Shown: positions 1 through 64,000 of the stretch, in pieces
Numbering within the stretch: the first letter of the stretch is position 1
How the letters are laid out: the number at the start of each line of letters is the position of its first letter
DNA from: an uncultured delta proteobacterium
Lineage (GTDB): Bacteria > Desulfobacterota > Desulfobacteria > Desulfobacterales > UBA2156
Direction: 5' to 3'
Assembly: GCA_963736855.1 (NCBI GenBank)
Contig: CAVTQK010000023.1
Coordinates: 64,001 to 128,000, forward strand
DNA: 64,000 bases
Notes under the pieces: model-generated
What the model saw: the letters and a program-made list of their open reading frames with translations, nothing else
Database searches by the model: none
Told to the model about the DNA's origin: nothing
Translations under genes and position numbers: made by a program

Positions 1-1771
1 CAAGCTGAAGGCGGCTGTTTTCGAACGCCTGAATTCGGGATACTTGACGATTGGAGTCGAGCAATCTTTTCAGGGAAAACCGTTTTCCCTCCCTTATGTC
101 CACTTTATCAAGGACCACCTTTCTGTTGGTCCGGAAATTCCCCCGGATGAAAAGATCCCCCACTTTCACGAAAGGCCCTTCATCGATGGTATAGGTAATA
201 TCGGCTTTTTCTTGTGTATCGCTAAACGTCACCGCTTCCGAAATGTTGACATGTGGATACCCCTTTTCGGAAATCCGCTCGATCAAGATATCTTTATCCA
301 TCGAGACCACATCGTCCCGGTAAGACGCGCCGGGCTTCAGGGCAAGGGCCGACAGAGCATCTTCTTCCGTCAGAGCCGACAACCCTTTAAACGCCACATT
401 TCCCACAAGGGTTCGGACCCCTTCTCGAATACGTAAAGCCGCATCCACCCATTGATTCCCGGTTTTGGTTTCTTTTTCAAAGGAGAGGGTGTCGTCGACG
501 GTCGCTTGAAGAAATCCGTTCCGATGATACAACCTTTTGACTGCGGCTTTATCCTCCTCCCATGTCTTTGAAAAAAAGCCCCCCATGCTTGAGAAAACGG
601 ACGGCTTGGTGAGAAGCTTTTCCGTGATCTGATCCTCTTCGATATGACGATTTCCCTCGATATGAAGGCTCCGCACCAGAGATTGAGGTCCTTCGTCGAT
701 GTGAATGCGGACGGTTCGGATGGACTTGTTTTTTTCTTCAAGGGTGTCGTCTGCCGTCGTAATCTTGACCTTGGGATAACCGGCTTTTCCGTACCGGTTC
801 CGGATAGATCGGATTCCCCTCTTCAAGACCAGATTCCCTTTGTTCCCCCTCTCAAAAATGGGGAGATCATTCTTCAATGTCGAATCCGAAAAAGCCTGGT
901 TCCCCGAAAAAACGATGTCGTAGAAAGGCCCCTCCCGGATCCGCAGAGAGATATCGATGAGACGGCTTTCCGGGTTTTTTATGACGATCGGTTCGATCTC
1001 AACATCGACGTATCCCCTTTGGCGAAAAATTTTGAATAGGTTTTTAACGTCTTTTTCCAGGTCTTTTTCCGCAAACCGCGCCATGTCCCAAAAAAGCCGG
1101 GAGGCCTGCCAGGTCTTAAGACGCGTCAAGAATTCGAAGTCGAACCCGGATCGATTTTCCTCGAGGGTCACTCGATGGACTCGATAGAAAGGCCCCTTTT
1201 GAATGGAAATCGAAAGGACGGTGCGTCCGTCTTTTTCATCTTCTTGGGAAACGAGGGACACCTTGGGATCGATGTACCCCTCTTTCATGAGGTACCTGAT
1301 GACATTTTTCTCCATCTCCTTCGTAGTTTTGGGATCGAAGGGATCCCCGACCCGCCGATCTATTTCCCTGAGGATATCCTGTTCCAGCATGGGAAATTCC
1401 CCGTCGATGTAAATTTTTTTGATCAAAGAAAATGGGGTCAATTCAAAGACAAGATTGATTTTTCCATCTGTTTCAACAGGGTCAGGGACATGGATCTTTC
1501 GAAACAGACCGGATTTTTTCAAGGCGTCGATGCTTTGCTGAAGGTCATCGAGGGAAAACGAGCCTCCTATTTTCGGCAGGATCAGCCGCTGAGCTAATTT
1601 TTGAAGCATGGATGCATCTGGCGATGCATCATGGATCAGAATGGTCAGGGTGGAAACGATGGATGCATCGGGCTCCTCCTGAGATAAGCATATCGGATGA
1701 GGACCCAGGGAGAAAAGAAGAATTCCGATAAGTGCGGTGAAAACATCGCGATGAATGAATCTGAAGCGCAT
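1..1771 (-). CDS. BamA/TamA-family outer membrane protein, N-terminal POTRA region (runs off left edge)
   Basis: Not in the ORF track because there is no stop. Manual translation from ATG 1771 gives MRFRFIHRDVFTALIGILLFSL (signal-like), then repeated POTRA-like units (IREGPFYDIVFSGN, IDEGPQSLVRSLHIEGN, IDEGPFVKVGDLFIRGNFRT). It starts 8 nt after the tamB stop. Confidence 0.85.
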   Translation of the reverse strand, partial: MRFRFIHRDVFTALIGILLFSLGPHPICLSQEEPDASIVSTLTILIHDASPDASMLQKLAQRLILPKIGGSFSLDDLQQSIDALKKSGLFRKIHVPDPVETDGKINLVFELTPFSLIKKIYIDGEFPMLEQDILREIDRRVGDPFDPKTTKEMEKNVIRYLMKEGYIDPKVSLVSQEDEKDGRTVLSISIQKGPFYRVHRVTLEENRSGFDFEFLTRLKTWQASRLFWDMARFAEKDLEKDVKNLFKIFRQRGYVDVEIEPIVIKNPESRLIDISLRIREGPFYDIVFSGNQAFSDSTLKNDLPIFERGNKGNLVLKRGIRSIRNRYGKAGYPKVKITTADDTLEEKNKSIRTVRIHIDEGPQSLVRSLHIEGNRHIEEDQITEKLLTKPSVFSSMGGFFSKTWEEDKAAVKRLYHRNGFLQATVDDTLSFEKETKTGNQWVDAALRIREGVRTLVGNVAFKGLSALTEEDALSALALKPGASYRDDVVSMDKDILIERISEKGYPHVNISEAVTFSDTQEKADITYTIDEGPFVKVGDLFIRGNFRTNRKVVLDKVDIREGKRFSLKRLLDSNRQVSRIQAFENSRLQL

Positions 1772-1779
1772 GCGGATCC

Positions 1780-4700
1780 CTATCGAAACTCGAGCCTATA
1801 AACCATCTCTACCCCGTAATTTCCTGTGTTCTCCTGGTAGGCGGAAGCCGCAACATTTTCAATAAGCTTGTATTCCGAAGATGCGCGCTGGGTGGTTTCC
1901 CCACCCCGGGTCCCTACGCTGTACTTCACGGTAAGTCTTTTGGACAATGTTTTTCCCACGGTCACTTCGACTCCCTCTGACCGGGATTCGTCATCTTTTT
2001 CCAGATACTTTGCTTCAACGATATCGAGTCCTGTGGCATCTTTGACGCTCTCCCCGACAAGCCCCGAAGCAACTTGAGCAGCCAGGGCCTTGGAACTGAT
2101 CCATGCACCACCCTCTTCTCTTATCATCTCCTGCCGGGTTTTTCCGGCAGTAAGCAGCAAGAGAATGTCTTCATCACTCTCGACCGGTCTGGAGGATTTG
2201 GTGAATACGAGATTATCCGGTGTACCGGATATGTTCAGAAGAATCGTCCAGGTACGGATGTTGATTTTACTTTCGATATCGAGGGTAGGCTCGATTCGAT
2301 AGGGGTTGATGAAATCGATGGTTCCGCGATTGATTTCGAATTCTCTGCCTAAAAAGGTGATGGTTCCTTCCTGGACTTGGGCCCTCCCGAGCAGATGAGG
2401 TTGAGCCGGATTCCCCTTCAACAGAAGATTGGAGACGATATTTAAAAGGGCAATATTGTTGTCCACGACAAAAGGGCTTTTTTGCCGAAAGGAAACATCC
2501 AACGCCATGTTTTTAAGAATCGGGTGAAGCGGCTTAACTGGGCTCGTTTCGGCTTCCCGCTTTTGCTCCTGAAGCCCTTGAATGGGATTCAATACGACGT
2601 TTTTGTAATAGATGCCCTCCTCCAAAACAACTTCTCCCTTCAAGACGGAGTGATCCCGGTTCCCGGTCCAGAGAAGCCGGCCGCCCATCGTCAAATCAAG
2701 CGCTTCGGGGATGCTGAAAGGGATTCGGGAAGCGTCGAGGCTGAGATCGAAGGTTGATGGCGCCAGACCTGTCAGCCCGATATTACCCTTGACTTCAAAT
2801 CGTCCCTCGCCCACCTTGCCGGCAATCGTCTCCACCTTCAAAGCGGCAGGGCTGACATTAACAACGGCATTGAGGTCATGGATTTCTTCCAAAATTTCGG
2901 GGAGGGTCACCTTCACCTGGTTCAAGCGTATTTTTCCGTCGATTTCCGGCCGGGACAGAGGCCCACGCACGGTTCCTGCAAGGACGGCATCCCCGGCCAC
3001 ATCTCCCAGTTGTGGAAAAATCGAACCAAGGCCGCTTAGGGGGATCGACGCCTGAACGGAAAGATTCATGTCCCCGTCGAGTCCCGCGCTTCCGCGAACT
3101 TCCACAGATCCCTGATGCAAAAGACCCAGGCGGATATCGGAAATCGAGATTCTGGAATCACGCAGCGACGCCTTGAAGCTTCGACTTTGAACTAGCGCTT
3201 GTTTTTCGAAAAAGAGAATCAAGCGGTAAAGATCGGCTTCGGCCCGGATCGCTTCGGGATGATCGGCGTTTCCCCGGCAGTCGATGGTTCCCGAAAGGAT
3301 TCCCGTCCACTCGCCCAGTTGGGCCATTCTGAAATAGGGACCGAGATCCAATTCCTTGAAAGATGCCCTGGCCTTGAATTCCCTGTCTTTTAAATGAAAG
3401 CTGCCCTCGATATCGAAATCCGATTCCGCGTGGACCTGAAGCACGCCATCCATAAGGGCCGTCTGAAGCCGGACCGCTTCGATGCGTTTACCTTCGATCT
3501 CGATCCCGGTGATCGTGATCCTGCCGGACGCCTGAGGACTCTCGAGACTCCCTTTGCCGGAAATATTGAGCGTCGCCTTTCCTCCATCGATGCCCACCGC
3601 TTCGAGCCAATGGATATGCTTCAACGATACGCCATCGGAAAAAAGTGAGCCCGAAAACGTGTATTCTGAAAAAGAGATCCAGCCCGTTCCTTCCAAAACT
3701 TCTTCCGCGTCGATAGCGATGCGCACAGGTTCCAAATACACCCGACCCCCTTGCATCCGGGTGTTCAGGGAGAAATTTTCAATTTTCTGTCCGAACAAGA
3801 CGAGTCGATCCCCCGACAGAAAAATCTTTCCTTCGGGACGGCGGAGCGATCCCTTCAACCGGCCGTTTAGAGAAATCCTTCCGTCGACATTTTCATGGAA
3901 ATCCTTCAGGCGAAGACTCCGGCCTTCCAGGGTCAGGTCCCAAGACGGATCTTCAACAGGCTTCAAGGTTCGGGGATCCAGAACATTGGCGCTTCCCGAG
4001 ACGGAAAAAAGAGCCCCCTCGTTTTCCGTCTGAAGCGACCCGACCCGGAGCCGGCCGCTTTCATAATGCAGGTCGGCAAAGAGGCCCCCGATCCGAAAGT
4101 CTCGGAAGACAAGGGCGTTTCCACTGACTTGCAGATCCATCATGGGGCTTTGAATCGATCCGCCAACATCGACGACCCCGTTAAGATTTCCGCTCAAGGG
4201 TGTAAAACCGAAAAGAGCTGCCGTGAACCCGATATCCGGTGCCGCCACAGAAATCCGGGACGTGATCGCTTTACTTTTCAATTGATATGTCCCGGTGCCC
4301 GCCAGGATCGTTTCTCCCATGCGCAGCTCAAAATGGTCCACCTCGGCATTTTTTCCGGACAGGGAGGCATCCGCATTCAGGGTGAAGTTCGCCGGAATCT
4401 CCGGGGCGATCCGTGTTTTCCCCGTCACCGACACCGAGACCTTGGCTTCGGCATCGATGTTTGCCGGTGTAATACCGCTTCCCTCGATGCGCACTTCGGA
4501 CTGCAGATTGCCGTCGAGGAGGGTTGCGCCCAAGGGAATGCCCTTCAGATTTACGCGATCCAAAGCAGCGGTTACGCGGTAGACGGCGGCATCGATGTTC
4601 CGATCAGCGGAAAGAAATCCTTGCGGAAACGCCTTTTTCAGATCGACCGTTCCGGAAAGAGCCGCATTTCCATAGGTTGCCTTCACGCCCTTGGCGGTCA

Positions 4701-5694
4701 GGGTCGCCACCCGATCCGAAAGAATGCCCTCGAAGGTGAAGGCTTCGGTGTCCACATCGTAAATCCGCCCTCCGCCGAAAGCCAGGACCATGTCCACCCG
4801 AGGATCGGACACCTTGCCTTTAGCCTGCATCTCGATTTTTACCGGACCGGAAAACTCCCGGCGAAGATGAAACGTTTTTCGGATATCCCCCAGCGTGGTT
4901 TCGATCCGGAGGTCCATGTCGATATCCGGATCTTCCCATAACTCCCGGCCGTTTCCCAGAAGATGGAGCGTCAGCAGATTCGATTCGACATGCGCTTTAA
5001 CGGGCGTGATCGCTCCCTTTTCCACCCGGGCTTCGATGACGAAATCCTCCCAGCCTGTGCGGATTCCGGCCATGTCGATCTTGCACTCTCCGAGGTTCGC
5101 CTTCATGTTCCCGGACTTTTGGGCCAAATCGACGTCATTCAACGAGAAATGGATCTTCTCAAAAATTGCCCTTTCGGTTTCTCCCTGGACAACTGAAGAA
5201 AAATAAAATGACCCGTCGGCTATCTGAAATTGATGGATTTTCACATTGAAAGGAAACGGCGCCCCATTTTCTTCTTCCGGAAGCCATAGATCTTTCTTTC
5301 CCGGACTTATAAATGCATTAGAAATATCAAGGGTCCCGTCCTCACCTATCCGAAAACGCACCACCGGACGCGTTATTTCCGCCATTTCAACCAGAATCGT
5401 ACCTGATAAAAGCGCTCGCCAGGATACCTGTGCAAAGATACGGTCCAAGGTGATCATGGGTTCGCGGGAAGGACTTTGAATAAGAATTCGATCGACCTCG
5501 ATGCAGCCCCGGATTAAAGAGAAGCGGACCTTGGACCAGGTTATTTGCCCTGAAATGCCTTTATTCAGTCGGTTCTGGATCAAATGTCGAGCATGGTTGC
5601 TTTCCAGGTAAAAAGCGGCACCAAACATGAAAAGGATCCCCAGTCCAATAACCAGGCATAGGGTGACTAAGGTTCGAAAAAACCACTTCTTCAT
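1780..5694 (-). CDS. tamB: Translocation/assembly module TamB (AsmA-like, DUF490 C-terminus)
   Basis: 1304 aa with an N-terminal TM anchor, long beta-rich repeats and a TamB-like C-terminus (GTITFLGREFEINRGTIDF...VTVGKTLSKRLTVKYS...YRLEFR). It is next to a POTRA protein. Confidence 0.85.
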   Translation of the reverse strand: MKKWFFRTLVTLCLVIGLGILFMFGAAFYLESNHARHLIQNRLNKGISGQITWSKVRFSLIRGCIEVDRILIQSPSREPMITLDRIFAQVSWRALLSGTILVEMAEITRPVVRFRIGEDGTLDISNAFISPGKKDLWLPEEENGAPFPFNVKIHQFQIADGSFYFSSVVQGETERAIFEKIHFSLNDVDLAQKSGNMKANLGECKIDMAGIRTGWEDFVIEARVEKGAITPVKAHVESNLLTLHLLGNGRELWEDPDIDMDLRIETTLGDIRKTFHLRREFSGPVKIEMQAKGKVSDPRVDMVLAFGGGRIYDVDTEAFTFEGILSDRVATLTAKGVKATYGNAALSGTVDLKKAFPQGFLSADRNIDAAVYRVTAALDRVNLKGIPLGATLLDGNLQSEVRIEGSGITPANIDAEAKVSVSVTGKTRIAPEIPANFTLNADASLSGKNAEVDHFELRMGETILAGTGTYQLKSKAITSRISVAAPDIGFTAALFGFTPLSGNLNGVVDVGGSIQSPMMDLQVSGNALVFRDFRIGGLFADLHYESGRLRVGSLQTENEGALFSVSGSANVLDPRTLKPVEDPSWDLTLEGRSLRLKDFHENVDGRISLNGRLKGSLRRPEGKIFLSGDRLVLFGQKIENFSLNTRMQGGRVYLEPVRIAIDAEEVLEGTGWISFSEYTFSGSLFSDGVSLKHIHWLEAVGIDGGKATLNISGKGSLESPQASGRITITGIEIEGKRIEAVRLQTALMDGVLQVHAESDFDIEGSFHLKDREFKARASFKELDLGPYFRMAQLGEWTGILSGTIDCRGNADHPEAIRAEADLYRLILFFEKQALVQSRSFKASLRDSRISISDIRLGLLHQGSVEVRGSAGLDGDMNLSVQASIPLSGLGSIFPQLGDVAGDAVLAGTVRGPLSRPEIDGKIRLNQVKVTLPEILEEIHDLNAVVNVSPAALKVETIAGKVGEGRFEVKGNIGLTGLAPSTFDLSLDASRIPFSIPEALDLTMGGRLLWTGNRDHSVLKGEVVLEEGIYYKNVVLNPIQGLQEQKREAETSPVKPLHPILKNMALDVSFRQKSPFVVDNNIALLNIVSNLLLKGNPAQPHLLGRAQVQEGTITFLGREFEINRGTIDFINPYRIEPTLDIESKINIRTWTILLNISGTPDNLVFTKSSRPVESDEDILLLLTAGKTRQEMIREEGGAWISSKALAAQVASGLVGESVKDATGLDIVEAKYLEKDDESRSEGVEVTVGKTLSKRLTVKYSVGTRGGETTQRASSEYKLIENVAASAYQENTGNYGVEMVYRLEFR

Positions 5695-5964
5695 TATTGA
5701 CCCTGCAGTTGAATCAAAAACATCGACAAATTTTTAATTGGTTTTAGAAGTCAAGAAAAGTTTATTGCGAACCATGCCTAAACGTATTCAAAGGCCCTGT
5801 TATCATTCTTTTTTTCTATTCCTTGTCATGGTTTTATACAACTGCAGGGTTTACTATCATATCAAGAAGAAAATTTATATTATTATGTATTGATGCTGCA
5901 ACCTCCCTTATTACCATTTTAGAAAACAGCGACAAGGATCGATTAAGGTTTAGGGTTTTCGATC

Positions 5965-5992
5965 TTGACAATTTGCTTCTAAATATTTTAAT
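5965..5992 (+). promoter_or_regulatory. Putative sigma70 promoter of the tolC-ABC operon
   Basis: TTGACA-16 nt-TTTAAT in an AT-rich intergenic region, upstream of RBS GGTGAGG and TTG 6039. Confidence 0.45.
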
Positions 5993-6038
5993 AAAAAGAA
6001 TACCCTTTAATTATGATGAGTTAGGTGAGGAACACGTT

Positions 6039-7448
6039 TTGAAAGGCAAATGGTTTCCATTCATCTTTTTTATAACGTGGTATCTCAATAGTCATGTCTG
6101 TTTTTCCGATCAAAAGATTTCCTTGGCTCAGCGCCTGACGTTGAGCCTCAATCAGGCCATTGAACTGGCACTTCAAAACAACCGCTCCCTCGCGGGATCA
6201 CTTTATGCCAGTGAGAACGCCGCTCTGTCATTGGAGGCTGCCGGCTCTGCATTCGATGTCATGTGGGGGCCGTCAGCGAGCGCCGGTATCTCACGCGAGG
6301 ACGAAACCACTCGACAGTACGGTGCAGGAGTACTGATCACTAAACGATTCGAGTTTGGAGCCCAGGCATCCCTTGGTCCCGGACTCGATCTTTCGGAAGA
6401 CGATTACAACGGAAACGTGGCCTTTTCACTTTCCGTTCCTCTGCTCAAGGGATTCGGCAAAGCGGTGACGCTGGACCCGGTGTACAGCGCCGAACAAGGA
6501 TTGAAGGATTCCCAGCGAAGTTTGCATATCTCAAGGGTTTCCACGGTGATTGATACCGTTTCCGCAGTGTACGGCATCCTCCAGCAGCAGGAACTGGTTC
6601 GACTATATGAATCCCAGGTGGATAGCCTGGAAAGCCAGGCACAGCTGGCCAAAATCAAGGAGCGAGCTGGGTTGGCGACTTCCATGGACATCTACCGGGC
6701 CGAGATCCGAACTAAGGATGCTCAGGAGAGTTTGAACCGATCCCGCGAGGCTTTACAATCGGCCGGAGACCGTTTGAAACTCATTCTGGCCATCCCGCCT
6801 GAAAGAGAGATTGAGGTGATTGCGCCACGCAAGGCAGAACCGGCTGTCATAAACGAGGAAGAGGCTTTCGTCATCGCTCTTTCGAACCGGGTGGAGATTG
6901 CCCAAGCACAAGATGCAGTTAAAGAAGCCAGACGGAGGTCTGAAATCGCAAAAGACAACACCAAACCGGGCTTGAATCTGGTCTTGAAATATCGGTTATA
7001 CAGCGACCCTGAAACCTCTTTTGAAACTATTCAGCTGGATGAGAATTCTTGGAGTATCAATCTGGTGAGCACCACCGACTGGGCCCGAAATGCTGAAAAA
7101 GCCGCTTACCAGCAAAGCCTTAATGCCGTAAAGATAGCCGAGATGCAGCTTCAGTCAAGAGAAGATAGAACCAAACAGGAGGTGCGCCAGGAGCTGGAAT
7201 CTCTAAAAAAAGCCGGGGAGCGAATCCAAATCCGACAGGAACAGATCCGACAGGCCGAAGGAAAGCTGGCGCTTTCAAAGCTCAAATTCCGGTATAACAT
7301 GGCCAGTAACTTCGATCTCATCGAAGCGTCTACAGAGCTCAAGCAGGCCGAGGTGGACCACTTGGCAGCCCAGACAGACTACATCGTCGGCACGCACCGG
7401 TTGCGGGCGGTCCTCGGGACGTTAATGGAAAGGCCTTCAGGAATCTGA
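6039..7448 (+). CDS. TolC-family outer membrane efflux protein
   Basis: LSLNQAIELALQNN and two OEP-like halves. Start moved from 5823 to TTG 6039, which follows an RBS and precedes a signal peptide. Confidence 0.85.
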   Translation: MKGKWFPFIFFITWYLNSHVCFSDQKISLAQRLTLSLNQAIELALQNNRSLAGSLYASENAALSLEAAGSAFDVMWGPSASAGISREDETTRQYGAGVLITKRFEFGAQASLGPGLDLSEDDYNGNVAFSLSVPLLKGFGKAVTLDPVYSAEQGLKDSQRSLHISRVSTVIDTVSAVYGILQQQELVRLYESQVDSLESQAQLAKIKERAGLATSMDIYRAEIRTKDAQESLNRSREALQSAGDRLKLILAIPPEREIEVIAPRKAEPAVINEEEAFVIALSNRVEIAQAQDAVKEARRRSEIAKDNTKPGLNLVLKYRLYSDPETSFETIQLDENSWSINLVSTTDWARNAEKAAYQQSLNAVKIAEMQLQSREDRTKQEVRQELESLKKAGERIQIRQEQIRQAEGKLALSKLKFRYNMASNFDLIEASTELKQAEVDHLAAQTDYIVGTHRLRAVLGTLMERPSGI

Positions 7449-7449
7449 G

Positions 7450-8907
7450 ATGAAAACCAGATCGATTACCGGCATCAGTATCGTGATTCTTTTGCTCACG
7501 GTATTGTTCTTTACAGGCCGCTTCAGCCGGTCCGGGAAGGTGGACCAGTTTGCTCTTCGGATAGCACCGGTCCTGCCTCGGAGCTTCGACATCACCGTAA
7601 ACACCATAGGATTGCTGGACGCCGCAGATTCTCAGATGGTTTCTTCCACGGTGCGCGGCGACAAAGGAAAGATCATTCATATCGTGGAAGACGGCACCCG
7701 AGTCGCTAAAGAGGATGTGTTGATCCGTCTCGATCCAACACCCTTCGAAGAAGAGGTTCACCGGCTCAGTGGAGAGGTAAAAACTTTGGATGCGGCTGTG
7801 GACGCGACCCGGCAGATGCTTGAATGGGAAAAAAACCAGACGGAACGGGAGATCACAGCCACCGAGTTCGACCTGAAAGTGGCACAACTGGAACTGAAAA
7901 AACTCCAGGAAGGGGACGGACCGATTCAGTTGGCCCAATACCGGGAGGAAATGGAAAAGGCCAGGGAAGAATTCACCCGTTACCAGGCCTACATCTCAGA
8001 GTTGGAGGCCCTTGAGGCGGAAAAGAAAATGCAGATCGCCGAGGTCTCCCTCGCACGCGAAAAACTCATCGAACTCAAGGAAAAATTCAACAACACATCG
8101 TTGAAACTCGATAATTACCAGAAGCATGTTTTTCCGTCCCTGGTTGAGACAGCAAAAGCCAGAGTTCAGAAGACAGAGATGCTCCTCGAACAGACCAAGA
8201 AAGGGGCTGTTTATAAAATCGCAAAAGCGATCTCCTCCGTGAAGGAAGCCCAGGAGAGGCTGATGACGTCCCAAGGCGGTCTTGTTCGGGCACAAGAAGA
8301 ACTCGAAAAGACCGCTATCCGGGCGCCTATCTCCGGAATCGCCATCCTCCACGAAGCCTTCAGGGATGGACAAAACCGGAAACCGCGAGTTGGAGACAAG
8401 GTCTGGCAAAACCAGCCGCTTCTGTATTTGCCGGACATCTCCTCTATTATCATCAAAACTCAGGTCCGGGAGGTGGATCTTCACAAGATCGCCTTAAAAC
8501 AACCCTGTGCCGTAATCGTTGACGCTTATCCTCAGGAACGTTTAGAAGGAGAGGTTGCCTTTCTGGGGGTGTTGGCAACCGAGCGGATCGAAGGCGGCAG
8601 AGGAGAAAAATACTTCCAATTGATCATCTCCCTTAAAGGCGGGAATCCAGGACTTCGACCGGGCATGACGGCGCGTGTGACCATTTTCAATGACCACTGC
8701 GAGAATGCCCTGAGTATTCCTTTTGCCGCCCTGTTCGAGGAATCCGGTATTCCCTATTGCTATAAAAAGACCGGGAATGGTTTTAAAAAGGTCGATGTCA
8801 AATGCGGTCGAAAAAATGAGGAATGGGTGGAAATCCTGTCCGGATTGAACCCCGGCGATCAGATCGCCTTAAACCGGCCTCCTTCCGAAACGCTCGGGGG
8901 AAGATGA
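7450..8907 (+). CDS. Efflux periplasmic adaptor (HlyD/MacA-like) with long coiled coil
   Basis: N-terminal TM, lipoyl halves (GKIIHIVEDGTRVAKEDVLIRLD; IRAPISG), LRPGMTARV, VEILSGLNPGDQI. Confidence 0.85.
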   Translation: MKTRSITGISIVILLLTVLFFTGRFSRSGKVDQFALRIAPVLPRSFDITVNTIGLLDAADSQMVSSTVRGDKGKIIHIVEDGTRVAKEDVLIRLDPTPFEEEVHRLSGEVKTLDAAVDATRQMLEWEKNQTEREITATEFDLKVAQLELKKLQEGDGPIQLAQYREEMEKAREEFTRYQAYISELEALEAEKKMQIAEVSLAREKLIELKEKFNNTSLKLDNYQKHVFPSLVETAKARVQKTEMLLEQTKKGAVYKIAKAISSVKEAQERLMTSQGGLVRAQEELEKTAIRAPISGIAILHEAFRDGQNRKPRVGDKVWQNQPLLYLPDISSIIIKTQVREVDLHKIALKQPCAVIVDAYPQERLEGEVAFLGVLATERIEGGRGEKYFQLIISLKGGNPGLRPGMTARVTIFNDHCENALSIPFAALFEESGIPYCYKKTGNGFKKVDVKCGRKNEEWVEILSGLNPGDQIALNRPPSETLGGR

Positions 8908-8914
8908 CTCGCCT

Positions 8915-9589
8915 ATGCTTATTGAGGCAAAAGGACTTTTCAAAAACTATTCGGTGGGCAAATCTTCCATTGATGCTTTAAAAGGAGTCGATTTTTTAGC
9001 AGATATAGGAGAGTTCGTGGCCGTCATGGGTCCCTCAGGCTCCGGAAAGTCCACGCTGCTTTATATCTTGGGCTGCCTGGAGCTTCCCTCATCCGGTTTT
9101 TATCGATTTTCCGGCACAAACATTCTGAGCGCATCGGATAACGCTCTTTCCCACATCCGGGCCAATCAGATCGGATTTGTCTTTCAGACGTTCAATCTCG
9201 TTTCCACGCTTTCGGTATATGAAAACGTCGAACTCCCCTTTCATTATTCCAGCAGGCCGGCAAAGGAAAAGAATCAACGAGTGAGGGAAGCCATCGAGCG
9301 GGTGGGTCTGCATAAGAGGATCCGGCACCGGCCCTCGGAGCTTTCCGGGGGCGAAATGCAGCGAGTGGCCATCGCCAGGGCCCTTGCCGTCAAGCCCCGG
9401 TTGATCTTGGCCGATGAACCCACAGGAAACCTGGATTCCAATACAGGAAAGGAAATCCTATCCCTTTTTACTGAAATGCATGGTGAGGGCGCGACCATCG
9501 TGATGGTAACACACGATGCAGACGTCGCCTGTTATGCCCGTCGGATCATCTCCTTAAAGGACGGGAAAATTGACACCACTTCTATTTAA
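8915..9589 (+). CDS. ABC transporter ATP-binding protein (LolD/MacB-type)
   Basis: Walker A GPSGSGKS, LSGGEMQRVAIARAL, ADEPTGNLD, VTHD. Confidence 0.95.
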   Translation: MLIEAKGLFKNYSVGKSSIDALKGVDFLADIGEFVAVMGPSGSGKSTLLYILGCLELPSSGFYRFSGTNILSASDNALSHIRANQIGFVFQTFNLVSTLSVYENVELPFHYSSRPAKEKNQRVREAIERVGLHKRIRHRPSELSGGEMQRVAIARALAVKPRLILADEPTGNLDSNTGKEILSLFTEMHGEGATIVMVTHDADVACYARRIISLKDGKIDTTSI

Positions 9590-10859
9590 GCTTCAAAAAA
9601 CTGTCGTTATCGCATTCCGTTGCCTTTGGCAGCAGAAGCTGCGTTCGGCCCTGAGTATTCTGGGGGTCATTTGCGGCGTCATCACGGTTTTGGTCATGTT
9701 GGGAGCAGGTGAGGGTGCCAAACAAAAGATTTTAACCCAGATTGAACGCCTCGGAACGCAAAATATTTATCTCCAGGCCGTTTCGTTGAACAGCGAGCAG
9801 ACGGAAAGGGCTGCGGAACACCGTTCCAGCGGCCTGAGAATGTCGGATGTGTTGGGAATCCAGAAGGCCTGCCAGGAAGCGATTCGGGCCGCCGGCCTGA
9901 AGGAGATTAAGGCCGGCATCTTCGGCGCATCCATAGAGCTTTCCCCCCAGATTGTTGCAATATCGGAAAGCTATGATGAGATCCTGAATCTCAGAATACA
10001 TACCGGGCGCTTTTTAACCCACGTTGATGTCGATCAGCGAAACCTGGTCTGCGTACTGGGAGACGACATTTCCAAAAGGCTAGGGACGGAAGGAACCCCG
10101 GGTCAACTCATTCGCATCCAAAACCATCTGTTCCGCGTAGTCGGTATCCTGACCGGCGTTGATCCTGTTTCAGAAGAAAACTCGGCCATCGCGATTCGAA
10201 ATTTCAACAATATGGTTTTCATCCCGATCGGAACCGAGACATTCATCGAAATACCCGGACGCGGACCGGTCGACCTTGGAACATCTTTTACCATTCAGGG
10301 CGAAAAAGGCAGCGCACTGAGCGAAATTATTGTCCAGATGCAACATGCAGATATCGTTCCGCAAGCAGCCCAACTCATCAAACGGATCGTGGATGTGCTT
10401 CATAACAAAGCCGAGGACTTCCAGATGGTCGTTCCGCTGGAGCTTCTCAAACAATCTCAGCAAACTCAGAAGACCCTGAATATCCTGCTGGCTGCTATTG
10501 CCAGCGTGTCTTTGATCATCGGCGGTATCGGAATTATGAATATCATGCTCGCCACTGTCTCCGAACGGACCCGCGAAATCGGAATCCGCCGCGCTTTAGG
10601 GGCAACCCGGCTGGATATTATCATCCAATTTATGACCGAAGCAGTGATCCTGACTCTGTCCGGCGGAACCATTGGAATAATCTTCGGAACAGTGGGCGTT
10701 CGGTTTGCAGCAGGGATCGGAAATTGGCACATCGTTATTACACCCTGGGCGTTCGCACTGCCACTGATAATGGCCGCTCTTGTGGGCCTTTTCTTTGGCC
10801 TTTATCCGGCCTATCGCGCCGCTAGAATGAATCCCGTGAAAGCCTTCAGGCATGAATAG
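9570..10859 (+). CDS. MacB-type ABC transporter permease
   Basis: LRSALSILG, GGIGIMNIMLATVSERTREIGIRRALGA, FFGLYPAYRAARMNP. Confidence 0.92.
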   Translation: MTPLLFKLQKTVVIAFRCLWQQKLRSALSILGVICGVITVLVMLGAGEGAKQKILTQIERLGTQNIYLQAVSLNSEQTERAAEHRSSGLRMSDVLGIQKACQEAIRAAGLKEIKAGIFGASIELSPQIVAISESYDEILNLRIHTGRFLTHVDVDQRNLVCVLGDDISKRLGTEGTPGQLIRIQNHLFRVVGILTGVDPVSEENSAIAIRNFNNMVFIPIGTETFIEIPGRGPVDLGTSFTIQGEKGSALSEIIVQMQHADIVPQAAQLIKRIVDVLHNKAEDFQMVVPLELLKQSQQTQKTLNILLAAIASVSLIIGGIGIMNIMLATVSERTREIGIRRALGATRLDIIIQFMTEAVILTLSGGTIGIIFGTVGVRFAAGIGNWHIVITPWAFALPLIMAALVGLFFGLYPAYRAARMNPVKAFRHE

Positions 10860-11104
10860 GTTGTTGCTCCCTTTGAAGGCCGGGAAAACGCTTGGATTTC
10901 GAAAAAACCTGGGCTCATTTCCGGAACTTAACAAAGCTTGAGGTTTGGAAAACGTTTTTCCACATTGCCACCGGTTGATATTTTTAAAAAAATCCGATCT
11001 GATTCGATGTTGCATTGAATTTAAAAAATGGTTATGCATCAATTGACTCACCTTTTGGATTCTCGGTTCATTTTGCTCATAACTCCCAACGATCTGTTTA
11101 AATC

Positions 11105-12691
11105 ATGATGAATGCAGGGACCAAACCAAAGACAAAACATCCCACATTTTTTCCATATATCCAAACGGGGAGAAGCGGTATCCGAATCGATTTCTTTCCC
11201 AAGAGCGGGTCACCGAATGAAAAAAAACCTGCCTTCCCTTTTGAAACCCTGGATCATTCGGATCCACTAGCGCACATGGTCAAAGCCCACCTGGTCACCG
11301 ATGCCGGCAGTGAAATCGAACATCTTTTGATATTGCTTCAAAGAGATCAGGTACAACCTGGAGAAAATCTATCTATGCCGGCCACCAATCCGGCCATTGA
11401 ACTATGCTGGCAACGGGCATTCAGCAATTTTTCCAAGAAGGAGGCATTTGAGGGCTCCTTGATTCAATTGGGCGGTCAGTTGACGAGTGACGGCCAACTG
11501 CAACCTTTTCAGCCATTACTTTGCTGCTCTTTAAAAGAACAATTCTTTCCTCCGCCTTGTCCCATCTGCGGCGGTTTGCTCGATCTTTGCCGTGCCGACG
11601 ATATGCTTGCTTCCGCCGGCCTGCATTCTTATTCCAATTCACTTAGGCGCTATCTTTTCTGCCCTACCTGCTACGAATTATCAGGTGAAACAGACTTTTA
11701 CACCAGCCTGTCCGATCATCAAGACGGAGACCATGCAAAAAGCTATTTGCAATTAATCCGTGAGTTTAAAAAACTTGCCTTCTCAACCAGTCAGATACAC
11801 CTGTTTCCATGTCGTAATTGCCCGGAGGCTATGGATTGTTTTGAACCCAACGGACCTGTGTCTATCCGTATTTCAACGTTTGCATTTTACCCTTTCCACG
11901 TGCTTATATTTAAGTCCACTTCGGTGGATACGAATAGCCTATTCCTTTTATCAGCTGCTGAAAATGATTTTGCCTCATCGATGAAAGTGGTCGAGGATCC
12001 GCCCGGGCCGGATCAAAACCAATCGATCATGATGATTCTGAAGCGACTTATTACTCAATGGCAACCGGAAGCCGCCGAAGTTATCGAAAAAAAACTGTGC
12101 GTCGATTCCGCTGAAAAACCATCCCGGACGAGGCCACCCGATCCATCAAACGATCAGGCTGCCCATTTGCTAGAGCATAGTGGAAAACCGGATTTGGAAG
12201 AAACAATGATCGCCCACGCCAATAAGGATCGATCATTATCCGCCTCTAAAATTAATATGGCAATGAATCCGGATAATTCCGAAACATTTTTCGTAGGATC
12301 CAAACAAGCGATCAAACCAGATATGAATCAACCGGCAGAGAGTACAGATGGAAAGAACCATTCGTTTCCCTCAATACCTGATGCCATGAAACGGAATGAT
12401 ACGAAACAAGAAAATTTAAATATCATCCCTGAAACCATGATTATCCGGCCATCCGAATCCGCATTGCTCAAATCTCGAAGCACCCATCCAGCGCAAAACA
12501 TCAAAACCCGATTGCCAAAGAAATCAAAGAGTGACCTGCTGAACGATGCGGACCTACTCATTAAAAATGTTAAGGAACTCGACAATCTTCCGGATCAGGG
12601 CGAAGCTTTTCTAGGACTTTCAGACTTGGCATGGATCAGGTCGATCAGGTATTTGTGGGGGAAAAAAGCCTCCCTTCGGCAACCCCCATGA
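11105..12691 (+). CDS. Hypothetical protein: Cys-rich (putative metal-binding) N-half and low-complexity C-half
   Basis: CC, CPIC, CPTC and CRNCxxxxxC clusters. It may continue into 12631-13512 through a frameshift. Confidence 0.7.
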   Translation: MMNAGTKPKTKHPTFFPYIQTGRSGIRIDFFPKSGSPNEKKPAFPFETLDHSDPLAHMVKAHLVTDAGSEIEHLLILLQRDQVQPGENLSMPATNPAIELCWQRAFSNFSKKEAFEGSLIQLGGQLTSDGQLQPFQPLLCCSLKEQFFPPPCPICGGLLDLCRADDMLASAGLHSYSNSLRRYLFCPTCYELSGETDFYTSLSDHQDGDHAKSYLQLIREFKKLAFSTSQIHLFPCRNCPEAMDCFEPNGPVSIRISTFAFYPFHVLIFKSTSVDTNSLFLLSAAENDFASSMKVVEDPPGPDQNQSIMMILKRLITQWQPEAAEVIEKKLCVDSAEKPSRTRPPDPSNDQAAHLLEHSGKPDLEETMIAHANKDRSLSASKINMAMNPDNSETFFVGSKQAIKPDMNQPAESTDGKNHSFPSIPDAMKRNDTKQENLNIIPETMIIRPSESALLKSRSTHPAQNIKTRLPKKSKSDLLNDADLLIKNVKELDNLPDQGEAFLGLSDLAWIRSIRYLWGKKASLRQPP

Positions 12692-13512
12692 AAATTCAGG
12701 AGTTATCCAAGCTCAGTGGTGAAAATCAACTGGATAAAACCATTAACGTTCAGCCGAAAAAGGCTGAAAACGAAAAAAATGGGGCTCCGGCAAAGGTGTC
12801 ACCGTTAAAATTGATCGCGGAAATCAAAGAAATCTATTCGGGCAATCCCCTCGATGCAGAATCACGGATTCAAATTCATCTTAGGGATCGACTCGGTTCC
12901 GTATCTCAGGCCGATCGGATCAACATGCTGCAACAAATTGCGGAGCGATTGAATGAAAAGGCTAAGGTAGAGACGTCGGAACCCGAAATTCAACAGAACA
13001 TTATGGCCTCCCTGTTTACATTGCTTCTTGGAAAAAAGGCTTCCCTCACGGACCTTAAATCGGAAGAGCAACTGGAAACTCTGGCCCAGGCTTTAAATAC
13101 GATTTTTGATACGCTCAACAAGCTCATCGATGTCATCAACAGGACCCTTGTGGGTACTTCATCACAACAAGAAACCATCCGAGGTCTTATTGGCAAAAGC
13201 CTGTCGAACCAATCAGCGAATGTTTCCCTGGTTGAATATTTGGGACAGATCGAGCAAGCTTTTCTGCTGTCTCAAAAAGCTTTGAAGGAGGCTGCCCGAA
13301 CCACCGTGGAAGATATTTTGTCCGAGCTTGATCCTAACCGCATCGAAGCGGAAAGTCGGAAAGGCTGGTTCGGTCCATTTCGGAAAGCGGACATTCTCGG
13401 CATTTTTAAAGAAAAACACCAGCGCTGCCGCCATTGGCACGAATCGGGCCGTTTTGAGGAAAGACTGCTCAGAGAATTTGAAAAAAGCTGTTCCAAGCAT
13501 TTTCGGTCCTGA
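12631..13512 (+). CDS. T6SS-associated protein resembling the TagH/Fha C-terminal domain, without an FHA domain
   Basis: C-terminus ALKEAARTTVEDILSELDPNRIEAE...FRKADILGIFKEKH...LLREFEK resembles the TagH C-terminal helical domain. Start uncertain (12631, 12688, or fused to the upstream ORF). Confidence 0.55.
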   Translation: MDQVDQVFVGEKSLPSATPMKIQELSKLSGENQLDKTINVQPKKAENEKNGAPAKVSPLKLIAEIKEIYSGNPLDAESRIQIHLRDRLGSVSQADRINMLQQIAERLNEKAKVETSEPEIQQNIMASLFTLLLGKKASLTDLKSEEQLETLAQALNTIFDTLNKLIDVINRTLVGTSSQQETIRGLIGKSLSNQSANVSLVEYLGQIEQAFLLSQKALKEAARTTVEDILSELDPNRIEAESRKGWFGPFRKADILGIFKEKHQRCRHWHESGRFEERLLREFEKSCSKHFRS

Positions 13513-13542
13513 TTGACTTATATTATGTTTTTTGTATATATT
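13513..13542 (+). promoter_or_regulatory. Putative sigma70 promoter upstream of the tssJ operon
   Basis: TTGACT followed by TATATA (16 nt spacer) or TATATT (18 nt spacer) in an AT-rich gap. Confidence 0.35.
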
Positions 13543-13795
13543 GAAGTTCGTATGGTACATATTTCAAATCTAATGAAAAATAGCCTTTTTTCAGCTGGTT
13601 GCTGAAGCTGAGAAACAAGGAAATCACCAACGCCGAAATGCCAAACAAAAGGCTCAGGCATAACCTTTCCGACAAATAATTTTAAAAGATAAAGGCAACC
13701 GCCGGATCTATAATCAGCGTCATTGAGACATGACATAGTCACACCATTTTATGAGAGGGCGTTTATTCCATCATCTATAATGAAGGAGGACCCCA

Positions 13796-14350
13796 TTGAA
13801 AAAAGGTGCCCATCTCTATTGTATGGTATTTATCCTGGTTTCAATCGTTTCTTGCGCTCACCAAGCACCGCCAGTTCCCCAATGGAATTATGAGCGGGAA
13901 GCGATCCACTTGCGGATCAATGCGGACGCCAATTTAAACCTGCACGAAGGCAAGCCTCACACACTGATGATCTGTATCTATCAGCTCGTTCGAAAAACCG
14001 CCTTTAATTCTCTGGCCGAGGAGATAGACGGTCGCTATAAGTTACTTGAGTGCCAACCTTTTGATGCGACGGTAGCTGGTACCAAACAGCTGATTATCCA
14101 CCCGGGTGATAACTTAAATTTATTGTTGGATCGTCTAGAAGGGGCCAGACATCTGGCCATTGTGGCCGGTTATTATCTACTGGAGAAAAAACGTATTATC
14201 CGCGTTGTGGATTTTCCGGTGGTTACCGAAAAACAAGGATTTATGGGAAGCACAGCAACCGCTCGGGTCGATAAGCTGAATCTGGAGGTGGTTTTCGGTG
14301 ACCAGCAAATCAACGAGATTCAAGCGAAACCCTCTAAAGGAGCACAATAG
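13796..14350 (+). CDS. tssJ: T6SS lipoprotein TssJ/VasD
   Basis: Lipobox IVSC, ADANLN...GKPH...IYQL, GARHLAIVAGYY. It precedes tssK. Confidence 0.88.
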   Translation: MKKGAHLYCMVFILVSIVSCAHQAPPVPQWNYEREAIHLRINADANLNLHEGKPHTLMICIYQLVRKTAFNSLAEEIDGRYKLLECQPFDATVAGTKQLIIHPGDNLNLLLDRLEGARHLAIVAGYYLLEKKRIIRVVDFPVVTEKQGFMGSTATARVDKLNLEVVFGDQQINEIQAKPSKGAQ

Positions 14351-14353
14351 GTT

Positions 14354-15739
14354 ATGGACAGACCGGTCTTCTGGCATGAAGGACTCTTTCTTCAGCCTCA
14401 GCACCTCCAGTTGGAACATCAATTTTTCCGCTCCCTGTTTGCACCATTTTATCAATTCGTCACACCCCATTTCTGGGGAATCGGTACGATACAAATCGCC
14501 GAAGCTGGGCTGGGTAACTTCTTATTTGACCTTTCCGCTTGCGAATTGGTTCTTCCGGATAACACCCACTTGGTCTACCCGGGAAATGCACTTTTTGAAT
14601 CCAGATCCTTCGAGGACGCCTGGATCGATGGTGGAAAGCCGTTTACCGTTTATCTGGGGTTAAGAAAGCTGGATCGGTCCGGGGAGAATGTTACGGTCCT
14701 TTCCAACTTGGATAATATCTCCGATATCGTCAGCCGCTACGTCACCGCAACAGACCCTGAAGAGATTCGAAGCATATATGAAGATGGACCACCGGGCAAT
14801 GTTAGACGTCTTTATTACGTATTGAAGATTTTCTGGGAAACGGAAATGGATCAGGCCGATGACTATGTCACAGTGCCGGTAGCAAAATTGGTCCGAACCG
14901 GCGATAGCATCGGTTTATCCAAGGTCTACGCCCCACCCTCCCTAGTTCTGTCCGCAACACCGGCACTGGAGAAATTGATCAAGGAAGTTCGCGATCAAAT
15001 CGCAGCACGTGGCCGCCAGCTCGAGGCATACAAAAGGGAGCGGGGTATACACACAGCGGAATTCAGCGCCCGGGACATGGTCTATCTCCTGGCATTGCGA
15101 ACGCTTAACCGCTATGCTCCGTTTCTTTTTCATATCACGGACACACCCCGCGTCCATCCATGGGCGGTTTACGGCCTGTTGCGCCAGGTGATCGGCGAAT
15201 TATCGGCGTTTTCCGAACAGGTCAGCGCTATGGGCGAAATGGCCGACGGTTCCTATCAGGTACCTGCGTATGACCATCGCCGCCTTTGGGAATGTTTTTC
15301 GGCGGCCCGATCGGTGATTATCCGGCTTCTGGATGAAATCACCGCCGGACCTGAATATGTGATCCAACTTATTTCCGATGGAACATACTATGCAGCCGAT
15401 CTCACCCCCCAGATATTTGAAGGAAGGAACCATTTTTATCTTGTCCTGGATACCGATACGCCGCAAGATGCTCTGCTGAAGTCTTTAGCGACCACCGGGA
15501 AACTCAGTGCAAAGGAATCGCTTCCCATACTGATTGCCCGGGCGCTGCCGGGAATTCAACTAACCCACTTACCCGACCCGCCTCAGGAGCTGCCCCGCCG
15601 GTCTCGGGCCACATACCTAAAAATCGATACCCATAATGATCAATGGCAAAAGGTCCTTAAATTTAACAATATCGCAATGTTCTGGGATACCGCTCCGAAC
15701 GATTTAAAGATCGAGTTGATGGTTTCAGGGAGAGACTGA
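14354..15739 (+). CDS. tssK: T6SS baseplate subunit TssK
   Basis: VFWHEGLFLQPQHLQ, ALPGIQLTHLPDPPQELP. Confidence 0.95.
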   Translation: MDRPVFWHEGLFLQPQHLQLEHQFFRSLFAPFYQFVTPHFWGIGTIQIAEAGLGNFLFDLSACELVLPDNTHLVYPGNALFESRSFEDAWIDGGKPFTVYLGLRKLDRSGENVTVLSNLDNISDIVSRYVTATDPEEIRSIYEDGPPGNVRRLYYVLKIFWETEMDQADDYVTVPVAKLVRTGDSIGLSKVYAPPSLVLSATPALEKLIKEVRDQIAARGRQLEAYKRERGIHTAEFSARDMVYLLALRTLNRYAPFLFHITDTPRVHPWAVYGLLRQVIGELSAFSEQVSAMGEMADGSYQVPAYDHRRLWECFSAARSVIIRLLDEITAGPEYVIQLISDGTYYAADLTPQIFEGRNHFYLVLDTDTPQDALLKSLATTGKLSAKESLPILIARALPGIQLTHLPDPPQELPRRSRATYLKIDTHNDQWQKVLKFNNIAMFWDTAPNDLKIELMVSGRD

Positions 15740-15741
15740 TC

Positions 15742-16413
15742 ATGCGTTTGATGGACAGTTTTATCGAGCTGGTGGCCTATGTCGTTTACTTTAAAAAGGC
15801 GGTCGGGGAGCGTCAACCGCCTTACGATCAGGTAAAAAGGGATATTGAACGGTTTATCTCAGTAAGCCAAAACAGGGCTATCCAAAGTTCGGCATCGTCG
15901 GATGACTACGATCAGGCCCGGTTTGCCGTCTTTGCCTGGGTGGACGAGGTAATATTAAGTTCGAACTGGTCCCAAAAAAATCGTTGGCAGGGAGAACAGC
16001 TGCAGCGAATCTATTTTCAGACCACCGATGCGGGTGAACTTTTTTTCAAACGTTTAAACGACCTCGGCCCCCATCAGCGGGATGTTCGGGAAGTATATTA
16101 TATTTGTCTGGCCCTGGGATTTATGGGGCGTTATTGTCATGATGGAGATGAGTATTTACTCGATCAACTCCGAACATCGAATTTGAAACTTTTAACCGGC
16201 AGCGCCGTGGGTCCGCCGTCTGTCAGCGGTACGATTCTATTTTCAGGGGCTTATCCCACCACGACCGAAACGCCGATGGTTTCAGGAAAAAACCTCAGTC
16301 TGTTTTCCGCCTTTACTCTTTTTTGTATCGCTTTTCCGGTGATTCTCTTCGGCGCCCTTTTCTTGATCTATCGATTCATTTTAAACAACATAAGCCAAGG
16401 ATTTCTTTTATAG
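15742..16413 (+). CDS. tssL: T6SS membrane protein TssL/DotU (no OmpA domain)
   Basis: ARFAVFAWVDE, AGELFFKRL, EVYYICLALGFMGRY, C-terminal TM. Confidence 0.93.
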   Translation: MRLMDSFIELVAYVVYFKKAVGERQPPYDQVKRDIERFISVSQNRAIQSSASSDDYDQARFAVFAWVDEVILSSNWSQKNRWQGEQLQRIYFQTTDAGELFFKRLNDLGPHQRDVREVYYICLALGFMGRYCHDGDEYLLDQLRTSNLKLLTGSAVGPPSVSGTILFSGAYPTTTETPMVSGKNLSLFSAFTLFCIAFPVILFGALFLIYRFILNNISQGFLL

Positions 16414-16422
16414 GTTCCTGAG

Positions 16423-19400
16423 ATGAAAACCAAGTTAATCAAAGTATTAAAAATCTTCCTCGTCGTCACACTGGTGCTGCTCGTTATCCTGATCATATTC
16501 GGCCTTGTGTTGACCTTGGGTTGGCCATGGTGGATGGGGGGGTTCATTCTGGCCGGCATCGTTGGACTCATACTGATCCTGCTGTTTATGCGAAGGATTC
16601 TGTTGAAAAGGCGAGAGAAACATTTTGTGAACCAAGTCATCGCCCAAGACGAGGCATCATTAAAACATGTGGATATGGGTGAAGCCGAACGTCTTCGTGA
16701 TCTTCAGACACGCTGGAAAGAGGCCATCGATACCCTGAAATCCTCTCATTTGAAGCGTTACGGAAATCCGTTATACGTCTTGCCGTGGTATTTGGTTATC
16801 GGTGAAAGCGGTTCCGGCAAGACCACTGCTATTAAAAATGCCGGCCTCTCATCTCCGTTTGCCGAAGTCAGTCGAACATCCGGGCTTTCCGGCACTCGCA
16901 ATTGCGACTGGTGGTTCTTCGAACAGGCTGTCCTGCTGGATACAGCCGGTCGGTATGCCATTCCCGTGGATGAAGGTCGCGACCGGGATGAATGGCATCA
17001 ATTTTTATCTCTTTTAGCCAGATTTAGGAAAAAGGAGCCCCTAAACGGATTGGTCGTGACCGTTGCCGCCGACAAGCTGCTTCAATCCAATGCGGAACAT
17101 CTGGAAGAATTCGGATCAAGCATCCGAAAGCGTATTGATGAACTCATGCGAATTCTGGGAACGAAATTCCCGGTTTATATTCTTGTCACCAAATGCGACC
17201 TGATTCAGGGAATGAGCCCATTTTGCAATCGTTTCGACGATAAAACCCTCCAACAAGCCATGGGCGCCATCAACCGGGACTCCACGATCGAAATTCCCAC
17301 TTTTGTAAATCAAACGATTTCCACCATCGCAGAACGGCTGAGGGATCTTCGACTGATCCTTTTGCATAAGTCTACATCCACCGGCCATGCTCCGGTGACC
17401 GGCGACAGGATCGATCCCGCCCTGATCCTTTTTCCGGACGAATTCGAACAACTCAAATCCGGCCTGACGGCTTTCATGAAGGGGGCTTTCAAACCCAATC
17501 CTTATCAGGAAACACCCATATTAAGAGGCTTATATTTCAGCAGCGGACGTCAGGAAGGAACACCCTACTCTCATTTCTTAAAAGCCTTAGGTGTCATCGA
17601 GACTAAAGATGTCCTTCCCGGAACCGACCGGGGCCTATTCCTGAATGATTTGTTCACAAAAATTCTTCCTCACGATCGGCGATTGTTCATTCCGACAACT
17701 CGAACGATTCGATGGGGGCGTCTGACACGTAATCTCGGGTTGACCGCCTGGGTAACGGCCATTATCTCTCTGTGCGGGCTTCTGAGTTTTTCATTTGTCA
17801 AAAACATGCAAATTATTCGGGGAGTACCTGCCGAATTTACTAAACCGCCGGTCTTTGAGGATAAAGTATTGTCCAATCTCTCCACGATGAACCGCTTTCG
17901 ACAAACGGTTCTGGATATCGAAAAGCAAAACAAAGGCTGGTGGCTGCCCCGTTTCGGTTTAAACAAAAGCAAAAAAGTGGAAACACGCCTCAAAAATACC
18001 TATTGTCGCACTTTCTCCGAATCCCTATCCGCCGCCTATGACCTTGGCCTGGAAGACTCCTTGGCCGGTTTAGATAAGGATATCTCGGAAAAGACCGTCG
18101 GCCGTTATGCGGCCCATTTGGCCAGGCGAATCAACCTGCTGAAAGCGCGTCTGGCCGGAGTTGGATTTGAGGAACTTCAGAATCGTCCCCACCCGATTTA
18201 TAGCCCCGATCTGATAATGGCCGATGCAGCCCTCCAGGCTGAACTCACTTCTCAATTCAACCTGTTAAATGACAATTATTTGGTCTGGCAGGAAAAAACT
18301 GATGTGTTCAATGAAGAGATGCAGCGTCTTCAGAGCTGGCTGAAATATATCATGACAAAAAAATCTGATAATATTTACTGGTTAGTGGCTTGGTTAAACA
18401 GCCAGCCGGAATTGGAATATATCACTCTTGAAGATTTTTGGGGAGATCGGCTGAAAAATCCGGACGACATCACGATCCCGCCGGCCTTTACGATGGAGGG
18501 GAAAAAACAGATTTATAACCTGATAGCAGAGATTGAAGCAGCCTTGCCCGACCCCACGATCTTCACCGAAAAAAAACCTGATTTTGACCGATGGTATCAT
18601 GCCTCCTACGCCAAGATATGGCGGGATTTTGCCAGTGCTTTTCCTAAGGGCGAATATTGGCTGGCCGATAAAACCGCGTGGCAACAGGCGGCCCTTAAAA
18701 TGACCAACGATGAAAGTCCCTATTTTACATTTCTGGACATCCTCGCCGTACAACTTACGGCCCTTGACAAGGAAAAAGAGCAAATACCCTGGATTCATTT
18801 GGTTCACGGTTTTAAAGCAGCTAAAATCCAGGCAGTCGGAGATGAATCGATAAAGAAGCTGGGCGTTATTGCAAAAGCGACCCAGACGGGGGGAAGCCTT
18901 CTGAAAAAACTTCAAAAAGTCGAAAAACAAGTCGAAAAAATCGGCGGAGGGAGCCCTCTGGATGCCCAGCTTTTGGCTGCCAAGTCCTATCAGGCCTATC
19001 GCAAGGCCTTAAGCGACATTGCGTTAGCTGCCGAATCCCGAAAAGTATCCTATGAGCTGACCGTTGCTTACTTCAAGGAAGACCCGGCGACCAGTGAATC
19101 TCCATTTTTTGTCGCCCACAAGGCGCTGAAAAATCTTCAAAATGCCCTGGAAACCGATCAGACGACTTATCAGAAAATATTCTGGGACCTCGCCTCTGGA
19201 CCACTTTATTTTATACGTGATTACGTCAACTTGGAAACCGCCTGTCATTTAAACAGCCTTTGGGAAAAGGATGTTTTGTTTGAAATACAGGGAATCAAAG
19301 ATAAAACACGAATTCATGACCTTCTTTTTGGCACGGACGGGTATGCCATCAAGTTCATCAACGGCCCGGCAGCCCCCTTTCTCAGCCGCAGTCTGGAAAA

Positions 19401-20349
19401 AGGTTTTTTTGCCCGATCATCACTCGGGCGATTGCTGCCTTTTAAGACTGATTTCCTTGAATTCATCACTCGCAGCATCGAGATGGCAAAGCATAAGAAT
19501 GCAGTTGATTTAGATGCTAGGCTGGATGCCTTATCCGAAACTCCTGGTGAAACCGAAGCACTGCTTGAGCTATTATTTTTAAGAGATTATGAAAAAACAC
19601 CGATAAAGCCGCCGAAAGCGGAACCATCGGAACCGAAACCCCCTCCGCTGGTGTTGAAAGACAAATATCTCGTTTCGATTACAGGTCTGCCTACCGATAC
19701 CAACACTGAGTCTCGGATTAAACCCCATGCCACAACGCTGACGCTCCGCTGTGGCGACCAGCAGACCCAACTGATCAATATGAACTTTCCAGTCAAAAAA
19801 ACCTTCGTTTGGGTTCCTGAAACCTGTACCGATGTCATCCTGAAAATTGAAATTGGGAGCCACATATTAATGCGGCAATATTCCGGGCAACTGGCTTTCC
19901 CCGAATTCCTCAAGGAATTTTCCGGCGGCAGACGAACATTTACTTTAGACGAGTTCAGCGAAAACACGGATGCACTCAAGAGACAAGGGGTTGAACATAT
20001 CAAGGTAAACTTTCAGTTCGATGGATATCAACCGGTGGTAGCGATTATTACGGATAAAGAGGAGCGGGAAAAGAAAAAGAAAGAAGCTCTGGGAATCGCT
20101 GAGGCAGCCCAAAAGGCATCCCAAGCCCGGGATGCCCGTGAAAAAACGGAACAACCCCAGGCATCGATGAATATCCAAGAAATTCTGGAACAAAGGGAGG
20201 CCAAACAGGCCTTAAAAGAGCTGAGAGAACGTCAGAATAAAGAACGACTGCAGAAAGAGAAGGAACTTTTGACCCAGAAAGTCAAACAAGCCTGGGAGGC
20301 CAGGATTCCTGATATACCCCGGGATATTGTAGCGTGCTGGGATCATTAA
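16423..20349 (+). CDS. tssM: T6SS membrane complex protein TssM/IcmF
   Basis: N-terminal TMs, LPWYLVIGESGSGKTT, CDWWF, DTAGRY, TKCDLI, LRGLYFSSG. Confidence 0.93.
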   Translation: MKTKLIKVLKIFLVVTLVLLVILIIFGLVLTLGWPWWMGGFILAGIVGLILILLFMRRILLKRREKHFVNQVIAQDEASLKHVDMGEAERLRDLQTRWKEAIDTLKSSHLKRYGNPLYVLPWYLVIGESGSGKTTAIKNAGLSSPFAEVSRTSGLSGTRNCDWWFFEQAVLLDTAGRYAIPVDEGRDRDEWHQFLSLLARFRKKEPLNGLVVTVAADKLLQSNAEHLEEFGSSIRKRIDELMRILGTKFPVYILVTKCDLIQGMSPFCNRFDDKTLQQAMGAINRDSTIEIPTFVNQTISTIAERLRDLRLILLHKSTSTGHAPVTGDRIDPALILFPDEFEQLKSGLTAFMKGAFKPNPYQETPILRGLYFSSGRQEGTPYSHFLKALGVIETKDVLPGTDRGLFLNDLFTKILPHDRRLFIPTTRTIRWGRLTRNLGLTAWVTAIISLCGLLSFSFVKNMQIIRGVPAEFTKPPVFEDKVLSNLSTMNRFRQTVLDIEKQNKGWWLPRFGLNKSKKVETRLKNTYCRTFSESLSAAYDLGLEDSLAGLDKDISEKTVGRYAAHLARRINLLKARLAGVGFEELQNRPHPIYSPDLIMADAALQAELTSQFNLLNDNYLVWQEKTDVFNEEMQRLQSWLKYIMTKKSDNIYWLVAWLNSQPELEYITLEDFWGDRLKNPDDITIPPAFTMEGKKQIYNLIAEIEAALPDPTIFTEKKPDFDRWYHASYAKIWRDFASAFPKGEYWLADKTAWQQAALKMTNDESPYFTFLDILAVQLTALDKEKEQIPWIHLVHGFKAAKIQAVGDESIKKLGVIAKATQTGGSLLKKLQKVEKQVEKIGGGSPLDAQLLAAKSYQAYRKALSDIALAAESRKVSYELTVAYFKEDPATSESPFFVAHKALKNLQNALETDQTTYQKIFWDLASGPLYFIRDYVNLETACHLNSLWEKDVLFEIQGIKDKTRIHDLLFGTDGYAIKFINGPAAPFLSRSLEKGFFARSSLGRLLPFKTDFLEFITRSIEMAKHKNAVDLDARLDALSETPGETEALLELLFLRDYEKTPIKPPKAEPSEPKPPPLVLKDKYLVSITGLPTDTNTESRIKPHATTLTLRCGDQQTQLINMNFPVKKTFVWVPETCTDVILKIEIGSHILMRQYSGQLAFPEFLKEFSGGRRTFTLDEFSENTDALKRQGVEHIKVNFQFDGYQPVVAIITDKEEREKKKKEALGIAEAAQKASQARDAREKTEQPQASMNIQEILEQREAKQALKELRERQNKERLQKEKELLTQKVKQAWEARIPDIPRDIVACWDH

Positions 20350-21110
20350 TCGGTATATTCAGGTGGAGCTGGACCATTTGGGGCAAACATCCTTCGGCTG
20401 GAGATTACCTGAGTGGAGGACTAAGCACTCAGGTTGAACGGGCCATTTCCGGGTGGATCCAAGAAGGATACGACCGGTTAAATGTTAAAGAAGGTGACGC
20501 GCGTATCTCATGTGCATGGCGATTTTGGACCCAGGCGACAGGCCGGCATGCCATTGCATGTGGAATTATCATTGACAGTTCTGATCGGCTGGGCCGGCCC
20601 TATCCTCTATTGATTATGGGTACCGGTAACCTCAAAGGATGGGAACGCTGTTGGGAATACCTACCGGTTGTTTTGGAGGGGCTTTGGCGTCGGATGGAGG
20701 AACTATCTGCTTTCCGTACCGAACGATTTGCAGATCTCGAACAGGCCTTGGTTAAATTCGATCCGCCCCGCGTGGACTGGTCGAACCTGAAAAAGGATCC
20801 ATTATCTGTCAACAATGAAATCATGACTTCACGTTCACAAACAAAGGATCTCCCGTTGAGTCATAATGAATACGGCGATCAGCCGTTAACTGAAACCCAT
20901 CAAATTTTCCCTTTAAAAGGCGATACCGTTAAAGCGGCGATGGAATGGCACCAACGGATCAAGGGAAAATGCCCAAAAACTCCGAATGCCCTTTTCATGG
21001 GAGGACCGGTGGCAATGCCCTATTTAGCCGTTTTTACCCGGCCGTTGTTGCCATCGGATTTTGTTCGTTTGTGGACACTGGAATCTTCGATGCCAGATGA
21101 AGCTGCTTAA
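20334..21110 (+). CDS. tagF: T6SS-associated protein TagF
   Basis: WGKHPSAGDY, WRFW, DSSDRLGRPYPL. Confidence 0.88.
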   Translation: MLGSLIGIFRWSWTIWGKHPSAGDYLSGGLSTQVERAISGWIQEGYDRLNVKEGDARISCAWRFWTQATGRHAIACGIIIDSSDRLGRPYPLLIMGTGNLKGWERCWEYLPVVLEGLWRRMEELSAFRTERFADLEQALVKFDPPRVDWSNLKKDPLSVNNEIMTSRSQTKDLPLSHNEYGDQPLTETHQIFPLKGDTVKAAMEWHQRIKGKCPKTPNALFMGGPVAMPYLAVFTRPLLPSDFVRLWTLESSMPDEAA

Positions 21111-21134
21111 AGGTTTTGTAAGGAGCCTTAGGAT

Positions 21135-22745
21135 ATGAATCCCTGGACCTTGGGTAAAACCCCTGTCAGCGAAGACAAACCCACAGGCGTAAACATCCGC
21201 TATGAACCGGAATTTGAGGCATTGCAGGCGGAGATGGATAAATTGTCCATCCCGTCTGTTTCCGGAGAAATGGATTGGAACAAGATCGGAGACATGGCGG
21301 CAGCGATTCTAGACGAAAAATCGAAAGATCTCCTGGTTGCCGGTTACCTTGCCTTAGCCCGGCTCCGCACTGCTGGGATCGAAGGGCTTGCCCAGGGGGT
21401 GCGAATCTTTCGGGATTTGTTCGAAACGTTCTGGAACGATCTCTACCCCACAAAAGAACGGATGCGGGCGCGTTTAGGAGCGATGGAATGGTGGCTGAAT
21501 AAAACCAAGGTATATCTTGAGATATCATCACCAAAGTCGATACCCAACGACACTCGAGAGTCTCTTTTGCAAGACTTGAACGCCCTTGACAAATGCTTTT
21601 CGGATTGTTTTACCGAACCTCCTTCGCTCAAGCCTATCCGGCAGGCGGTTGAAGCGCTGACCGCCTCGAATGCTCCATTGTCAACCCATAAACAGGCTTC
21701 TTTGGAGTCTGAAGGATCGGTTTCTGATGCTCCTTCCCGGATTCGGCCTTCCCCATCCGTTTCTTCTCCAACCTCTCAATCGCCACCTTCACAACACCAA
21801 ACGGTACGGGAGGTGCCGACAGATGAAAAGGACGTAAAGCAACTCATCAAAAACGGTATGGATTCCATCCGCCGGGCCGCCGCCTTACTGAAGGATCAAT
21901 CACCCGCTGCCGCGGTTTCCTATCGTTTAAACCGGTTTGCTGCCTGGTGTGAAATTGATTCTCTTCCGCCGGCCACCGATGGAAAAACGTTGATCCCCCC
22001 GCCTGACCCCCAAGTCTCCGCAATGCTTCAAACCCTTAGATCCAACGGGAACTGGCCGGCATTGCTCAGCACATCCGAAGAACTGATACCCCAATATGTT
22101 TTCTGGCTTACTTTGAATCGTTATTCGATGGAAGCCCTTAACGGAATGGGGTCGCCCTATCGCGCCGCCGAGGAAGCTGTAAGTCAGGAAACGGCAGCCT
22201 TTTATCAACGCTTCAAAGGCGTTGGAAAACTCAAATTCAGCGACGGCTCCCCCTTGGCTGACGATGAAACCATCCAATGGCTGCAATCGATATCGTCGGT
22301 ACATCCGGGCGCCGACTTCAACAGCGCTATACTTCTAAATGCCGACGACGACTCGAATCAAAAAGCCATGGCCGAAGTCATTCAACAAGCACAGGACCTG
22401 ACCCGTGATAACAAGCTCATTGATGCCCTGGCCCTCATTCAACGTGAAATGAACCTTTGCCAAGCCGGCAAGGAACGATTGTTATGGCGCCTGGCTCTAT
22501 CTCACTTACTGGTTTCTTCCAAACATGCGGATTTAGCGATCCCCCACTTCGACCAGATATTATCGGATATCGATACATTTCATCTGGAAAAATGGGACCC
22601 GGAATTGGCATTGAAAGGATTCAAAGCCGCATGGTCCGGTTTGACGAGGCTGTCCGATAAAACCTTAAAATCAAAGGCGGCCGATATCCTTTCCCGTATC
22701 GCCAGGCTCGATTCGACTGAAGCGCTCCGGATGCAGAGCCGCTGA
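21135..22745 (+). CDS. tssA: T6SS protein TssA (ImpA N-domain + VasJ-like C-domain)
   Basis: GVNIRYEPEFEAL, SKDLLVAGYL, FWNDLYP, LKFSDGSPLAD, LEKWDP. Confidence 0.92.
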   Translation: MNPWTLGKTPVSEDKPTGVNIRYEPEFEALQAEMDKLSIPSVSGEMDWNKIGDMAAAILDEKSKDLLVAGYLALARLRTAGIEGLAQGVRIFRDLFETFWNDLYPTKERMRARLGAMEWWLNKTKVYLEISSPKSIPNDTRESLLQDLNALDKCFSDCFTEPPSLKPIRQAVEALTASNAPLSTHKQASLESEGSVSDAPSRIRPSPSVSSPTSQSPPSQHQTVREVPTDEKDVKQLIKNGMDSIRRAAALLKDQSPAAAVSYRLNRFAAWCEIDSLPPATDGKTLIPPPDPQVSAMLQTLRSNGNWPALLSTSEELIPQYVFWLTLNRYSMEALNGMGSPYRAAEEAVSQETAAFYQRFKGVGKLKFSDGSPLADDETIQWLQSISSVHPGADFNSAILLNADDDSNQKAMAEVIQQAQDLTRDNKLIDALALIQREMNLCQAGKERLLWRLALSHLLVSSKHADLAIPHFDQILSDIDTFHLEKWDPELALKGFKAAWSGLTRLSDKTLKSKAADILSRIARLDSTEALRMQSR

Positions 22746-22825
22746 TTGATAGAAAAAGATTCACATTTCATCGATTGTATGTTAAGAGTTTTCAGAGAAA
22801 CCAACCATCAATAAAGGGGGAAATC

Positions 22826-23311
22826 ATGGCAAAAGAAGCATCTGTCGCGCCCAGGGAAAGGGTGAATATTGTCTACCGGCCGGCCACGGGAGACGCTCAG
22901 GAAGAAGTGGAACTCCCTCTTAAGCTTCTCATCATGGGGGACTTTATCCAAAGACCGGATGATCGGGTCCTGGAAGACCGGGAAACCGTCAGTGTGGATA
23001 AAGACAACTTCAATGAAGTGCTGAAAGCTCAGAACCTGAATCTTTCCGTCACCGTTCCCAACAAATTGTCCGAAAGCCCCGATGAGGAGATGAACGTCAA
23101 TCTGAACTTTGAATCCATCGCGGATTTCGCACCCGAAGCCATCGCCAAAAAGACTCCTGAATTGAACAAGCTGCTGGAGCTGCGCCAGGCACTTACCGCC
23201 CTTAAGGGGCCGTTGAGTAACTTACCAGAATTCCGAAAAAAAATTCAGAATCTCATCAAGGACGAGTCGGCCCGGGAACAACTGCTTAAAGAACTCGGAG
23301 TAGAAGAGTAA
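22826..23311 (+). CDS. tssB: T6SS sheath small subunit TssB/VipA
   Basis: APRERVNIVY, VELPLKLLIMGDF, FAPEAIA, ALKGPL. The ATG follows an AAGGGGG RBS. Confidence 0.96.
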   Translation: MAKEASVAPRERVNIVYRPATGDAQEEVELPLKLLIMGDFIQRPDDRVLEDRETVSVDKDNFNEVLKAQNLNLSVTVPNKLSESPDEEMNVNLNFESIADFAPEAIAKKTPELNKLLELRQALTALKGPLSNLPEFRKKIQNLIKDESAREQLLKELGVEE

Positions 23312-23326
23312 GAAAGGGAGGGTCGT

Positions 23327-24811
23327 ATGCCCGAGATCCAGGAACAAAAAATGGCTGTAAAACAGGAGACCGAGGAAAAACCATCCTTACTGGACGAAAT
23401 CACGCAGGCCACCAAACTCCGGCCGGCGGATGAAGCTTACGGAATGGCCAAAAAGGGAATCGAAGCCTTAATCTCGGCCCTTATCGAGCCCGGACGAGAG
23501 GTCGGTAAAATCACCAAGGCCACTGTTGATGAGATGATCGCCGAGCTGGATAACAAGCTCAGCCTTCAGATTAATGCCATTTTGCACCATCCTCAATTCC
23601 AAAAGCTGGAATCCGCATGGCGATCCTTGAAATACCTGGTGGATCACACCGACTTCCGTGAAAATATCAAGCTGGAAATCCTCAATGTCAGCAAGGAAGA
23701 CCTCCTGGATGACTTTGAAGATTCGCCGGAAATCGTCAAATCCGGCCTCTATAAAACGGTTTATACGGCTGAGTATGGTCAATTCGGTGGTCAGCCTTAT
23801 GCAGCCATGATCGGCAATTACAATTTTGGACCCGGACCTCAGGACATCAAGCTGCTGCAAAACGTAGCCGGCGTCGCCGCCATGGCCCACGCACCCTTTA
23901 TCGCCGCTGCCGGGCCTGAGTTCTTCGGTTTGGACGATTTCAGCGGACTGCCCAACCTCAAGGACTTGAAAGCTATCTTCGAAAGCCCCAAATACATCAA
24001 ATGGCAGTCCTTCCGGGAATCCGAAGATGCCCGTTATGTGGGTTTGACCCTACCTCGATTTCTCCTTCGATTACCCTACGGCACCAAGACCGTTCCGGTA
24101 AAGGCTTTCAATTTCGAAGAAAATGTGTCTGCCAGCCATGAACAGTACTTGTGGGGAAACACGGCATTTTCTTTTGCCACCCGATTTACCGACAGCTTTG
24201 CCAAATACCGGTGGTGTGCGAATATCATCGGCCCCCAAGCGGGAGGTGCGGTGGAAGATTTGCCGCTTCACCAGTTTGAAGCCATGGGAGCGATCGAAAC
24301 GAAGATCCCCACCGAAGTCCTGGTTTCGGAAAGAAGGGAATTCGAACTGGCGGAAGAGGGATTCATCGGCCTCACCATGCGTAAAGGAAGCGACAACGCC
24401 GCCTTTTTCTCGGCCAACTCCGTCCAGAAACCCAAATTTTTCGGGATCAGCAAAGAGGGGAAGGAAGCCGAGCTGAATTACAAGCTGGGTTTGCAATTGC
24501 CTTATATGTTCGTCATCAACCGGCTGGCCCATTATCTGAAGGTCATCCAGCGAGAAAATATCGGCACCTGGAAGGAGCGGGTTGATCTGGAAAACGAACT
24601 CAACAAATGGATCGGGCAATACGTGACCGAAATGGACAATCCGCCTCCGGGAACTCGAAGCCGCCGTCCCCTGCGCATGGCTAAAGTGACTGTGGAGGAA
24701 GTGGAGGGTGAACCCGGCTGGTACAGAGTCGGCCTCAAGGTACGACCTCACTTTAAATACATGGGGGCTTTCTTTACCCTTTCTTTGGTGGGCAAGCTCG
24801 ATAAATCCTAA
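23327..24811 (+). CDS. tssC: T6SS sheath large subunit TssC/VipB
   Basis: FQKLESAWRSL, EYGQFGGQP, LPRFLLRLPYG, RLAHYLKVIQRE, VRPHFKY. Confidence 0.97.
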   Translation: MPEIQEQKMAVKQETEEKPSLLDEITQATKLRPADEAYGMAKKGIEALISALIEPGREVGKITKATVDEMIAELDNKLSLQINAILHHPQFQKLESAWRSLKYLVDHTDFRENIKLEILNVSKEDLLDDFEDSPEIVKSGLYKTVYTAEYGQFGGQPYAAMIGNYNFGPGPQDIKLLQNVAGVAAMAHAPFIAAAGPEFFGLDDFSGLPNLKDLKAIFESPKYIKWQSFRESEDARYVGLTLPRFLLRLPYGTKTVPVKAFNFEENVSASHEQYLWGNTAFSFATRFTDSFAKYRWCANIIGPQAGGAVEDLPLHQFEAMGAIETKIPTEVLVSERREFELAEEGFIGLTMRKGSDNAAFFSANSVQKPKFFGISKEGKEAELNYKLGLQLPYMFVINRLAHYLKVIQRENIGTWKERVDLENELNKWIGQYVTEMDNPPPGTRSRRPLRMAKVTVEEVEGEPGWYRVGLKVRPHFKYMGAFFTLSLVGKLDKS

Positions 24812-24834
24812 ACCGATCATTCAAGGAGGTCACG

Positions 24835-25323
24835 ATGGCGTTAAATGCGTATTTGAAGCTCAAAGGTAAAAAAACGGGTGATATCAAAGGGTCGGTCACC
24901 CAAAAGGGCCGTGAAGATTCCATTATGGTAATCGGGGTAAATCATGAGGTCATTTCTCCACGAGATGCCGCCTCCGGGTTGCCGACGGGAAAGAGACAAC
25001 ATAAACCGATCACCATTACCAAAGAAGTGGATGCTTCCTCTCCGCACCTATATAATCTCCTGGTCAACAACGAAAATATCACCGAATGGGTGCTGCAGTT
25101 CTGGACACCATCACCCACCGGTCAGGAAAAACAATATTATACGATCAAACTCACCAACGCCACCATTTCAGGAATTCAGATGGAAATGCTGAACAACAAA
25201 TATCCCGAAAATATGCAGCACAAAGAGCGGGAGCGTGTTGAATTCTGCTATCAAAAGATCGCCTGGACATGGGTGGAAGGAGGCATCGAGGCAGAGGATG
25301 ACTGGGAATCTCCGGTTGCCTAA
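24835..25323 (+). CDS. hcp: T6SS tube protein Hcp/TssD
   Basis: PRDAASGLPTGKRQHKPITITKEVDASSP, YQKIAWTW. Confidence 0.96.
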   Translation: MALNAYLKLKGKKTGDIKGSVTQKGREDSIMVIGVNHEVISPRDAASGLPTGKRQHKPITITKEVDASSPHLYNLLVNNENITEWVLQFWTPSPTGQEKQYYTIKLTNATISGIQMEMLNNKYPENMQHKERERVEFCYQKIAWTWVEGGIEAEDDWESPVA

Positions 25324-25336
25324 CGGTTAATTGCAA

Positions 25337-25750
25337 ATGAGAGAAGCGCGGCTTCTTGAACGCATCCGACACTGGGAAAAAGAACCGCACCGCCGCTCAC
25401 GGGAGGATCCGGGCAGAGTCATCGACTCCGTTATGAACTATCTGCAGCGGATCCTCAACACGCGCCGGGGGAACGCCCCGATCGCCGAAGATTTTGGTAT
25501 TCCCGATTTCACCGAATTTTTAAGCTCCTATCCTGACTCGTTACGGGAATTCGAACGGACGATCCGGGAAACGATTTTAAAATTTGAACCTCGTTTAAAG
25601 GCGGTCCGAGTATCTTTTATCCCTCAGGAAGAGGATCCGTTCGCCATCCATTTCCAAATTGCAGCCCGTTTGACCGCCGAGCATGGAAACCAGCCGGTAC
25701 AATTCGTCAGCCTGATGGATCATGAAGGCCGGATTCGGATCAACCGGTAA
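25337..25750 (+). CDS. tssE: T6SS baseplate subunit TssE (gp25-like)
   Basis: LQRILNTRRG, DFGIPD, ILKFEPRL. Confidence 0.93.
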   Translation: MREARLLERIRHWEKEPHRRSREDPGRVIDSVMNYLQRILNTRRGNAPIAEDFGIPDFTEFLSSYPDSLREFERTIRETILKFEPRLKAVRVSFIPQEEDPFAIHFQIAARLTAEHGNQPVQFVSLMDHEGRIRINR

Positions 25751-25783
25751 TCTATTCATTGTGCAAGGCTCGTTAGGAGATTC

Positions 25784-27517
25784 ATGTTCAACCGCTATTT
25801 TCAACAGGAACTCGCCAATCTGAAAGATCTGGGCGCGGAGTTTGCCAAGGCCCATCCCGCCGTGGCGCCCATGCTCAGCGGCCCTTCCTCCGATCCGGAT
25901 GTCGAACGACTGTTGGAAGGTGTGGCATTTTTAACCGCTCAGATTCGCGAAAAGCTGGATGATGAATTTCCTGAAATCATTCATGAGCTGGCCCAGCTCA
26001 TCTTGCCCCACTACTTAAGACCGATCCCTTCCTGTTCCATTGTCGCCTTCAATCCCAAACCAGCCCTGAAGCAGCCAATGACCATACCTGCCGGTATTCA
26101 GGTGGCTTCAGTACCCGTAGAAGGTACCGTCTGCCAGTTTAAAACCTGCTACGACGTCGAGATCCACCCCTTGCAACTGAAAGATGCGGCCTATGTGGAA
26201 ACGCCGGGAAAACCACCCGTCATCCGGATCGGCCTGGAGCTAAAAGGCGTAGAACTCCATAACTGGCGGCCGGGCACTCTCCGCTTCCATCTTGCCGGCA
26301 ATTACAGCGAGGCCGCTGATAACTATTTTATTTTCCGGCAACAAATCCGGCGGATCATGGTTCGAACACCGGAGACGGAAAAATTATTTATCCTCGGACC
26401 TGACCACGTGAAACCCGTCGGATTTTCATCTACCCAGAGTGTGATCCCCTATCCTTCCCATTCGTTTCCGGCTTACCGGCTTTTGCAGGAATATTTTAAT
26501 TTTCCGCAGAAATTTCTGTTTTTCGACCTGACAGGCATGGACCGATGGGGCGATCGGGGCGGCGGCAACCGTTTTGAGCTTCATTTTGAACTCGATGCGA
26601 ATCCAGAAAAACCGCCTCGCATTCGAACCGAGGATTTTGTCCTTTTTGCGACACCGATCATCAACCTCTTCCCCTTCGACGCGGATCCGATTCGAATAGA
26701 CCATCGTCAAAGTGAATGCCGGGTTCGCCCGGCCGCCTCCAATTCAACCCATTACCAGGTTTACTCCATCGAGAATGTGGTAGGCCATATCCAGGGAACC
26801 GCCAAAGCAAGAGAATATAAGCCCTTCGATTATTTCAAGTTGGATGTCGAATCCCATCCTGTCTATCAATTGTCGTTGAAAAAATCTCCTGTCCGCCCCG
26901 GTGCCGAAATCTATCTTCAAGTCGCCTATCCACCCGATGCCGGACCGCCCATGATCGAAACACTTTCGCTCAAATTGATTTGCACCAACGGCATCCTGCC
27001 CGAAAACATCCATGTGGGAGATATTTCACAATCCACCAGCAGCTCTCCTGAATATGCGAATTTCACCAACATAACACCTCCAACCTTGTCTGCATATCCA
27101 CCCCTGGGGACCAACCTGCTTTGGAGACTTCTGTCCCATTTGAATTTGAATCATGTATCGTTGACCAGCGCAACCAACTTCAAAGCGCTTTTAGGATTGT
27201 ACCTGTTTCCCGAAACCCGCGACCAGACCGGCCGACTGGCCAATCAGAAACGGATCAACGGTATTGAAGAGATCACCTCCAAAGCCGCCGACCGATTGGT
27301 ATCCGGCTTGTTGATGCGCGGCCGGGAAATTACGGCAAACACCCGTCACGATCACTTTTCCGGAGAGGGTGATCTATACTTATTCGGATGCGTGTTGGAC
27401 GAATTTTTCGGACTCTATTCATCCATCAATGCCTTTACCCGTTTTTCATTGAAAGACATCTTAAAAGGAAAAGTGTATCAATGGTCGGCTCGGATAGGCG
27501 ATCGCCCGATGATCTGA
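25784..27517 (+). CDS. tssF: T6SS baseplate subunit TssF
   Basis: YFQQEL, DPDVERLLEGVAFL, PHYLRPIPS, YRLLQEYF, SINAFT. Confidence 0.96.
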   Translation: MFNRYFQQELANLKDLGAEFAKAHPAVAPMLSGPSSDPDVERLLEGVAFLTAQIREKLDDEFPEIIHELAQLILPHYLRPIPSCSIVAFNPKPALKQPMTIPAGIQVASVPVEGTVCQFKTCYDVEIHPLQLKDAAYVETPGKPPVIRIGLELKGVELHNWRPGTLRFHLAGNYSEAADNYFIFRQQIRRIMVRTPETEKLFILGPDHVKPVGFSSTQSVIPYPSHSFPAYRLLQEYFNFPQKFLFFDLTGMDRWGDRGGGNRFELHFELDANPEKPPRIRTEDFVLFATPIINLFPFDADPIRIDHRQSECRVRPAASNSTHYQVYSIENVVGHIQGTAKAREYKPFDYFKLDVESHPVYQLSLKKSPVRPGAEIYLQVAYPPDAGPPMIETLSLKLICTNGILPENIHVGDISQSTSSSPEYANFTNITPPTLSAYPPLGTNLLWRLLSHLNLNHVSLTSATNFKALLGLYLFPETRDQTGRLANQKRINGIEEITSKAADRLVSGLLMRGREITANTRHDHFSGEGDLYLFGCVLDEFFGLYSSINAFTRFSLKDILKGKVYQWSARIGDRPMI

Positions 27518-28539
27518 AATTAACTCTGATCAAGGAAGGGCGTGCATTTTCTTTCTACCAGGTGATGCGGCTGCTGCGCCTTTTTGACAAAAACACCCGG
27601 ACGGGCGATGCCACATATCTGACATCAGCCAACATTCGAATATTTCCGAATTTATCCCTGACATTCCCTGCTTCGGATGTCGAGAAGATACAAGCGATTG
27701 AAGGAGATAACGCGACCCGCTACCATGTCACGGCCAATTTTCTCGGCCTCTACGGTTCATCTTCTCCCTTACCCACCTTTTACACGGAAGACCTCATCGA
27801 TGAAGCATCCGATGATGAATCCGCCGGCCGTGAATTTATCAACATCCTGAACCATCGGCTCTACCTGTTATTGTTCGAGACCTGGGAAAAATATCGTCAA
27901 TTTATCCAGGTCACAGAGGAAAAAAATCCGCAATATATCGAACGCCTGTTTTGCCTGATCGGCCTGGGCGAAACGATCCATCGCAAAGAAATCCCGGATG
28001 CCCTCCGATTGCTTCGCTACATGGGGCTTTTTTCACAATTTCCACGATCGGCTGCAGGATTGAAGACAATCCTGGAAGACGCGCTGGGTCTCCCGGTTGA
28101 GGTCGTCCCCTGTGTCATGCGCAAGGCCAGAATCCCGGATGATCAGCTTCTAAGGCTGGGAAAATTCGGTGCCGTCCTTGGAAAAAGCAGCTTTGTGGGC
28201 CGGGAGATTCCAGACCGAACGGGTAAATTTCGTCTCCGGGTAGGTCCGTTGAGCGCTGTCGATTATCGCCGTTTTTTCCCAGGAAGCGATACGTACAATG
28301 AATTGGTGATGCTGACGAACCTGTACCTATTGGATCCATTGGAGTATGAACTGGAAGTCTACATGCAAAAAAAGCAGACTCAGACCGCCCGATTGGGTGG
28401 GGCTGAATGGTCTCGGTTGGGCATGGATACCTGGCTTTTTGCCGGCAAAGAGATCGGTGAGACCAAGAGTACTTTTTATCCGACCCGATATTCATCGGTT
28501 AATCAGAATGTGACCATCAATAATGGGATAACGAGTTGA
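27481..28539 (+). CDS. tssG: T6SS baseplate subunit TssG
   Basis: FSFYQVMRLL, LTFPASD, FLGLYGSSSPLPTFYTE, RSAAGL. The start at ATG 27481 overlaps the tssF end. Confidence 0.94.
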   Translation: MVGSDRRSPDDLKLTLIKEGRAFSFYQVMRLLRLFDKNTRTGDATYLTSANIRIFPNLSLTFPASDVEKIQAIEGDNATRYHVTANFLGLYGSSSPLPTFYTEDLIDEASDDESAGREFINILNHRLYLLLFETWEKYRQFIQVTEEKNPQYIERLFCLIGLGETIHRKEIPDALRLLRYMGLFSQFPRSAAGLKTILEDALGLPVEVVPCVMRKARIPDDQLLRLGKFGAVLGKSSFVGREIPDRTGKFRLRVGPLSAVDYRRFFPGSDTYNELVMLTNLYLLDPLEYELEVYMQKKQTQTARLGGAEWSRLGMDTWLFAGKEIGETKSTFYPTRYSSVNQNVTINNGITS

Positions 28540-28580
28540 GTGACTAGTCGTCTGACGAAAATCTTACATAGGAGAAATTC

Positions 28581-31217
28581 ATGATATCCGTCGATATCAA
28601 ATCGCTTCTTAAACGCCTGAACAAGTATTGTACACGCTGCCTGGAAGGGGCTGCCGGTTTATGCGTATCCCGAACGCATTATGAGGTAACAGTGGAACAC
28701 ATTCTATCCAAACTCCTTGAAGAACCCCAGTCGGATCTTCCGTTGATACTCCGCCATTTCGAGATCGATATCGGTCGGATGAGCAAGGCCCTCGATCAAA
28801 CCCTTGAAGAATTTCGCACCGGCAACGCGGCCAAACCGGTCTTCTCACCACTGCTGATCGAATGGTTTCAGGAATCCTGGTTGATTGCTTCGGTGGATCT
28901 GACCGAAAACAGGATCCGCTCCGGCGCTCTCCTGCTTGCCTTTTTAAGAAACCCGACGCGGTTTGCCACCGGTCGGTTTGCGGATCTCTTGGCCGGCATC
29001 AGTCGGGATGCCCTGCAATCGGCCTTTCAGAACATCGTCCAATCTTCGGTGGAACAACCTTCTCCCGAAGATCAGATTGCCGGGGAAAAACCCCTGCCCG
29101 GCGAAACTACCGCCCTCAAACAATTCTGCGTCAATTTTACTGAAAAAGCGGCTCGGGGTGAAATCGATCCGGTCTTCGGACGGGATCAGGAAATCCGCCA
29201 AATGGTCGATATTCTGGCCCGAAGGCGAAAAAACAACCCCATCGTCGTCGGTGAGGCAGGTGTCGGAAAAACGGCTGTGGTGGAAGGCCTGGCCCTTCGA
29301 ATTATGAAGGAGACGTCCCTCAGATGCTTCGGGATGTCGCCATCCTGGGCCTGGATATGGGGTTGCTCCAGGCCGGGGCCGGTATCAAGGGCGAGTTCGA
29401 AAATCGGCTCAAATCGGTCATCAACGAAATCAAGGCATCACCACAGCCGATCATTCTCTTTATCGACGAAGCGCATACGCTCATCGGTGCCGGCGGCCAA
29501 GCCGGCGGAAGCGATGCGGCCAATCTGCTCAAACCCGCCCTGGCCAGGGGCGAGCTGCGAACCGTCGCCGCCACCACCTGGTCGGAGTACAAGAAATATT
29601 TTGAAAAGGACGCGGCCCTGGCCCGCCGGTTTCAACTGATTAAACTCGATGAACCCTCCGAAAAGACCGCTGTTCTCATCCTGCGGGGTTTGAAAGAAAA
29701 GTATGAAGAAGCCCATGGAGTCGTCGTGAGGGATGATGCCATTCTGACGGCAGCCGAGCTGTCCAATCGATATATCTCCGGCCGGCAGCTCCCGGACAAA
29801 GCAGTGGATCTTCTGGATACCAGCGCCGCCAGGGTGAAGATCCTGCTTACAGCCAAACCGGACATTATCGAGGACAAGGAACGAACCGTCCAAGCTTTGG
29901 AAAGAGAGAGAAAAGCCATTGAACGGGATCGACTGCACGGCATTTCGGTTGAAGAAGAACGATTGAAAGCCATCGATACGGAATTGGAGGCTTTGAACCA
30001 TGTCTTGAGTGAATTGAAAGATCGATGGCTCAAGGAACAGGAACTGGGCCAAAACATCGTCGAATTACGGAAGGAATTATACACCCTCAAGACCCACGAA
30101 TCCGGTGAAACCACCGAACAAACCACAACTCTGAAATCCCGCATTGATGAAACCACCCAAAAACTGACTTCCCTCCAAAACAATGCGCCTCTTGTGCGCA
30201 TCGAAGTGGATCCGGATGTGGTCGCCAAAGTGGTATCCGACTGGACCGGAATCCCCCTGGGCCGGGTGATGCGGGACGAAGCTAGAAATGTGATCCACCT
30301 GGAAGAACGATTGAAAGAAAGGATTAAAGGTCAGGATAATGCACTGGCCATTATTGCCCAAGTCGTGAAGGCGGCCAAGGCAGGGTTAAAAGATCCGAAC
30401 CAGCCCCTGGGGATTTTTCTGTCTGGTGGGCCCGAGCGGAACCGGAAAGACCGAAACAGGCCTTGCCGTTGCCGAAATGCTATTCGGCGGAGAGCGCTTT
30501 ATAGCTTCCATCAACATGAGTGAATTTCAGGAGCGTCATACGGTCAGCCGCCTGATCGGATCACCTCCCGGCTATGTCGGCTACGGTGAAGGCGGCGTCC
30601 TCACCGAAGCAATCCGCCAGCGCCCCTACTCGGTGATATTGCTGGATGAGGTGGAAAAAGCCCATCTGGAAGTGCTGAATATCTTCTACCAGGTATTCGA
30701 TAAGGGCGTACTCTCCGACGGAGAGGGCCGGATCATCGACTTTAAAAATTCGGTTATCTTTTTAACCAGCAATCTGGGAACGGATGTCATTACCGAAATG
30801 ACGAGCAGCGGCAGCATGATTCCCTACGAGACCATCCTGAATGCCGTCAGACCGATTTTAAGCAACCACTTCAAGCCGGCGTTGCTGGCCCGCATGACGG
30901 TGGTCCCTTTCCTGACCTTGCCGAATCATGTCCTCAAGGATATCGTGGCCCTGAAACTCAACAAGCTGGCTGCCCGCATGGCCGATACCCATAAAATCAA
31001 ACTGACTTACACCGAATCGGTCAAGGATCAGATCGCAGCGCGTTGTACGGAAGTAGAAACCGGCGCCCGCAATATCGATCACATCATGAGCGGCACGATC
31101 CTGCCCCAGATGTCCAGGGAGATTCTGACCCGCATGAGCGAGGCCGCCATGCCATCGGAAGTTAACCTGGATTTAAACGAAGACGGATCGTTTAAAATTC
31201 TTTTTGAAGGAGCATAG
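28581..31217 (+). CDS. clpV: T6SS ATPase TssH/ClpV, split by two compensating single-base indels (about 29302 and 30422)
   Basis: Three ORF pieces join into about 878 aa: GEAGVGKT...LRI[Y]EGDVPQ, FIDEAHT, then [33 protein letters not shown]. Confidence 0.93.
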
Positions 31218-31219
31218 CC

Positions 31220-33488
31220 ATGGCTGTATTAACCGGCGCGGCTCGAGAGGCTAGATTTCTTTTTAAAGTCGGGGAGATTGATTTCGCCGTGGCGGATTTT
31301 TCCGTCCGGGAAGCGATATCCGAGCCGTTTGATATTGACCTGACCCTTGCCTCGGAAGATGAAATCGACTTTGATGATGTGATCGGTCAGGTGGCACTGC
31401 TCATACTCCTGGAAAGCGAACCGGATCGGTACTTCAATGGCATCGTCAGCGAATTCATGAAGATCGGTCTCAGAGGCCGCTTCTATGTGTACCAGGCCCG
31501 TGTCGTCCCCTCCATATGGCTTTTATCCTTCGAACAGGATTGCCGCATTTTTCAAAATAAAACGGTTCAGGAAATTGTCACTCAGATTTTTAATGAAAGA
31601 AGGATCACATCCGACCGTTTTAAATTCCGTCTCCAAAATACCTATGAACCCCGGGAGTATTGTGTCCAATACCGTGAAACAGACCTGAATTTCATATCCC
31701 GCCTCCTCGAAGAAGAAGGCATATTTTACTTTTTCGAACATGACCGTGAAAAACACCTGATGGTTTTCGGAGACAGTACGGTGAATTATCAACCGATCTC
31801 AGGAACCGTCGCAGTCCCTTTCAGACCCTCGGGGGGTCTTGGAGTTACTGAAGAATTCGTCAAGGATTTCCGCTTTCAACGACAAATTCGGACCGGTAAA
31901 GTCACTTTCCGGGATTATAATTTCATCAGACCTTCCTTGGATTTAACCTCCCAGAAAAAGGCCGACTCCTTCGATGAACTGGAGTACTACGACTATCCCG
32001 GTGAGTACGGCGATAAAAATCGCGGTAAATCGTTAGCCGAAATTCGCTTGCAGGAATCGATGATGTTAAAGGATCGTATTAAAGGTCAGAGCGTTTGCCC
32101 CCGATTTGTACCGGGGTTTACCTTTAAATTGGCCGACCACGACATTGAAGCCTTCAATCAGGAATATCTTCTCATCGAAATCAACCATGTCGGCACACAA
32201 CCCCAGGTGCTTGAGGAAAAGGCCAGCGATGAATCCGGATCCAGCTATGCCAATCACTTTATGGGTGTTCCTTCATCGACCATCATCAGGCCGGCTCGAA
32301 ATACACCGAAACCGGTGGTCGAAGGCGTCCAGACAGCTATAGTGGTCGGGCCCAGTGGTGAAGAAATTTACACCGATGAACATGGGCGAATTAAGGTCCA
32401 GTTTCATTGGGACAGGGAAGGTAAGAAGGACGACAAGTCTTCCTGTTGGATCCGGGTCGCAAGCATCTTTGCAGGCGGCCAGTATGGATCCATCTTCATA
32501 CCCAGAATTGGCCAGGAGGTGGTAGTCGATTTTCTGGAAGGTGATCCGGACCGTCCGCTGGTTACGGGAAGGGTGTATAATGCGGACCTGATGCCTCCTT
32601 ACACGCTCCCCGACAAGAAGACGAAGAGCACGATCAAGACGAACTCTTCCATTGGAGGAGAGGGTTTCAATGAGATCCGATTCGAAGATGAAAAAGGAAA
32701 GGAACAGCTTTTCCTCCATGCGGAAAAAGATTTGGATATCCGTGTAAAAAACGATCGAAGGGAGCTCGTCGGTAATGACCGGCATCTCATTGTCAAGCGC
32801 GATTTAAAAGAAAAAATCGAATTCGATAAGCACGTGACGGTGGAAAAGAGTGAGTTCAAGGAAGTCAAGACCGACTATAATCTTAAAGTCGGCGGCAAGA
32901 CTGCTATTGAGGTGACGGGCTCATCCTCTCTCAAAGTGACAGGCAATATGATCGAGAGTTTCAATGCAAATCACAGTGAGAATGTGACAGGGACCTTTCA
33001 TTTAAAAGGGATGAATATAAAAATTGAAGGGATGACCGGTATGGAGCTCAAAGTGGGCGGGAGCAGTATTGTTCTCACCCCGGCGGCAATTTTTATCCAG
33101 GGAGGTCCCCTGGTCAATATCAATAGCGGCAGTGGTCCGCCGGTTGCACCCGCGTCCAGTTCTCTTGTACCTCCGGTCTGCTCCCTCCCCTCCGGATGCC
33201 GCTGCCGACGCCTCTCCCGGAAAGGATGTGAGCAGTCAAGAAAAGCGCCACAAAGAATCCACCGATGAGGAAAAGAAAGAGAAGAAAAGCTGGATCGAAA
33301 TCGAACTGGTCGACGAGGAAGGCAATCCAGTTCCCGGTGAACGATATAAGGTGACCCTGCCCGACGGAAAGACCGTTGCCGAGGGAACATTGGATGAAAA
33401 TGGCTTTGCCCGCGTGAATGGCATCGATCCTGGAAGCTGCAAAATCACTTTTCCGAATCTGGACAAGGATGCATGGGAGAAGGCATAA
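31220..33488 (+). CDS. vgrG: T6SS spike VgrG with C-terminal transthyretin-like extension, frameshifted at about 33175
   Basis: YCVQYRETDLNF, GRIKVQFHWDR, PRIGQEVVVDF. Removing one G at 33175-6 joins LVPP to SAPSPPD...WIEIELVDEEGNPVPGERYKVTLPDG (about 755 aa). Confidence 0.92.
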
Positions 33489-33505
33489 GAGCATAAGTCC
33501 TGAAA

Positions 33506-34135
33506 ATGCCTGATTACAAAGTAAAACAGGGTGATTGCCTTTCAAGCATTGCTCTTCGATACGGTCTGAAGTGGGAAAAGATCTGGAAACACCCGAAGAA
33601 CTCCAACCTGAGGGAAAAGAGAAAGAACCCCAATGTCCTCTTCCCTGGAGATCTGCTCTTTGTCCCGGAAAAAGAGGAGAAACAGGAGTCCGCTGCAACC
33701 GAGCAGAAACATCGTTTTAAAGTGAAGGGGGTGCCATCGAAACTCATTCTTGTTCTGAAGGATGAAGAGGACAAACCCAGGACCAATGTGAGTTATAACC
33801 TGGATATCGATGGTCAATTATTTTCAGGTAAAACGGATGGAACGGGCAAACTGGAGCATTCGATTCCACCGAATGCCAAAAAAGGAAAGCTGATGATAGA
33901 GGATGGTATTGAAGAGTATTCTTTGCAGCTTGGTACGATCGATCCAATTACTGAAATCATCGGCATTCAAGCAAGGTTGAGCAACTTAGGTTTTTATTTG
34001 GGCCCCATGGACGGAAAGATGAATCCTGAAACCATTGAGGCTATTAAGTACTTCCAGACAGAACACGGATTAACAGCGAATGGAGAGGCCGATCAGGTTA
34101 CCCGTGATAGGCTTCTCGATGAACACGGATGTTAA
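33506..34135 (+). CDS. LysM + TTR-like + peptidoglycan-binding domain protein (copy 1)
   Basis: YKVKQGDCLSSIA...NPNVLFPGDLLFVP (LysM); IQARLSNLGF...DGKM...AIKYFQTEHGLTANG (PG_binding_1). Confidence 0.88.
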   Translation: MPDYKVKQGDCLSSIALRYGLKWEKIWKHPKNSNLREKRKNPNVLFPGDLLFVPEKEEKQESAATEQKHRFKVKGVPSKLILVLKDEEDKPRTNVSYNLDIDGQLFSGKTDGTGKLEHSIPPNAKKGKLMIEDGIEEYSLQLGTIDPITEIIGIQARLSNLGFYLGPMDGKMNPETIEAIKYFQTEHGLTANGEADQVTRDRLLDEHGC

Positions 34136-34150
34136 AAAGGGCATGGCAAT

Positions 34151-35092
34151 ATGAACGATGATGATCTCTGCCATACGATGCCCCAGGATGGCGATGCCTT
34201 GGCAGACATGGCTGGAGATGACTCCAGTGATTCCAGTGATCAGAATCCCATCAATGATCCATCTGGGATGCCAAAAGGGCCGCCTGTTTTCCTCGCAAAA
34301 ACTGCCTTTGGCGCTCCGGCCAATCAAAATACGATAAGGCCCCAAATCCAACTCGAGCCATTAGTGGATCCTCCCGTACGATTGCTCTGCCAATATGACC
34401 CCCGCTGGGGGAGGAAATACCTTAAGAAGCAAAAAAGGGGGAAAGAAAACGAGGCCTATACCTGGACCAAATCAGGTTGTCATCCAACCGGCCTGGCAAT
34501 GATCCTTCGATGGTGGGCAGAAGATAACCCGAAGACAGCGGGAAAAATAAAATTCCCCCACACGGAAAAACCCGACAAAATCGAAACTCCCATCCAGGTC
34601 AACCAATGGCTCTGGAATAAGGTCTATGTCCCTTGCGATAAGACCATCTCTCATAATACGATCTGCAACAGCGTTAAAAAATTAACCCATACGGATTCAG
34701 GTATGCCCATGAAAGGGGAGTACAAAGCTCTTTCAGGGCTGACCGATAAGAAAAAGGCAGAGGCCATTAAAAAGGCCCTCCTATTAGGTCCTGTCCTCAT
34801 AAATATGCTTAAACCCGGACACTTTGTGCTGGTACATGGTTATCGCGATGGCAAAATTTATGTCTGCGACCCAGGCAATACATTGAACCGGTTTTGGGGT
34901 AAACCCATAAAAATTGGAGAGCGAATGCCTCCTGGGACTCTACCGAAATGTGATGATGACAAACGAGGCTATGTGTCGATTCCTGATAAGGAGAAATTTG
35001 AAGAGAAAGGCACATGGCTTTCCACATTGATCCGAATGGAGTCTTTCTACTTTAATGAAAAAGAGGTCCATCCGGAATGGAACAAAAAATGA
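34151..35092 (+). CDS. Papain-like C39-type cysteine peptidase, candidate T6SS effector
   Basis: Q(YDPRW), SGCHPTGLAMIL (Cys), GHFVLVHGY (His), VCDPG (Asp). It lies between vgrG and PAAR. Confidence 0.75.
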   Translation: MNDDDLCHTMPQDGDALADMAGDDSSDSSDQNPINDPSGMPKGPPVFLAKTAFGAPANQNTIRPQIQLEPLVDPPVRLLCQYDPRWGRKYLKKQKRGKENEAYTWTKSGCHPTGLAMILRWWAEDNPKTAGKIKFPHTEKPDKIETPIQVNQWLWNKVYVPCDKTISHNTICNSVKKLTHTDSGMPMKGEYKALSGLTDKKKAEAIKKALLLGPVLINMLKPGHFVLVHGYRDGKIYVCDPGNTLNRFWGKPIKIGERMPPGTLPKCDDDKRGYVSIPDKEKFEEKGTWLSTLIRMESFYFNEKEVHPEWNKK

Positions 35093-35115
35093 GTTGTTAA
35101 TCAAGGAGGACAACT

Positions 35116-35473
35116 ATGTTTCCTGCAGCACGAATTTTAGATCCCATAACACATGATCAGATTGTACCAAGTGGAGTGATCGGCCCGCCCTTGCCAGGGC
35201 GACCCATGACTGTTCTTGATCGAATATCTTCCAGCCGCAGTAATGGGAGATTTTGTGACCTGTACGGGGGTTTTATCCGTTGGCATCGTCCATCCACCAC
35301 AGGCCGGCCCTCCTCCGGCCATTCCCCCCTCTGTTCCGATCGTCAAGGGAAGTGCTACTGTTTTAATCGGTGGTATGCCTGCAGCCCGCTGGATCGCGGA
35401 TATGGCTGGATGTGGCGTTTTTTTAGGCGATTCAAAACTTGCGGCCACCCGTACCGTATTGATTGGAGGTTAA
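35116..35473 (+). CDS. PAAR-repeat spike tip protein, frameshifted at about 35214
   Basis: MFPAARILD...TVL|IEYLPAAVMGD...GSATVLIGGMPAAR...TVLIGG. Removing one base gives 118 aa. Confidence 0.88.
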
Positions 35474-35481
35474 GGCAGAAA

Positions 35482-36133
35482 ATGCCCGATTATCAAAGTC
35501 AAAGAGGGTGATTGTATCGAGAGCATCGCCTTCGAGAGCGGGCTCTTCTGGAAGACCGTGTGGAACCATCCGAATAATCGGAATTTGTGCGAAAAGCGGA
35601 AGGACCCCAATGTTCTTATGCCCGGCGACAGAGTATATGTCCCCAAGATCAGAGAGAAGCATGAAAGAGGCGGCACTGAGCAATGCCACCGATTTCGACG
35701 GTGCGGTGTGCCCGGAAAGCTGAAGCTGCGATTCCTTGATCACGAGAAGAAGCCCAGGGCCGGCGCACAGTACGTGTTAGAGGTAGATGGACAGACCATG
35801 GCCGGTTCTCTGGACCACAACGGAGTGCTGCAGGCGGTCATACCTCCCAATGCTCGGAAGGCCAAGATAACAGTAGGGATTGATGATGACAGTGAGGAGT
35901 TTGAGATGAAGTTGGGCGGGCTCGATCCGATCACCGAAGTCTCGGGCATTCAGGCACGCCTCAACAATCTCGGGTACGACTGTGGATCGACAGATGGTAT
36001 CTTGAACATGCGCACGGAGACCGCTATCCGGTCGTTCCAGGCGAACTATAATCTGGAGGTCACGGGTGAAATGAACCAGGCCACGCGAGACAAGCTTTTT
36101 GAAGCATATGATAACAAAGAGATCGCAGGTTGA
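35482..36133 (+). CDS. LysM + TTR-like + PG-binding protein (copy 2), frameshifted at about 35495
   Basis: ATG CCC GAT TAT (+1 nt) continues as VKEGDCIESIA...WNHPNN...KDPNVLMPGD. It is collinear with copy 1. Confidence 0.85.
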
Positions 36134-36136
36134 GCG

Positions 36137-37300
36137 ATGCCTAACCAAACACGAAGAGGTAATAATAATACATTTACACCACCTAGAATTACCTACGCGA
36201 AGATTCAGCTGACCCAGCCAATTAGACCAGCGTTTCCGAAGATAGCTCCTCTGTGGAACCAGTTTCGCTTTATCGATATCACGCCGAAAGTCGACGGCAA
36301 GACGGTCGGCAGCCTCAATAGACAAAAGGTAATGGGGCCTGGCGGCGTGATAAAGAAGGATGGCACGATCGCCTCTATCGCAGAGACGTTCCTTAGGGAA
36401 ATGGAAAAGGTCACTCCTGATTGGTACTTCATCTCCGGGCACCATGCACGATTGTATTCATCTGATGAAGACAGGTACCGGCGGATCACGCGCCAGGAGG
36501 TGGCCCGAATACCGAGGGATTCATATGACGAGCTTCTTGTGTATGATCAGGAAGAACGCGGATACCGCAAGCTAACGGCCCAGGAGCGGGCTCTCTTGCC
36601 TAACAATTTGCAAAAAGACCTGTATGTATCTGAAAAGGCAGCTAAGTACAGCGGTTTCTTCAACGATCACTATCACCATGCGCGTTGGGCGGTAGCCACA
36701 CGATCAAGGTTCAAGCGTGACGATATCATTCCGCTTTTACGGGAGCGACAGCAACAGATGAAGCCCACCGATAAAACGCGGCCTGTGTTACCCGATGACA
36801 TGGACTATGAGTTGTTTCTACGAAGCACCGAACATGCTCCCACCTCGATGCGCGAGCATGATGACTTTAATCCTCTATTCAGCTTTGATGGTGACGCCGC
36901 GAGAAAAGCCAAGTGCAAGGGCGTCATCCTCGCGGCCTGTAATACTCTCCAAAGCAAAGAGACCATATTACCTTGGTTCACACGTTTCCCTGATTCATTG
37001 ATCATCGGCTCGCGTCTGGTCCTGCGGGGAGGTTGGGAGCTGTGTAAAGCTATCGCCCAAGCGCCGTTGGCCAGAAATCGGAAATTCTGGGAGAATCCAA
37101 GAGCCTATTTTGGCAACGACCGGAAGAAAGTCAAGAGATTCGTAGAACAGTTAGCCGGTAAAATGAGACATCCCGATGGCGGTGGATACGGCCTTGGTCT
37201 TATTTACTATGGTGACTTCTACACTTCGCAGCGTGACGCATCGGGTAGGACATCCGTTCAATGTGTCGACTTAATCGCATGGAAGGTTGTGAGCCCATGA
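36137..37300 (+). CDS. Hypothetical basic protein, candidate T6SS effector with caspase/CHAT-like His-Cys motifs
   Basis: WYFISGHH...GVILAACNT. It sits in an effector slot after a LysM gene. Confidence 0.6.
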   Translation: MPNQTRRGNNNTFTPPRITYAKIQLTQPIRPAFPKIAPLWNQFRFIDITPKVDGKTVGSLNRQKVMGPGGVIKKDGTIASIAETFLREMEKVTPDWYFISGHHARLYSSDEDRYRRITRQEVARIPRDSYDELLVYDQEERGYRKLTAQERALLPNNLQKDLYVSEKAAKYSGFFNDHYHHARWAVATRSRFKRDDIIPLLRERQQQMKPTDKTRPVLPDDMDYELFLRSTEHAPTSMREHDDFNPLFSFDGDAARKAKCKGVILAACNTLQSKETILPWFTRFPDSLIIGSRLVLRGGWELCKAIAQAPLARNRKFWENPRAYFGNDRKKVKRFVEQLAGKMRHPDGGGYGLGLIYYGDFYTSQRDASGRTSVQCVDLIAWKVVSP

Positions 37301-38277
37301 TTGGTAATCAAACAACAGCAACTCCGTTAATGGCCGTCCGGACTACAGCAGAGATAGATCGAGTTTCGTCAGTCTCGTCCATGAGACTTCTATTACTGCA
37401 GTTTGGTGACCGTCTCCTCGGTGTCCGGGAAATCGAACTCCTGGCCATGATGACCATGGTATCAGAGCTGAATCTGCTATCTCTCCCTGGAACACTCCAG
37501 GTTGCCTCAGGGGTGAGCACGAGCGACGCTTGGACGGTCAATGCGATGAACGGAGCCGTGGTTGTTTTAGGGCCTGCTCTGGCCACCATCACTTCGCTCG
37601 ACGACCTTTCATTGCGACGAGATATACAGATATCAGAAATTCCACCACAGATCAGTGCCCTCGTCCTCAACCATAAGAACTCGTTGCTGCTGTGCGAGTC
37701 GTTCCAGTTACATGATCCGGAATTCGGCCAGTTCGCAGCGGTCTGCCTTGACCTGAAACGGGGGGATGTCATCAATTCGCGCTGCATCACCTCTATGGAA
37801 CCCCTGGAAGCTATATGGGTTGAGGAGTTAGAATCATTCATGATATACGACTTCCAGAGTGATTCCCTATGGCGGTGGTCGCCCTTAAAAGGCGAACCGC
37901 TTACCATTGACGAGACCGTTCTAAACGACCTGCAAGTTACAAGTTTTATTTTCGAGTCTTCTGGAAGACGTTTGACCAAGATCCTGTCTGACTTCGGTGG
38001 AAATCAATTTAAACTTTTACGAGGTATAGCCTCACAGAATAATGTCTCCTGGGGGACACCAGTGGCCTTACCGGATGGGGAATATGAGAGTATTAACTGG
38101 CATCCCAAGGAGGATATCTTCGCCTGCATCCATACCATTGGCGGGGAAATGTACCTCAGCTTAGCTCGGAGCGGTTGTGTCGGAACTCCTTTCCCTGAAA
38201 GCGATTCTTTTGTTTGTTGGTCAATCGGGGAAGTTTGTTATCATTATGCAAGCAATCGGAGTGGGTTAAAAATCTAA
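37297..38277 (+). CDS. Hypothetical acidic, beta-rich (propeller-like) protein, candidate immunity protein
   Basis: ATGA overlap with the upstream candidate effector; INWHPKEDIFA-like strands. The C-terminus may be truncated. Confidence 0.5.
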   Translation: MIGNQTTATPLMAVRTTAEIDRVSSVSSMRLLLLQFGDRLLGVREIELLAMMTMVSELNLLSLPGTLQVASGVSTSDAWTVNAMNGAVVVLGPALATITSLDDLSLRRDIQISEIPPQISALVLNHKNSLLLCESFQLHDPEFGQFAAVCLDLKRGDVINSRCITSMEPLEAIWVEELESFMIYDFQSDSLWRWSPLKGEPLTIDETVLNDLQVTSFIFESSGRRLTKILSDFGGNQFKLLRGIASQNNVSWGTPVALPDGEYESINWHPKEDIFACIHTIGGEMYLSLARSGCVGTPFPESDSFVCWSIGEVCYHYASNRSGLKI

Positions 38278-38730
38278 TCAACATGACCGATCAATTCCGA
38301 TTGACAGCGGATCTTCCTTCGGGTTATTGAAAATTGATAAGTCTTAACAACTGCAGATACCCATATCTTGGTTGTAGATGATGGCGAGACACAATTCATG
38401 CCCTTGCTTAATCCGTCCACAAAAAAACGATTTCTTTTCAATAATTATTTTATTGGCTCATGAGAAAGAGCATCTGCGTGAATCCATCTTACCCAGATCC
38501 GCGAGCTTTATTCACAACTTGCCTTCAGATGCGAACAAACCAACCAGGACTATGATCGATGTACCCGCCACGGTCGTACCCAGGGGAGTCAATTGCGCAT
38601 TCAAAAAACGGTGCGACGTGCCGGAAGGTCATAGACCCAAGTATCCGAAGGTAAAACATGTAGACAAGTGATCTTTGCTCCATTGGCGCCGCAAGGATAA
38701 AATTCGTCAGCCCGAAAGATCTATACGGAA

Positions 38731-40185
38731 ATGCCCACCATCCGCATCCATGTTGAAAAAGGTGGTTCCGACCAGAAAGACTATTCCTTTACCGAAGCCT
38801 TTCGGATCGGGCGCGGGAGCACCTGCCAGGTCCGGCTGACCGACAATGTCGTAAGCCGGCAACACGTGGAAATCCTGTTTATCGGCGACCGTTGGTGGAT
38901 ACAGGATCTGGGAAGCGCCAATGGTACCTTCATCGCCGACCGACGCATTGAACGGGAGCCTCTGGAAAACGGCACCCAAATCCGACTCGGACCCGATGGC
39001 CCACTGCTTATTGTTTCCCTTGAAGAGGCCGCCCCACCCGAAACACCTGAACAAGACGCCCAATCACTCACCTATTATCGGAACCATTACCTCGAAAGCA
39101 AGGATGAAGGAAAAGCCGGGCAGCATACGATGATGATACGGAAGGCCTTCTCCCAGGTCCAAAAAAAACAGAAAAGAAAATATTTTACCATCATCGGTAT
39201 TGTCGTTTGTCTCCTCATCGTAGTCGGCACTTTCGCAACCGTCAAACATTACCAGCTCAAAAAACAGCGCAAGCTGGCCGAGGATATCTTCTATAACATG
39301 AAGGTAATGGAGCTGGACTTTTCCGAACTGTTGAGGATTGCCCGGGAAACGAAAGATAAGAAAATCATCGAAAAAGTCGATCAATACAAGACCAAACGCC
39401 GGGAGATGGAGACAAAATACGACCGTTTCATCGAAACGCTTAAAGTCTATAAAAAAGACATGAGTCCTCAAGAACGACTGATTCTCCAAAAAGCGAGAAT
39501 TTTCGGCGAATGTGAAATCAACGTGCCTGAAGATTTTGCCAGGGAAGTGTTGAGGTATATCGACAAGTGGAAATCGAGTCCGCGCATGGCGGACGCCATC
39601 GATTGCGCCCAAAAAAATAGCTATATCGATATCATCAGTCAAACGCTGGCCACTTATGATCTGCCGCCGGAATTTTTTTATCTGGCACTACAGGAGAGCA
39701 ATTTTAATAAAGACGCCGTCGGTCCGGAGACCCGATGGGGATTCGCCAAGGGGATGTGGCAATTTATTCCTGATACGGCAAAGCGATATGGCCTAAAAAC
39801 AGGACCGTTGGTCAAGCAGAACCGACCCGACCCGAAAGATGATCGACACAATCCGAAAAAAGCCACACTGGCCGCGGCGAAATACCTGCGCGATATATAT
39901 GATACGGACGCTCAGGCTTCGGGGCTTCTCGTCATGGCATCATACAACTGGGGAGAAAACCGCGTGATCGAACTGATCCGGAAAATTCCCGAAAATCCGC
40001 GTGACCGTAATTTTTGGAATCTGCTCGTTAAGTACAAGGAAAAAATTCCAGCCCAAACCTATGATTATGTTTTTTTTATTTTCTCGGCGGCCGTCATCGG
40101 AGAAAATCCCAGGCTTTTCGGATTCGCCTTTGACAATCCTCTGGGTACGATTCAACCGGCTGAGGCCAAAGCAGTGAAAGGATAA
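38731..40185 (+). CDS. FHA domain - TM - Slt lytic transglycosylase fusion
   Basis: FHA motifs IGR...VSRQH...DLGSANGT, a TM helix, and Slt motifs QESNF, GMWQFIPDTA, AAAKYL, ASYNWGE. Confidence 0.9.
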   Translation: MPTIRIHVEKGGSDQKDYSFTEAFRIGRGSTCQVRLTDNVVSRQHVEILFIGDRWWIQDLGSANGTFIADRRIEREPLENGTQIRLGPDGPLLIVSLEEAAPPETPEQDAQSLTYYRNHYLESKDEGKAGQHTMMIRKAFSQVQKKQKRKYFTIIGIVVCLLIVVGTFATVKHYQLKKQRKLAEDIFYNMKVMELDFSELLRIARETKDKKIIEKVDQYKTKRREMETKYDRFIETLKVYKKDMSPQERLILQKARIFGECEINVPEDFAREVLRYIDKWKSSPRMADAIDCAQKNSYIDIISQTLATYDLPPEFFYLALQESNFNKDAVGPETRWGFAKGMWQFIPDTAKRYGLKTGPLVKQNRPDPKDDRHNPKKATLAAAKYLRDIYDTDAQASGLLVMASYNWGENRVIELIRKIPENPRDRNFWNLLVKYKEKIPAQTYDYVFFIFSAAVIGENPRLFGFAFDNPLGTIQPAEAKAVKG

Positions 40186-40189
40186 AGAA

Positions 40190-40966
40190 ATGAAACGCAT
40201 CTGGATGAGCTCACTTATTTCAAATAAGGAGGCCGTTCAAAAGCTTATGACTGCGATGAAGCCCTATGGCCTGACAGTGGACGGTCATTTTTGGACGGAC
40301 GATGTGAAAAAAATCGGCTGGATATTGCCCAGGAAGGAATTGCTCGATCCAAAAACGGCTTTGTGGTTAATTCTGACTTCGGTCGAAGAAATGTTAAAAC
40401 CTTCCATCCGTTACGGGTTGTCCCTGCTTGCACTGGCCGTTCAGGCCAACAGGGAAACCGGGTTACCTATCACAATCCTGCAGACTTCCGGCGATCCCAT
40501 CTCCCCTGAAACACTCACCACTCCGTTGAAAGCTGCAGAGGTGCTTTCCCACAAAGGCACCGTTCCTGGAGCCAAACTGGTGGCCATGGTACATCAACCT
40601 TTCCAACCGATCGTACCGGAATATCGTTTTGACATTTACGGCCATGAGCAGATCGGCCAGTGGTTCGAAGTCGGCCCCAGACAAACAGACTGGAAGGGTG
40701 CTATGTTCGGCGTCCATGGAGGAGAGATTACAATTCACGCCGTAGGTCCCAAAGGCCGGTTACCCGAAAAGTCGGTCCTTCATTACCCCATGAAAGGGAT
40801 GAAACTGGTTTTAGGAAAAGAAGAATATGTTGCCTGGGCCGTCCAAAATCCGCTGAATCAGGACACATCCTATTATATCAAGGTTGACGGATGCCCGGAT
40901 TCCATCATCTTCGGTCCTTTAGCCGAGAAAGATGAAGCGGATGTTTATATGATGAAACTAAAATAA
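40190..40966 (+). CDS. Hypothetical protein with possible TIR-like N-terminal fold
   Basis: 258 aa, 4 nt after the FHA-Slt gene, with an alternating beta/alpha pattern resembling TIR_2. Confidence 0.6.
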   Translation: MKRIWMSSLISNKEAVQKLMTAMKPYGLTVDGHFWTDDVKKIGWILPRKELLDPKTALWLILTSVEEMLKPSIRYGLSLLALAVQANRETGLPITILQTSGDPISPETLTTPLKAAEVLSHKGTVPGAKLVAMVHQPFQPIVPEYRFDIYGHEQIGQWFEVGPRQTDWKGAMFGVHGGEITIHAVGPKGRLPEKSVLHYPMKGMKLVLGKEEYVAWAVQNPLNQDTSYYIKVDGCPDSIIFGPLAEKDEADVYMMKLK

Positions 40967-41026
40967 CCTAAAGGATTGACCCGTATGCATCCATACGAGT
41001 CCGCAATGAATATTTTCAGACTATCA

Positions 41027-41056
41027 TTGACAGAGGCATCGGAACCCTGCTATGAA
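41027..41056 (+). promoter_or_regulatory. Putative sigma70 promoter
   Basis: TTGACA-18 nt-(TGC)TATGAA upstream of RBS GAGGGA and ATG 41092. Confidence 0.4.
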
Positions 41057-41091
41057 ATATTAAAATTTATCAATCAATCTGAGGGATTAGC

Positions 41092-41856
41092 ATGATGATT
41101 CAAGACGTATCGCGAAAAGATCTGGGTAATGAGGAGTTTTTAAGTCTCAGACAGGCGACCGACAAGATTGCCGGGTCTCTTAAAAAGCGCCTTACGGCGC
41201 ACCTGTCGGTATTAAAACCGCTGTTTATTCCTCGAAAACTGCTGGGAACCTACATTCAAAGCGCCTCAAGCGATGATGTGGTGGGTTCGGATAAAGCCTT
41301 TGCCAGGCTTCAGCAGTTATACGCCGCGATCAGCGAAAATCCCTTTGGATTGCGCAAGAAATTGGTTCCCCCGCTGCCGGCAATCTCCAATCAGATAGAA
41401 TATGTCCCTTTTCAATATACGGTTCAATTCAGTGAGGAGGGGGTAAAAACGGTAACCATTACCTCTCCCACGCGATATATTCTATCTTACGAGAGCAAAT
41501 GCCCCATCAACCGGCTCAAAGGGATGGTCTCCGGAACGGAATCCCGACACCCTGAAGACCTGAAACAGTCCCTGATCAATCATCTATGCATGGGAATTAT
41601 GCTCGAACAATTTCCCGAGTTAAAAGAACTTCTTCAAGATCTGAGATACGATGTTGAAATCCGAAAAATCGATGAGCTGGGCGGTCTGCCCGTGGTGATC
41701 CTATCCGTTCCTTTGAAAACCTTTCTCCCTTCCGACGAATTTATTATCCAGGTCACTCAACTTTCGGGAGTTCCGGCTTTTCAAGAGATCATCGACCTGG
41801 ATGCTGTTGAAAACATGGGTGATCCGCTGAAAGACATCCTGAGGCAGAACATTTAG
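41092..41856 (+). CDS. Hypothetical protein within the T6SS accessory region
   Basis: 254 aa ORF with RBS and globular composition. No motif recognised. Confidence 0.7.
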   Translation: MMIQDVSRKDLGNEEFLSLRQATDKIAGSLKKRLTAHLSVLKPLFIPRKLLGTYIQSASSDDVVGSDKAFARLQQLYAAISENPFGLRKKLVPPLPAISNQIEYVPFQYTVQFSEEGVKTVTITSPTRYILSYESKCPINRLKGMVSGTESRHPEDLKQSLINHLCMGIMLEQFPELKELLQDLRYDVEIRKIDELGGLPVVILSVPLKTFLPSDEFIIQVTQLSGVPAFQEIIDLDAVENMGDPLKDILRQNI

Positions 41857-41927
41857 CACGAATAGTTCATGAAATTTTTCAATGATAATCAATTTAAGTT
41901 ATCTTTGACCGCTTGAAGCACTTTTAA

Positions 41928-43508
41928 CTACCACAACAGGGACAGCTCCACCTTTTCACCCGACGGCAAGATTTGACGTGACGGTGTGAGAATAATTCGA
42001 ACGGGTATTTTCCCTTCAGAATCAGGCTTACCGGTATCAATTTCCAGCATTTCAGGTTCCGGATTTCCGCGATGCTCCCAAAAAAGCCGAAACGCCTCTC
42101 TGATTCGGCCTTTAAGCGTGGCCGATTCGAGCCCTTCCTCAAATTTATCCTGACACCACAGTATCAATCGGGTCACGAGTCCTACCAAGAGCTGGTAATC
42201 GACCGGGGTCCTTCCAGTCGTTACCGCCGAAGGTAAAAACACGAAGTCGCGTCCGCTCACCCCGGCCATGGGCATGATTCCGGCTTTCACCATCTGGTCA
42301 ATCCGATTTTCAGACAGTGCCGTTTCCGCGGGATGCGGATGACGGGGGTCGGTCATGTCAAGAGGCAGGTTTTCAAGGCTTCCCGACTTCATACCGACAA
42401 AACGGGTCGGCCATCCAGTTTGTATGACGCGTCGACAGATCAGGTTTCCTACCGCCCAAACCGGGCTGATCCATAGAGACCGACGCTCCGCAAACGACAC
42501 CTGCCGGGGTTTATTGTCCGGGCCATACGGATAACGAGCCAACAGGCAATTCCCGATAACCCCTAGCCATCGTCCCGCGGGAGAATCACCCAAGATTCGC
42601 CATTTGGCAAAAGATGCATCGTCCAGATGGTGGGGCAGAAATGTCAGCTTGTCCAAATCCTTCCAAGAATTGATCTGGAAAAATTTGGGCGTGATCCAAA
42701 CCATGGACGGGGCAAGTAGAGTTTCTGAAAATTCGGCAATTTTTTTCATCAAATCCAAACATCTTGGGGAACTGTCGAAAGGCATATCCACCAGAACCAG
42801 GGATGGCGGATCTTGCAGCTGTTGAGCCATCAAGAAGGATAGGTTCTCTTCCAACAATTCGGGTTCGCAAGGGAAAATGTCAATTTCAACCTGTCCATTT
42901 GTGCCCCCATGTTTCATGAGCAGTTCCAGGCCCCGCCAGGCCGCTTCCATTTGCCTGAACGGTTCATAGTCGAAAATATTCACCATGCACTGGCTAAGAA
43001 TTCTATCCAAGTCGGATGAAACCGTTCTGGATTCTAAAGGGGTCTTTGATCCATTTTCCGGCATCGCCACCATAGAAAGAATGCTGTCTATTTGTGAAGA
43101 CGTATCGTCACCCGGTTTCCGGGCAATATCTTTTTGCGGGGTCTGAACCTTTAAAGCCGGCAGGTCCGGCCAGGTTTGAAGACCTGTTCTTATCTGATTT
43201 TCGGATAACCCCTTTTTGCCGGCATCCGCCATAAAATCACTGGCTTCCTTGATTTGGCTCAGATATCGGTTGCTCTGAATAAGTCCGTCCGGCGTGAAAT
43301 CCTTTATTTCTTTGAATTGCAGATCCACGCTGCCGGCCGGGCATAATGTCTGCGGCATCGGAATGCGGAGTACAGGATTCAATATTTTCAGGGCCTCTGA
43401 AAGCTCTCCCTGACGGATCCGTAAAGTTTCACGGATACCCGTAGGAGCATCACCGGACAAAAATGTCGCCAACGCCAAGACTTTGAATGGAATATCGGGA
43501 ATCTCCAT
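41928..43508 (-). CDS. Divergent TssB-TssC fused sheath-like protein
   Basis: N-terminal IPFKVLALATF...FKEIKDFTPDGL (TssB-like), then FRQMEAAWRGLELL, LARYPYG, LWISP, LENLP (TssC-like). Confidence 0.8.
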   Translation of the reverse strand: MEIPDIPFKVLALATFLSGDAPTGIRETLRIRQGELSEALKILNPVLRIPMPQTLCPAGSVDLQFKEIKDFTPDGLIQSNRYLSQIKEASDFMADAGKKGLSENQIRTGLQTWPDLPALKVQTPQKDIARKPGDDTSSQIDSILSMVAMPENGSKTPLESRTVSSDLDRILSQCMVNIFDYEPFRQMEAAWRGLELLMKHGGTNGQVEIDIFPCEPELLEENLSFLMAQQLQDPPSLVLVDMPFDSSPRCLDLMKKIAEFSETLLAPSMVWITPKFFQINSWKDLDKLTFLPHHLDDASFAKWRILGDSPAGRWLGVIGNCLLARYPYGPDNKPRQVSFAERRSLWISPVWAVGNLICRRVIQTGWPTRFVGMKSGSLENLPLDMTDPRHPHPAETALSENRIDQMVKAGIMPMAGVSGRDFVFLPSAVTTGRTPVDYQLLVGLVTRLILWCQDKFEEGLESATLKGRIREAFRLFWEHRGNPEPEMLEIDTGKPDSEGKIPVRIILTPSRQILPSGEKVELSLLW

Positions 43509-43550
43509 GATCGGCCCCCTAAAAAGGGATAAAACCGGGGAAGCTATTCG

Positions 43551-44675
43551 TTATCCGACAATCCGTTGAATAACTATCATCAACCGGTTCCACCATTCTT
43601 TTAATACACCGGCGGTGCCTCCGTCCGATGCGCTGGTGTTGAAAAAAACCTGCCAAACAACTATCGAAACCACGATAACAAAAAGCCCGATTAGAAAAAA
43701 CAATAGACCGTGACCCCGCCGCTTGAATTCAGGAACCCCCGGCCAGGCAGCATTCGCTTTTTCTAATGGTTTTCGAGAATCTTCTTCCATGGGTCGGCCG
43801 GCAACTTCTGCCAAGCGCCCGCCGCTTAAAAATTGGAAAACCGGTCCTCGGGGACCCAAAGACAAATGACTGCCTGGGTGAAGAGGAGTCTGGGAGCTTA
43901 CGGGTAAATCGTTAATGGTGACTAAACCCTGACCCGTCAAATCCTTAACCCAATAATTGTTCTCATAAAAAAAGATTTGGATATGCCGGTCGATAATATC
44001 GGCATGGTTGATGATGAAGTTACAATCATCCTTTTTCCCCACAACCACCGGAAGCATCTTAAAAGACTGAATGGTGGGACCCAACTGAATTGTCAGAGGA
44101 GCTTGAATCCGTGCTTCGGCCGGATCCGGTCTCCGTGGCGGTTCCGCAATCCTGGAAGGCATCTGTTCAGCGGACACTTTTGACAGAAGCGATTGCTTGG
44201 GGAATGGGGGTGACGGCCGATCCGGCGTTTGTACCTTTATGTGGTCTTCGGGGGCCGAGGCCGGCAGAGGGGTTACAGGAGGCTTCAGGGAAAACGCCGA
44301 TGCGTCTTTATCAGGTGTACCCAAAGAAGGTACGGAATACTCAACACCGGCCTCTTTTATCTCGGTCAGAAAACTGATCTTTGGGCCGCCTTCTCCTATC
44401 GTGAGCACATCGCCGTTTTTTAAGAACGTCTCCTTGACCGCCTTCCCATTGACGAAACTCCCGTTGGTGCTATGATCAACGAGCTTGAACCGATTCCCCT
44501 CCCGAACGATTTCTGCGTGGTTCCGGGAGATGAGGGTCAGGTCTTTAGGAAAACGTATTTGGCAATCGGGGTGTCTGCCGATTCGGATAACCGGGTCAGT
44601 GGACTCCTCGACTTTCCCTTTCAGGGGGCCGGCAATGTGAACGAGCTGAACGACAATGACCGGCTTTTCATGCAT
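43551..44675 (-). CDS. Double-FHA domain protein with Pro-rich linker and C-terminal TM
   Basis: FHA1 IGR...ISRNH...STNGS; degenerate FHA2 VGK...IDRH...DLTGQG; TM LLFFLIGLFVIVVSIVVW. Confidence 0.85.
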   Translation of the reverse strand: MHEKPVIVVQLVHIAGPLKGKVEESTDPVIRIGRHPDCQIRFPKDLTLISRNHAEIVREGNRFKLVDHSTNGSFVNGKAVKETFLKNGDVLTIGEGGPKISFLTEIKEAGVEYSVPSLGTPDKDASAFSLKPPVTPLPASAPEDHIKVQTPDRPSPPFPKQSLLSKVSAEQMPSRIAEPPRRPDPAEARIQAPLTIQLGPTIQSFKMLPVVVGKKDDCNFIINHADIIDRHIQIFFYENNYWVKDLTGQGLVTINDLPVSSQTPLHPGSHLSLGPRGPVFQFLSGGRLAEVAGRPMEEDSRKPLEKANAAWPGVPEFKRRGHGLLFFLIGLFVIVVSIVVWQVFFNTSASDGGTAGVLKEWWNRLMIVIQRIVG

Positions 44676-44963
44676 AATAATAGCATCCGAAAAGCAAAGT
44701 GGGATAAGAAACTCAGAATACACGTTCTGAATGACATAAAAAGTATAGCTTACAGTATGGCCATAATGTCAAGAAAATTCACCCCGATTTCGTCGGTTAA
44801 ATGAAAATATCATTGTCACCTTATATGGGTTATGCTATTTTATTTAAAATTACCAGATTCGTCCAGTCGCTCAACCGGCATCGACGGTATCCAATAAAGA
44901 TCGATTATCCAATTCAATCTCCATACCAATCGTGATGGTACAAAAGGGGAACCTGGACAGGTG

Positions 44964-45941
44964 ATGGGTAAAAGAAAATTTCTGAACACCATTTGGCTGC
45001 TTTCTATCTTTACTCTCATCACCCCTCTGAGGATACATGCCGGAACAAAAGAAAAAACATTCCCCTTACCCCGTGCTGCAGTCGAAGAAACCGTCATCTC
45101 ATGGCTGCAAGGATCCGGTTATAGCTTACAGGGTACCCATTTCGAAAAAGGTCTCACCGACATTTGGGCTGAAAAAGAGATGGAACGCTGGCATATCGTC
45201 ATTCAGCCGCAATCGGCCCTGGCCTGCCATGTGACCGCTGCCTGGACCGGACCCGACAACCCTAAAAACACTGATCCTTACAAGTCGTTATGGAACCGGA
45301 TATCAAACCACGACCAGCCTCCAAACCCGGATAACGACATGAACTACAAGGCCATCCCAAAGGAAGTGCGCTCCAGATTCGAGGCTGTTGTGCTCATTCG
45401 CATCGTCGGTGACGATGACGAAAAGCAAGTATCCGGGTTTTTCTTGGACGCCTATAAAGGACTGGTCATATCCACTGCCCATGACCTGATGGAATTTCAG
45501 AAAAGCACTATTGTCCTTTACAACGGTCTCGAAATCAATGGACAGGTAGTCTATTTGGATCAGCGCGTGGATCTTGCCCTCATCCAAGTGCAATTTACCC
45601 CAAAATCGGGTATTCTGTTGACAGAGAGCAGAAATCTGCTGAACTTGAGTGATCGGTTATATGCCATCGGTTATTCAACGGACCGTCGGTCTAAGGTGAC
45701 ACCCGGAATCGTCAGCGGGCCACCTCGGCGGGCCGACAGCCAGTTGTTATGGCAGGTGGAAATGAAAATTTTACCCGGCAACAGCGGCAGTCCGGTTTTT
45801 GATGAAAAGGGCCGCCTGGTGGCCGTGGTCAAGGGCCGGCATCGTGAAAAAGAATCGGTAGGTTTTTTAATTCCGCTGGAAACGGTTACTGCATTTATCA
45901 AGGCCAATATTGATTACGTTCAATTTAAAAAGCAAGACTGA
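44964..45941 (+). CDS. Exported trypsin-like (S1) serine protease
   Basis: Signal peptide; triad motifs STAH, VDLALI, GNSGSP. Confidence 0.9.
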   Translation: MGKRKFLNTIWLLSIFTLITPLRIHAGTKEKTFPLPRAAVEETVISWLQGSGYSLQGTHFEKGLTDIWAEKEMERWHIVIQPQSALACHVTAAWTGPDNPKNTDPYKSLWNRISNHDQPPNPDNDMNYKAIPKEVRSRFEAVVLIRIVGDDDEKQVSGFFLDAYKGLVISTAHDLMEFQKSTIVLYNGLEINGQVVYLDQRVDLALIQVQFTPKSGILLTESRNLLNLSDRLYAIGYSTDRRSKVTPGIVSGPPRRADSQLLWQVEMKILPGNSGSPVFDEKGRLVAVVKGRHREKESVGFLIPLETVTAFIKANIDYVQFKKQD

Positions 45942-45965
45942 ATATTCAACAACACGGTTAGAACC

Positions 45966-47666
45966 ATGAATGCCACCCAATACGGACGCTATCGCATCGT
46001 ATCCGAGCTGGGCAAAGGCGCCATGGGAATAGTTTATCAGGCCCATGACCCACAGATCGATCGAATGGTCGCTTTAAAGGTTCTTCGCCAGGACCGTGTA
46101 ATCGATCAGGGGTTTGTCCGACGTTTCCTTGCCGAAGCCCGGGTCATCGGCCGATTGTCGCATCCCAATATTGTTACGGTCTTTGATGTCGGTGAAGATC
46201 ACGGCACAATCTATATCGCCATGGAATTCCTTGAGGGACGTTCTTTGGATATGCTCATCCGGGAACAAACGTTCGGCTCGGAAAAAATCGTGGATCTGGG
46301 AATTCAGGTGGCCGACGCTCTGGATTACGCTCATCGGCAAGGGATTATTCATCGTGACATCAAACCGGGAAACATCATCATTACACCCCAGGGTCATGTT
46401 AAGGTTACGGATTTCGGGATTGCTCATATCGAGGGCACCTCAGACCATCAGATGACCCAGATGGGCGAGATTCTCGGCACGCCTATTTACATGGCACCGG
46501 AGCAGGTGGCCGGACAGCCGGTGGATGGCCGTTCCGACATCTATTCCCTGGGTGTCGTCCTTTATGAATTGGCTACCGGAAAGCGCCCGTTTGCCGGTGA
46601 TAATTTAGCGACACTGTTCAATGCCATTGCAAAAGAACAGCCGATAACCGTGTCTCAGCTGAACCCTAAAATTCCTTCAGCTTTTTCTGAACTGATCATG
46701 AAGTGTTTAAGCAAATCATCGGTGGAGCGATTTCAAAACGGTCAAAGCCTGTCCCAGGCATTAAAGGGATGCCTTGCGAACAGGCCGGGTCTTGCCACTC
46801 CGCTCAGTCAAATTCCAAAAAAGCGAAGAAACGGAATGTATGTACTTTCCGGTGTGGCCGTAATTGTATTGGTTGGGGTCTTGACCTTTTTCTTTATTTC
46901 GGATCGAACACCTCCCCAAAAACCCATTGCATCCAATACCCCGAAGACACCTGCCGAGTCACTGAAGATACCCGATGCAGAAAAGAGAAAACCGAGTCAG
47001 GTTATTTTACCGAAAGAGAAACCGATTGAGCAAGAACCCGTTAGCAAACTGGATGAAAAAAGCTTAAAAGAAGAACCCACCTTAAAAATGCCTTCCGGAA
47101 AACCAAAGCCGCTTCAGATAACGTCGACCCAAAAAATCGACACGCCTTCCCCGACACCGAAATTTGAACCGAGAAAAAGGATCCCCATCGTTGACCATCA
47201 AACGGAACAAAAACCGCAACGCTCAACCCTGGACGTCCAAACCACGCCAAAAGAGCTTAGCCCCAGCTCAACAGGGAAAGATGATAAAAACGACATACCA
47301 CGCGAATCCACACCCAGAAAACCTTCTGAAGGGGTAAAGCCGGTTCAAATCCCGGCAACATCCGAAACAGCATCAACTTCTCCGATACCAGCAAAAGCAG
47401 AACCCCAAAAAACCATCGCTGCCGTTGACCATAAACCGGAACAAAAAAGTGAGCCATCCACACTAAATATCCAGAGTGTACCCGAAGGTGCCGGCTTTTA
47501 TTTGAACGGCAAGTTTAAGGGAACGACACCGTACAAGGTGAATCTGCCCTATGGTAAATATGAAGTTCGAGTTGAATACGAGAATTATTACGATTGGGAA
47601 GCTCAGGTCAATCTCGATAAACCGGGAGAGACACCCCTTCGCATTCGACTGATCCCCAAGGACTAA
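45966..47666 (+). CDS. Membrane Ser/Thr protein kinase (PpkA/PknB-like) with C-terminal PEGA domain
   Basis: LGKGAMG, VALK, HRDIKPGN, DFG, YMAPE, a TM, a Pro/Lys-rich stalk, and SVPEGA...GTTP...LPYGKYEV. Confidence 0.93.
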   Translation: MNATQYGRYRIVSELGKGAMGIVYQAHDPQIDRMVALKVLRQDRVIDQGFVRRFLAEARVIGRLSHPNIVTVFDVGEDHGTIYIAMEFLEGRSLDMLIREQTFGSEKIVDLGIQVADALDYAHRQGIIHRDIKPGNIIITPQGHVKVTDFGIAHIEGTSDHQMTQMGEILGTPIYMAPEQVAGQPVDGRSDIYSLGVVLYELATGKRPFAGDNLATLFNAIAKEQPITVSQLNPKIPSAFSELIMKCLSKSSVERFQNGQSLSQALKGCLANRPGLATPLSQIPKKRRNGMYVLSGVAVIVLVGVLTFFFISDRTPPQKPIASNTPKTPAESLKIPDAEKRKPSQVILPKEKPIEQEPVSKLDEKSLKEEPTLKMPSGKPKPLQITSTQKIDTPSPTPKFEPRKRIPIVDHQTEQKPQRSTLDVQTTPKELSPSSTGKDDKNDIPRESTPRKPSEGVKPVQIPATSETASTSPIPAKAEPQKTIAAVDHKPEQKSEPSTLNIQSVPEGAGFYLNGKFKGTTPYKVNLPYGKYEVRVEYENYYDWEAQVNLDKPGETPLRIRLIPKD

Positions 47667-47686
47667 ATTTCTTTCAAGTCAGGAGG

Positions 47687-49675
47687 ATGACCATGAAAAC
47701 GTTAAGAAAATCGTTGGTGTTTTTGTTTTTAATCTGCCTGGCCGGTTCGGGACTTTTAGCAGCTGCCCAGGTTTCCGGACAGCCCGCTCCAGGATCGGCG
47801 GCGCCGGTTTTCACATTAAAGGATGTCTTTGGACGGCCATATGATCTTTCAAGCATGCAAGACCGGCCAATGATCATCCTCTATTTTTTTGATGCAACAT
47901 CCAAGGCGAGCCGAACCGGTTTGCAGCACCTCGATCAGTTGTCGCGAACCTATAAAGATGCGGAGCTGGTTGTTTGGGGGATCACCCGGTCCGCTGCAAG
48001 CCATGTGAACGATTTCGTTACCAAGGCCGATCTGCAATTTCCCGTTTTAGTCGATACAGAGAAAGTCAGCGACACATACCAGGCCTCGACCATCCTGCCC
48101 ACGGTGTATATTCTCGGTCCGAGATTTAAAGTCCTTGATATTTTTCAGGGAGGCGGAAAAACCACCGAGGTCATGTTGACTCGGCTGGCCTCCAGACAAC
48201 TGGATCGCAAACAGACGATGATGGCCAAGGCTATCAGCCGGGAAGTCGAGAAAAACGACCCCGGGAATGTGGAGGCTAAAACCATCATGGGATACGCCGC
48301 CCTTAAGGAACGTAACTTCCCCGAGGCGGAAAAGAACTTTAAGGAAGTTACCACCCTCAAAGGGGAGGGAGAAATTCTAGGAAAAGAAGGATTGTCCGCA
48401 GTTTATGCTCAAAAAGGCGAAACCGATAAGGCCCTGGCTCTGGCAACGGAAGTGGAAGGAAAAGCGCCGGATCGCGCCTATGTCAATGTGGTGAAAGGCG
48501 ACATGCTATACAGCCAGGGGAAAAAAGAAGCAGCCGCAGCCGAATACAACAAAGCGGTTAACAAACCAGAAGGCGAACCGTTCCAAAAGGCGGTTGCCCT
48601 CAATCAATTGGGTCGTATGCAATCCAACCAGGGTCATTATGACTCGGCCCGAAGTCTTTACGATCAGGCTGTAGAAATCAACCCTTATTACATTGAGGCT
48701 ACATCCAACAAAGGGGTCAGCTATCAAAAAGAAGGCGATTGGGCCAAGGCACATGAAGCTTTCAAGGCGGCTCTTGACCTGAGCAGGAATGATACCTATG
48801 CAGCCGTATTGGCAAAACAAAGCGAGGAAATGCTGGCGCTGCAAAAAGATTCGGCCAGAAGGGAAAGGGTCGATAAACTGGTAAAAGAGCTGGCCGAGCG
48901 TTACAAGAGCCAGAAGCCGATCTTCTTCGGAAAAAAAGATGAGTGGACGTCCCGACCCATGATCCTGACCTTTGTGGATATGCAGGAACAAGGTGCTCTG
49001 GCTCAAAGGGATGGAACTCCCGCTGTTTTAAGCAACTTATTAACCGGCCATTTGAACACTTCCGGCCGCGTCCAGGTAGTGGAGCGGGTCCTCATCGAAC
49101 GGCTTCTTGAAGAATTAAATCTGGGGTCATCGGACCTTGCCGATCCGGAAACGGCATTGAAACTCGGAAGGATATTGGCTGCCAAACTGATCGGTACCGG
49201 AATGATTGTTCACATGCCGGATAAAACGCTGTTGTCCATGAGACTCATCGATACCGAAACTTCCGCCGTTGCAAGGGTTTTCACCCGGAAGATGGATCCA
49301 TCCGCGCCCCTTGAGACGGAACTTAAAGCGCTGGATCAGGAGATTTTAAAGGCCGTCATCACCAAATATCCGTTGCGGGGATATCTGGTCCAGGTGGATA
49401 AAGATCGGGTAACGGTCAACTTGGGGACCAATCAGGGCGTTGTGATGGGCACTAAGTTCGAGGTCATCCAGTCGGGCAAACCCATCAAGTACAAAGGCAA
49501 AGAACTCGAAGGGCCGGCCCAGGTCATCGGTGAGCTGGAAGTGGTGGAAACCGGTCCGGATATGTCTTTTGCCACGGTTATTCAAGCCGACCGACCCTTA
49601 CAAAAAGACGACAGGGTAAAGGAAAAGCTGGAAGATGTGGTGGCGATGGAGGGAAAAGATGCGGCAAAAGAATAA
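47687..49675 (+). CDS. Exported redoxin-like + TPR + CsgG/FlgO-like + FlgT-C-like multidomain protein
   Basis: Signal peptide, APVFTLKD (redoxin), TPR helices, VQVVERVLIERLLEELNLG, VNLGTNQGVVMG. Confidence 0.75.
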   Translation: MTMKTLRKSLVFLFLICLAGSGLLAAAQVSGQPAPGSAAPVFTLKDVFGRPYDLSSMQDRPMIILYFFDATSKASRTGLQHLDQLSRTYKDAELVVWGITRSAASHVNDFVTKADLQFPVLVDTEKVSDTYQASTILPTVYILGPRFKVLDIFQGGGKTTEVMLTRLASRQLDRKQTMMAKAISREVEKNDPGNVEAKTIMGYAALKERNFPEAEKNFKEVTTLKGEGEILGKEGLSAVYAQKGETDKALALATEVEGKAPDRAYVNVVKGDMLYSQGKKEAAAAEYNKAVNKPEGEPFQKAVALNQLGRMQSNQGHYDSARSLYDQAVEINPYYIEATSNKGVSYQKEGDWAKAHEAFKAALDLSRNDTYAAVLAKQSEEMLALQKDSARRERVDKLVKELAERYKSQKPIFFGKKDEWTSRPMILTFVDMQEQGALAQRDGTPAVLSNLLTGHLNTSGRVQVVERVLIERLLEELNLGSSDLADPETALKLGRILAAKLIGTGMIVHMPDKTLLSMRLIDTETSAVARVFTRKMDPSAPLETELKALDQEILKAVITKYPLRGYLVQVDKDRVTVNLGTNQGVVMGTKFEVIQSGKPIKYKGKELEGPAQVIGELEVVETGPDMSFATVIQADRPLQKDDRVKEKLEDVVAMEGKDAAKE

Positions 49676-50174
49676 ACTGCCGTTAGCCGTTGTGATCGTC
49701 CTGGTTCTTGCCGGATGTGCGGGTGCGCCGCCTGTCCCCGAAAGTATGGATTATGGATCCGGGACGATCGTTGCCCTGTGGAACCTGGAAGACCTCAGTC
49801 CCGTTAAAAGCAGCCAACCGGAACTTGCGGAATTTATTTCCACATCAATTATCGAGACCCTCGAAAGCCGCTGTGAGTTTAGAATCGTTGAACGGGAAAA
49901 ATTGATTTTGGCCCTGGAAGAACTCCACATAGGGTCCAGCGAATTGGCCAGTGAAAGCACACGGCTGAAGATCGGCAGGATTTTAGGGGCCGAACTTATG
50001 CTCTTCGGCGCCTATCAGGTCATCGGTGACATCGTTCGCCTGGACCTGCGGCTCGTGGATGTGGAGCGGGGTCTCGTCGTTAAGGTCGCTTCCAGCGAAG
50101 TTGCCGCAAAGGATCTCGACGCCCGTCTCAAAGGGGTCGAAACAGCCGCAGCGGAGTTATGCGAATCCCCATGA
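49659..50174 (+). CDS. CsgG/FlgO-family lipoprotein
   Basis: Lipobox LAGC; IVEREKLILALEELHIG...KIGRILGAE...LRLVDVERG. Confidence 0.8.
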   Translation: MRQKNKLPLAVVIVLVLAGCAGAPPVPESMDYGSGTIVALWNLEDLSPVKSSQPELAEFISTSIIETLESRCEFRIVEREKLILALEELHIGSSELASESTRLKIGRILGAELMLFGAYQVIGDIVRLDLRLVDVERGLVVKVASSEVAAKDLDARLKGVETAAAELCESP

Positions 50175-50216
50175 TAGGGGATGCGCTGCTGATCGACCCC
50201 GGCCCTTTCCTCTCAT

Positions 50217-51591
50217 TCAAGAAGCCGATATTTGCTTCTCTGGAAAAAAGGAAAGCAATTTTATTTTTCGATTTAATCCACATGTAAAGAAAAAGGACTG
50301 TATGCCACTTAAAGGGTTGCCCGCTACATCCGAAAACCCTTCAAGGTTAAAAGTTATATAGATGGTGGACATTAGGGTGGTTAGTGATATGGGACACAGT
50401 ATGCATTAGTGTTTTCCATGACATGATAAGTGCTGTATTATTGTTCTCCCATGCTGGTATTACCAATATGTCCAGCCTGAAATCACGGTCTGGTACGACC
50501 CTGCCTGCGGATGAATTCATGGCTTCTGAAAAATAAAATACGATTTGTTGCTCAATTCTGCTGTAACACCCTATTGTGCTACCAGCCGATGGAGAAGTTC
50601 CCGTCACTGTCGGAGGTGTGGTGTCGGTCGGAGGCGGCGGCGGTGGATTATCCTCCTCTTCTTCATCATCCTTTAGAGCCGTCGCCGCATAATATCCGCC
50701 TGCACCGACGGCTGCCAAGCCGAGGATTACGGCCGCGGTCTTTCCCGCTCCGCCTGATTTCGGTTCGATCTTGGCTTCCGGGGTCGATTCTTTAGGCTTT
50801 GGTGTTTCTGCGCTTTTGGATGTAAGTCCCAGCGTGTTGATCTCGTTCAACGCCTCCTTGGCCGGCACCAGGTTCGGGTCTTTGGCCAATGCCTGGTTAT
50901 AAAGGTCGGCAGCCTGAGCATAATTTCCGTGATCGCTGGCATCGATTCCCTTGAATAACAGCATCAAGGCCGGAATGCTGGCGGTAACGGGCTTTTCCAG
51001 TTCCGCCTTCTGATCCGGGGTCAATGTAATGTCCATGAGCCGGACAATCTCAAACAGGATCTGTTTTTCAATGGCAATCAGATCCTCCAGATTGCCTTCA
51101 GCGGCAGCCTGGTTGACGATCTTTTGATTGGAGACATTCAAAAGCCTGGGATCAACCCGCAACTGGGTGGCTTTTCCCTTAAGGATATCCCCGCCGGATA
51201 AAAACCGGGCCCCCACCAGTTTTCCTATCCTCGGAACGGTTTCCTTATCCACCAGACCCGTTTTGCCCAGCTCAATCTCCTCCAATATGGCCTGAAGCCT
51301 GGCCCTCTCCACGACCTTAAAATCTTTTAACTTGGCAAGATCGGTTGTCAGCATGACCGATAACCCCTTTTGAAGGGGATTATAGGACTCGTTGCCGGTT
51401 AAATTCTGGTAATACAGGACGGCAACGGATTTGGATGAAGGAACGGCAGGGAGCGATTTTTCATTGGCAATGGCTTGTTTGGCCCACTGAGTTATGTCCT
51501 TGGTGACGACTTGTCCCGTAAAACCTAACCCCGGATGGAAAAGTCCGATGAATAAAAAAAGGCCGATAGTCCCCAGAGCTGTTTTTTTCAT
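50217..51591 (-). CDS. CsgG/FlgO + TPR + Ig-like (Big_5) exported protein, probable frameshift at about 50360-50430
   Basis: VVERARLQAILEEIELG, a TPR, DTTPPTVTGTSP...FSEAMN. The Ig end motif SDVAGNPLSGIQSFFFT is in the adjacent frame, which stops at 50217; the annotated frame stops at 50347. Confidence 0.7.
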
Positions 51592-51917
51592 GTCGCCTCC
51601 CCGGCTGAGTGTTTGATGGCGAATCAACAGAATATGTAATGGCACAAATTGCTTCTCTAAGAGTCATCATCAATCATAAATATCCGGGCTAAGTCAAGAT
51701 TTTTCTGGCAATGCTGTTTCAAGGGTTTTATTTCAAGGTCTTGCGGTTGAAATTCGGATTTGAGCCACCGAAAACATCGGCTATTTTGTCTCACGATGTC
51801 TTCCCATCCTTGAACTTAAAAGGGTAGAAATGATAGAAGCAGTACCCAAAGCGGTGAACGAAATGGCACACGACAGGGCCTTTTCCCGGCTTTTCCCCAT
51901 TGCCTCCCCTTTCAATT

Positions 51918-52433
51918 TCAAACTAATTTTTTCGCGGCTTCGAGTACAGGCGTGTAGTCCGGTTCATGTGTTGTTTCCTTAACCAGTTGTATATATCGGA
52001 TCACTCCCTTCCTGTCGATGACAAAGACGGCGCGGGCCAGAAGCCGGAGCTCTTTGATGAGCACACCGAAAGCCAGCCCCAGATCGGCTGTCCGATGGTC
52101 TGAAAGAGTGATAACCTGATCCACCCCCGCAGCACCGCACCAACGCTTCTGGGCAAAAGGCAAATCCATGCTCACCGTCAGGATGACCACATCTTTCCCG
52201 AGTCCGGAAGCCTCCTTGTTGAACCTCCGGGTTTCCATATCACAAACCGATGTATCCAAGGACGAGACAGTGGACAAGATGACCACCTTGTCTCGATAGT
52301 CTGAAACTTTCACCGGTTTTAGGTCATTGCTCAGCAGCTCCACATCCGGGGCCGCTTCCCCCACCTTGACCTCATTTCCCAGCAGAGTGAGGGGGTTTTG
52401 ATGCGATGTGATTAACTTGCCTCTTTCTTTCAT
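51918..52433 (-). CDS. tpx: Thiol peroxidase (atypical 2-Cys peroxiredoxin)
   Basis: SLDTSVCDMETRRFN, SMDLPFAQKRWC, LLARAVFV, EPDY. Confidence 0.95.
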   Translation of the reverse strand: MKERGKLITSHQNPLTLLGNEVKVGEAAPDVELLSNDLKPVKVSDYRDKVVILSTVSSLDTSVCDMETRRFNKEASGLGKDVVILTVSMDLPFAQKRWCGAAGVDQVITLSDHRTADLGLAFGVLIKELRLLARAVFVIDRKGVIRYIQLVKETTHEPDYTPVLEAAKKLV

Positions 52434-52693
52434 CGGTTTGCCTCCTATTTTCAATGGACTTCAAAGAATTTGACTGCGATGAATGTAATACGCAAACCCG
52501 CTTAGTCAATCGTGTAAAAAACGATCCGATCAAATCGATCCATTTTAAAAAAGGAGACTTATAAAGAAACTCTCTTTGTTAATGTGGTCGACAGATGAAT
52601 GACAGCTCCCCTTCTTTTAATGCTACATTAGAAATGAATTAGAATTGTTTAAGGAGATGGGATCCTCCAGATTACAAACGATGTATTTTTTTA

Positions 52694-52742
52694 TTGACAA
52701 AAACATTTCAATCTTTATAGATTTATTTAAGATAATATTTAA
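52694..52742 (+). promoter_or_regulatory. Putative sigma70 promoter with overlapping AT-rich ArsR-type operator
   Basis: TTGACA at 52694, TATAGA/TAGATT -10, then an imperfect inverted repeat ATTTAAGATAATATTTAAT. Confidence 0.45.
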
Positions 52743-52760
52743 TTGGTTGGAGCAACGCCC

Positions 52761-53252
52761 TTGATTGAGCAATTGAAAGCCCTGGCTGACGAAAAGCGGC
52801 TGAAAATTCTGAAAATGCTTTTAAGCAGCGATTTGTGTGTCGGCGCACTTGCCAAACGTCTGGGCGCCTCCAAGCCGGCCGTTTCCCAACATCTTCGCAT
52901 CTTGCGCAAAGCCGGGCTTGTCAGGGGGGAAAAGCGCGGCTACTGGACCCATTACGCGGTGAACGGACAGGCCCTGGTTCAGCTCGCCGACCACCTGGAC
53001 GTTCTGGCGACAACGAAGAGTCCCGCCGTCGCCATTTGCCGACGGATATCCGAACCGTCTTTGAATCATCAAGCATTAAAGGAGGAAGAAATGTGTCAAA
53101 ATTGTTGTCAACAGCCCGTCCAATTGAAAGATAAACCGGAAAACTGCACCCCGGAACAGATTCAAAAATGCCATGGGGACGTTCAAGGGCATCCCTGCAT
53201 CGAACCCGTTCATAAAGGTAGTGAAAAAAATCATCCGAAAATTAAAAAATGA
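52761..53252 (+). CDS. ArsR/SmtB-family regulator with Cys/His-rich C-terminal tail
   Basis: LKALADEKRLKIL, LCVGALA, AVSQHLRILRKAGLV, GYWTHY. Confidence 0.92.
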   Translation: MIEQLKALADEKRLKILKMLLSSDLCVGALAKRLGASKPAVSQHLRILRKAGLVRGEKRGYWTHYAVNGQALVQLADHLDVLATTKSPAVAICRRISEPSLNHQALKEEEMCQNCCQQPVQLKDKPENCTPEQIQKCHGDVQGHPCIEPVHKGSEKNHPKIKK

Positions 53253-54223
53253 CCGAGGCCATTTCCGTTCAAAATCTGGCCAAGCGCTTCGACAACGTCG
53301 AAGCGGTCGCGGGGATTTCGTTTGCCGTTGAAAGAGGAGAACTGTTCGGTTTCCTCGGACCCAACGGTGCGGGAAAAACCACAACCATCAATATGCTTAC
53401 GGGCCTGGCCCGCCCTGATACGGGATCCATCCGTATCGGCGGAATCGACTGTACGACCCACCCCAGGGCGGCCCAGCATTTGATCGGTGTGGTTCCGGAT
53501 GAAAGCAATCTGTATCCGGAACTTACCGGCTTCGACAACCTGTGTTTTTGTGCGGCGCTTTACGGTATAGGTAAGGCCGAGCGGCGAACACGAGCCCGGG
53601 AGCTTCTGGAAACTTTCGGTTTGCTTCAGGCAGCGGACCGCAATTTCGGTGGCTATTCCAGGGGGATGAAACGCAAACTCACCATCGCCGCCGGCATCAT
53701 CCATAAACCGGAAATTCTTTTCTTAGACGAGCCTACCACGGGGATTGATGTGGCCTCCGCCCGGCAACTCCGTAAGCACATCGCCGATCTGCACCGGTCC
53801 GGAACCACCATTTTTTTAACCACACATTATATCGATGAGGCGGAACGGCTTTGCGGCCGGGTCACGTTTATCGTGTCCGGACGCATCGTGGGCATCGACA
53901 CAGTGGAGCACCTGATCCAGCCCATCCAGACAAAACATATTGTCCAGATCTCCTTCGCAAACGGACCCTCCGACGTATCGAAGAAACTTGCAGAAGCTTT
54001 CCCCGATCTGGAATTTACTCTTCCGGGACAAGGCCTTATTCGGGTGGAAAGTGACCGAGTCGTACGCGTCGGAGAAGTGGTCCGTTTCCTGGAAGACCAC
54101 GGAATCGAGGTCTCGGAAGCCCGGAGGATGCGGCCGTCTTTGGAGGATGTCTTCGTGAGAATCACCGGTATCGAGACAGACACCATGCACAAAGAAAAAG
54201 AAAAAAAAGGAGGCTGGTTATAA
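53249..54223 (+). CDS. ABC transporter ATP-binding protein (DrrA-like)
   Basis: GPNGAGKTT, YSRGMKRK, LDEPTTG, TTHY, PSLEDVF. Confidence 0.93.
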   Translation: MTEAISVQNLAKRFDNVEAVAGISFAVERGELFGFLGPNGAGKTTTINMLTGLARPDTGSIRIGGIDCTTHPRAAQHLIGVVPDESNLYPELTGFDNLCFCAALYGIGKAERRTRARELLETFGLLQAADRNFGGYSRGMKRKLTIAAGIIHKPEILFLDEPTTGIDVASARQLRKHIADLHRSGTTIFLTTHYIDEAERLCGRVTFIVSGRIVGIDTVEHLIQPIQTKHIVQISFANGPSDVSKKLAEAFPDLEFTLPGQGLIRVESDRVVRVGEVVRFLEDHGIEVSEARRMRPSLEDVFVRITGIETDTMHKEKEKKGGWL

Positions 54224-54957
54224 AATCCTGGATCGCCTTCTGGAACATCCTGGTCAAAGACATGCGGACCTATTATCTCAAGCCGCCCAACATCAGTTGG
54301 GGACTCATCTTTCCCCTGGCATGGACAGGAATGTTTTTCATCAAATCCGGAAGCGGCCTGGGAAGCATCCCGACATTGCTTCCGGGCGTGACGGCCATCT
54401 CCATTTTGTTCGGAACCACATCTTTGCTTGCGGTCACTGTGACTTTCGAAAAGAAAAATAGATCCTTCGAGCGCCTCCTGCTTGCGCCGCTTCCACTTGA
54501 GATTCTGATGCTTGCCAAGACCTCCGGCGCCGTTTTGTTCGGCGTGGCCAACGCCTTCGTTCCGGTGGCCATGGCCGCCTGTATTACGGATCTCTCCCCG
54601 ATCGCCTGGCGCTTGTTTATCCCGGCGGTGTTCCTGATTTCCGTGGCATCCACCTTTCTGGGCCTTTTTATCGCCGTGGCCGTAAGCGAAGTCTTTGAGG
54701 CCCAAACCTTCTCCAATTTCTTCCGGTTTCCCATGATTTTTTTATGCGGGCTCTTTTTCCCTATCGAGAAGCTGCCCGCGTTTCTCAAACCCATCTCGTA
54801 TGTGCTCCCCCTGACTTATGGCGCCGATGTTCTTCACGGTGCCGTGCATGGCGAGCATGCCATACCCTTCTTTCTCGATTTCATCCTCCTTGCCGCATTT
54901 TGTATCGGATTGTTTTTCCTGAGTCTCCGCAACATCAGGAAGCGTTGGATTGTCTGA
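54220..54957 (+). CDS. ABC-2 type permease
   Basis: Six hydrophobic segments, FLCGLFFPIEKLP...LPLTY. The RBS-adjacent start is ATA at 54220; the first ATG is at 54262. Confidence 0.88.
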   Translation: MKSWIAFWNILVKDMRTYYLKPPNISWGLIFPLAWTGMFFIKSGSGLGSIPTLLPGVTAISILFGTTSLLAVTVTFEKKNRSFERLLLAPLPLEILMLAKTSGAVLFGVANAFVPVAMAACITDLSPIAWRLFIPAVFLISVASTFLGLFIAVAVSEVFEAQTFSNFFRFPMIFLCGLFFPIEKLPAFLKPISYVLPLTYGADVLHGAVHGEHAIPFFLDFILLAAFCIGLFFLSLRNIRKRWIV

Positions 54958-54966
54958 CGGCACGAT

Positions 54967-55488
54967 CTAGTCGAAAACGAAATCCGCAAGATAGACCGAC
55001 AGCTTTTCCCGGTTTTCCGGCGTGAGTTCCGGGCAATCGTCGATACCACGGCCGCCTTCAACCACATGGGCCGCAAAGACCATGCATGTAGGCCGGCCGC
55101 ATTTTTTACAGTTGGTTTTCGGCAGAAGACTCAGAATCTTTATCAGTTGAGGTTTGGTTTTTCCCGTGTAGCACGGAGTGATCGTTTCCCGGTTCTTCCA
55201 TGCCTGATTGATTTCCGTCTTCAGCCATTCTAGAACACGGTCTGCTTCAATGTCATCCTCCAGGGCGTTGACAGCGATCTCCCTTGGGGCCACCTTGATG
55301 ATTTTACCGTGGTGATGAAACATTACCAACGGTGGATCACTGAAATACTGGGTGCCTCCGAGAACGGCGTTCAGATAAGGCAGAACCTCGCCGATATCCT
55401 CGTTCAGACGCGCGATGCAGTGCACCGATTCGAAACTCGGGTTGCACTCGGGCCGAAAAATCTCTTTGACATACCCGGTCAGTAACAT
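54967..55488 (-). CDS. (Fe-S)-binding protein with C-terminal FeS domain
   Basis: LPKTNCKKCGRPTCMVFA...CPEL. Confidence 0.85.
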   Translation of the reverse strand: MLLTGYVKEIFRPECNPSFESVHCIARLNEDIGEVLPYLNAVLGGTQYFSDPPLVMFHHHGKIIKVAPREIAVNALEDDIEADRVLEWLKTEINQAWKNRETITPCYTGKTKPQLIKILSLLPKTNCKKCGRPTCMVFAAHVVEGGRGIDDCPELTPENREKLSVYLADFVFD

Positions 55489-55575
55489 GGGTCCTCCCAC
55501 TATTTCCAATGTCCATTAAATATTTTTGGAGATAACCCCCGGCAACTTTTGTAATATTTAAAATCCCTCTTTCCT

Positions 55576-56595
55576 TCAGCGATTATTTTCCGCGGTTGGA
55601 TCCGCTTTTTCTTCCACCGGACCCCATTCCATCTTTCCTTCCTTTAAGATCCGCACACAGGCATCCACCACATCGGTGTCGTATTTGATCCCCCGCCAGG
55701 AGGTTAATTCCTCCAGGGCCGCCTGCATCCCCACCGCGGGCCGATAGGGACGGAAACAGCACATGGCATCCACAACATCGGCCACACCGAGAATGCGCGC
55801 TTCGAGTAAAATGGCATCCCCTTTCAGCCCCCGGGGATATCCGGAACCGTCCATACGCTCATGATGTTGATAGATGACCTCGGCCAAGGGCCATGGAAAA
55901 TCGATGTCTTTTAAAATATCGTAGGCGGCCTTGGGGTGATTCTGGATAATGGCCAGTTCATGCCCCGTTACGCTTCCCGACCGGTTCAAGATGGCCTGGG
56001 GCACAAAAATTTTTCCCAGATCATGAATGGCGGCAGCCATACGCAACCCTTCGGTGCGTTCCCATGAAAAACCCAGTTCCCGGGCGATCCTCCGACAGAG
56101 CTTTGTAACCCGGCGCTGGTGACCGGCGGTGTTAGGGTCCCGCATTTCAATGGCCATGGACATGGCCTGAATCACGCCTCCCATGGCTTTCCGGAATTTT
56201 TCCCGGCTTTCATAAAGGGGAGTCATATCGCTGACGATTTCGATTATACCGGCCAACTTGCCGTCGGCTGTCCGGTAACCGGTGGCGGTAATAATGCCGG
56301 GGGCGCTGCGACCGCACGCGTAATGCTTATCCCCTTCGTAGCGAAGCTGTTCCACGCCGTCTCGGATACGATTCATGGGGCAGGCTTGCGTCCGGCACAA
56401 GTCTCCCGGAAATACCTCATAGCATTTTTCCCCGATCGCCTGAGACCGTGAAATGCCCGACAAGCCCGAAAACGCCGCATTCACCCAGAGTATGTTGAAA
56501 TCCGTATCGATGACGACTACGGCGTTAGGCACGGCCTCCAGGACCTGCCGATAATCCAGTTCATCCTTTGGATCAACACGCTTTTTAGCCTTCAT
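55576..56595 (-). CDS. PAS + HD-GYP phosphodiesterase
   Basis: PAS with a Cys cluster; TAGHQRRV, IHDLGK, HHERMDGSGYP, RPYR. Confidence 0.92.
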   Translation of the reverse strand: MKAKKRVDPKDELDYRQVLEAVPNAVVVIDTDFNILWVNAAFSGLSGISRSQAIGEKCYEVFPGDLCRTQACPMNRIRDGVEQLRYEGDKHYACGRSAPGIITATGYRTADGKLAGIIEIVSDMTPLYESREKFRKAMGGVIQAMSMAIEMRDPNTAGHQRRVTKLCRRIARELGFSWERTEGLRMAAAIHDLGKIFVPQAILNRSGSVTGHELAIIQNHPKAAYDILKDIDFPWPLAEVIYQHHERMDGSGYPRGLKGDAILLEARILGVADVVDAMCCFRPYRPAVGMQAALEELTSWRGIKYDTDVVDACVRILKEGKMEWGPVEEKADPTAENNR

Positions 56596-56675
56596 AATAT
56601 GTTACTTTCGAATTAAATCTTGCATGGATTGGTGTTGTATCCACACGGTTTTAGGCACACCGGGCATGAAGCCGC

Positions 56676-57767
56676 TCACGGCTTGCAGGTCACATGGCAT
56701 ACTCCGGTGGGAGTTTCCACTGCATAGGGAAAATATTTCCCTTTGAACCATGAAGCCACGTTGACCAGGCTGATCAATACCGGCACTTCCACCAGAGGCC
56801 CGATGACCGCCGCAAAGGCTTCGCCGGAGTTGATTCCGAAGACCGCCACGGCCACGGCGATGGCCAGCTCAAAATTGTTCGACGCCGCGGTAAACGACAG
56901 CGTGGTGGTCTGCTCATAGGTCGCCTTGAATTTCATGGACATGAAAAAAGTGATCAGAAACATGACCAAAAAATAGATGCACAACGGAATGGCGATCCGC
57001 ACCACATCCAGAGGAAGTTTCACGATGTATTCCCCCTTCAAAGAGAACATGACCACGATGGTAAAGAGCAAGGCGATGAGGGTGATGGGGCTGATCTTGG
57101 GAATGAATCGTTCATGGTACCACTTTTCCCCCTTGGTCTTCAGGCCGATGATGCGGGTGATCAATCCGGCAATAAACGGAATGCCCAGGTAGATGAAAAC
57201 GCTTTCGGCGATCTGCCCGATGGTGACATCCACGGTGGAGCCTTCGAGCCCGAACCACCCGGGAAGGATGGTGATGAAAAACCAGGCATAAACCGAGAAG
57301 AAAAGCACCTGAAAGATGGAGTTGAAGGCCACCAGCCCGGCACAGTATTCGGCGTCGCCTTTGGCCAGATCGTTCCAGACCAGGACCATGGCGATGCACC
57401 GGGCCAGGCCGATCATGATCAACCCCACCATGTATTCGTGATGACCGGAAAGAAACGCAATCGCCAAAAAAAACATCAGGATCGGCCCGATGACCCAGTT
57501 CTGGACCAGGGACAAACCGAGAATCTTGACATCCCGAAAGACAAACCCGAGTTTCTCATACCGCACCTTGGCCAGAGGCGGATACATCATCAGTATCAGA
57601 CCGACGGCAATGGGAATATTGGTGGTCCCCACCTGGAAGATATTGATGAAATCCCGAACCCCTGGATAGAGATACCCACCGAATACCCCGACAGCCATGG
57701 CTAAAAAGATCCACAAAGTGAGAAATCGGTCCAGGAAACTTAATTTCTTGATGGTCGATCCGGTCAT
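56676..57767 (-). CDS. acr3: ACR3-family arsenite efflux transporter
   Basis: [44 protein letters not shown]. Confidence 0.96.
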
Positions 57768-57801
57768 AAGGCCTCCTATAGAATAATGAGCGACTCCTGG
57801 A

Positions 57802-58060
57802 TTAGTGGGAAAAATCACGACAAACCGGTTGGGGCCTGCCCATACTATAGGGCGTCATCACGATCTGCCACAATTGAATGCTTTGCGCCCGGAAAGCCCC
57901 GGCGCAGGAAAGGAGGTAATACTCCCACATACGCTTGAAACGACCATCGTATTTCTTTTCCAATCGGGGCCAGGCCTTTTGAAAGTTACGGTTCCAGGCC
58001 ATGAGGGTGCAGTCGTAGTGGAGCCCGAGATTGTGCCAATCCTCGATGACAAAAAGATTT
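57802..58060 (-). pseudogene. cfa: 3' fragment of cyclopropane fatty acid synthase
   Basis: FVIEDWHNLGLHYDCTLMAW...RFKRMWEYYLLSCAGAFRA..IQLWQ is only the last ~80 aa; the SAM-binding region is absent. Confidence 0.85.
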
Positions 58061-58073
58061 TCGGCCGCTTTGG

Positions 58074-59702
58074 TCATAGTGTCGTTCGGCGATTTTTCGG
58101 GCACGCACCCTGGACTGGAGGTTGAAGAGCACCGCCGGCAATAACCGGAGTTGGTGCCGTAGGCTTCCCCGCATCCGATTCCGTCTTGTTCGGATTAATG
58201 ATTACGGCTGTCAAGGGCTTCAGGTAAAACTCGAAAACCATCAGGTATATAGCGACCAAGAAAAAAAACAGATCCCGGACTACGGTCCAGAGATCGGCGG
58301 GACTTCCGGTGGTTTCCGTGGAAAAACAGCCGCAGTGAATGTCAAGCCCTCGGATTTGGTTGAATATCAACGAGCCGATAAAAATCGTCAAAAGACCGGT
58401 GCCCGTCAATGTCGCACCGGGCATCCAGAATCCGGTAATCAGGCACACTCCGAGCAGCAGCTCCAGCCAGGGGAGAATCAATGCAGCAAGGTTGACCGCA
58501 GCATTCGGCAGAACTTGGTAGTTGTAAACAGCCTGGGCGAAGGCTTGGGGGTGCAGGATTTTATCATAACATGCATACAGGAAAACGGCTCCCAAAAAAA
58601 TACGCAACGGATGAAAAAAATAAGATTGAATTCGCATCTTCCTCCTGTCGCTTCCCGAATCATCGGAGCGTGTGGGTTCTGAAAGATGCCCTGAAATTCC
58701 ATCGCATGCCATTTCACACAACAGGGTTCCCTTTCCGCAGGTTCCGGTTTCAAACTGCAGCACCGGATGATCGATTTGAAAACGGTGGAGCAGTTCGTGC
58801 CGGATGCGTCCGGCTAACGCTTCCGTACTGCTGACGGATTGATCGGGGACCACAATATGACATGAGAATGCCGTGCTCGTCGAAGATAGCTGCCAGGCAT
58901 GTATGTAATGCACGCCCAGGACTCCGGGAAAATTGGATAAAAAGTTGCGAACCTGTTCGATCCGGATATGGCTTGGTGTCGCATTCATCAGGACCATCGT
59001 GGATTTTTTGAATAACCCCCATCCGTTTTTTAGAATGAAAACCGCGATAAATATGGAAAGCAAAGGGTCCATCCAATACCACGGATAGAACAGCAGAAGG
59101 ATACCGTTTATTAAAACAACCACCGAGGTAAGCAGATCCCCTATCATGTGCAAAAACGCTCCCTGTACATTCAGGCTATGGGCTGCGTCTCTGTGCAGGA
59201 GCAAGGCCGAGAGCCCATTGCCGATCACCCCGACTCCGGCCAGGATGATTACGGTCAGACCATTCACCGCCTGTGGATGTAAAAAACGGTGAAATGCATG
59301 GTACAGGATGATTCCCGAGGCGCCTGTCAGCAAAAAAACATTGATCAGCGCCGCCAGGATCTCGGCCCGTCGATATCCGAACGTATTGGATATCGTGGCC
59401 CCCTTTCGGCCGATCCGAAATGCGATATAGGAAATCAACACCGCGGCAAAATCGCTGAAATTGTGCACCGCATCCGAAATCAGGGCCATGCTGTTGGCCA
59501 GCATGCCGCCGATGACCTGGGCTACGGGGATTACAAAGTTTAATGCCAGGGTAACCAGGAGTCTTTTACCTTCCGAATCCTCCGGTGCCGTGCCATGGCG
59601 ATGTCCGGTATGCATAGCATCGAAAGCTTCCTTCCGATCATCGGAGTGCTCGCAACACAGGGACTGAGGATCGGTTTTTTCCTTAAATTTTTCTTCAGTC
59701 AT
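58074..59702 (-). CDS. CDF cation transporter (CzcD-like) fused to a MauE/DoxX domain
   Basis: SMALISDAVHN, TFGYRRAE, FLHMIGD, HPVLQFE, then DKILHP...LPWLE...GLDIHCGCF. Confidence 0.88.
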   Translation of the reverse strand: MTEEKFKEKTDPQSLCCEHSDDRKEAFDAMHTGHRHGTAPEDSEGKRLLVTLALNFVIPVAQVIGGMLANSMALISDAVHNFSDFAAVLISYIAFRIGRKGATISNTFGYRRAEILAALINVFLLTGASGIILYHAFHRFLHPQAVNGLTVIILAGVGVIGNGLSALLLHRDAAHSLNVQGAFLHMIGDLLTSVVVLINGILLLFYPWYWMDPLLSIFIAVFILKNGWGLFKKSTMVLMNATPSHIRIEQVRNFLSNFPGVLGVHYIHAWQLSSTSTAFSCHIVVPDQSVSSTEALAGRIRHELLHRFQIDHPVLQFETGTCGKGTLLCEMACDGISGHLSEPTRSDDSGSDRRKMRIQSYFFHPLRIFLGAVFLYACYDKILHPQAFAQAVYNYQVLPNAAVNLAALILPWLELLLGVCLITGFWMPGATLTGTGLLTIFIGSLIFNQIRGLDIHCGCFSTETTGSPADLWTVVRDLFFFLVAIYLMVFEFYLKPLTAVIINPNKTESDAGKPTAPTPVIAGGALQPPVQGACPKNRRTTL

Positions 59703-60205
59703 TATCTGATGCTCTCATCCGTGGGTAACCCGGCCTGTTGCCATTCGGTCCAGCCGTTCACCAGGACATGAACGTTTTCAAACCCCATTTGAATCAAGAA
59801 AAGTGCCAGTTCGTTGCTCAATTCACAGTTTTCTCCGTCACAATAGGTGATAATGTATTTTTCACGGTCGATCCGGTTTATCACCTCTACGAAATACCGA
59901 TCCACGTCTTGCCAGGGAATATTCAGCGCTCCCCGGATATGCCCTTCCAGGTAAAGGGATTCCGGGCGGGCATCCACAAAAATTGCCTCCTGGGATTCAT
60001 GGAGCTTCACCGCCCGATTGAGATCGATGATCAGGCTTTTCTCCGCTGCATCGGAAAACCGCGCTTTAGTCGACCAGTCGCCGACAATGGGAATTCCGTC
60101 GCTGCGCCAATGGTTGACACCGACTGCGATCAAAGAGGCCAGAATCAGGAGCGCGGGAATCTGCCACATCGCTTCTTTCAATGCAAATCTTCCCGATTTA
60201 CTCAT
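59702..60205 (-). CDS. Membrane-anchored rhodanese-like domain protein
   Basis: FVDAR...GHIRGALNIP, TYCDGENC, GWTEW. Confidence 0.9.
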   Translation of the reverse strand: MSKSGRFALKEAMWQIPALLILASLIAVGVNHWRSDGIPIVGDWSTKARFSDAAEKSLIIDLNRAVKLHESQEAIFVDARPESLYLEGHIRGALNIPWQDVDRYFVEVINRIDREKYIITYCDGENCELSNELALFLIQMGFENVHVLVNGWTEWQQAGLPTDESIR

Positions 60206-60288
60206 TTTGGCCTTCCTTTACGATTTCATCGTTATTTCAGGGTACTTGACCCTGCGATGTGCTTTTCAACGATTCTTTTATAAATCTT

Positions 60289-61011
60289 TCAAGTACCGGA
60301 GAAAAACGGGCCGGAGATAAAATATACCCCCAGCAACGCGATGACCACACCGGCACCCCGCTGGAACCACAGGCCTACCCCCTGGTAGGTGCGGCTTTCC
60401 GTCAATCTTCTGACCCATGCGGTGGAGCTTCCTGCCAGTACAATCGGAAGACAATGGCCGAGGGCGAAGAAAATCATCATGATGGATCCGGCGACAATCT
60501 TCTGTTGAACCGTGACGATGGCCAGAATCGGCGCAATAAAACCGAAGGTGCAGGAACCGGATAGGATGCCGTATGCCAGCCCCAATCCGAAAGCACCGTG
60601 AATCCCGTGAAGTTTCAAACGATAAAGCAATGAACCGGATATGGAACAGGATTGTACGCCCAGCATGCCCAAAGCCACCCAGATCAGCACGGCACCCACC
60701 AGAATCTGCCACCAGGTTCCCACGTCCCCGAGCATGCGTCCCAGCAGCGCACATACGACACCCACTGCTGCAATAGTTATGAAAAGCCCTGATGTAAAAG
60801 CCCCTGCATACCAGACCGCTTTCTTAGGATTGACGGCGTTCTGCTGGCCTCCCACATAGGCTATGATTAAAGGGATGGAAGCCAGATGGCAGGGACTGAA
60901 CAGAACACTCACCGTGCCCCATAGAAACGCTCCGGTCATCGCCACTACTGCACCTTGGTTCATCCATTGGTTCACGGCAATAAAAAGCATATCCAGAATA
61001 TTCTGATGCAT
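60289..61011 (-). CDS. ccdA: CcdA/DsbD-family thiol-disulfide transporter
   Basis: FSPCHLASIP and SGSCTFGFIAP in a six-TM protein. Confidence 0.88.
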   Translation of the reverse strand: MHQNILDMLFIAVNQWMNQGAVVAMTGAFLWGTVSVLFSPCHLASIPLIIAYVGGQQNAVNPKKAVWYAGAFTSGLFITIAAVGVVCALLGRMLGDVGTWWQILVGAVLIWVALGMLGVQSCSISGSLLYRLKLHGIHGAFGLGLAYGILSGSCTFGFIAPILAIVTVQQKIVAGSIMMIFFALGHCLPIVLAGSSTAWVRRLTESRTYQGVGLWFQRGAGVVIALLGVYFISGPFFSGT

Positions 61012-61014
61012 TCT

Positions 61015-61120
61015 TTACTGTGACAATCCTGATTTTTATAGTTGCCTGATTACTTCCTTTTCCGGATAAAACCCCACGTGCCGAAACACTTCATTCCCTT
61101 TTGTTCGGAAAAATCGTCGG
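61015..61120 (-). pseudogene. Degenerate thioredoxin C-terminal remnant
   Basis: Reads KGNEVFRHVGFYPEKEVIRQL*KSGLSQ*, matching KGDEVFRHLGFMSEKDI of the 61900-62331 thioredoxin. Confidence 0.7.
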
Positions 61121-61169
61121 TAAAGAGGAGCCTGTTAATATCGTGCCTTTAAAAGCGATCATCGTTCTT

Positions 61170-61871
61170 TTACCTTATGGAACCGGTGACATAAATAGAG
61201 ATCGTCGGCCGCACAGGGCTGTCGGTTTTGACAAAAAGGATATCGGCAAACCCCCCTCTTCCGGGCCGGGCGGCTTCCACCTTGATTACGTAGCGATCGC
61301 TTTTTTGATCGCATCTTTTTTCAAAGCTCCAACGGATGAAACGGCCGTCTTTTGCCTGAATCTCTTTGATAACAAACGGGTATTCCTTCCGCGGGATGAT
61401 TTCAACTTCCATCGACAGAGGATCCCCGGCCGAACCGATCAACCGGACGCTTTCCGGGCGGATTTCCGCAAACTTCTCCACCTGACCCGACACGCTGACA
61501 GCCAATAAGGGAAATTTCGGGTCGTTTGTATGAATTCGCACCGTTTCCAAAATTTTTCTTCCACCATATCCAGCGGTGGCAACTGTTACTGTAATGTTTC
61601 CCTCCTGCCCGGGAAGGATCCGCTTCGTGCTGGTTGCGGCCGTGCACCCTCACCCGGACTCCATTTTGAGGATGTCCAGAGGTGCATCTCCCTGATTTTG
61701 AATGATAAAATCATGGCTCACCTTGGTCCCTTCCACAACAGGCGTGAATTCGAATGCAGGCGAAGGGATCCGAACTTTCGGTCTTCCGGACTCCGGACCG
61801 GCGGCAAAACTCATCGTTGGAACGCACAGGATCCATACCATTATCCACCGCAATACCGCTCTTCCAGGCAT
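61170..61871 (-). CDS. DUF1573-like Ig-fold exported protein with in-frame TGA (probable selenocysteine, G-U-G-C)
   Basis: ORFs 61650-61871 and 61170-61550 are in the same frame and joined by TGA at 61650-2 plus an open stretch: LKMESG[U]GCTAATSTKRILPGQEGNITV. Confidence 0.8.
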
Positions 61872-61899
61872 CGTATCTCCAATCCAAAAAAACCTTCCG

Positions 61900-62331
61900 T
61901 TAATCTACACCCAACTCCCGCATTTTTAAAACAATATCCTTTTCGCTCATGAATCCCAGGTGACGAAAGACTTCATCCCCCTTTTCATTGAAGAAAATCT
62001 GGGTAGGAATGGCCCGGATCTTAAATCGCTGGGCCTGGTCCCGATGTTTCCAGACATCGATGACAACGACTTCCGCCTTTCCCTGATATCTTTCCTTGAT
62101 CTTTTCTAGGACCGGAGCCATCATTTTACAGGGGATACAACTGTTGGATCCCAGATCGATGAGGGTCACTTTTCCTTTGACCGGCAATGAGTCAAAGCCC
62201 ATCGAACCCTCCGTCCCCGATGCAATAAATATCGTGCTCGACAATCCGAAGATGATGAAAAAAAAGGTCGCAACCAAGGAAAGGGGAGCCGGTTGGAGCC
62301 TTCTTCGAATTTTTTTAAGACGGCTATCCAC
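61900..62331 (-). CDS. Membrane-anchored thioredoxin-family protein
   Basis: DLGSNSCIPCKMM, IRAIPTQIFF. Confidence 0.9.
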   Translation of the reverse strand: MDSRLKKIRRRLQPAPLSLVATFFFIIFGLSSTIFIASGTEGSMGFDSLPVKGKVTLIDLGSNSCIPCKMMAPVLEKIKERYQGKAEVVVIDVWKHRDQAQRFKIRAIPTQIFFNEKGDEVFRHLGFMSEKDIVLKMRELGVD

Positions 62332-62420
62332 AACAGGATCCTTTCTCTCTTTTTATGGATTCAATCCCCGGCGCAGTACAACAATCTTCAGTCATGATCT
62401 TCTGCTTTGATTACGGCTTT

Positions 62421-62654
62421 TTATTTTCCGATCCAGGCTTTTACTTCCTGCTTTGACGGAATCTTTCCCACGCTTTTCACTTCGCCGTTCACCACTACGG
62501 CAGGCGTTCCGAAGACCCCGTAACTCGAAATTTCCAGAATGTTCGTCACCTTCACCACGGATGCGTCCACACCCGACTCCTGCACGGCTTCCTTGACGAT
62601 CTTTTCGGTCTGCTGACATTTGGGACAACCCGGTCCCAGTATTTTAATTTCCAT
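62421..62654 (-). CDS. Small redox-active disulfide protein (MTH895/Thioredoxin_3 type)
   Basis: IKILGPGCPKC...YGVFGTPAVVVNG. Confidence 0.92.
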   Translation of the reverse strand: MEIKILGPGCPKCQQTEKIVKEAVQESGVDASVVKVTNILEISSYGVFGTPAVVVNGEVKSVGKIPSKQEVKAWIGK

Positions 62655-62666
62655 AGTAGGTTTCTT

Positions 62667-63173
62667 TCATGATCGGTTTTGTATGTTTTCTGCAAGCATT
62701 TTCTTGAGCGCCGCTTTGGACGGCACTTTCCCAACGAATCGGACCTGTCCATTGATCACCAGAGCCGGGGTCCCCATCACACCGAACTCTGAAATCGCCA
62801 CCGGATCGCGGACATGTTCAACATCTGCCGGGAGTTCAAGTTCCCCCAAAATCACCAAGACGGCCCGTTCAAGGGCGTCACAGTTGGGACATCCCGGTCC
62901 TAGAATTTTGATTTGAAGTCCTGCCGTCTCTTCTTCCGGCACGGGATCGCCGATAAACTTCTTGTACTCCCGAAGCAGTGCTTTTCGATACGGACTCCTC
63001 GCGCTGTCAGCAATGAAATTTTTCTTGGAAACCCTGGATAAAAGGACTTCCTGGATTTCTTCATCCGAATTGCCTCTTAAGCTTTCGGCAATCTCCTTGA
63101 GGGTCTCGTTTAACCCGATGATGCCGACCCGGTTTCCATCGACAAGAATCTGAGTCACCGATGCCGTTGACAT
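62667..63173 (-). CDS. Thioredoxin_3-type protein with extra N-terminal domain
   Basis: IKILGPGCPNC...GVMGTPALVING in the C-half. Confidence 0.88.
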   Translation of the reverse strand: MSTASVTQILVDGNRVGIIGLNETLKEIAESLRGNSDEEIQEVLLSRVSKKNFIADSARSPYRKALLREYKKFIGDPVPEEETAGLQIKILGPGCPNCDALERAVLVILGELELPADVEHVRDPVAISEFGVMGTPALVINGQVRFVGKVPSKAALKKMLAENIQNRS

Positions 63174-63191
63174 GGCATCCCTCCCTTTCGT

Positions 63192-64000
63192 TTACCCAAA
63201 GAACGCCCCGAAAATCATCCCCGAGATCGTCGCCATGACTACCACCAGACTGACATAAGCGACCGTCTTCTGGGTCCCCAGAATGCTGCGGATAACCAGC
63301 ATACTGGGCAGGCTCAGGGCGGGACCGGCCAGAAGGAGGGCCAGCGCCGGTCCCTTTCCCATGCCCGCCCCGATCAATCCTTGCAAAATCGGTACTTCGG
63401 TTAAAGTGGCAAAGTACATGAATGCCCCCACCACCGAAGCAAAGAGGTTGGCCCACAGGGAATTGCCCCCCACCAGATCACTCACCCATCGGGAGGGAAT
63501 CAGACCTTCCGAACCCGGTCTTCCCAACAGGAACCCGGCGACAAGAACCCCACCCAGGAGCAGCGGCAGGATCTGTTTGGCAAAATCCCAGGAGGATAAA
63601 AACCATGTTTCCGACTCACCCCGACTGGTGGTCAATAGCACCACAAAAGCAACGATACCGATGGAAAATGCGATCAGCGGCTCATGAGGAAATACGAAAG
63701 CCAAGGCAGTGACGACGACAACGGCCACGAACAGTTTGAATAGGCGAACCCGCATCCAGAAAACGAGCATCCCTCCCAGCACCAGGGCGAATCCTCCGGT
63801 GAGGTACCATTTTATCGAAAATACCTTGCCCCAAAACGAACCCGCCTGTTCGGGACGTCCCCACGTGGCAGAGATGAGAAGCCCCACCATAGCGGCGAAA
63901 AAAAGGGCATTCTGCCACAACGGCCGTTCGACCTCCGGTTCCGGCATATACATGGCGGCGGCCACCTTGGCCTGTTCTTCCTTTCGATACAGAAGGTGCA
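63192..64000 (-). CDS. ArsP-like (DUF318) permease, 5' end outside window
   Basis: MYFATLTEVP, GPALALLLAGPALSLPSM. The frame is open to the window edge. Confidence 0.88.
   Translation of the reverse strand, partial: HLLYRKEEQAKVAAAMYMPEPEVERPLWQNALFFAAMVGLLISATWGRPEQAGSFWGKVFSIKWYLTGGFALVLGGMLVFWMRVRLFKLFVAVVVVTALAFVFPHEPLIAFSIGIVAFVVLLTTSRGESETWFLSSWDFAKQILPLLLGGVLVAGFLLGRPGSEGLIPSRWVSDLVGGNSLWANLFASVVGAFMYFATLTEVPILQGLIGAGMGKGPALALLLAGPALSLPSMLVIRSILGTQKTVAYVSLVVVMATISGMIFGAFFG

Follow-up and report, generated by a model that had tools for sequence, protein, structure and literature searches.

Two LysM paralogues behind a spike gene

In the window, the 64,000-nucleotide stretch of DNA analysed here, a vgrG gene is followed by two paralogues, FAM1 and FAM2, each with an ORF close behind it. 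The features are:

31220..33488, + strand: vgrG, with its body at 31220-33268 and its tail in another frame (ORF 33069-33488)
33276..33482, + strand: TTR-like VgrG tail domain, 69 aa, predicted docking socket, located by profile matches and used as the partner in complex modelling
33506..34135, + strand: FAM1, 209 aa, with LysM, conserved linker, beta-sandwich and PG_binding_1
33515-33667, 33671-33736, 33737-33949 and 33959-34114, + strand: the LysM, linker, beta-sandwich and PG_binding_1 subparts of FAM1, in that order
34151..35092, + strand: cargo candidate 1, 313 aa, 16 bp behind FAM1, putative papain-like cysteine peptidase, C39-like
35116..35473, + strand: PAAR spike-tip gene between the two cassettes, in two frames
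35482..36133, + strand: FAM2, the second paralogue, homologous frame open at 35483-36133
36137..37300, + strand: cargo candidate 2, 387 aa, 4 bp behind FAM2, of no known family
37261..38277, + strand: 338-aa ORF overlapping the end of cargo candidate 2, candidate immunity gene

FAM1 joins a LysM domain (Pfam, residues 4-54, E 1.7e-7, score 31.5 bits, cut-off 20.9) to a PG_binding_1 domain (Pfam, residues 152-203, E 1.3e-12), which is also matched in the homologous frame of FAM2 (Pfam, E 1.5e-14). As the first-pass annotation had claimed, the genes at 33506 and 35482 are collinear paralogues: FAM2 aligns with FAM1 over the full length with 105 of 208 residues identical (50%, E 5e-76), a likeness that, judged from the alignment, is far above chance. 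The AF2 monomer model of FAM1 (pLDDT 83) folds residues 78-141 into six strands and gives residues 63-73 of the linker a pLDDT below 50, although these are nearly invariant. The accompanying claim that a signal peptide is absent also holds, with LysM beginning at residue 3-4 and fewer than 20 residues ahead of the family match in 208 of 251 family proteins, as does the claim that an unrelated ORF stands right behind each paralogue, the best BLASTP match between the two ORFs having an E of 2.1.

Cargo candidate 1 matches Peptidase_C39_2 (Pfam, E 9.4e-6, score 26.7 bits, cut-off 24), the Atlas leads from it to C39/C47 only, and its sequence finds no match among PDB sequences. Its N-terminal 90 or so residues look disordered, an orthologue occupies the same position in the related locus L001, and no immunity gene stands beside it in the gene order of the window. 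Cargo candidate 2 has no Pfam or NCBIfam match, and its sole relative among the loci (L021:7766-8632) likewise lies behind a family member. The 338-aa ORF, also without a Pfam or NCBIfam match, is by its position possibly an immunity gene.

The reading frames of this region are broken at five points between 29.3 and 35.5 kb. The VgrG body (Pfam: Phage_GPD at E 5e-95, Phage_base_V and Gp5_trimer_C) changes frame near 33177 through one surplus base relative to an intact 756-aa orthologue (L001:7713-9983), and the PAAR gene, whose second-frame piece (35216-35473) matches PAAR_motif (Pfam, E 7.3e-11), is likewise broken near 35213 by one surplus base relative to the intact L001:11572-11961. In FAM2, the frame begun by the ATG at 35482, which has a ribosome-binding site, runs for 9 codons before it meets a stop. 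The shift comes after codon 4, the homologous frame being displaced by one base starting at about 35493; a GTG at 35558 is the only start offered by the ORF list. The remaining two breaks split the upstream ClpV into three ORFs. The first-pass annotation overlooked the breaks in all four genes. Given these breaks, the T6SS here may be non-functional or the assembly faulty. It is nonetheless improbable that the cassette is the remnant of decay or the product of misassembly and has no function here, as the clustering of breaks next to intact T6SS genes (13.8 to 28.5 kb) might suggest: every shifted frame is still open and conserved, and positions 32283-35475 retain 79% nucleotide identity to L001, which is consistent with breaks of very recent origin or with errors in sequencing. 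Moreover, what we infer at the level of the family is independent of the window copy.

Tail homology and modelled docking

The first-pass annotation had likened the middle domain of the paralogues to the VgrG tail. Between single sequences the likeness is weak, being not significant for FAM1 (E 8.4) and amounting to 17 of 60 identities for FAM2 (E 6e-5), but it is clear between profiles (hhalign probability 96.2%, E 2.4e-9, 43 columns), and on this sequence evidence the sandwich is distantly homologous to the C-terminal tail of VgrG. The tail profile in turn matches the TTR domains of solved VgrG proteins, namely residues 782-832 of EAEC VgrG (6sjl_A, E 3.8e-4) and VgrG2b (6h56_A, E 1.4e-4), and CarboxypepD_reg and SpaA are found in 25 and 23 of 44 tails, respectively, both under their curated cut-offs. 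Foldseek with the middle domain returned nothing at E <= 0.001, and a TTR label drawn from its predicted fold alone is not specific. The description of the middle domain as TTR-like thus stands through its profile homology to the VgrG TTR tail and not through its fold.

Modelling of the complex, from unpaired alignments of the family and of the tail, gave ipSAE values of 0.69, 0.71 and 0.69 in three runs against 0.00 for the best of 3 controls; 116 of 157 solved complexes reach the ipSAE mark, versus 2 of 215 mismatched pairs, and the score is the model's own confidence. The runs share at least 96% of their contacts, with a partner pLDDT of at least 82. The modelled interface comprises residues 16, 19-22, 25, 56-75 and 77 of the family protein and residues 5-14, 16, 19, 22, 26-27, 29 and 50-69 of the tail, and the nearly invariant T65, H69, F71, K74 and P77, disordered in the monomer model, lie inside it. 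It is therefore the conserved linker, at residues 56-77, that is predicted to contact the tail, along with part of LysM. This docking mode may partly reflect model memory because the tail is related to the TTR of the solved VgrG–Tle1 complex. The earlier proposal of an adaptor that loads the toxin on the spike is partly supported by this model, in which the protein docks on the VgrG tail, but the contact runs through the linker and LysM rather than through the middle domain.

Gene order and cargo across the family

The LysM–sandwich–PG_binding_1 family is a large one found in several phyla. It comprises 268 homologues of about 208 aa and, after clustering at 50% identity, 1656 cluster representatives at E <= 1e-30, some PG_binding_1 repeat proteins included. 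A gene-order survey of 104 full copies in 75 sources (74 related loci and the window) places 38 copies at most 150 bp behind a tail domain, 6 copies 151-1000 bp behind one and 18 farther along the same array; for 37 copies a tail domain is missing from the locus. Neither VgrG core nor tail occurs in the locus DNA of 26 of the 75 sources, a double lack shared by 16 of the 54 that have at least 5 kb upstream. The tail itself takes the form of a VgrG C-terminus, a free-standing protein of 126-191 aa or a domain behind PAAR, and PAAR, tail and family member are joined in one ORF in three cases (L053, L073 and P0167). The close spacing in 38 of 104 copies and these fusions support a tie between the family and spike genes.

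Could the protein instead be a structural LysM part of the baseplate or hub, comparable to those of phage tails and extracellular contractile injection systems? The gene adjoins vgrG, and its LysM weakly matches the LysM tail tube initiator 9g8s_T by sequence (E 0.0031). However, loci hold one to three copies with a different downstream gene each, the genes sit in a variable region outside tssA-M, some copies occur alone and at a great distance from any vgrG, and T6SS-linked LysM domains are reported to be phylogenetically distinct from phage and eCIS LysM (PMC10673891), making this role highly improbable. We likewise doubt strongly that the protein remains unsecreted in the cytoplasm, acting as a chaperone or adaptor in the manner of DUF4123 (Tap/Tec), DUF1795 (Eag) or DUF2169 and passing the cargo to VgrG without leaving the cell itself. 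Its gene lies between vgrG and cargo as those of classical adaptors do and specifies no signal peptide, but the PAAR-tail-family single ORFs must exit with the spike, LysM and PG_binding_1 are of no obvious cytoplasmic use, and Pfam finds no match to DUF4123, DUF1795 or DUF2169.

Variable ORFs behind homologues, which the first-pass annotation had expected, are a general feature of the family: downstream of 96 of 104 copies, mostly within 100 bp, lies an ORF on the same strand, and these ORFs form 39 families when any BLAST hit is counted or 48 at 60% cover or more. Among 71 scanned downstream proteins (first gene call), 52 have no Pfam family, and the remainder include peptidase, amidohydrolase, phosphoesterase and arginine deiminase domains as well as short paralogues that carry PG_binding_1. 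No linker-like or other shared motif was found in the cargo candidates or the short paralogues. Adaptor type tracks cargo type, also across phyla: cargo labels on the family tree require 21 changes (minimum possible 15) compared with 47.3 on average and never fewer than 42 for shuffled labels (n=300), and phylum labels require 32 (minimum 9). This pattern is equally expected of any two linked genes travelling together. Between copies at the same locus (36 pairs), LysM (0.61) and linker (0.63) are better conserved than sandwich (0.40) and PG_binding_1 (0.43).

Proposed adaptor role and published relatives

We think it fairly probable that the two genes encode a secreted T6SS spike-docking adaptor, or co-effector, for the cargo downstream. 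This reading builds on the observed domain architecture, sandwich–tail homology, gene-order statistics and fusions, and on a linker–tail contact that is modelled only. The N-terminal LysM and the linker (around residues 61-72) would plug into the TTR-like VgrG tail, the linker supplying beta-strands at each edge of the tail's sandwich. The C-terminal half, the more variable part, with its beta-sandwich presumably drawn from the same TTR tail and its PG_binding_1, would hold the protein encoded immediately downstream. Spike, adaptor and cargo would be fired together, and the adaptor could then keep its cargo at the prey cell wall, as its two peptidoglycan-binding domains and lack of a signal peptide suggest. 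Adaptor and cargo genes would form a cassette subject to duplication and exchange.

Wang et al. 2023 found that co-immunoprecipitation of an effector with VgrG requires a stand-alone LysM protein (PMC10673891); according to the peer-review file, that experiment was done in E. coli, without secretion data. An unlikely alternative to the adaptor is a spike-borne accessory acting on prey peptidoglycan by binding or perturbing it, with the variable neighbours as independent cargo that takes other routes. It would account for two peptidoglycan-binding domains in a protein lacking a signal peptide and for cargo candidates that share no motif; the model covers the tail contact and not the cargo contact, and some loci hold DUF4123 and DUF2169 adaptors (L012, L006). 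Against it stand the tight adjacency of a variable ORF to 96 of 104 copies, the agreement of adaptor and cargo type across phyla, the fusion of a family member with Amidase_3 (P0125), the published bridging of VgrG and effector by a LysM protein (PMC10673891), and reports that a LysM domain alone and a LysM protein are non-toxic (PMC10673891; PMC12861213).

The adaptor reading thus draws on tail homology, gene order, fusions, modelled docking and the published LysM bridge; the class proposed in the first-pass annotation is, however, not new, because a 2023 study reported LysM and PG_binding_1 proteins encoded between vgrG and toxin genes, calling them 'conserved domains sandwiched between vgrG and toxin' (PMC10673891). 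Both stand-alone LysM loaders (PMC10673891) and tethering by TTR and beta-strand (PMC11796386) are already published. Kalk_10460 of Ketobacter alkanivorans GI5 is, like FAM1 and FAM2, a small LysM protein between vgrG and effector, and proteins of its type, non-toxic and stand-alone or fused, are proposed to load effectors on VgrG (PMC10673891). The sections of that report drawn on here treat LysM and PG_binding_1 as separate domain families, with PG_binding_1 only in gamma-proteobacterial families, and do not describe a TTR-derived middle domain, a conserved linker, free-standing TTR proteins or tandem cassettes; the present family is compared with Kalk_10460 through this published description.

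A published parallel to the docking mode is Tae17–VgrG17 of Acinetobacter baumannii, in which the VgrG TTR captures a single cargo beta-strand edge-to-edge; the strand lies between an Ig-like sandwich and a LysM domain in Tae17, and these two are, in the portion of the report used, both required for binding (PMC11796386). That module is the toxin's own N-terminus, in the order Ig-like, strand, LysM, whereas the family described here has the order LysM, strand, sandwich, PG_binding_1 in a separate protein with no catalytic domain. The TTR at the C-terminus of EAEC VgrG1 serves as an effector socket for Tle1 (PDB 6sjl), as proposed for the window tail; in contrast, the window VgrG has no DUF2345 by Pfam, its partner would be an adaptor rather than a lipase, and tails of its type are elsewhere free-standing or behind PAAR. 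MIX and RIX resemble the family in being conserved modules, stand-alone or N-terminal, that mark polymorphic cargo and can be co-secreted with another effector (PMC10435454), but fold and family are unrelated, and Pfam found no MIX, FIX or RIX in the window proteins. Finally, TsxE of Myxococcus xanthus is a LysM-bearing cargo downstream of vgrG2 that combines LysM and amidohydrolase_2 in a fused single protein, with sandwich and PG_binding_1 unmentioned in the part of the source consulted (PMC5801462); Amidohydro_2 also occurs in the cargo candidate L003:1825-5406.

Cassettes behind vgrG in the window

A complete T6SS cluster runs from 13796 to 33488 in the window (tssJ, K, L, M, tagF, tssA, B, C, hcp, tssF, G, clpV and vgrG), and the two paralogues studied here, FAM1 and FAM2, lie in cassettes at its variable end behind vgrG, where the same-strand position between vgrG and a candidate toxin gene is seen.

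Genes behind vgrG in the window
33506-34135, plus strand: FAM1, first gene behind vgrG
34151-35092, plus strand: cargo 1, a C39-like peptidase of 313 residues, behind FAM1
35116-35473, plus strand: PAAR gene, between cargo 1 and FAM2
35482-36133, plus strand: FAM2, behind the PAAR gene
36137-37300, plus strand: cargo 2, 387 residues, of no known family, behind FAM2
37261-38277, plus strand: ORF of 338 residues, after cargo 2

FAM1 aligns collinearly with FAM2 at 50% identity (105/208, E 5e-76), and the proteins downstream of them are unrelated to each other, so that the observation of the first-pass annotation, two collinear paralogues each preceding an unrelated candidate toxin, stands. A PDB sequence search and the protein Atlas returned only C39/C47 leads below 0.9 for cargo 1 and no usable match for cargo 2.

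Absent from the first-pass annotation are five frame breaks within 6 kb of the window (29.3-35.5 kb). ClpV is distributed over three ORFs (28581-29639, 29324-30523 and 30426-31217), the VgrG tail cited there lies in a different frame from the VgrG body (break near 33177), and the PAAR gene occupies two frames (break near 35213). In FAM2, which breaks near 35493, the ATG at 35482 has a ribosome-binding site and its frame closes after 9 codons, while the homologous frame runs from 35483. The closest relative among the best 80 of 164 confirmed stretches, locus L001, shares 79% nucleotide identity over window positions 32283-35475 and has intact vgrG and PAAR genes, relative to which the window shows single extra bases near 30422, 33177 and 35213. 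These breaks could represent a local assembly fault or, conversely, recent decay of the firing end of the T6SS; all shifted frames are still open and conserved, and the breaks are limited to 29.3-35.5 kb, leaving the T6SS genes between 13.8 and 28.5 kb intact.

A LysM-linker-sandwich-PG_binding_1 family and its neighbours

Pfam places LysM at residues 4-54 of FAM1 (PF01476, E 1.7e-7, 31.5 bits against a cut-off of 20.9) and PG_binding_1 at residues 152-203 (PF01471, 48.1 bits in FAM1 and 54.4 in FAM2, curated cut-off 23), the latter matching the SleB N-terminal domain 6tci_A by sequence (E 1.6e-6). The LysM domain of the family is divergent and falls under the Pfam threshold in FAM2 and many relatives. 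An AlphaFold2 model of FAM1 built from 52 sequences (pLDDT 83) comprises LysM, a linker, six strands between residues 78 and 141, and a helical PG_binding_1 domain. Linker residues 63-73 have pLDDT below 50, yet the linker is among the best-conserved parts of the family, with T65, H69, F71, K74 and P77 nearly invariant; being conserved but disordered in the model, it suggests a binding motif. No space exists for a signal peptide in front of the N-terminal LysM, in agreement with the first-pass annotation.

Of 352 candidates from a word-based protein search, 268 qualified as family proteins (E <= 0.001), almost all of them about 208 residues long. In an exhaustive search 11786 cluster representatives passed a threshold of E <= 0.001 and 1656 one of E <= 1e-30, with PG_binding_1 repeat proteins also near the top of the list. 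Most family proteins (208/251) stand alone, and a word-based search for longer relatives carrying fusions found none among 683 candidates, which is weak evidence. In P0125, a family protein from the protein search, the whole module is fused to an N-acetylmuramoyl-L-alanine amidase (Amidase_3).

For gene neighbourhoods, the best 80 of 164 confirmed stretches from a genome scan gave 74 loci, surveyed on the basis of one genome per species and drawn from Acidobacteriota, Planctomycetota, Thermodesulfobacteriota, Myxococcota and others; with the window they form 75 sources. Copy and neighbour counts come from a six-frame HMM search and a same-strand walk, a greedy gene call having caught just 77 copies where spurious opposite-strand ORFs won in GC-rich loci. 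The six-frame search found 104 full copies: one in 53 sources, two in 15 and three in 7. None of the 75 sources, from the best 80 of 164 stretches, holds more than three copies within the fetched DNA; three is also the number of tails per VgrG trimer, which may be coincidence.

Position of the 104 family copies relative to a TTR-like tail
Starting at most 150 bp after a same-strand tail (typically 12-30 bp): 38/104
Starting 151-1000 bp after a tail: 6/104
Further down the same array as a tail: 18/104
No tail in the locus: 37/104
At a contig end: 5/104

A VgrG core or tail lies within the fetched DNA of 49 of the 75 sources and neither does in 26. Where 5 kb or more of upstream DNA was present (54 sources), 38 had such a core or tail; thus orphan cassettes exist.

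The tail itself takes several forms. In many loci it forms the C-terminus of VgrG, running on from the beta-helix without a break in L001, L002, L004, L019, L020, L024 and others and lying in a separate frame in the window. In a group of loci, acidobacterial (Pyrinomonadaceae/Pyrinomonadales) and other, it is a free-standing protein of 126-191 residues directly upstream of the family gene. A single uninterrupted ORF in L053 and in L073 contains PAAR, tail and family member in succession, an order repeated in the family protein P0167. Free-standing TTR proteins of about 134 residues occur at L012:9581-9985, L022:9581-9985, L023:8262-8669, L032:9578-9985, L047:9582-9986 and elsewhere; for L012, the scan of neighbours shows a DUF4123 protein two genes farther upstream, and in several such loci the nearby VgrG ends in a cysteine-rich tail, not a TTR.

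An immunity role for the family was rejected, since a conserved gene here sits among changing neighbours and ahead of the cargo, and three fusions with PAAR occur. A phage or eCIS baseplate LysM protein would be needed for assembly and encoded once among the structural genes, whereas a locus has between one and three family members, which lie behind vgrG in the variable region. Among known T6SS domains, FAM1 and FAM2 carry no Pfam domain of the DUF4123, DUF1795 or DUF2169 type; DUF4123 and DUF2169 are encoded by separate neighbour genes in L012 and L006.

The sandwich, the TTR tail and a modelled interface

In a profile comparison, the alignment of middle domains (A3, 50 of the 77 then known, with long-insertion copies and near-duplicates left out) matched the alignment of tails (A2, 44 of 57) with an hhalign probability of 96.2% and E 2.4e-9 over 43 columns, covering the first half of the domain only, and the tail HMM picks up middle domains in register. 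A2 in turn matches the TTR region of EAEC VgrG (6sjl_A residues 782-832, E 3.8e-4) and VgrG2b (6h56_A, E 1.4e-4), and the tails match the Pfam families CarboxypepD_reg (25/44) and SpaA (23/44) below curated cut-offs. The relationship is visible by profiles only, FAM1 and the tail giving no significant single-sequence BLASTP match. In L018:1375-1842 and L029:3499-3969, LysM and linker are followed by a VgrG-type tail domain where the sandwich is expected, which again points to sandwich and tail being relatives that can replace each other. Each of these two proteins lies just upstream of a normal family member.

The fold is less telling. Whole-protein Foldseek against the PDB returned mixed LysM, PG_binding and small-sandwich matches owing to flexible linkers, and the middle domain was therefore modelled alone (pLDDT 82). 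This model gave no Foldseek match at E <= 0.001; its query-normalised TM-scores were 0.68 for CnaB2 (8bdw_H), 0.67 for SpyCatcher, 0.63 for hydroxyisourate hydrolase (3qva_B) and 0.48 for 6sjl_A, and numerous small sandwiches, among them a transthyretin-family hydrolase and macroglobulin domains, fall in the range TM 0.56-0.68, so that the predicted fold appears to be a generic small sandwich. Transthyretin-clan Pfam families were barely represented among the 50 middle domains (CarboxypepD_reg 2, SpaA 1, Transthyretin 1, all at E > 0.01), and MG4 weakly matches 17 of them. Evidence that the middle domain is homologous to the TTR-type tail is thus good from homology and weak from fold alone: the resemblance to the VgrG tail proposed in the first-pass annotation holds at the profile level, whereas fold and Pfam-clan matches are unspecific or weak.

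Modelling the family alignment (A1) with the tail alignment supports binding of the adaptor to a VgrG-type tail. Three runs with unpaired alignments gave ipSAE 0.69, 0.71 and 0.69 (a model confidence, not a measurement), against 0.00 for the best of three controls, with at least 96% contact agreement and partner pLDDT of at least 82; among solved complexes 116 of 157 attain this ipSAE mark, among mismatched pairs 2 of 215. In the predicted interface the family contributes linker residues 56-75 and 77 and LysM residues 16, 19-22 and 25, and the tail contributes its first strand (residues 5-14) together with its last strand and C-terminus (residues 50-69). In the tightest pairs, family residues 68-72 run along the first tail strand and 61-65 along the last. 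Docking on the spike, as the first-pass annotation envisaged, is thereby supported, although the sandwich lies outside the interface. Because the tail is related to the TTR of the solved VgrG-Tle1 complex, the docking mode may owe something to model memory.

The likeness within 36 pairs of copies from the same locus was 0.61 for LysM and 0.63 for the linker, compared with 0.40 for the sandwich and 0.43 for PG_binding_1, which fits an adaptor with a putative constant, spike-binding half and a variable half.

Variable cargo and a possible loading mechanism

In 96 of 104 copies, the same-strand walk met a downstream ORF of 90 residues or more chained within 300 bp of the family gene, and these 96 cargo candidates fall into 39 BLAST components, or 48 at a cover of at least 60%; the earlier expectation that homologues are followed by variable ORFs is thus borne out by the survey. 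In the first gene call, 52 of the 71 downstream proteins scanned had no Pfam family at E <= 0.001, and the others carried Peptidase_C39_2, Peptidase_M19, Amidohydro_2, Metallophos, PAD, Reprolysin_4, OmpA or PG_binding_1. Three large cargo families give weak metallopeptidase leads. A short paralogue of 158-189 residues, with sandwich and PG_binding_1 and without LysM or linker, comes first in 15 of the 104 copies. Examples are L001:14417-14941, L019:10642-11163 and L024:10606-11139, with others in L059 and L069 and none in the window; all 12 members of cargo family C00 (343-409 residues, weak metallopeptidase leads) are accompanied by one. In an adaptor subgroup (L004:17539-18279, L020:10928-11668, L045:2472-3209, L046:9998-10696 and L043:3-695), the sandwich begins with 25-40 inserted residues that are acidic and rich in proline, and the single cargo family C02 (578-623 residues) lies downstream across four phyla.

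On a quick IQ-TREE phylogeny of the 104 copies, the cargo-family label changes 21 times (minimum possible 15; mean 47.3 and minimum 42 over 300 shuffles) and the phylum label 32 times (minimum 9), from which it follows that adaptor and cargo travel together across phyla. Such co-travel would also be expected of linked genes that make no physical contact. That cargo plugs into the adaptor sandwich through a linker-like motif is unsupported: across three ORFs downstream of each copy the linker HMM found only further family copies, all else having E > 1. In the window, nucleotide similarity to L001 ends at the end of the PAAR gene (35475), past which the match is confined to the first 140-220 bases of FAM2, which align with L001 family genes at their 5' ends (67-72%); judged from this comparison, the cassette behind the window PAAR has been replaced, with the conserved adaptor-gene 5' end at the junction.

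Loading of toxins onto the spike by such proteins is not a new idea, and the family resembles the LysM proteins of T6SS vgrG loci in Wang et al. 2023 in carrying LysM and occurring in stand-alone and fused forms, Kalk_10460 being compared by description. In that paper (PMC10673891), LysM and PG_binding_1 are two of six domain families found, stand-alone or fused, between vgrG and toxin genes, and the effector Kalk_10455 co-precipitates with VgrG only given the stand-alone LysM protein Kalk_10460; its reviewers point out that secretion data are lacking. For Tae17 of A. baumannii, PMC11796386 reports that the N-terminal Ig-like and LysM domains are both required for binding and that an AlphaFold2 model places the strand between them on the VgrG17 TTR. 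Other papers describe a LysM at residues 2-49 of TseVF, dispensable for toxicity (PMC12861213), and TsxE, a LysM-amidohydrolase effector behind vgrG2 (PMC5801462). Searches of open-access papers and bioRxiv preprints found no description of the three-domain family, of free-standing TTR proteins or of PAAR-TTR-LysM fusions.

The adaptor interpretation of the first-pass annotation is therefore largely right, although its general idea had already been published. What our work adds is the definition of a LysM-linker-sandwich-PG_binding_1 family that is very widespread, the finding that its sandwich descends from the TTR tail of VgrG, a recurrent order of tail, adaptor and cargo with fusions at each junction, and a specific, testable interface predicted between linker and tail. 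Cargo binding, secretion and wall tethering by the adaptor are what we infer.

We tentatively suggest that TTR tail and adaptor family act as a modular plug-and-socket loading system, a proposal we judge unlikely. The LysM-linker plug of the adaptor would be captured by a TTR socket, be it part of VgrG, part of PAAR or a protein of its own, and the adaptor's TTR-derived sandwich and PG_binding_1 domain would form a second socket, first holding the cargo and afterwards anchoring it to the wall of the prey cell. Each VgrG trimer would present three sockets, which would explain why loci have at most three cassettes, and the conserved 5' end of the adaptor gene might serve as a recombination handle by which cassettes are swapped between phyla. 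The family itself joins two published observations, LysM proteins that bridge VgrG and effector and cargo tethered by a beta-strand to a VgrG TTR, into a picture that is testable and names the residues to mutate, the nearly invariant linker around T65, H69 and F71. It also offers a simple marker by which T6SS cargo can be found in the genomes of little-studied phyla such as Acidobacteriota, Planctomycetota, Thermodesulfobacteriota and Myxococcota.

Further along the window lie a 484-residue protein with an N-terminal FHA domain and a C-terminal SLT lytic transglycosylase domain (38731-40185, plus strand) and, beyond it, a second FHA protein (43551-44723, minus strand), a trypsin-like peptidase (44961-45941) and a Ser/Thr kinase with a PEGA domain (45966-47666). 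Between the two FHA genes, a protein of 526 residues (41928-43508, minus strand) combines a VipA/TssB-like N-terminus (E 1.7e-6) and a VipB/TssC-like part (E 1.7e-34) in a single chain; it is additional to the canonical tssB and tssC at 22775-24811 and may be a fused, divergent sheath-like protein.

What the first reader, a model, noticed from the sequence alone, without database searches (positions are those of the whole stretch)
38731..51591. Candidate non-canonical phospho-signalling and envelope-sensing module attached to a T6SS
Seen: next to the T6SS are a Ser/Thr kinase with PEGA, two membrane-anchored FHA proteins, an exported S1 protease and three exported CsgG/FlgO-domain proteins that share VER..L...LEE(L/I)..G. 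Established: the Pseudomonas H1-T6SS uses TagQRST-PpkA-Fha-PppA. No TagQ/TagR, PppA or intact Fha is recognisable in this window. Inference: the CsgG/TPR proteins and the protease form an alternative envelope sensor that activates the kinase, which is read by separate FHA proteins. This is my best candidate for an undescribed system.
Basis: partly seen in the sequence, partly recalled or inferred. Interest (0 to 1): 0.8.

Follow-up and report, generated by a model that had tools for sequence, protein, structure and literature searches.

The report
T6SS phospho-switch with envelope sensor
Next to a bacterial injection weapon (type VI secretion), this sulfate-reducer relative carries a conserved, undescribed gene set (a membrane kinase, phosphothreonine readers, periplasmic proteins and an extra one-piece sheath protein) that probably switches the weapon on from envelope signals, although this copy lacks its phosphatase.

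Summary
Window 38731-51645 encodes an active-looking Ser/Thr kinase with one membrane helix and a PEGA domain, two FHA proteins with membrane helices, an exported trypsin-like protease and three exported CsgG-fold proteins.

The set is conserved in Desulfobacterota MAGs at the far end of T6SS clusters. In a 401-genome phylum sample, 16 of 18 genomes with the large sensor protein also have TssF. Among the other 382 genomes, 28 do. In sheath-paralogue loci, a kinase or PP2C is present in 28 of 33 with the double-FHA gene and in 0 of 25 without it.

The family module normally includes a PppA-like PP2C and an outer-membrane barrel. This window lacks both, and its ClpV has two frameshifts, so this copy is reduced and possibly decaying.

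Distant homologues of the TPR-CsgG part are periplasmic halves of membrane cyclase/CHAT proteins, which supports a sensor role.

Verdict: a new variant of the T6SS threonine-phosphorylation pathway. The link to T6SS rests on synteny and co-occurrence. The mechanism is inferred. Interest 0.62.

The parts
38731..40185 (+). FHA - one membrane helix - periplasmic SLT lytic transglycosylase (484 aa)
   Evidence: FHA E 1.2e-18 and SLT E 4.1e-19. Hydropathy helix at residues 148-175. Orthologues with E<=1e-100 in 6 of 76 loci. The QES motif is kept in 7 of 7 sequences and canonical FHA residues in 6 of 7.
40190..40966 (+). Unknown 258-aa cytoplasmic protein: CheY/TIR-like alpha/beta domain plus beta-barrel. 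The most constant neighbour of the sheath paralogue.
   Evidence: No Pfam or NCBIfam hit. Beside the sheath paralogue in 36 of 72 loci. AF2 model pLDDT 90.9. Residues 1-140 match receiver, TIR and flavodoxin-like folds at Z 10-13.
41092..41856 (+). Unknown 254-aa protein
   Evidence: No family hit and no usable Atlas hit. Orthologues in 14 of 76 loci.
41928..43508 (-). Fused TssB-linker-TssC sheath paralogue (526 aa)
   Evidence: PF05591 28.4 bits and PF05943 119.7 bits. 22% identity to the window's own TssC. AF2 pLDDT 86.3 with a disordered linker at 124-161. Foldseek top hits are TssC chains, TM 0.65-0.72. 134 representatives at E<=1e-30 in 1.84 billion proteins.
43551..44723 (-). Double-FHA protein, here with a C-terminal membrane helix. 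The likely start is the Met 16 codons downstream of the listed GTG.
   Evidence: Two FHA stretches, E 1.6e-28. FHA1 is canonical and FHA2 degenerate. The membrane helix 335-366 is present in 1 of 49 aligned sequences, this one. Found immediately upstream of the sheath paralogue in 43 of 76 loci.
44724..44960 (.). Divergent intergenic region. Relatives have the PP2C (PppA-like) gene here.
   Evidence: 237 nt, with no PP2C remnant by tblastn. Weak promoter-like sites on both strands.
44961..45941 (+). [quoted passage not shown]
   Evidence: Trypsin_2 E 3.4e-19. H174, D204 and S275 are invariant in 13 of 13.
45966..47666 (+). Hanks Ser/Thr kinase - membrane helix - periplasmic PEGA domain (PpkA analogue)
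   Evidence: K38, HRD 129-131 and DFG 149-151 are invariant in 13 of 13. A ~170-aa Pro/Lys/Ser/Thr-rich insert between helix and PEGA occurs only in the window.
47687..49675 (+). Exported 662-aa protein: redox-dead thioredoxin fold - TPR - CsgG-like - FlgT_C-like
   Evidence: The CxxC site reads SxxS in 18 of 19 sequences, SxxC in 1, and CxxC in 0. 51-59% identical full-length orthologues in 17 of 400 other genomes of the phylum sample, plus a partial match (64% over residues 230-569) in an 18th.
49635..50174 (+). Small CsgG/LpoB-fold lipoprotein
   Evidence: CsgG 36.1 bits and LpoB 23.4 bits. The lipobox Cys28 is invariant in 13 of 13. N-termini shown.
50347..51645 (-). Exported CsgG-TPR protein. 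Its last ~157 residues are a non-homologous tail with a cut-off Big_5 start, at the place where relatives have an outer-membrane barrel gene.
   Evidence: The homologous part ends near window position 50818. The barrel of relatives has no tblastn match anywhere in this genome.
12631..13512 (+). T6SS_FHA_C protein without an FHA domain (TagH C-terminal half only), in the T6SS core cluster
   Evidence: The same architecture is seen in a relative. Conserved in 4 relatives.
28581..31217 (+). ClpV, read in three frames because of two frameshifts
   Evidence: Contigs of 4 public runs carry the in-frame version at both sites where they cover them.
11105..33268 (+). T6SS core cluster (context): unknown Cys-rich gene, TagH-C, TssJKLM, TagF, TssA, TssB, TssC, Hcp, TssE, TssF, TssG, ClpV, VgrG

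Best explanation
The region is the accessory end of a Desulfobacterota T6SS cluster. It most likely works as a threonine-phosphorylation switch for that T6SS.

Input (inferred): an envelope-facing set reports the state of the outer membrane or cell wall. The set consists of a CsgG-fold lipoprotein, a CsgG-TPR protein, and a large protein made of a redox-dead thioredoxin fold, TPR, a CsgG-like domain and an FlgT_C-like domain. Relatives add an outer-membrane barrel. An active-looking trypsin-like protease is co-encoded and may convert the signal by cleavage, as DegS does.

Transduction (inferred): the set acts on the periplasmic PEGA domain of a single-pass Hanks kinase, the PpkA analogue.

Read-out (inferred): phosphothreonine is read by the canonical first FHA domain of a double-FHA protein. 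That protein is always encoded directly upstream of a fused TssB-TssC sheath paralogue. A second reader is an FHA protein whose periplasmic half is a lytic transglycosylase, which would open the cell wall where the machine is built. In relatives a PP2C phosphatase resets the switch.

Shown here: the domain content, the intact catalytic motifs, the conserved gene order, and the co-occurrence with T6SS and with each other.

Not shown: every binding, sensing and phosphorylation step.

This particular genome carries a reduced copy. It has no PP2C at the locus and no barrel, the double-FHA protein has gained a membrane helix, the kinase has a 170-aa linker insert, and ClpV is interrupted twice. I put it at about even odds that the switch, or the whole T6SS, is impaired here.
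For: Domains and motifs:
- Domain content.
- Kinase catalytic residues invariant in 13 of 13.
- Protease triad invariant in 13 of 13.
- FHA1 keeps GR, SRxH and NG in at least 90% of 49 sequences.
- The SLT QES motif is kept in 7 of 7.

Synteny:
- The same order recurs in relatives from families f21, f52, f97 and f60: T6SS core ... unk258/unk254 | sheath paralogue <- double-FHA | PP2C -> protease -> kinase-PEGA -> Trx-TPR-CsgG -> lipoprotein | barrel <- CsgG-TPR.
- In 5 of the 7 genomes where both lie on one contig (own genome included), the module is 18-30 kb from TssF.

Co-occurrence in the 401-genome phylum sample:
- 16 of 18 genomes with the sensor orthologue have TssF, against 28 of the other 382. 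The two without TssF are 84-85% complete.
- These 18 genomes come from 9 families.
- The kinase is adjacent to the sensor gene in 15 of 18.

Reader linked to kinase:
- Among sheath-paralogue loci with at least 3 kb upstream, a kinase or PP2C is present in 28 of 33 with the double-FHA gene and 0 of 25 without it.

Sensor role:
- 30-36% identical homologues of the TPR-CsgG part form the periplasmic half of single-pass proteins with a cytoplasmic cyclase, with or without a CHAT domain. All 3 of 3 examined show this, and they are flanked by a FadL-like barrel and a CsgG/LpoB lipoprotein.

Literature:
- The minimal T6SS phosphorylation pathway is tagE/tagG/tagH, with interchangeable upstream activators (TagQRST, RtkS). 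Source: passages of PMC13584744.
- An outer-membrane anchor, TssW, acts on PpkA in Acidovorax. Source: abstract and passages of PMC12607579.
Against: - No experiment, expression data or interaction evidence exists for any component.
- In G338 the sensor-protease-kinase set lies 282 kb from TssF, with no PP2C, double-FHA or sheath paralogue in the 20 kb fetched. In G053 it is 68 kb away.
- 4 of 15 assessable sensor-seeded genomes lack the PP2C nearby: G338, G006, G284 and G209.
- Distant paralogues of the sensor occur mostly without a T6SS: 2 of 13 genomes have TssF.
- The genome has a second protease-FHA / kinase / FHA / PP2C locus unrelated to the T6SS, so such modules need not serve secretion.
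- The genomes are related, so the counts overstate independence.
- In this genome the interrupted ClpV and the missing PP2C make present-day function doubtful.
Confidence: 0.6

Rival explanations
1. The periplasmic proteins are structural parts, not sensors. They would form an outer-membrane-anchored ring or scaffold, as FlgT does in the flagellar H-ring and as CsgG/PelC-type lipoprotein rings do. This scaffold would position or stabilise the T6SS membrane complex. The kinase would act as a positioning or scaffolding element, as TssW-PpkA does in Acidovorax or TslA/TagM1 in Acinetobacter and Burkholderia.
For: - CsgG-like plus FlgT_C domains in the 662-aa protein, and CsgG/LpoB folds in the two others.
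- A lipobox in the small protein.
- Overlapping or tightly spaced genes that suggest fixed stoichiometry.
- TssW and TslA precedents, from passages of PMC12607579 and PMC13584744.
- The ring-forming behaviour of FlgT, CsgG and PelC is recalled and comes from no call.
Against: - Homologous TPR-CsgG modules are fused to cyclase/CHAT outputs in genomes without a T6SS. That fits a signalling input better than a T6SS-specific scaffold.
- An intact protease triad and a PP2C in relatives point to a reversible switch.
- The two readings are not exclusive.
Confidence: 0.17
2. The kinase / FHA / protease / CsgG set is a general envelope-stress or cell-wall-homeostasis signalling system. It would often be parked next to T6SS genes without controlling them.
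For: - G338 and G053 have the set 282 kb and 68 kb from TssF.
- A second, T6SS-unlinked protease-FHA / kinase / FHA / PP2C locus with ABC, FtsX and LolA-like genes exists in this genome.
- LpoB-like and SLT domains suggest cell-wall biology.
Against: - 16 of 18 sensor-orthologue genomes have TssF, against 28 of the other 382.
- The same gene order sits at the end of T6SS clusters in relatives from four different families.
- The double-FHA gene is always directly upstream of a sheath paralogue, which is itself embedded in T6SS clusters.
Confidence: 0.13
3. In this genome the locus is a non-functional remnant of the module and of its T6SS.
For: - ClpV has a 1-base loss after 29304 and a 1-base gain at 30421-30423, relative to every covering contig of 4 public runs from 4 studies.
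- Both indels lie in one gene, and no other long gene of the 64-kb window is split. This argues for mutation rather than random assembly error (inference).
- The PP2C and the barrel are missing, and the CsgG-TPR gene ends in a truncated foreign tail.
Against: - All other T6SS core genes and all module genes are open, with intact catalytic motifs.
- Assembly error cannot be excluded, because no run of the source strain was identified.
- Some T6SSs keep partial activity without ClpV (recalled).
- This is a statement about one genome. It does not compete with the reading of the family.
Confidence: 0.4

Closest known systems
Pseudomonas aeruginosa H1-T6SS threonine phosphorylation pathway (TagQRST-PpkA-PppA-Fha1)
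   Same: A single-pass Hanks kinase with a periplasmic domain, a PP2C (in relatives), FHA reader(s) and outer-membrane or periplasmic upstream proteins, all encoded with a T6SS that also has TagF.
   Different: - The periplasmic domain is PEGA. PpkA's is vWA (recalled).
- No TagR-type FGE-sulfatase lies on the contig.
- The ABC/FtsX pair upstream of the cluster is not conserved in relatives.
- The FHA and T6SS_FHA_C domains are on separate proteins.
- Added parts: a protease, CsgG-fold proteins, an FHA-SLT protein and a sheath paralogue.
- This window lacks the PP2C.
Other PpkA input variants: RtkS-PpkA (Serratia), TssW-PpkA-Fha (Acidovorax citrulli), PpkA-pTssL-Fha (Agrobacterium)
   Same: These show that the kinase-FHA core is kept while the upstream envelope partner and the phospho-target vary. 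Sources: passages of PMC13584744; abstract and passages of PMC12607579; search listing of PMC3953482.
   Different: None of these upstream partners is a CsgG-fold, TPR or thioredoxin-like protein or a protease. No sequence relation to them was tested, because their sequences were not fetched.
TssB/TssC (VipA/VipB) contractile sheath
   Same: Residues 5-95 match TssB and 155-424 match TssC in profile searches. The model superposes on TssC chains over about 420 columns, TM 0.65-0.72.
   Different: - It is one polypeptide with a 38-residue disordered linker.
- It is 22% identical to the cluster's own TssC and scores below the NCBIfam equivalog cut-offs.
- The last ~40-60 residues of TssB and the first ~30-50 of TssC have no counterpart. 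These segments form the ClpV-recognised outer domain of canonical sheaths (recalled).
- It exists in addition to a normal TssB/TssC pair.
TagX / MltE cell-wall remodelling for T6SS assembly
   Same: A peptidoglycan-cleaving enzyme dedicated to, or recruited by, a T6SS. Source: passages of PMC13584744.
   Different: Here the enzyme is an SLT lytic transglycosylase fused, through a membrane helix, to a cytoplasmic FHA domain. That would put wall cleavage under phosphothreonine control. TagX is an endopeptidase and MltE a housekeeping lipoprotein.
FlgT, CsgG and LpoB periplasmic alpha/beta domains; ResA/TlpA thioredoxins; DegS-type proteases
   Same: Shared domain folds by Pfam and PDB sequence profiles.
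   Different: - CsgG matches cover only profile positions 10-105 of 210.
- The thioredoxin fold has no CxxC.
- The protease has no PDZ domain.

Membership tests
T6SS threonine phosphorylation pathway (TagE/PpkA - TagG/PppA - TagH/Fha1) | Hanks Ser/Thr kinase with one membrane helix and a periplasmic domain, encoded with T6SS genes | tested here: met
   Pkinase E 5.6e-58. Membrane helix at 288-316. Catalytic residues invariant in 13 of 13. The gene lies 12.7 kb beyond VgrG in the window, and in the same place in 4 relatives.
T6SS threonine phosphorylation pathway (TagE/PpkA - TagG/PppA - TagH/Fha1) | PP2C phosphatase in the same cluster | tested here: not met
   Window: none. The only PP2C of the genome is at C8:116650-117387. 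Relatives: present in 21 of 21 kinase-bearing loci and in 11 of 18 sensor-seeded genomes.
T6SS threonine phosphorylation pathway (TagE/PpkA - TagG/PppA - TagH/Fha1) | TagH: FHA domain and T6SS_FHA_C domain in one protein | tested here: not met
   The T6SS_FHA_C protein (12631-13512) has no FHA domain, and the same holds in G321. The FHA domains lie on two other proteins.
T6SS threonine phosphorylation pathway (TagE/PpkA - TagG/PppA - TagH/Fha1) | TagQRST upstream activators | tested here: not met
   No FGE-sulfatase match on contig C23. That TagR carries this domain is recalled. The ABC/FtsX pair at 8915-10859 has no counterpart next to the T6SS of 4 relatives. TagQ has no profile that I could use.
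T6SS threonine phosphorylation pathway (TagE/PpkA - TagG/PppA - TagH/Fha1) | Phosphorylation-dependent activation of T6SS assembly | not testable with these tools
   Needs genetics or biochemistry.
TssB/TssC contractile sheath | Sequence membership in PF05591 and PF05943 | tested here: met
   28.4 bits (cut-off 24) and 119.7 bits (cut-off 27).
TssB/TssC contractile sheath | Equivalog-level match (TIGR03355, TIGR03358) | tested here: not met
   105.4 bits against a cut-off of 271.5, and 22.2 against 97.25.
TssB/TssC contractile sheath | Sheath protomer fold | tested here: met
   AF2 pLDDT 86.3. Foldseek hits 5n8n_B, 3j9g and 5urx: probability 1.00, TM 0.65-0.72.
TssB/TssC contractile sheath | Two separate subunits that polymerise round the Hcp tube | tested here: not met
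   It is a single 526-aa polypeptide. Polymerisation is not testable here.
CsgG curli secretion channel (PF03783) | Full-length match including the membrane-spanning part | tested here: not met
   Scores are above the cut-off, but only profile positions 10-105 of 210 are matched in all three proteins. The PDB CsgG match is E 7e-4 over 95 residues.
HtrA/DegP/DegS proteases | Trypsin fold with a His-Asp-Ser triad | tested here: met
   H174, D204 and S275 invariant in 13 of 13.
HtrA/DegP/DegS proteases | C-terminal PDZ domain(s) | tested here: not met
   No PDZ hit. TIGR02037 scores 64.9 against a cut-off of 416.
ResA/TlpA thiol-disulfide oxidoreductases | CxxC active site | tested here: not met
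   The fold matches ResA at E 1.9e-13. The site reads SxxS in 18 of 19 sequences, SxxC in 1 and CxxC in 0.
SLT lytic transglycosylase (PF01464) | Pfam match and the catalytic Glu-Ser motif | tested here: met
   68.7 bits against a cut-off of 21.3. QES kept in 7 of 7. Which residue is catalytic is recalled.

The most novel reading that the evidence does not exclude
The kinase pathway acts directly on a dedicated sheath-like subunit. In this reading the double-FHA protein, always encoded immediately upstream, recruits or releases the fused TssB-TssC paralogue in a phosphothreonine-dependent way. The paralogue would then start, cap or block polymerisation of the normal TssB/TssC sheath. T6SS firing would be gated at the level of the sheath, a control point not described for any T6SS.
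Probability: 0.15. Interest if true: 0.85.

Novelty: new variant of a known kind. Interest (0 to 1): 0.62.

Why it matters
How a T6SS decides when and where to fire is known in detail for only a few Proteobacteria. The upstream envelope sensors differ in each of them.

This module would add a third or fourth kind of input, made of CsgG-fold/TPR proteins, a redox-dead thioredoxin fold, a protease and a PEGA domain. It would also add two new outputs: a lytic transglycosylase under FHA control, and a one-piece sheath paralogue. All of this is in a phylum where T6SS has hardly been studied.

The TPR-CsgG / lipoprotein / barrel set also appears as the periplasmic half of cyclase and CHAT proteins. 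It may therefore be a general plug-in envelope sensor.

The sheath paralogue is currently labelled as ordinary TssC or ImpC in public records (names), so annotation pipelines hide it.

Tried and rejected
- Complex prediction (collected). Chains: the kinase PEGA domain with the protease, the C-terminal half of the 662-aa protein, and the small lipoprotein. Result: no verdict, score 0.00. This is no evidence either way.
- Expression: no RNA holder was listed for the ClpV stretch, so nothing can be said about expression.
- unk254: no Pfam, NCBIfam or Atlas lead.
- unk258: Foldseek gave only weak two-domain matches, TM about 0.3. VIA-align gave a generic receiver/TIR/flavodoxin-like fold for residues 1-140 and barely tested the C-terminal barrel. 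No function follows.
- The MacB-type ABC pump at 5823-10859 as a TagS/TagT analogue: rejected, because it is not next to the T6SS in G090, G321, G361 or G310.
- unk528 (11105-12691) as a TagH-adjacent pseudokinase of the kind earlier notes describe: hhalign against the kinase alignment gave probability 0.2%, and Pfam gave only a zinc-ribbon-like hit at E 0.04.
- Earlier notes searched by place and by sequence with three proteins: nothing.
- Literature searches and term look-ups in the 2026 review of T6SS accessory genes (0 occurrences of CsgG, PEGA, Desulf, paralog, trypsin) found no description of this module or of a fused sheath paralogue. Subscription journals and supplements were not searched.
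- PHROGs and PADLOC were not run.
- Slips corrected: a frame with stop codons; coordinates out of range; a term with a slash.

Full report
WHAT IS IN THE WINDOW

The window is G000:C23:64001-128000, from a 3.9-Mb genome of 25 contigs.

Positions 11105-33268 on the plus strand hold a T6SS core cluster. In order it encodes:
- an unknown Cys-rich gene
- a T6SS_FHA_C protein without an FHA domain
- TssJ, TssK, TssL, TssM, TagF, TssA, TssB, TssC, Hcp, a 139-aa TssE candidate, TssF and TssG
- ClpV, which is read in three frames
- VgrG

LysM, PG_binding and C39-like genes and two unknown genes follow, up to 38277.

The finding region then holds the following genes:
- FHA-helix-SLT, 38731-40185, plus strand
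- unknown 258-aa protein, 40190-40966, plus strand
- unknown 254-aa protein, 41092-41856, plus strand
- a 526-aa protein with VipA and VipB matches, 41928-43508, minus strand
- a double-FHA protein with a C-terminal helix, 43551-44723, minus strand
- a trypsin-like protease, 44961-45941, plus strand
- kinase-helix-PEGA, 45966-47666, plus strand
- AhpC-like / TPR / CsgG / FlgT_C protein, 47687-49675, plus strand
- a CsgG/LpoB-fold lipoprotein, 49635-50174, plus strand
- CsgG-TPR protein, 50347-51645, minus strand

The thiol peroxidase gene at 51918-52454 is not conserved beside the module in relatives (0 of 76 loci). I leave it out.

CHECK OF THE OBSERVATION

The shared VER..L...LEE..G motif is the conserved core of the CsgG/LpoB-type domain, so it marks a family and not a special link.

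THE MODULE IS CONSERVED AND LINKED TO T6SS

I seeded one survey with the sheath-like protein. It has 129 homologues of about 520 aa. Those that carry a source name are labelled Desulfobacterota or Deltaproteobacteria MAGs. An alignment of 31 of them found 76 loci in the species-representative genome collection.

I labelled open reading frames with the window's own proteins, plus a PP2C and a barrel taken from locus L047. Counts among the 76 loci:
- double-FHA gene: 43
- unk258: 36
- PP2C: 30
- kinase-PEGA orthologue (E<=1e-100): 21
- large sensor protein: 15
- protease: 14
- T6SS core genes inside the 10-kb flanks: 19

All 21 loci with the kinase orthologue also have the PP2C and the double-FHA gene.

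Among loci with at least 3 kb upstream, a PP2C or a Hanks kinase is present in 28 of 33 that have the double-FHA gene and in 0 of 25 that lack it.

The sheath paralogue and unk258 also sit inside T6SS clusters that have no kinase. Examples lie next to ClpV or TssJ, including two complete Maridesulfovibrio chromosomes.

A second survey did not depend on the sheath gene. It used a sample of 401 genomes of the phylum:
- Full-length orthologues of the 662-aa protein (51-59% identity) occur in 17 genomes other than the window's own, and an 18th (G371) has a partial match (64% identity over residues 230-569, one stop inside). The 18 come from 9 families.
- 16 of these 18 have TssF. The two without it are 84% and 85% complete.
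- TssF occurs in 28 of the remaining 382 genomes.
- The sheath paralogue (E<=1e-30) occurs in 19 genomes, and 18 of them have TssF.

I fetched the surroundings in all 18 genomes:
- The kinase-PEGA gene is adjacent in 15. None is adjacent in G209. G212 and G371 are cut by contig ends.
- The double-FHA gene is present in 13.
- The PP2C is present in 11. It is absent with enough flank in 4 (G338, G006, G284, G209) and not assessable in 3.

In G090, G321, G361 and G310, which belong to four different families, the whole arrangement lies at the far end of one T6SS cluster. The window shows the same layout.

There are exceptions. In G338 the sensor-protease-kinase set is 282 kb from TssF and has no FHA, PP2C or sheath gene in the 20 kb fetched. 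In G053 it is 68 kb away.

The genomes are related, so these counts are not independent trials.

HOW THIS COPY DIFFERS FROM THE FAMILY

- No PP2C. The gap between the double-FHA gene and the protease gene is 237 nt and holds no remnant. The only PP2C of the genome is on contig C8 and is 38-42% identical to the module's PP2Cs.
- No outer-membrane barrel anywhere in the genome. The CsgG-TPR gene runs on into a roughly 157-residue foreign tail with a truncated Big_5 start.
- The C-terminal membrane helix of the double-FHA protein occurs in this sequence only. The other 48 aligned sequences end in a short basic-hydrophobic tail.
- The kinase has a roughly 170-residue Pro/Lys/Ser/Thr-rich insert between the helix and PEGA. 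The 12 aligned relatives lack it.
- ClpV is interrupted near 29304 and near 30421. Relatives have a single 875-909-aa ClpV.

I laid contigs of four public runs from four studies, 90-99% alike, on the ClpV stretch. They carry an extra C after 29304 (X1 and X3; X2 and X4 do not cover the site). They lack one base at 30421 or 30423 (all four). So the in-frame form is the common one.

Neither site is a homopolymer run. Both breaks fall in one gene, and no other long gene of the window is split. I read this as probable real decay. Assembly error is not excluded, because none of the runs is the source strain.

WHAT THE PARTS LOOK ABLE TO DO

- Kinase: the catalytic Lys, HRD and DFG are invariant.
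- Protease: His, Asp and Ser are invariant, a conserved N-terminal domain is present, and there is no PDZ.
- 662-aa protein: its thioredoxin fold matches ResA, but the CxxC site reads SxxS in 18 of 19 sequences and CxxC in none. It is a conserved non-redox fold, perhaps a binding module.
- Small CsgG-fold protein: it has an invariant lipobox cysteine.
- Double-FHA protein: FHA1 keeps the phosphothreonine-binding residues. FHA2 has lost them.
- FHA-SLT protein: it keeps a canonical FHA (6 of 7), the membrane helix and the QES motif (7 of 7).

SUPPORT FOR A SENSOR ROLE FROM DOMAIN FUSIONS

In one search, weaker matches (30-36% identity) to the TPR-CsgG-FlgT_C part fell in 1068-1205-aa frames in 12 genomes and in a 780-aa frame in one (G206).

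I examined three of these 13. G108 and G232 encode cyclase-CHAT-helix-TPR-CsgG. G206 encodes cyclase-helix-TPR-CsgG. In the G108 locus the neighbours are a FadL-like barrel, a CsgG/LpoB lipoprotein with a lipobox and an ECF sigma gene. In the G206 locus a CsgG/LpoB-fold protein lies next to the fused gene.

So the same kind of periplasmic set serves as the outer half of other transmembrane signalling proteins. Only 2 of these 13 genomes have TssF. The sensor type is therefore not T6SS-specific, whereas the kinase-linked orthologue group is.

THE SHEATH PARALOGUE AND ITS NEIGHBOUR

Profile searches match residues 5-95 to TssB/VipA and residues 155-424 to TssC/VipB. The AF2 model has pLDDT 86.3 and pTM 0.85, with a disordered linker at 124-161. 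It superposes on TssC chains of five organisms at TM 0.65-0.72 over about 420 columns.

It is 22% identical to the cluster's own TssC. The genome has one normal TssB/TssC pair in addition.

The linker carries a conserved D-x-I-L-x-M-V-A-x-P-x-E motif. It resembles the ClpV-binding helix at the N-terminus of TssC. That resemblance is recalled and was not tested.

The family has 134 representatives at E<=1e-30 among 1.84 billion proteins.

unk258 folds confidently (pLDDT 90.9) into a receiver/TIR/flavodoxin-like domain plus a beta-barrel. No functional clue follows from this.

COMPARISON WITH WHAT IS KNOWN

A 2026 review of T6SS accessory genes (PMC13584744; I read passages) gives tagE, tagG and tagH as the minimal phosphorylation pathway. 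It lists TagQRST (Pseudomonas) and RtkS (Serratia) as alternative upstream activators, and TagX and MltE as wall remodellers. It does not contain the words CsgG, PEGA, trypsin, paralog or Desulf.

PMC12607579 (abstract and passages) adds an outer-membrane anchor, TssW, acting on PpkA.

PMC7159879 (passages) calls PEGA a peptidoglycan-associating domain.

My searches found no description of this module or of a fused sheath paralogue.

Two earlier notes of this scan describe what seem to be the same module (e1-1230905) and a related TPR/CsgG plus barrel trio that follows a kinase (e1-2072492) in other genomes. They are AI notes and not independent evidence.

VERDICT

This is a lineage-specific variant of the T6SS threonine-phosphorylation pathway. 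It has a new periplasmic input set, split FHA readers, an FHA-controlled lytic transglycosylase and a one-piece sheath paralogue.

The family-level module does contain a PppA-like phosphatase. This window is a reduced and possibly decaying copy.

The T6SS link and the kinase-FHA link rest on synteny and co-occurrence. Sensing, phosphorylation targets and the role of the sheath paralogue are inferred.

Noticed in passing
window 28581-31217: ClpV is split into three frames by a 1-base loss after 29304 and a 1-base gain at 30421-30423. Contigs of four public runs carry the in-frame form, and relatives have an intact ClpV of 875-909 aa.
   Followed up: yes
L080 (G000:C8:108000-127500), about 8408-18175: A second, T6SS-unlinked phospho-module. 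It encodes an unknown 482-aa protein, a trypsin-FHA fusion (547 aa), a Ser/Thr kinase (612 aa), an FHA protein (206 aa) and the genome's only PP2C (327 aa). Divergent from these are an ABC ATPase, an FtsX/MacB-type permease and a LolA-like protein.
   Followed up: partly
L095:3533-6835, L096:3770-7069, L099:5554-7884: Single-pass membrane proteins with a cytoplasmic adenylate/guanylate cyclase (with or without a CHAT protease) and a periplasmic TPR-CsgG-like half. In L095 the neighbours are a FadL-like barrel, a CsgG/LpoB lipoprotein and an ECF sigma gene. In L099 a CsgG/LpoB-fold protein lies next to the fused gene. Neighbours in L096 were not examined. Most of the 13 genomes holding such matches lack a T6SS.
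   Followed up: partly
window 11105-12691: The first gene of the T6SS cluster is an unknown protein with a cluster of invariant cysteines (zinc-ribbon-like). It is 528 aa here and 742-765 aa in two relatives with complete genes (a third is cut at a stretch end), and it sits directly upstream of the FHA-less TagH-C gene. No similarity to kinases was detected by hhalign, and the protein was not folded.
   Followed up: partly
G000:C15:539292-540962: One 624-aa open frame holds both a protein kinase domain and an FGE-sulfatase domain (the TagR-type domain). It is far from the T6SS.
   Followed up: no
window 33506-36133: Probable T6SS cargo region after VgrG: a LysM plus PG_binding protein, a C39-like peptidase, a 131-aa protein whose N-terminus contains the letters PAAR, and another PG_binding protein. 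Parts of this region are conserved in G090.
   Followed up: no
proteins P0242-P0263: A further group of 599-636-aa proteins matches the TssC-like part from about residue 200 of the target. They may be another class of long or fused sheath proteins.
   Followed up: no
window 46930-47450: The kinase's linker insert contains a stretch resembling the segment just before its own PEGA domain (...STLDVQTTP... against ...STLNIQSVP...). This suggests a partial internal duplication.
   Followed up: no
G000:C10:10261-11869: ClpB/ClpV-like pieces lie in five alternating frames on a 14.7-kb contig. This may be another decayed Clp gene or a low-quality contig.
   Followed up: no
L010:11708-13243 and L010:14885-18669: In some relatives the module carries extra signalling genes: an FHA-GAF-cyclase protein, a protein with three PEGA domains and a PEGA-TPR-kinase. 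G090 has a kinase-TPR protein next to unk258.
   Followed up: partly
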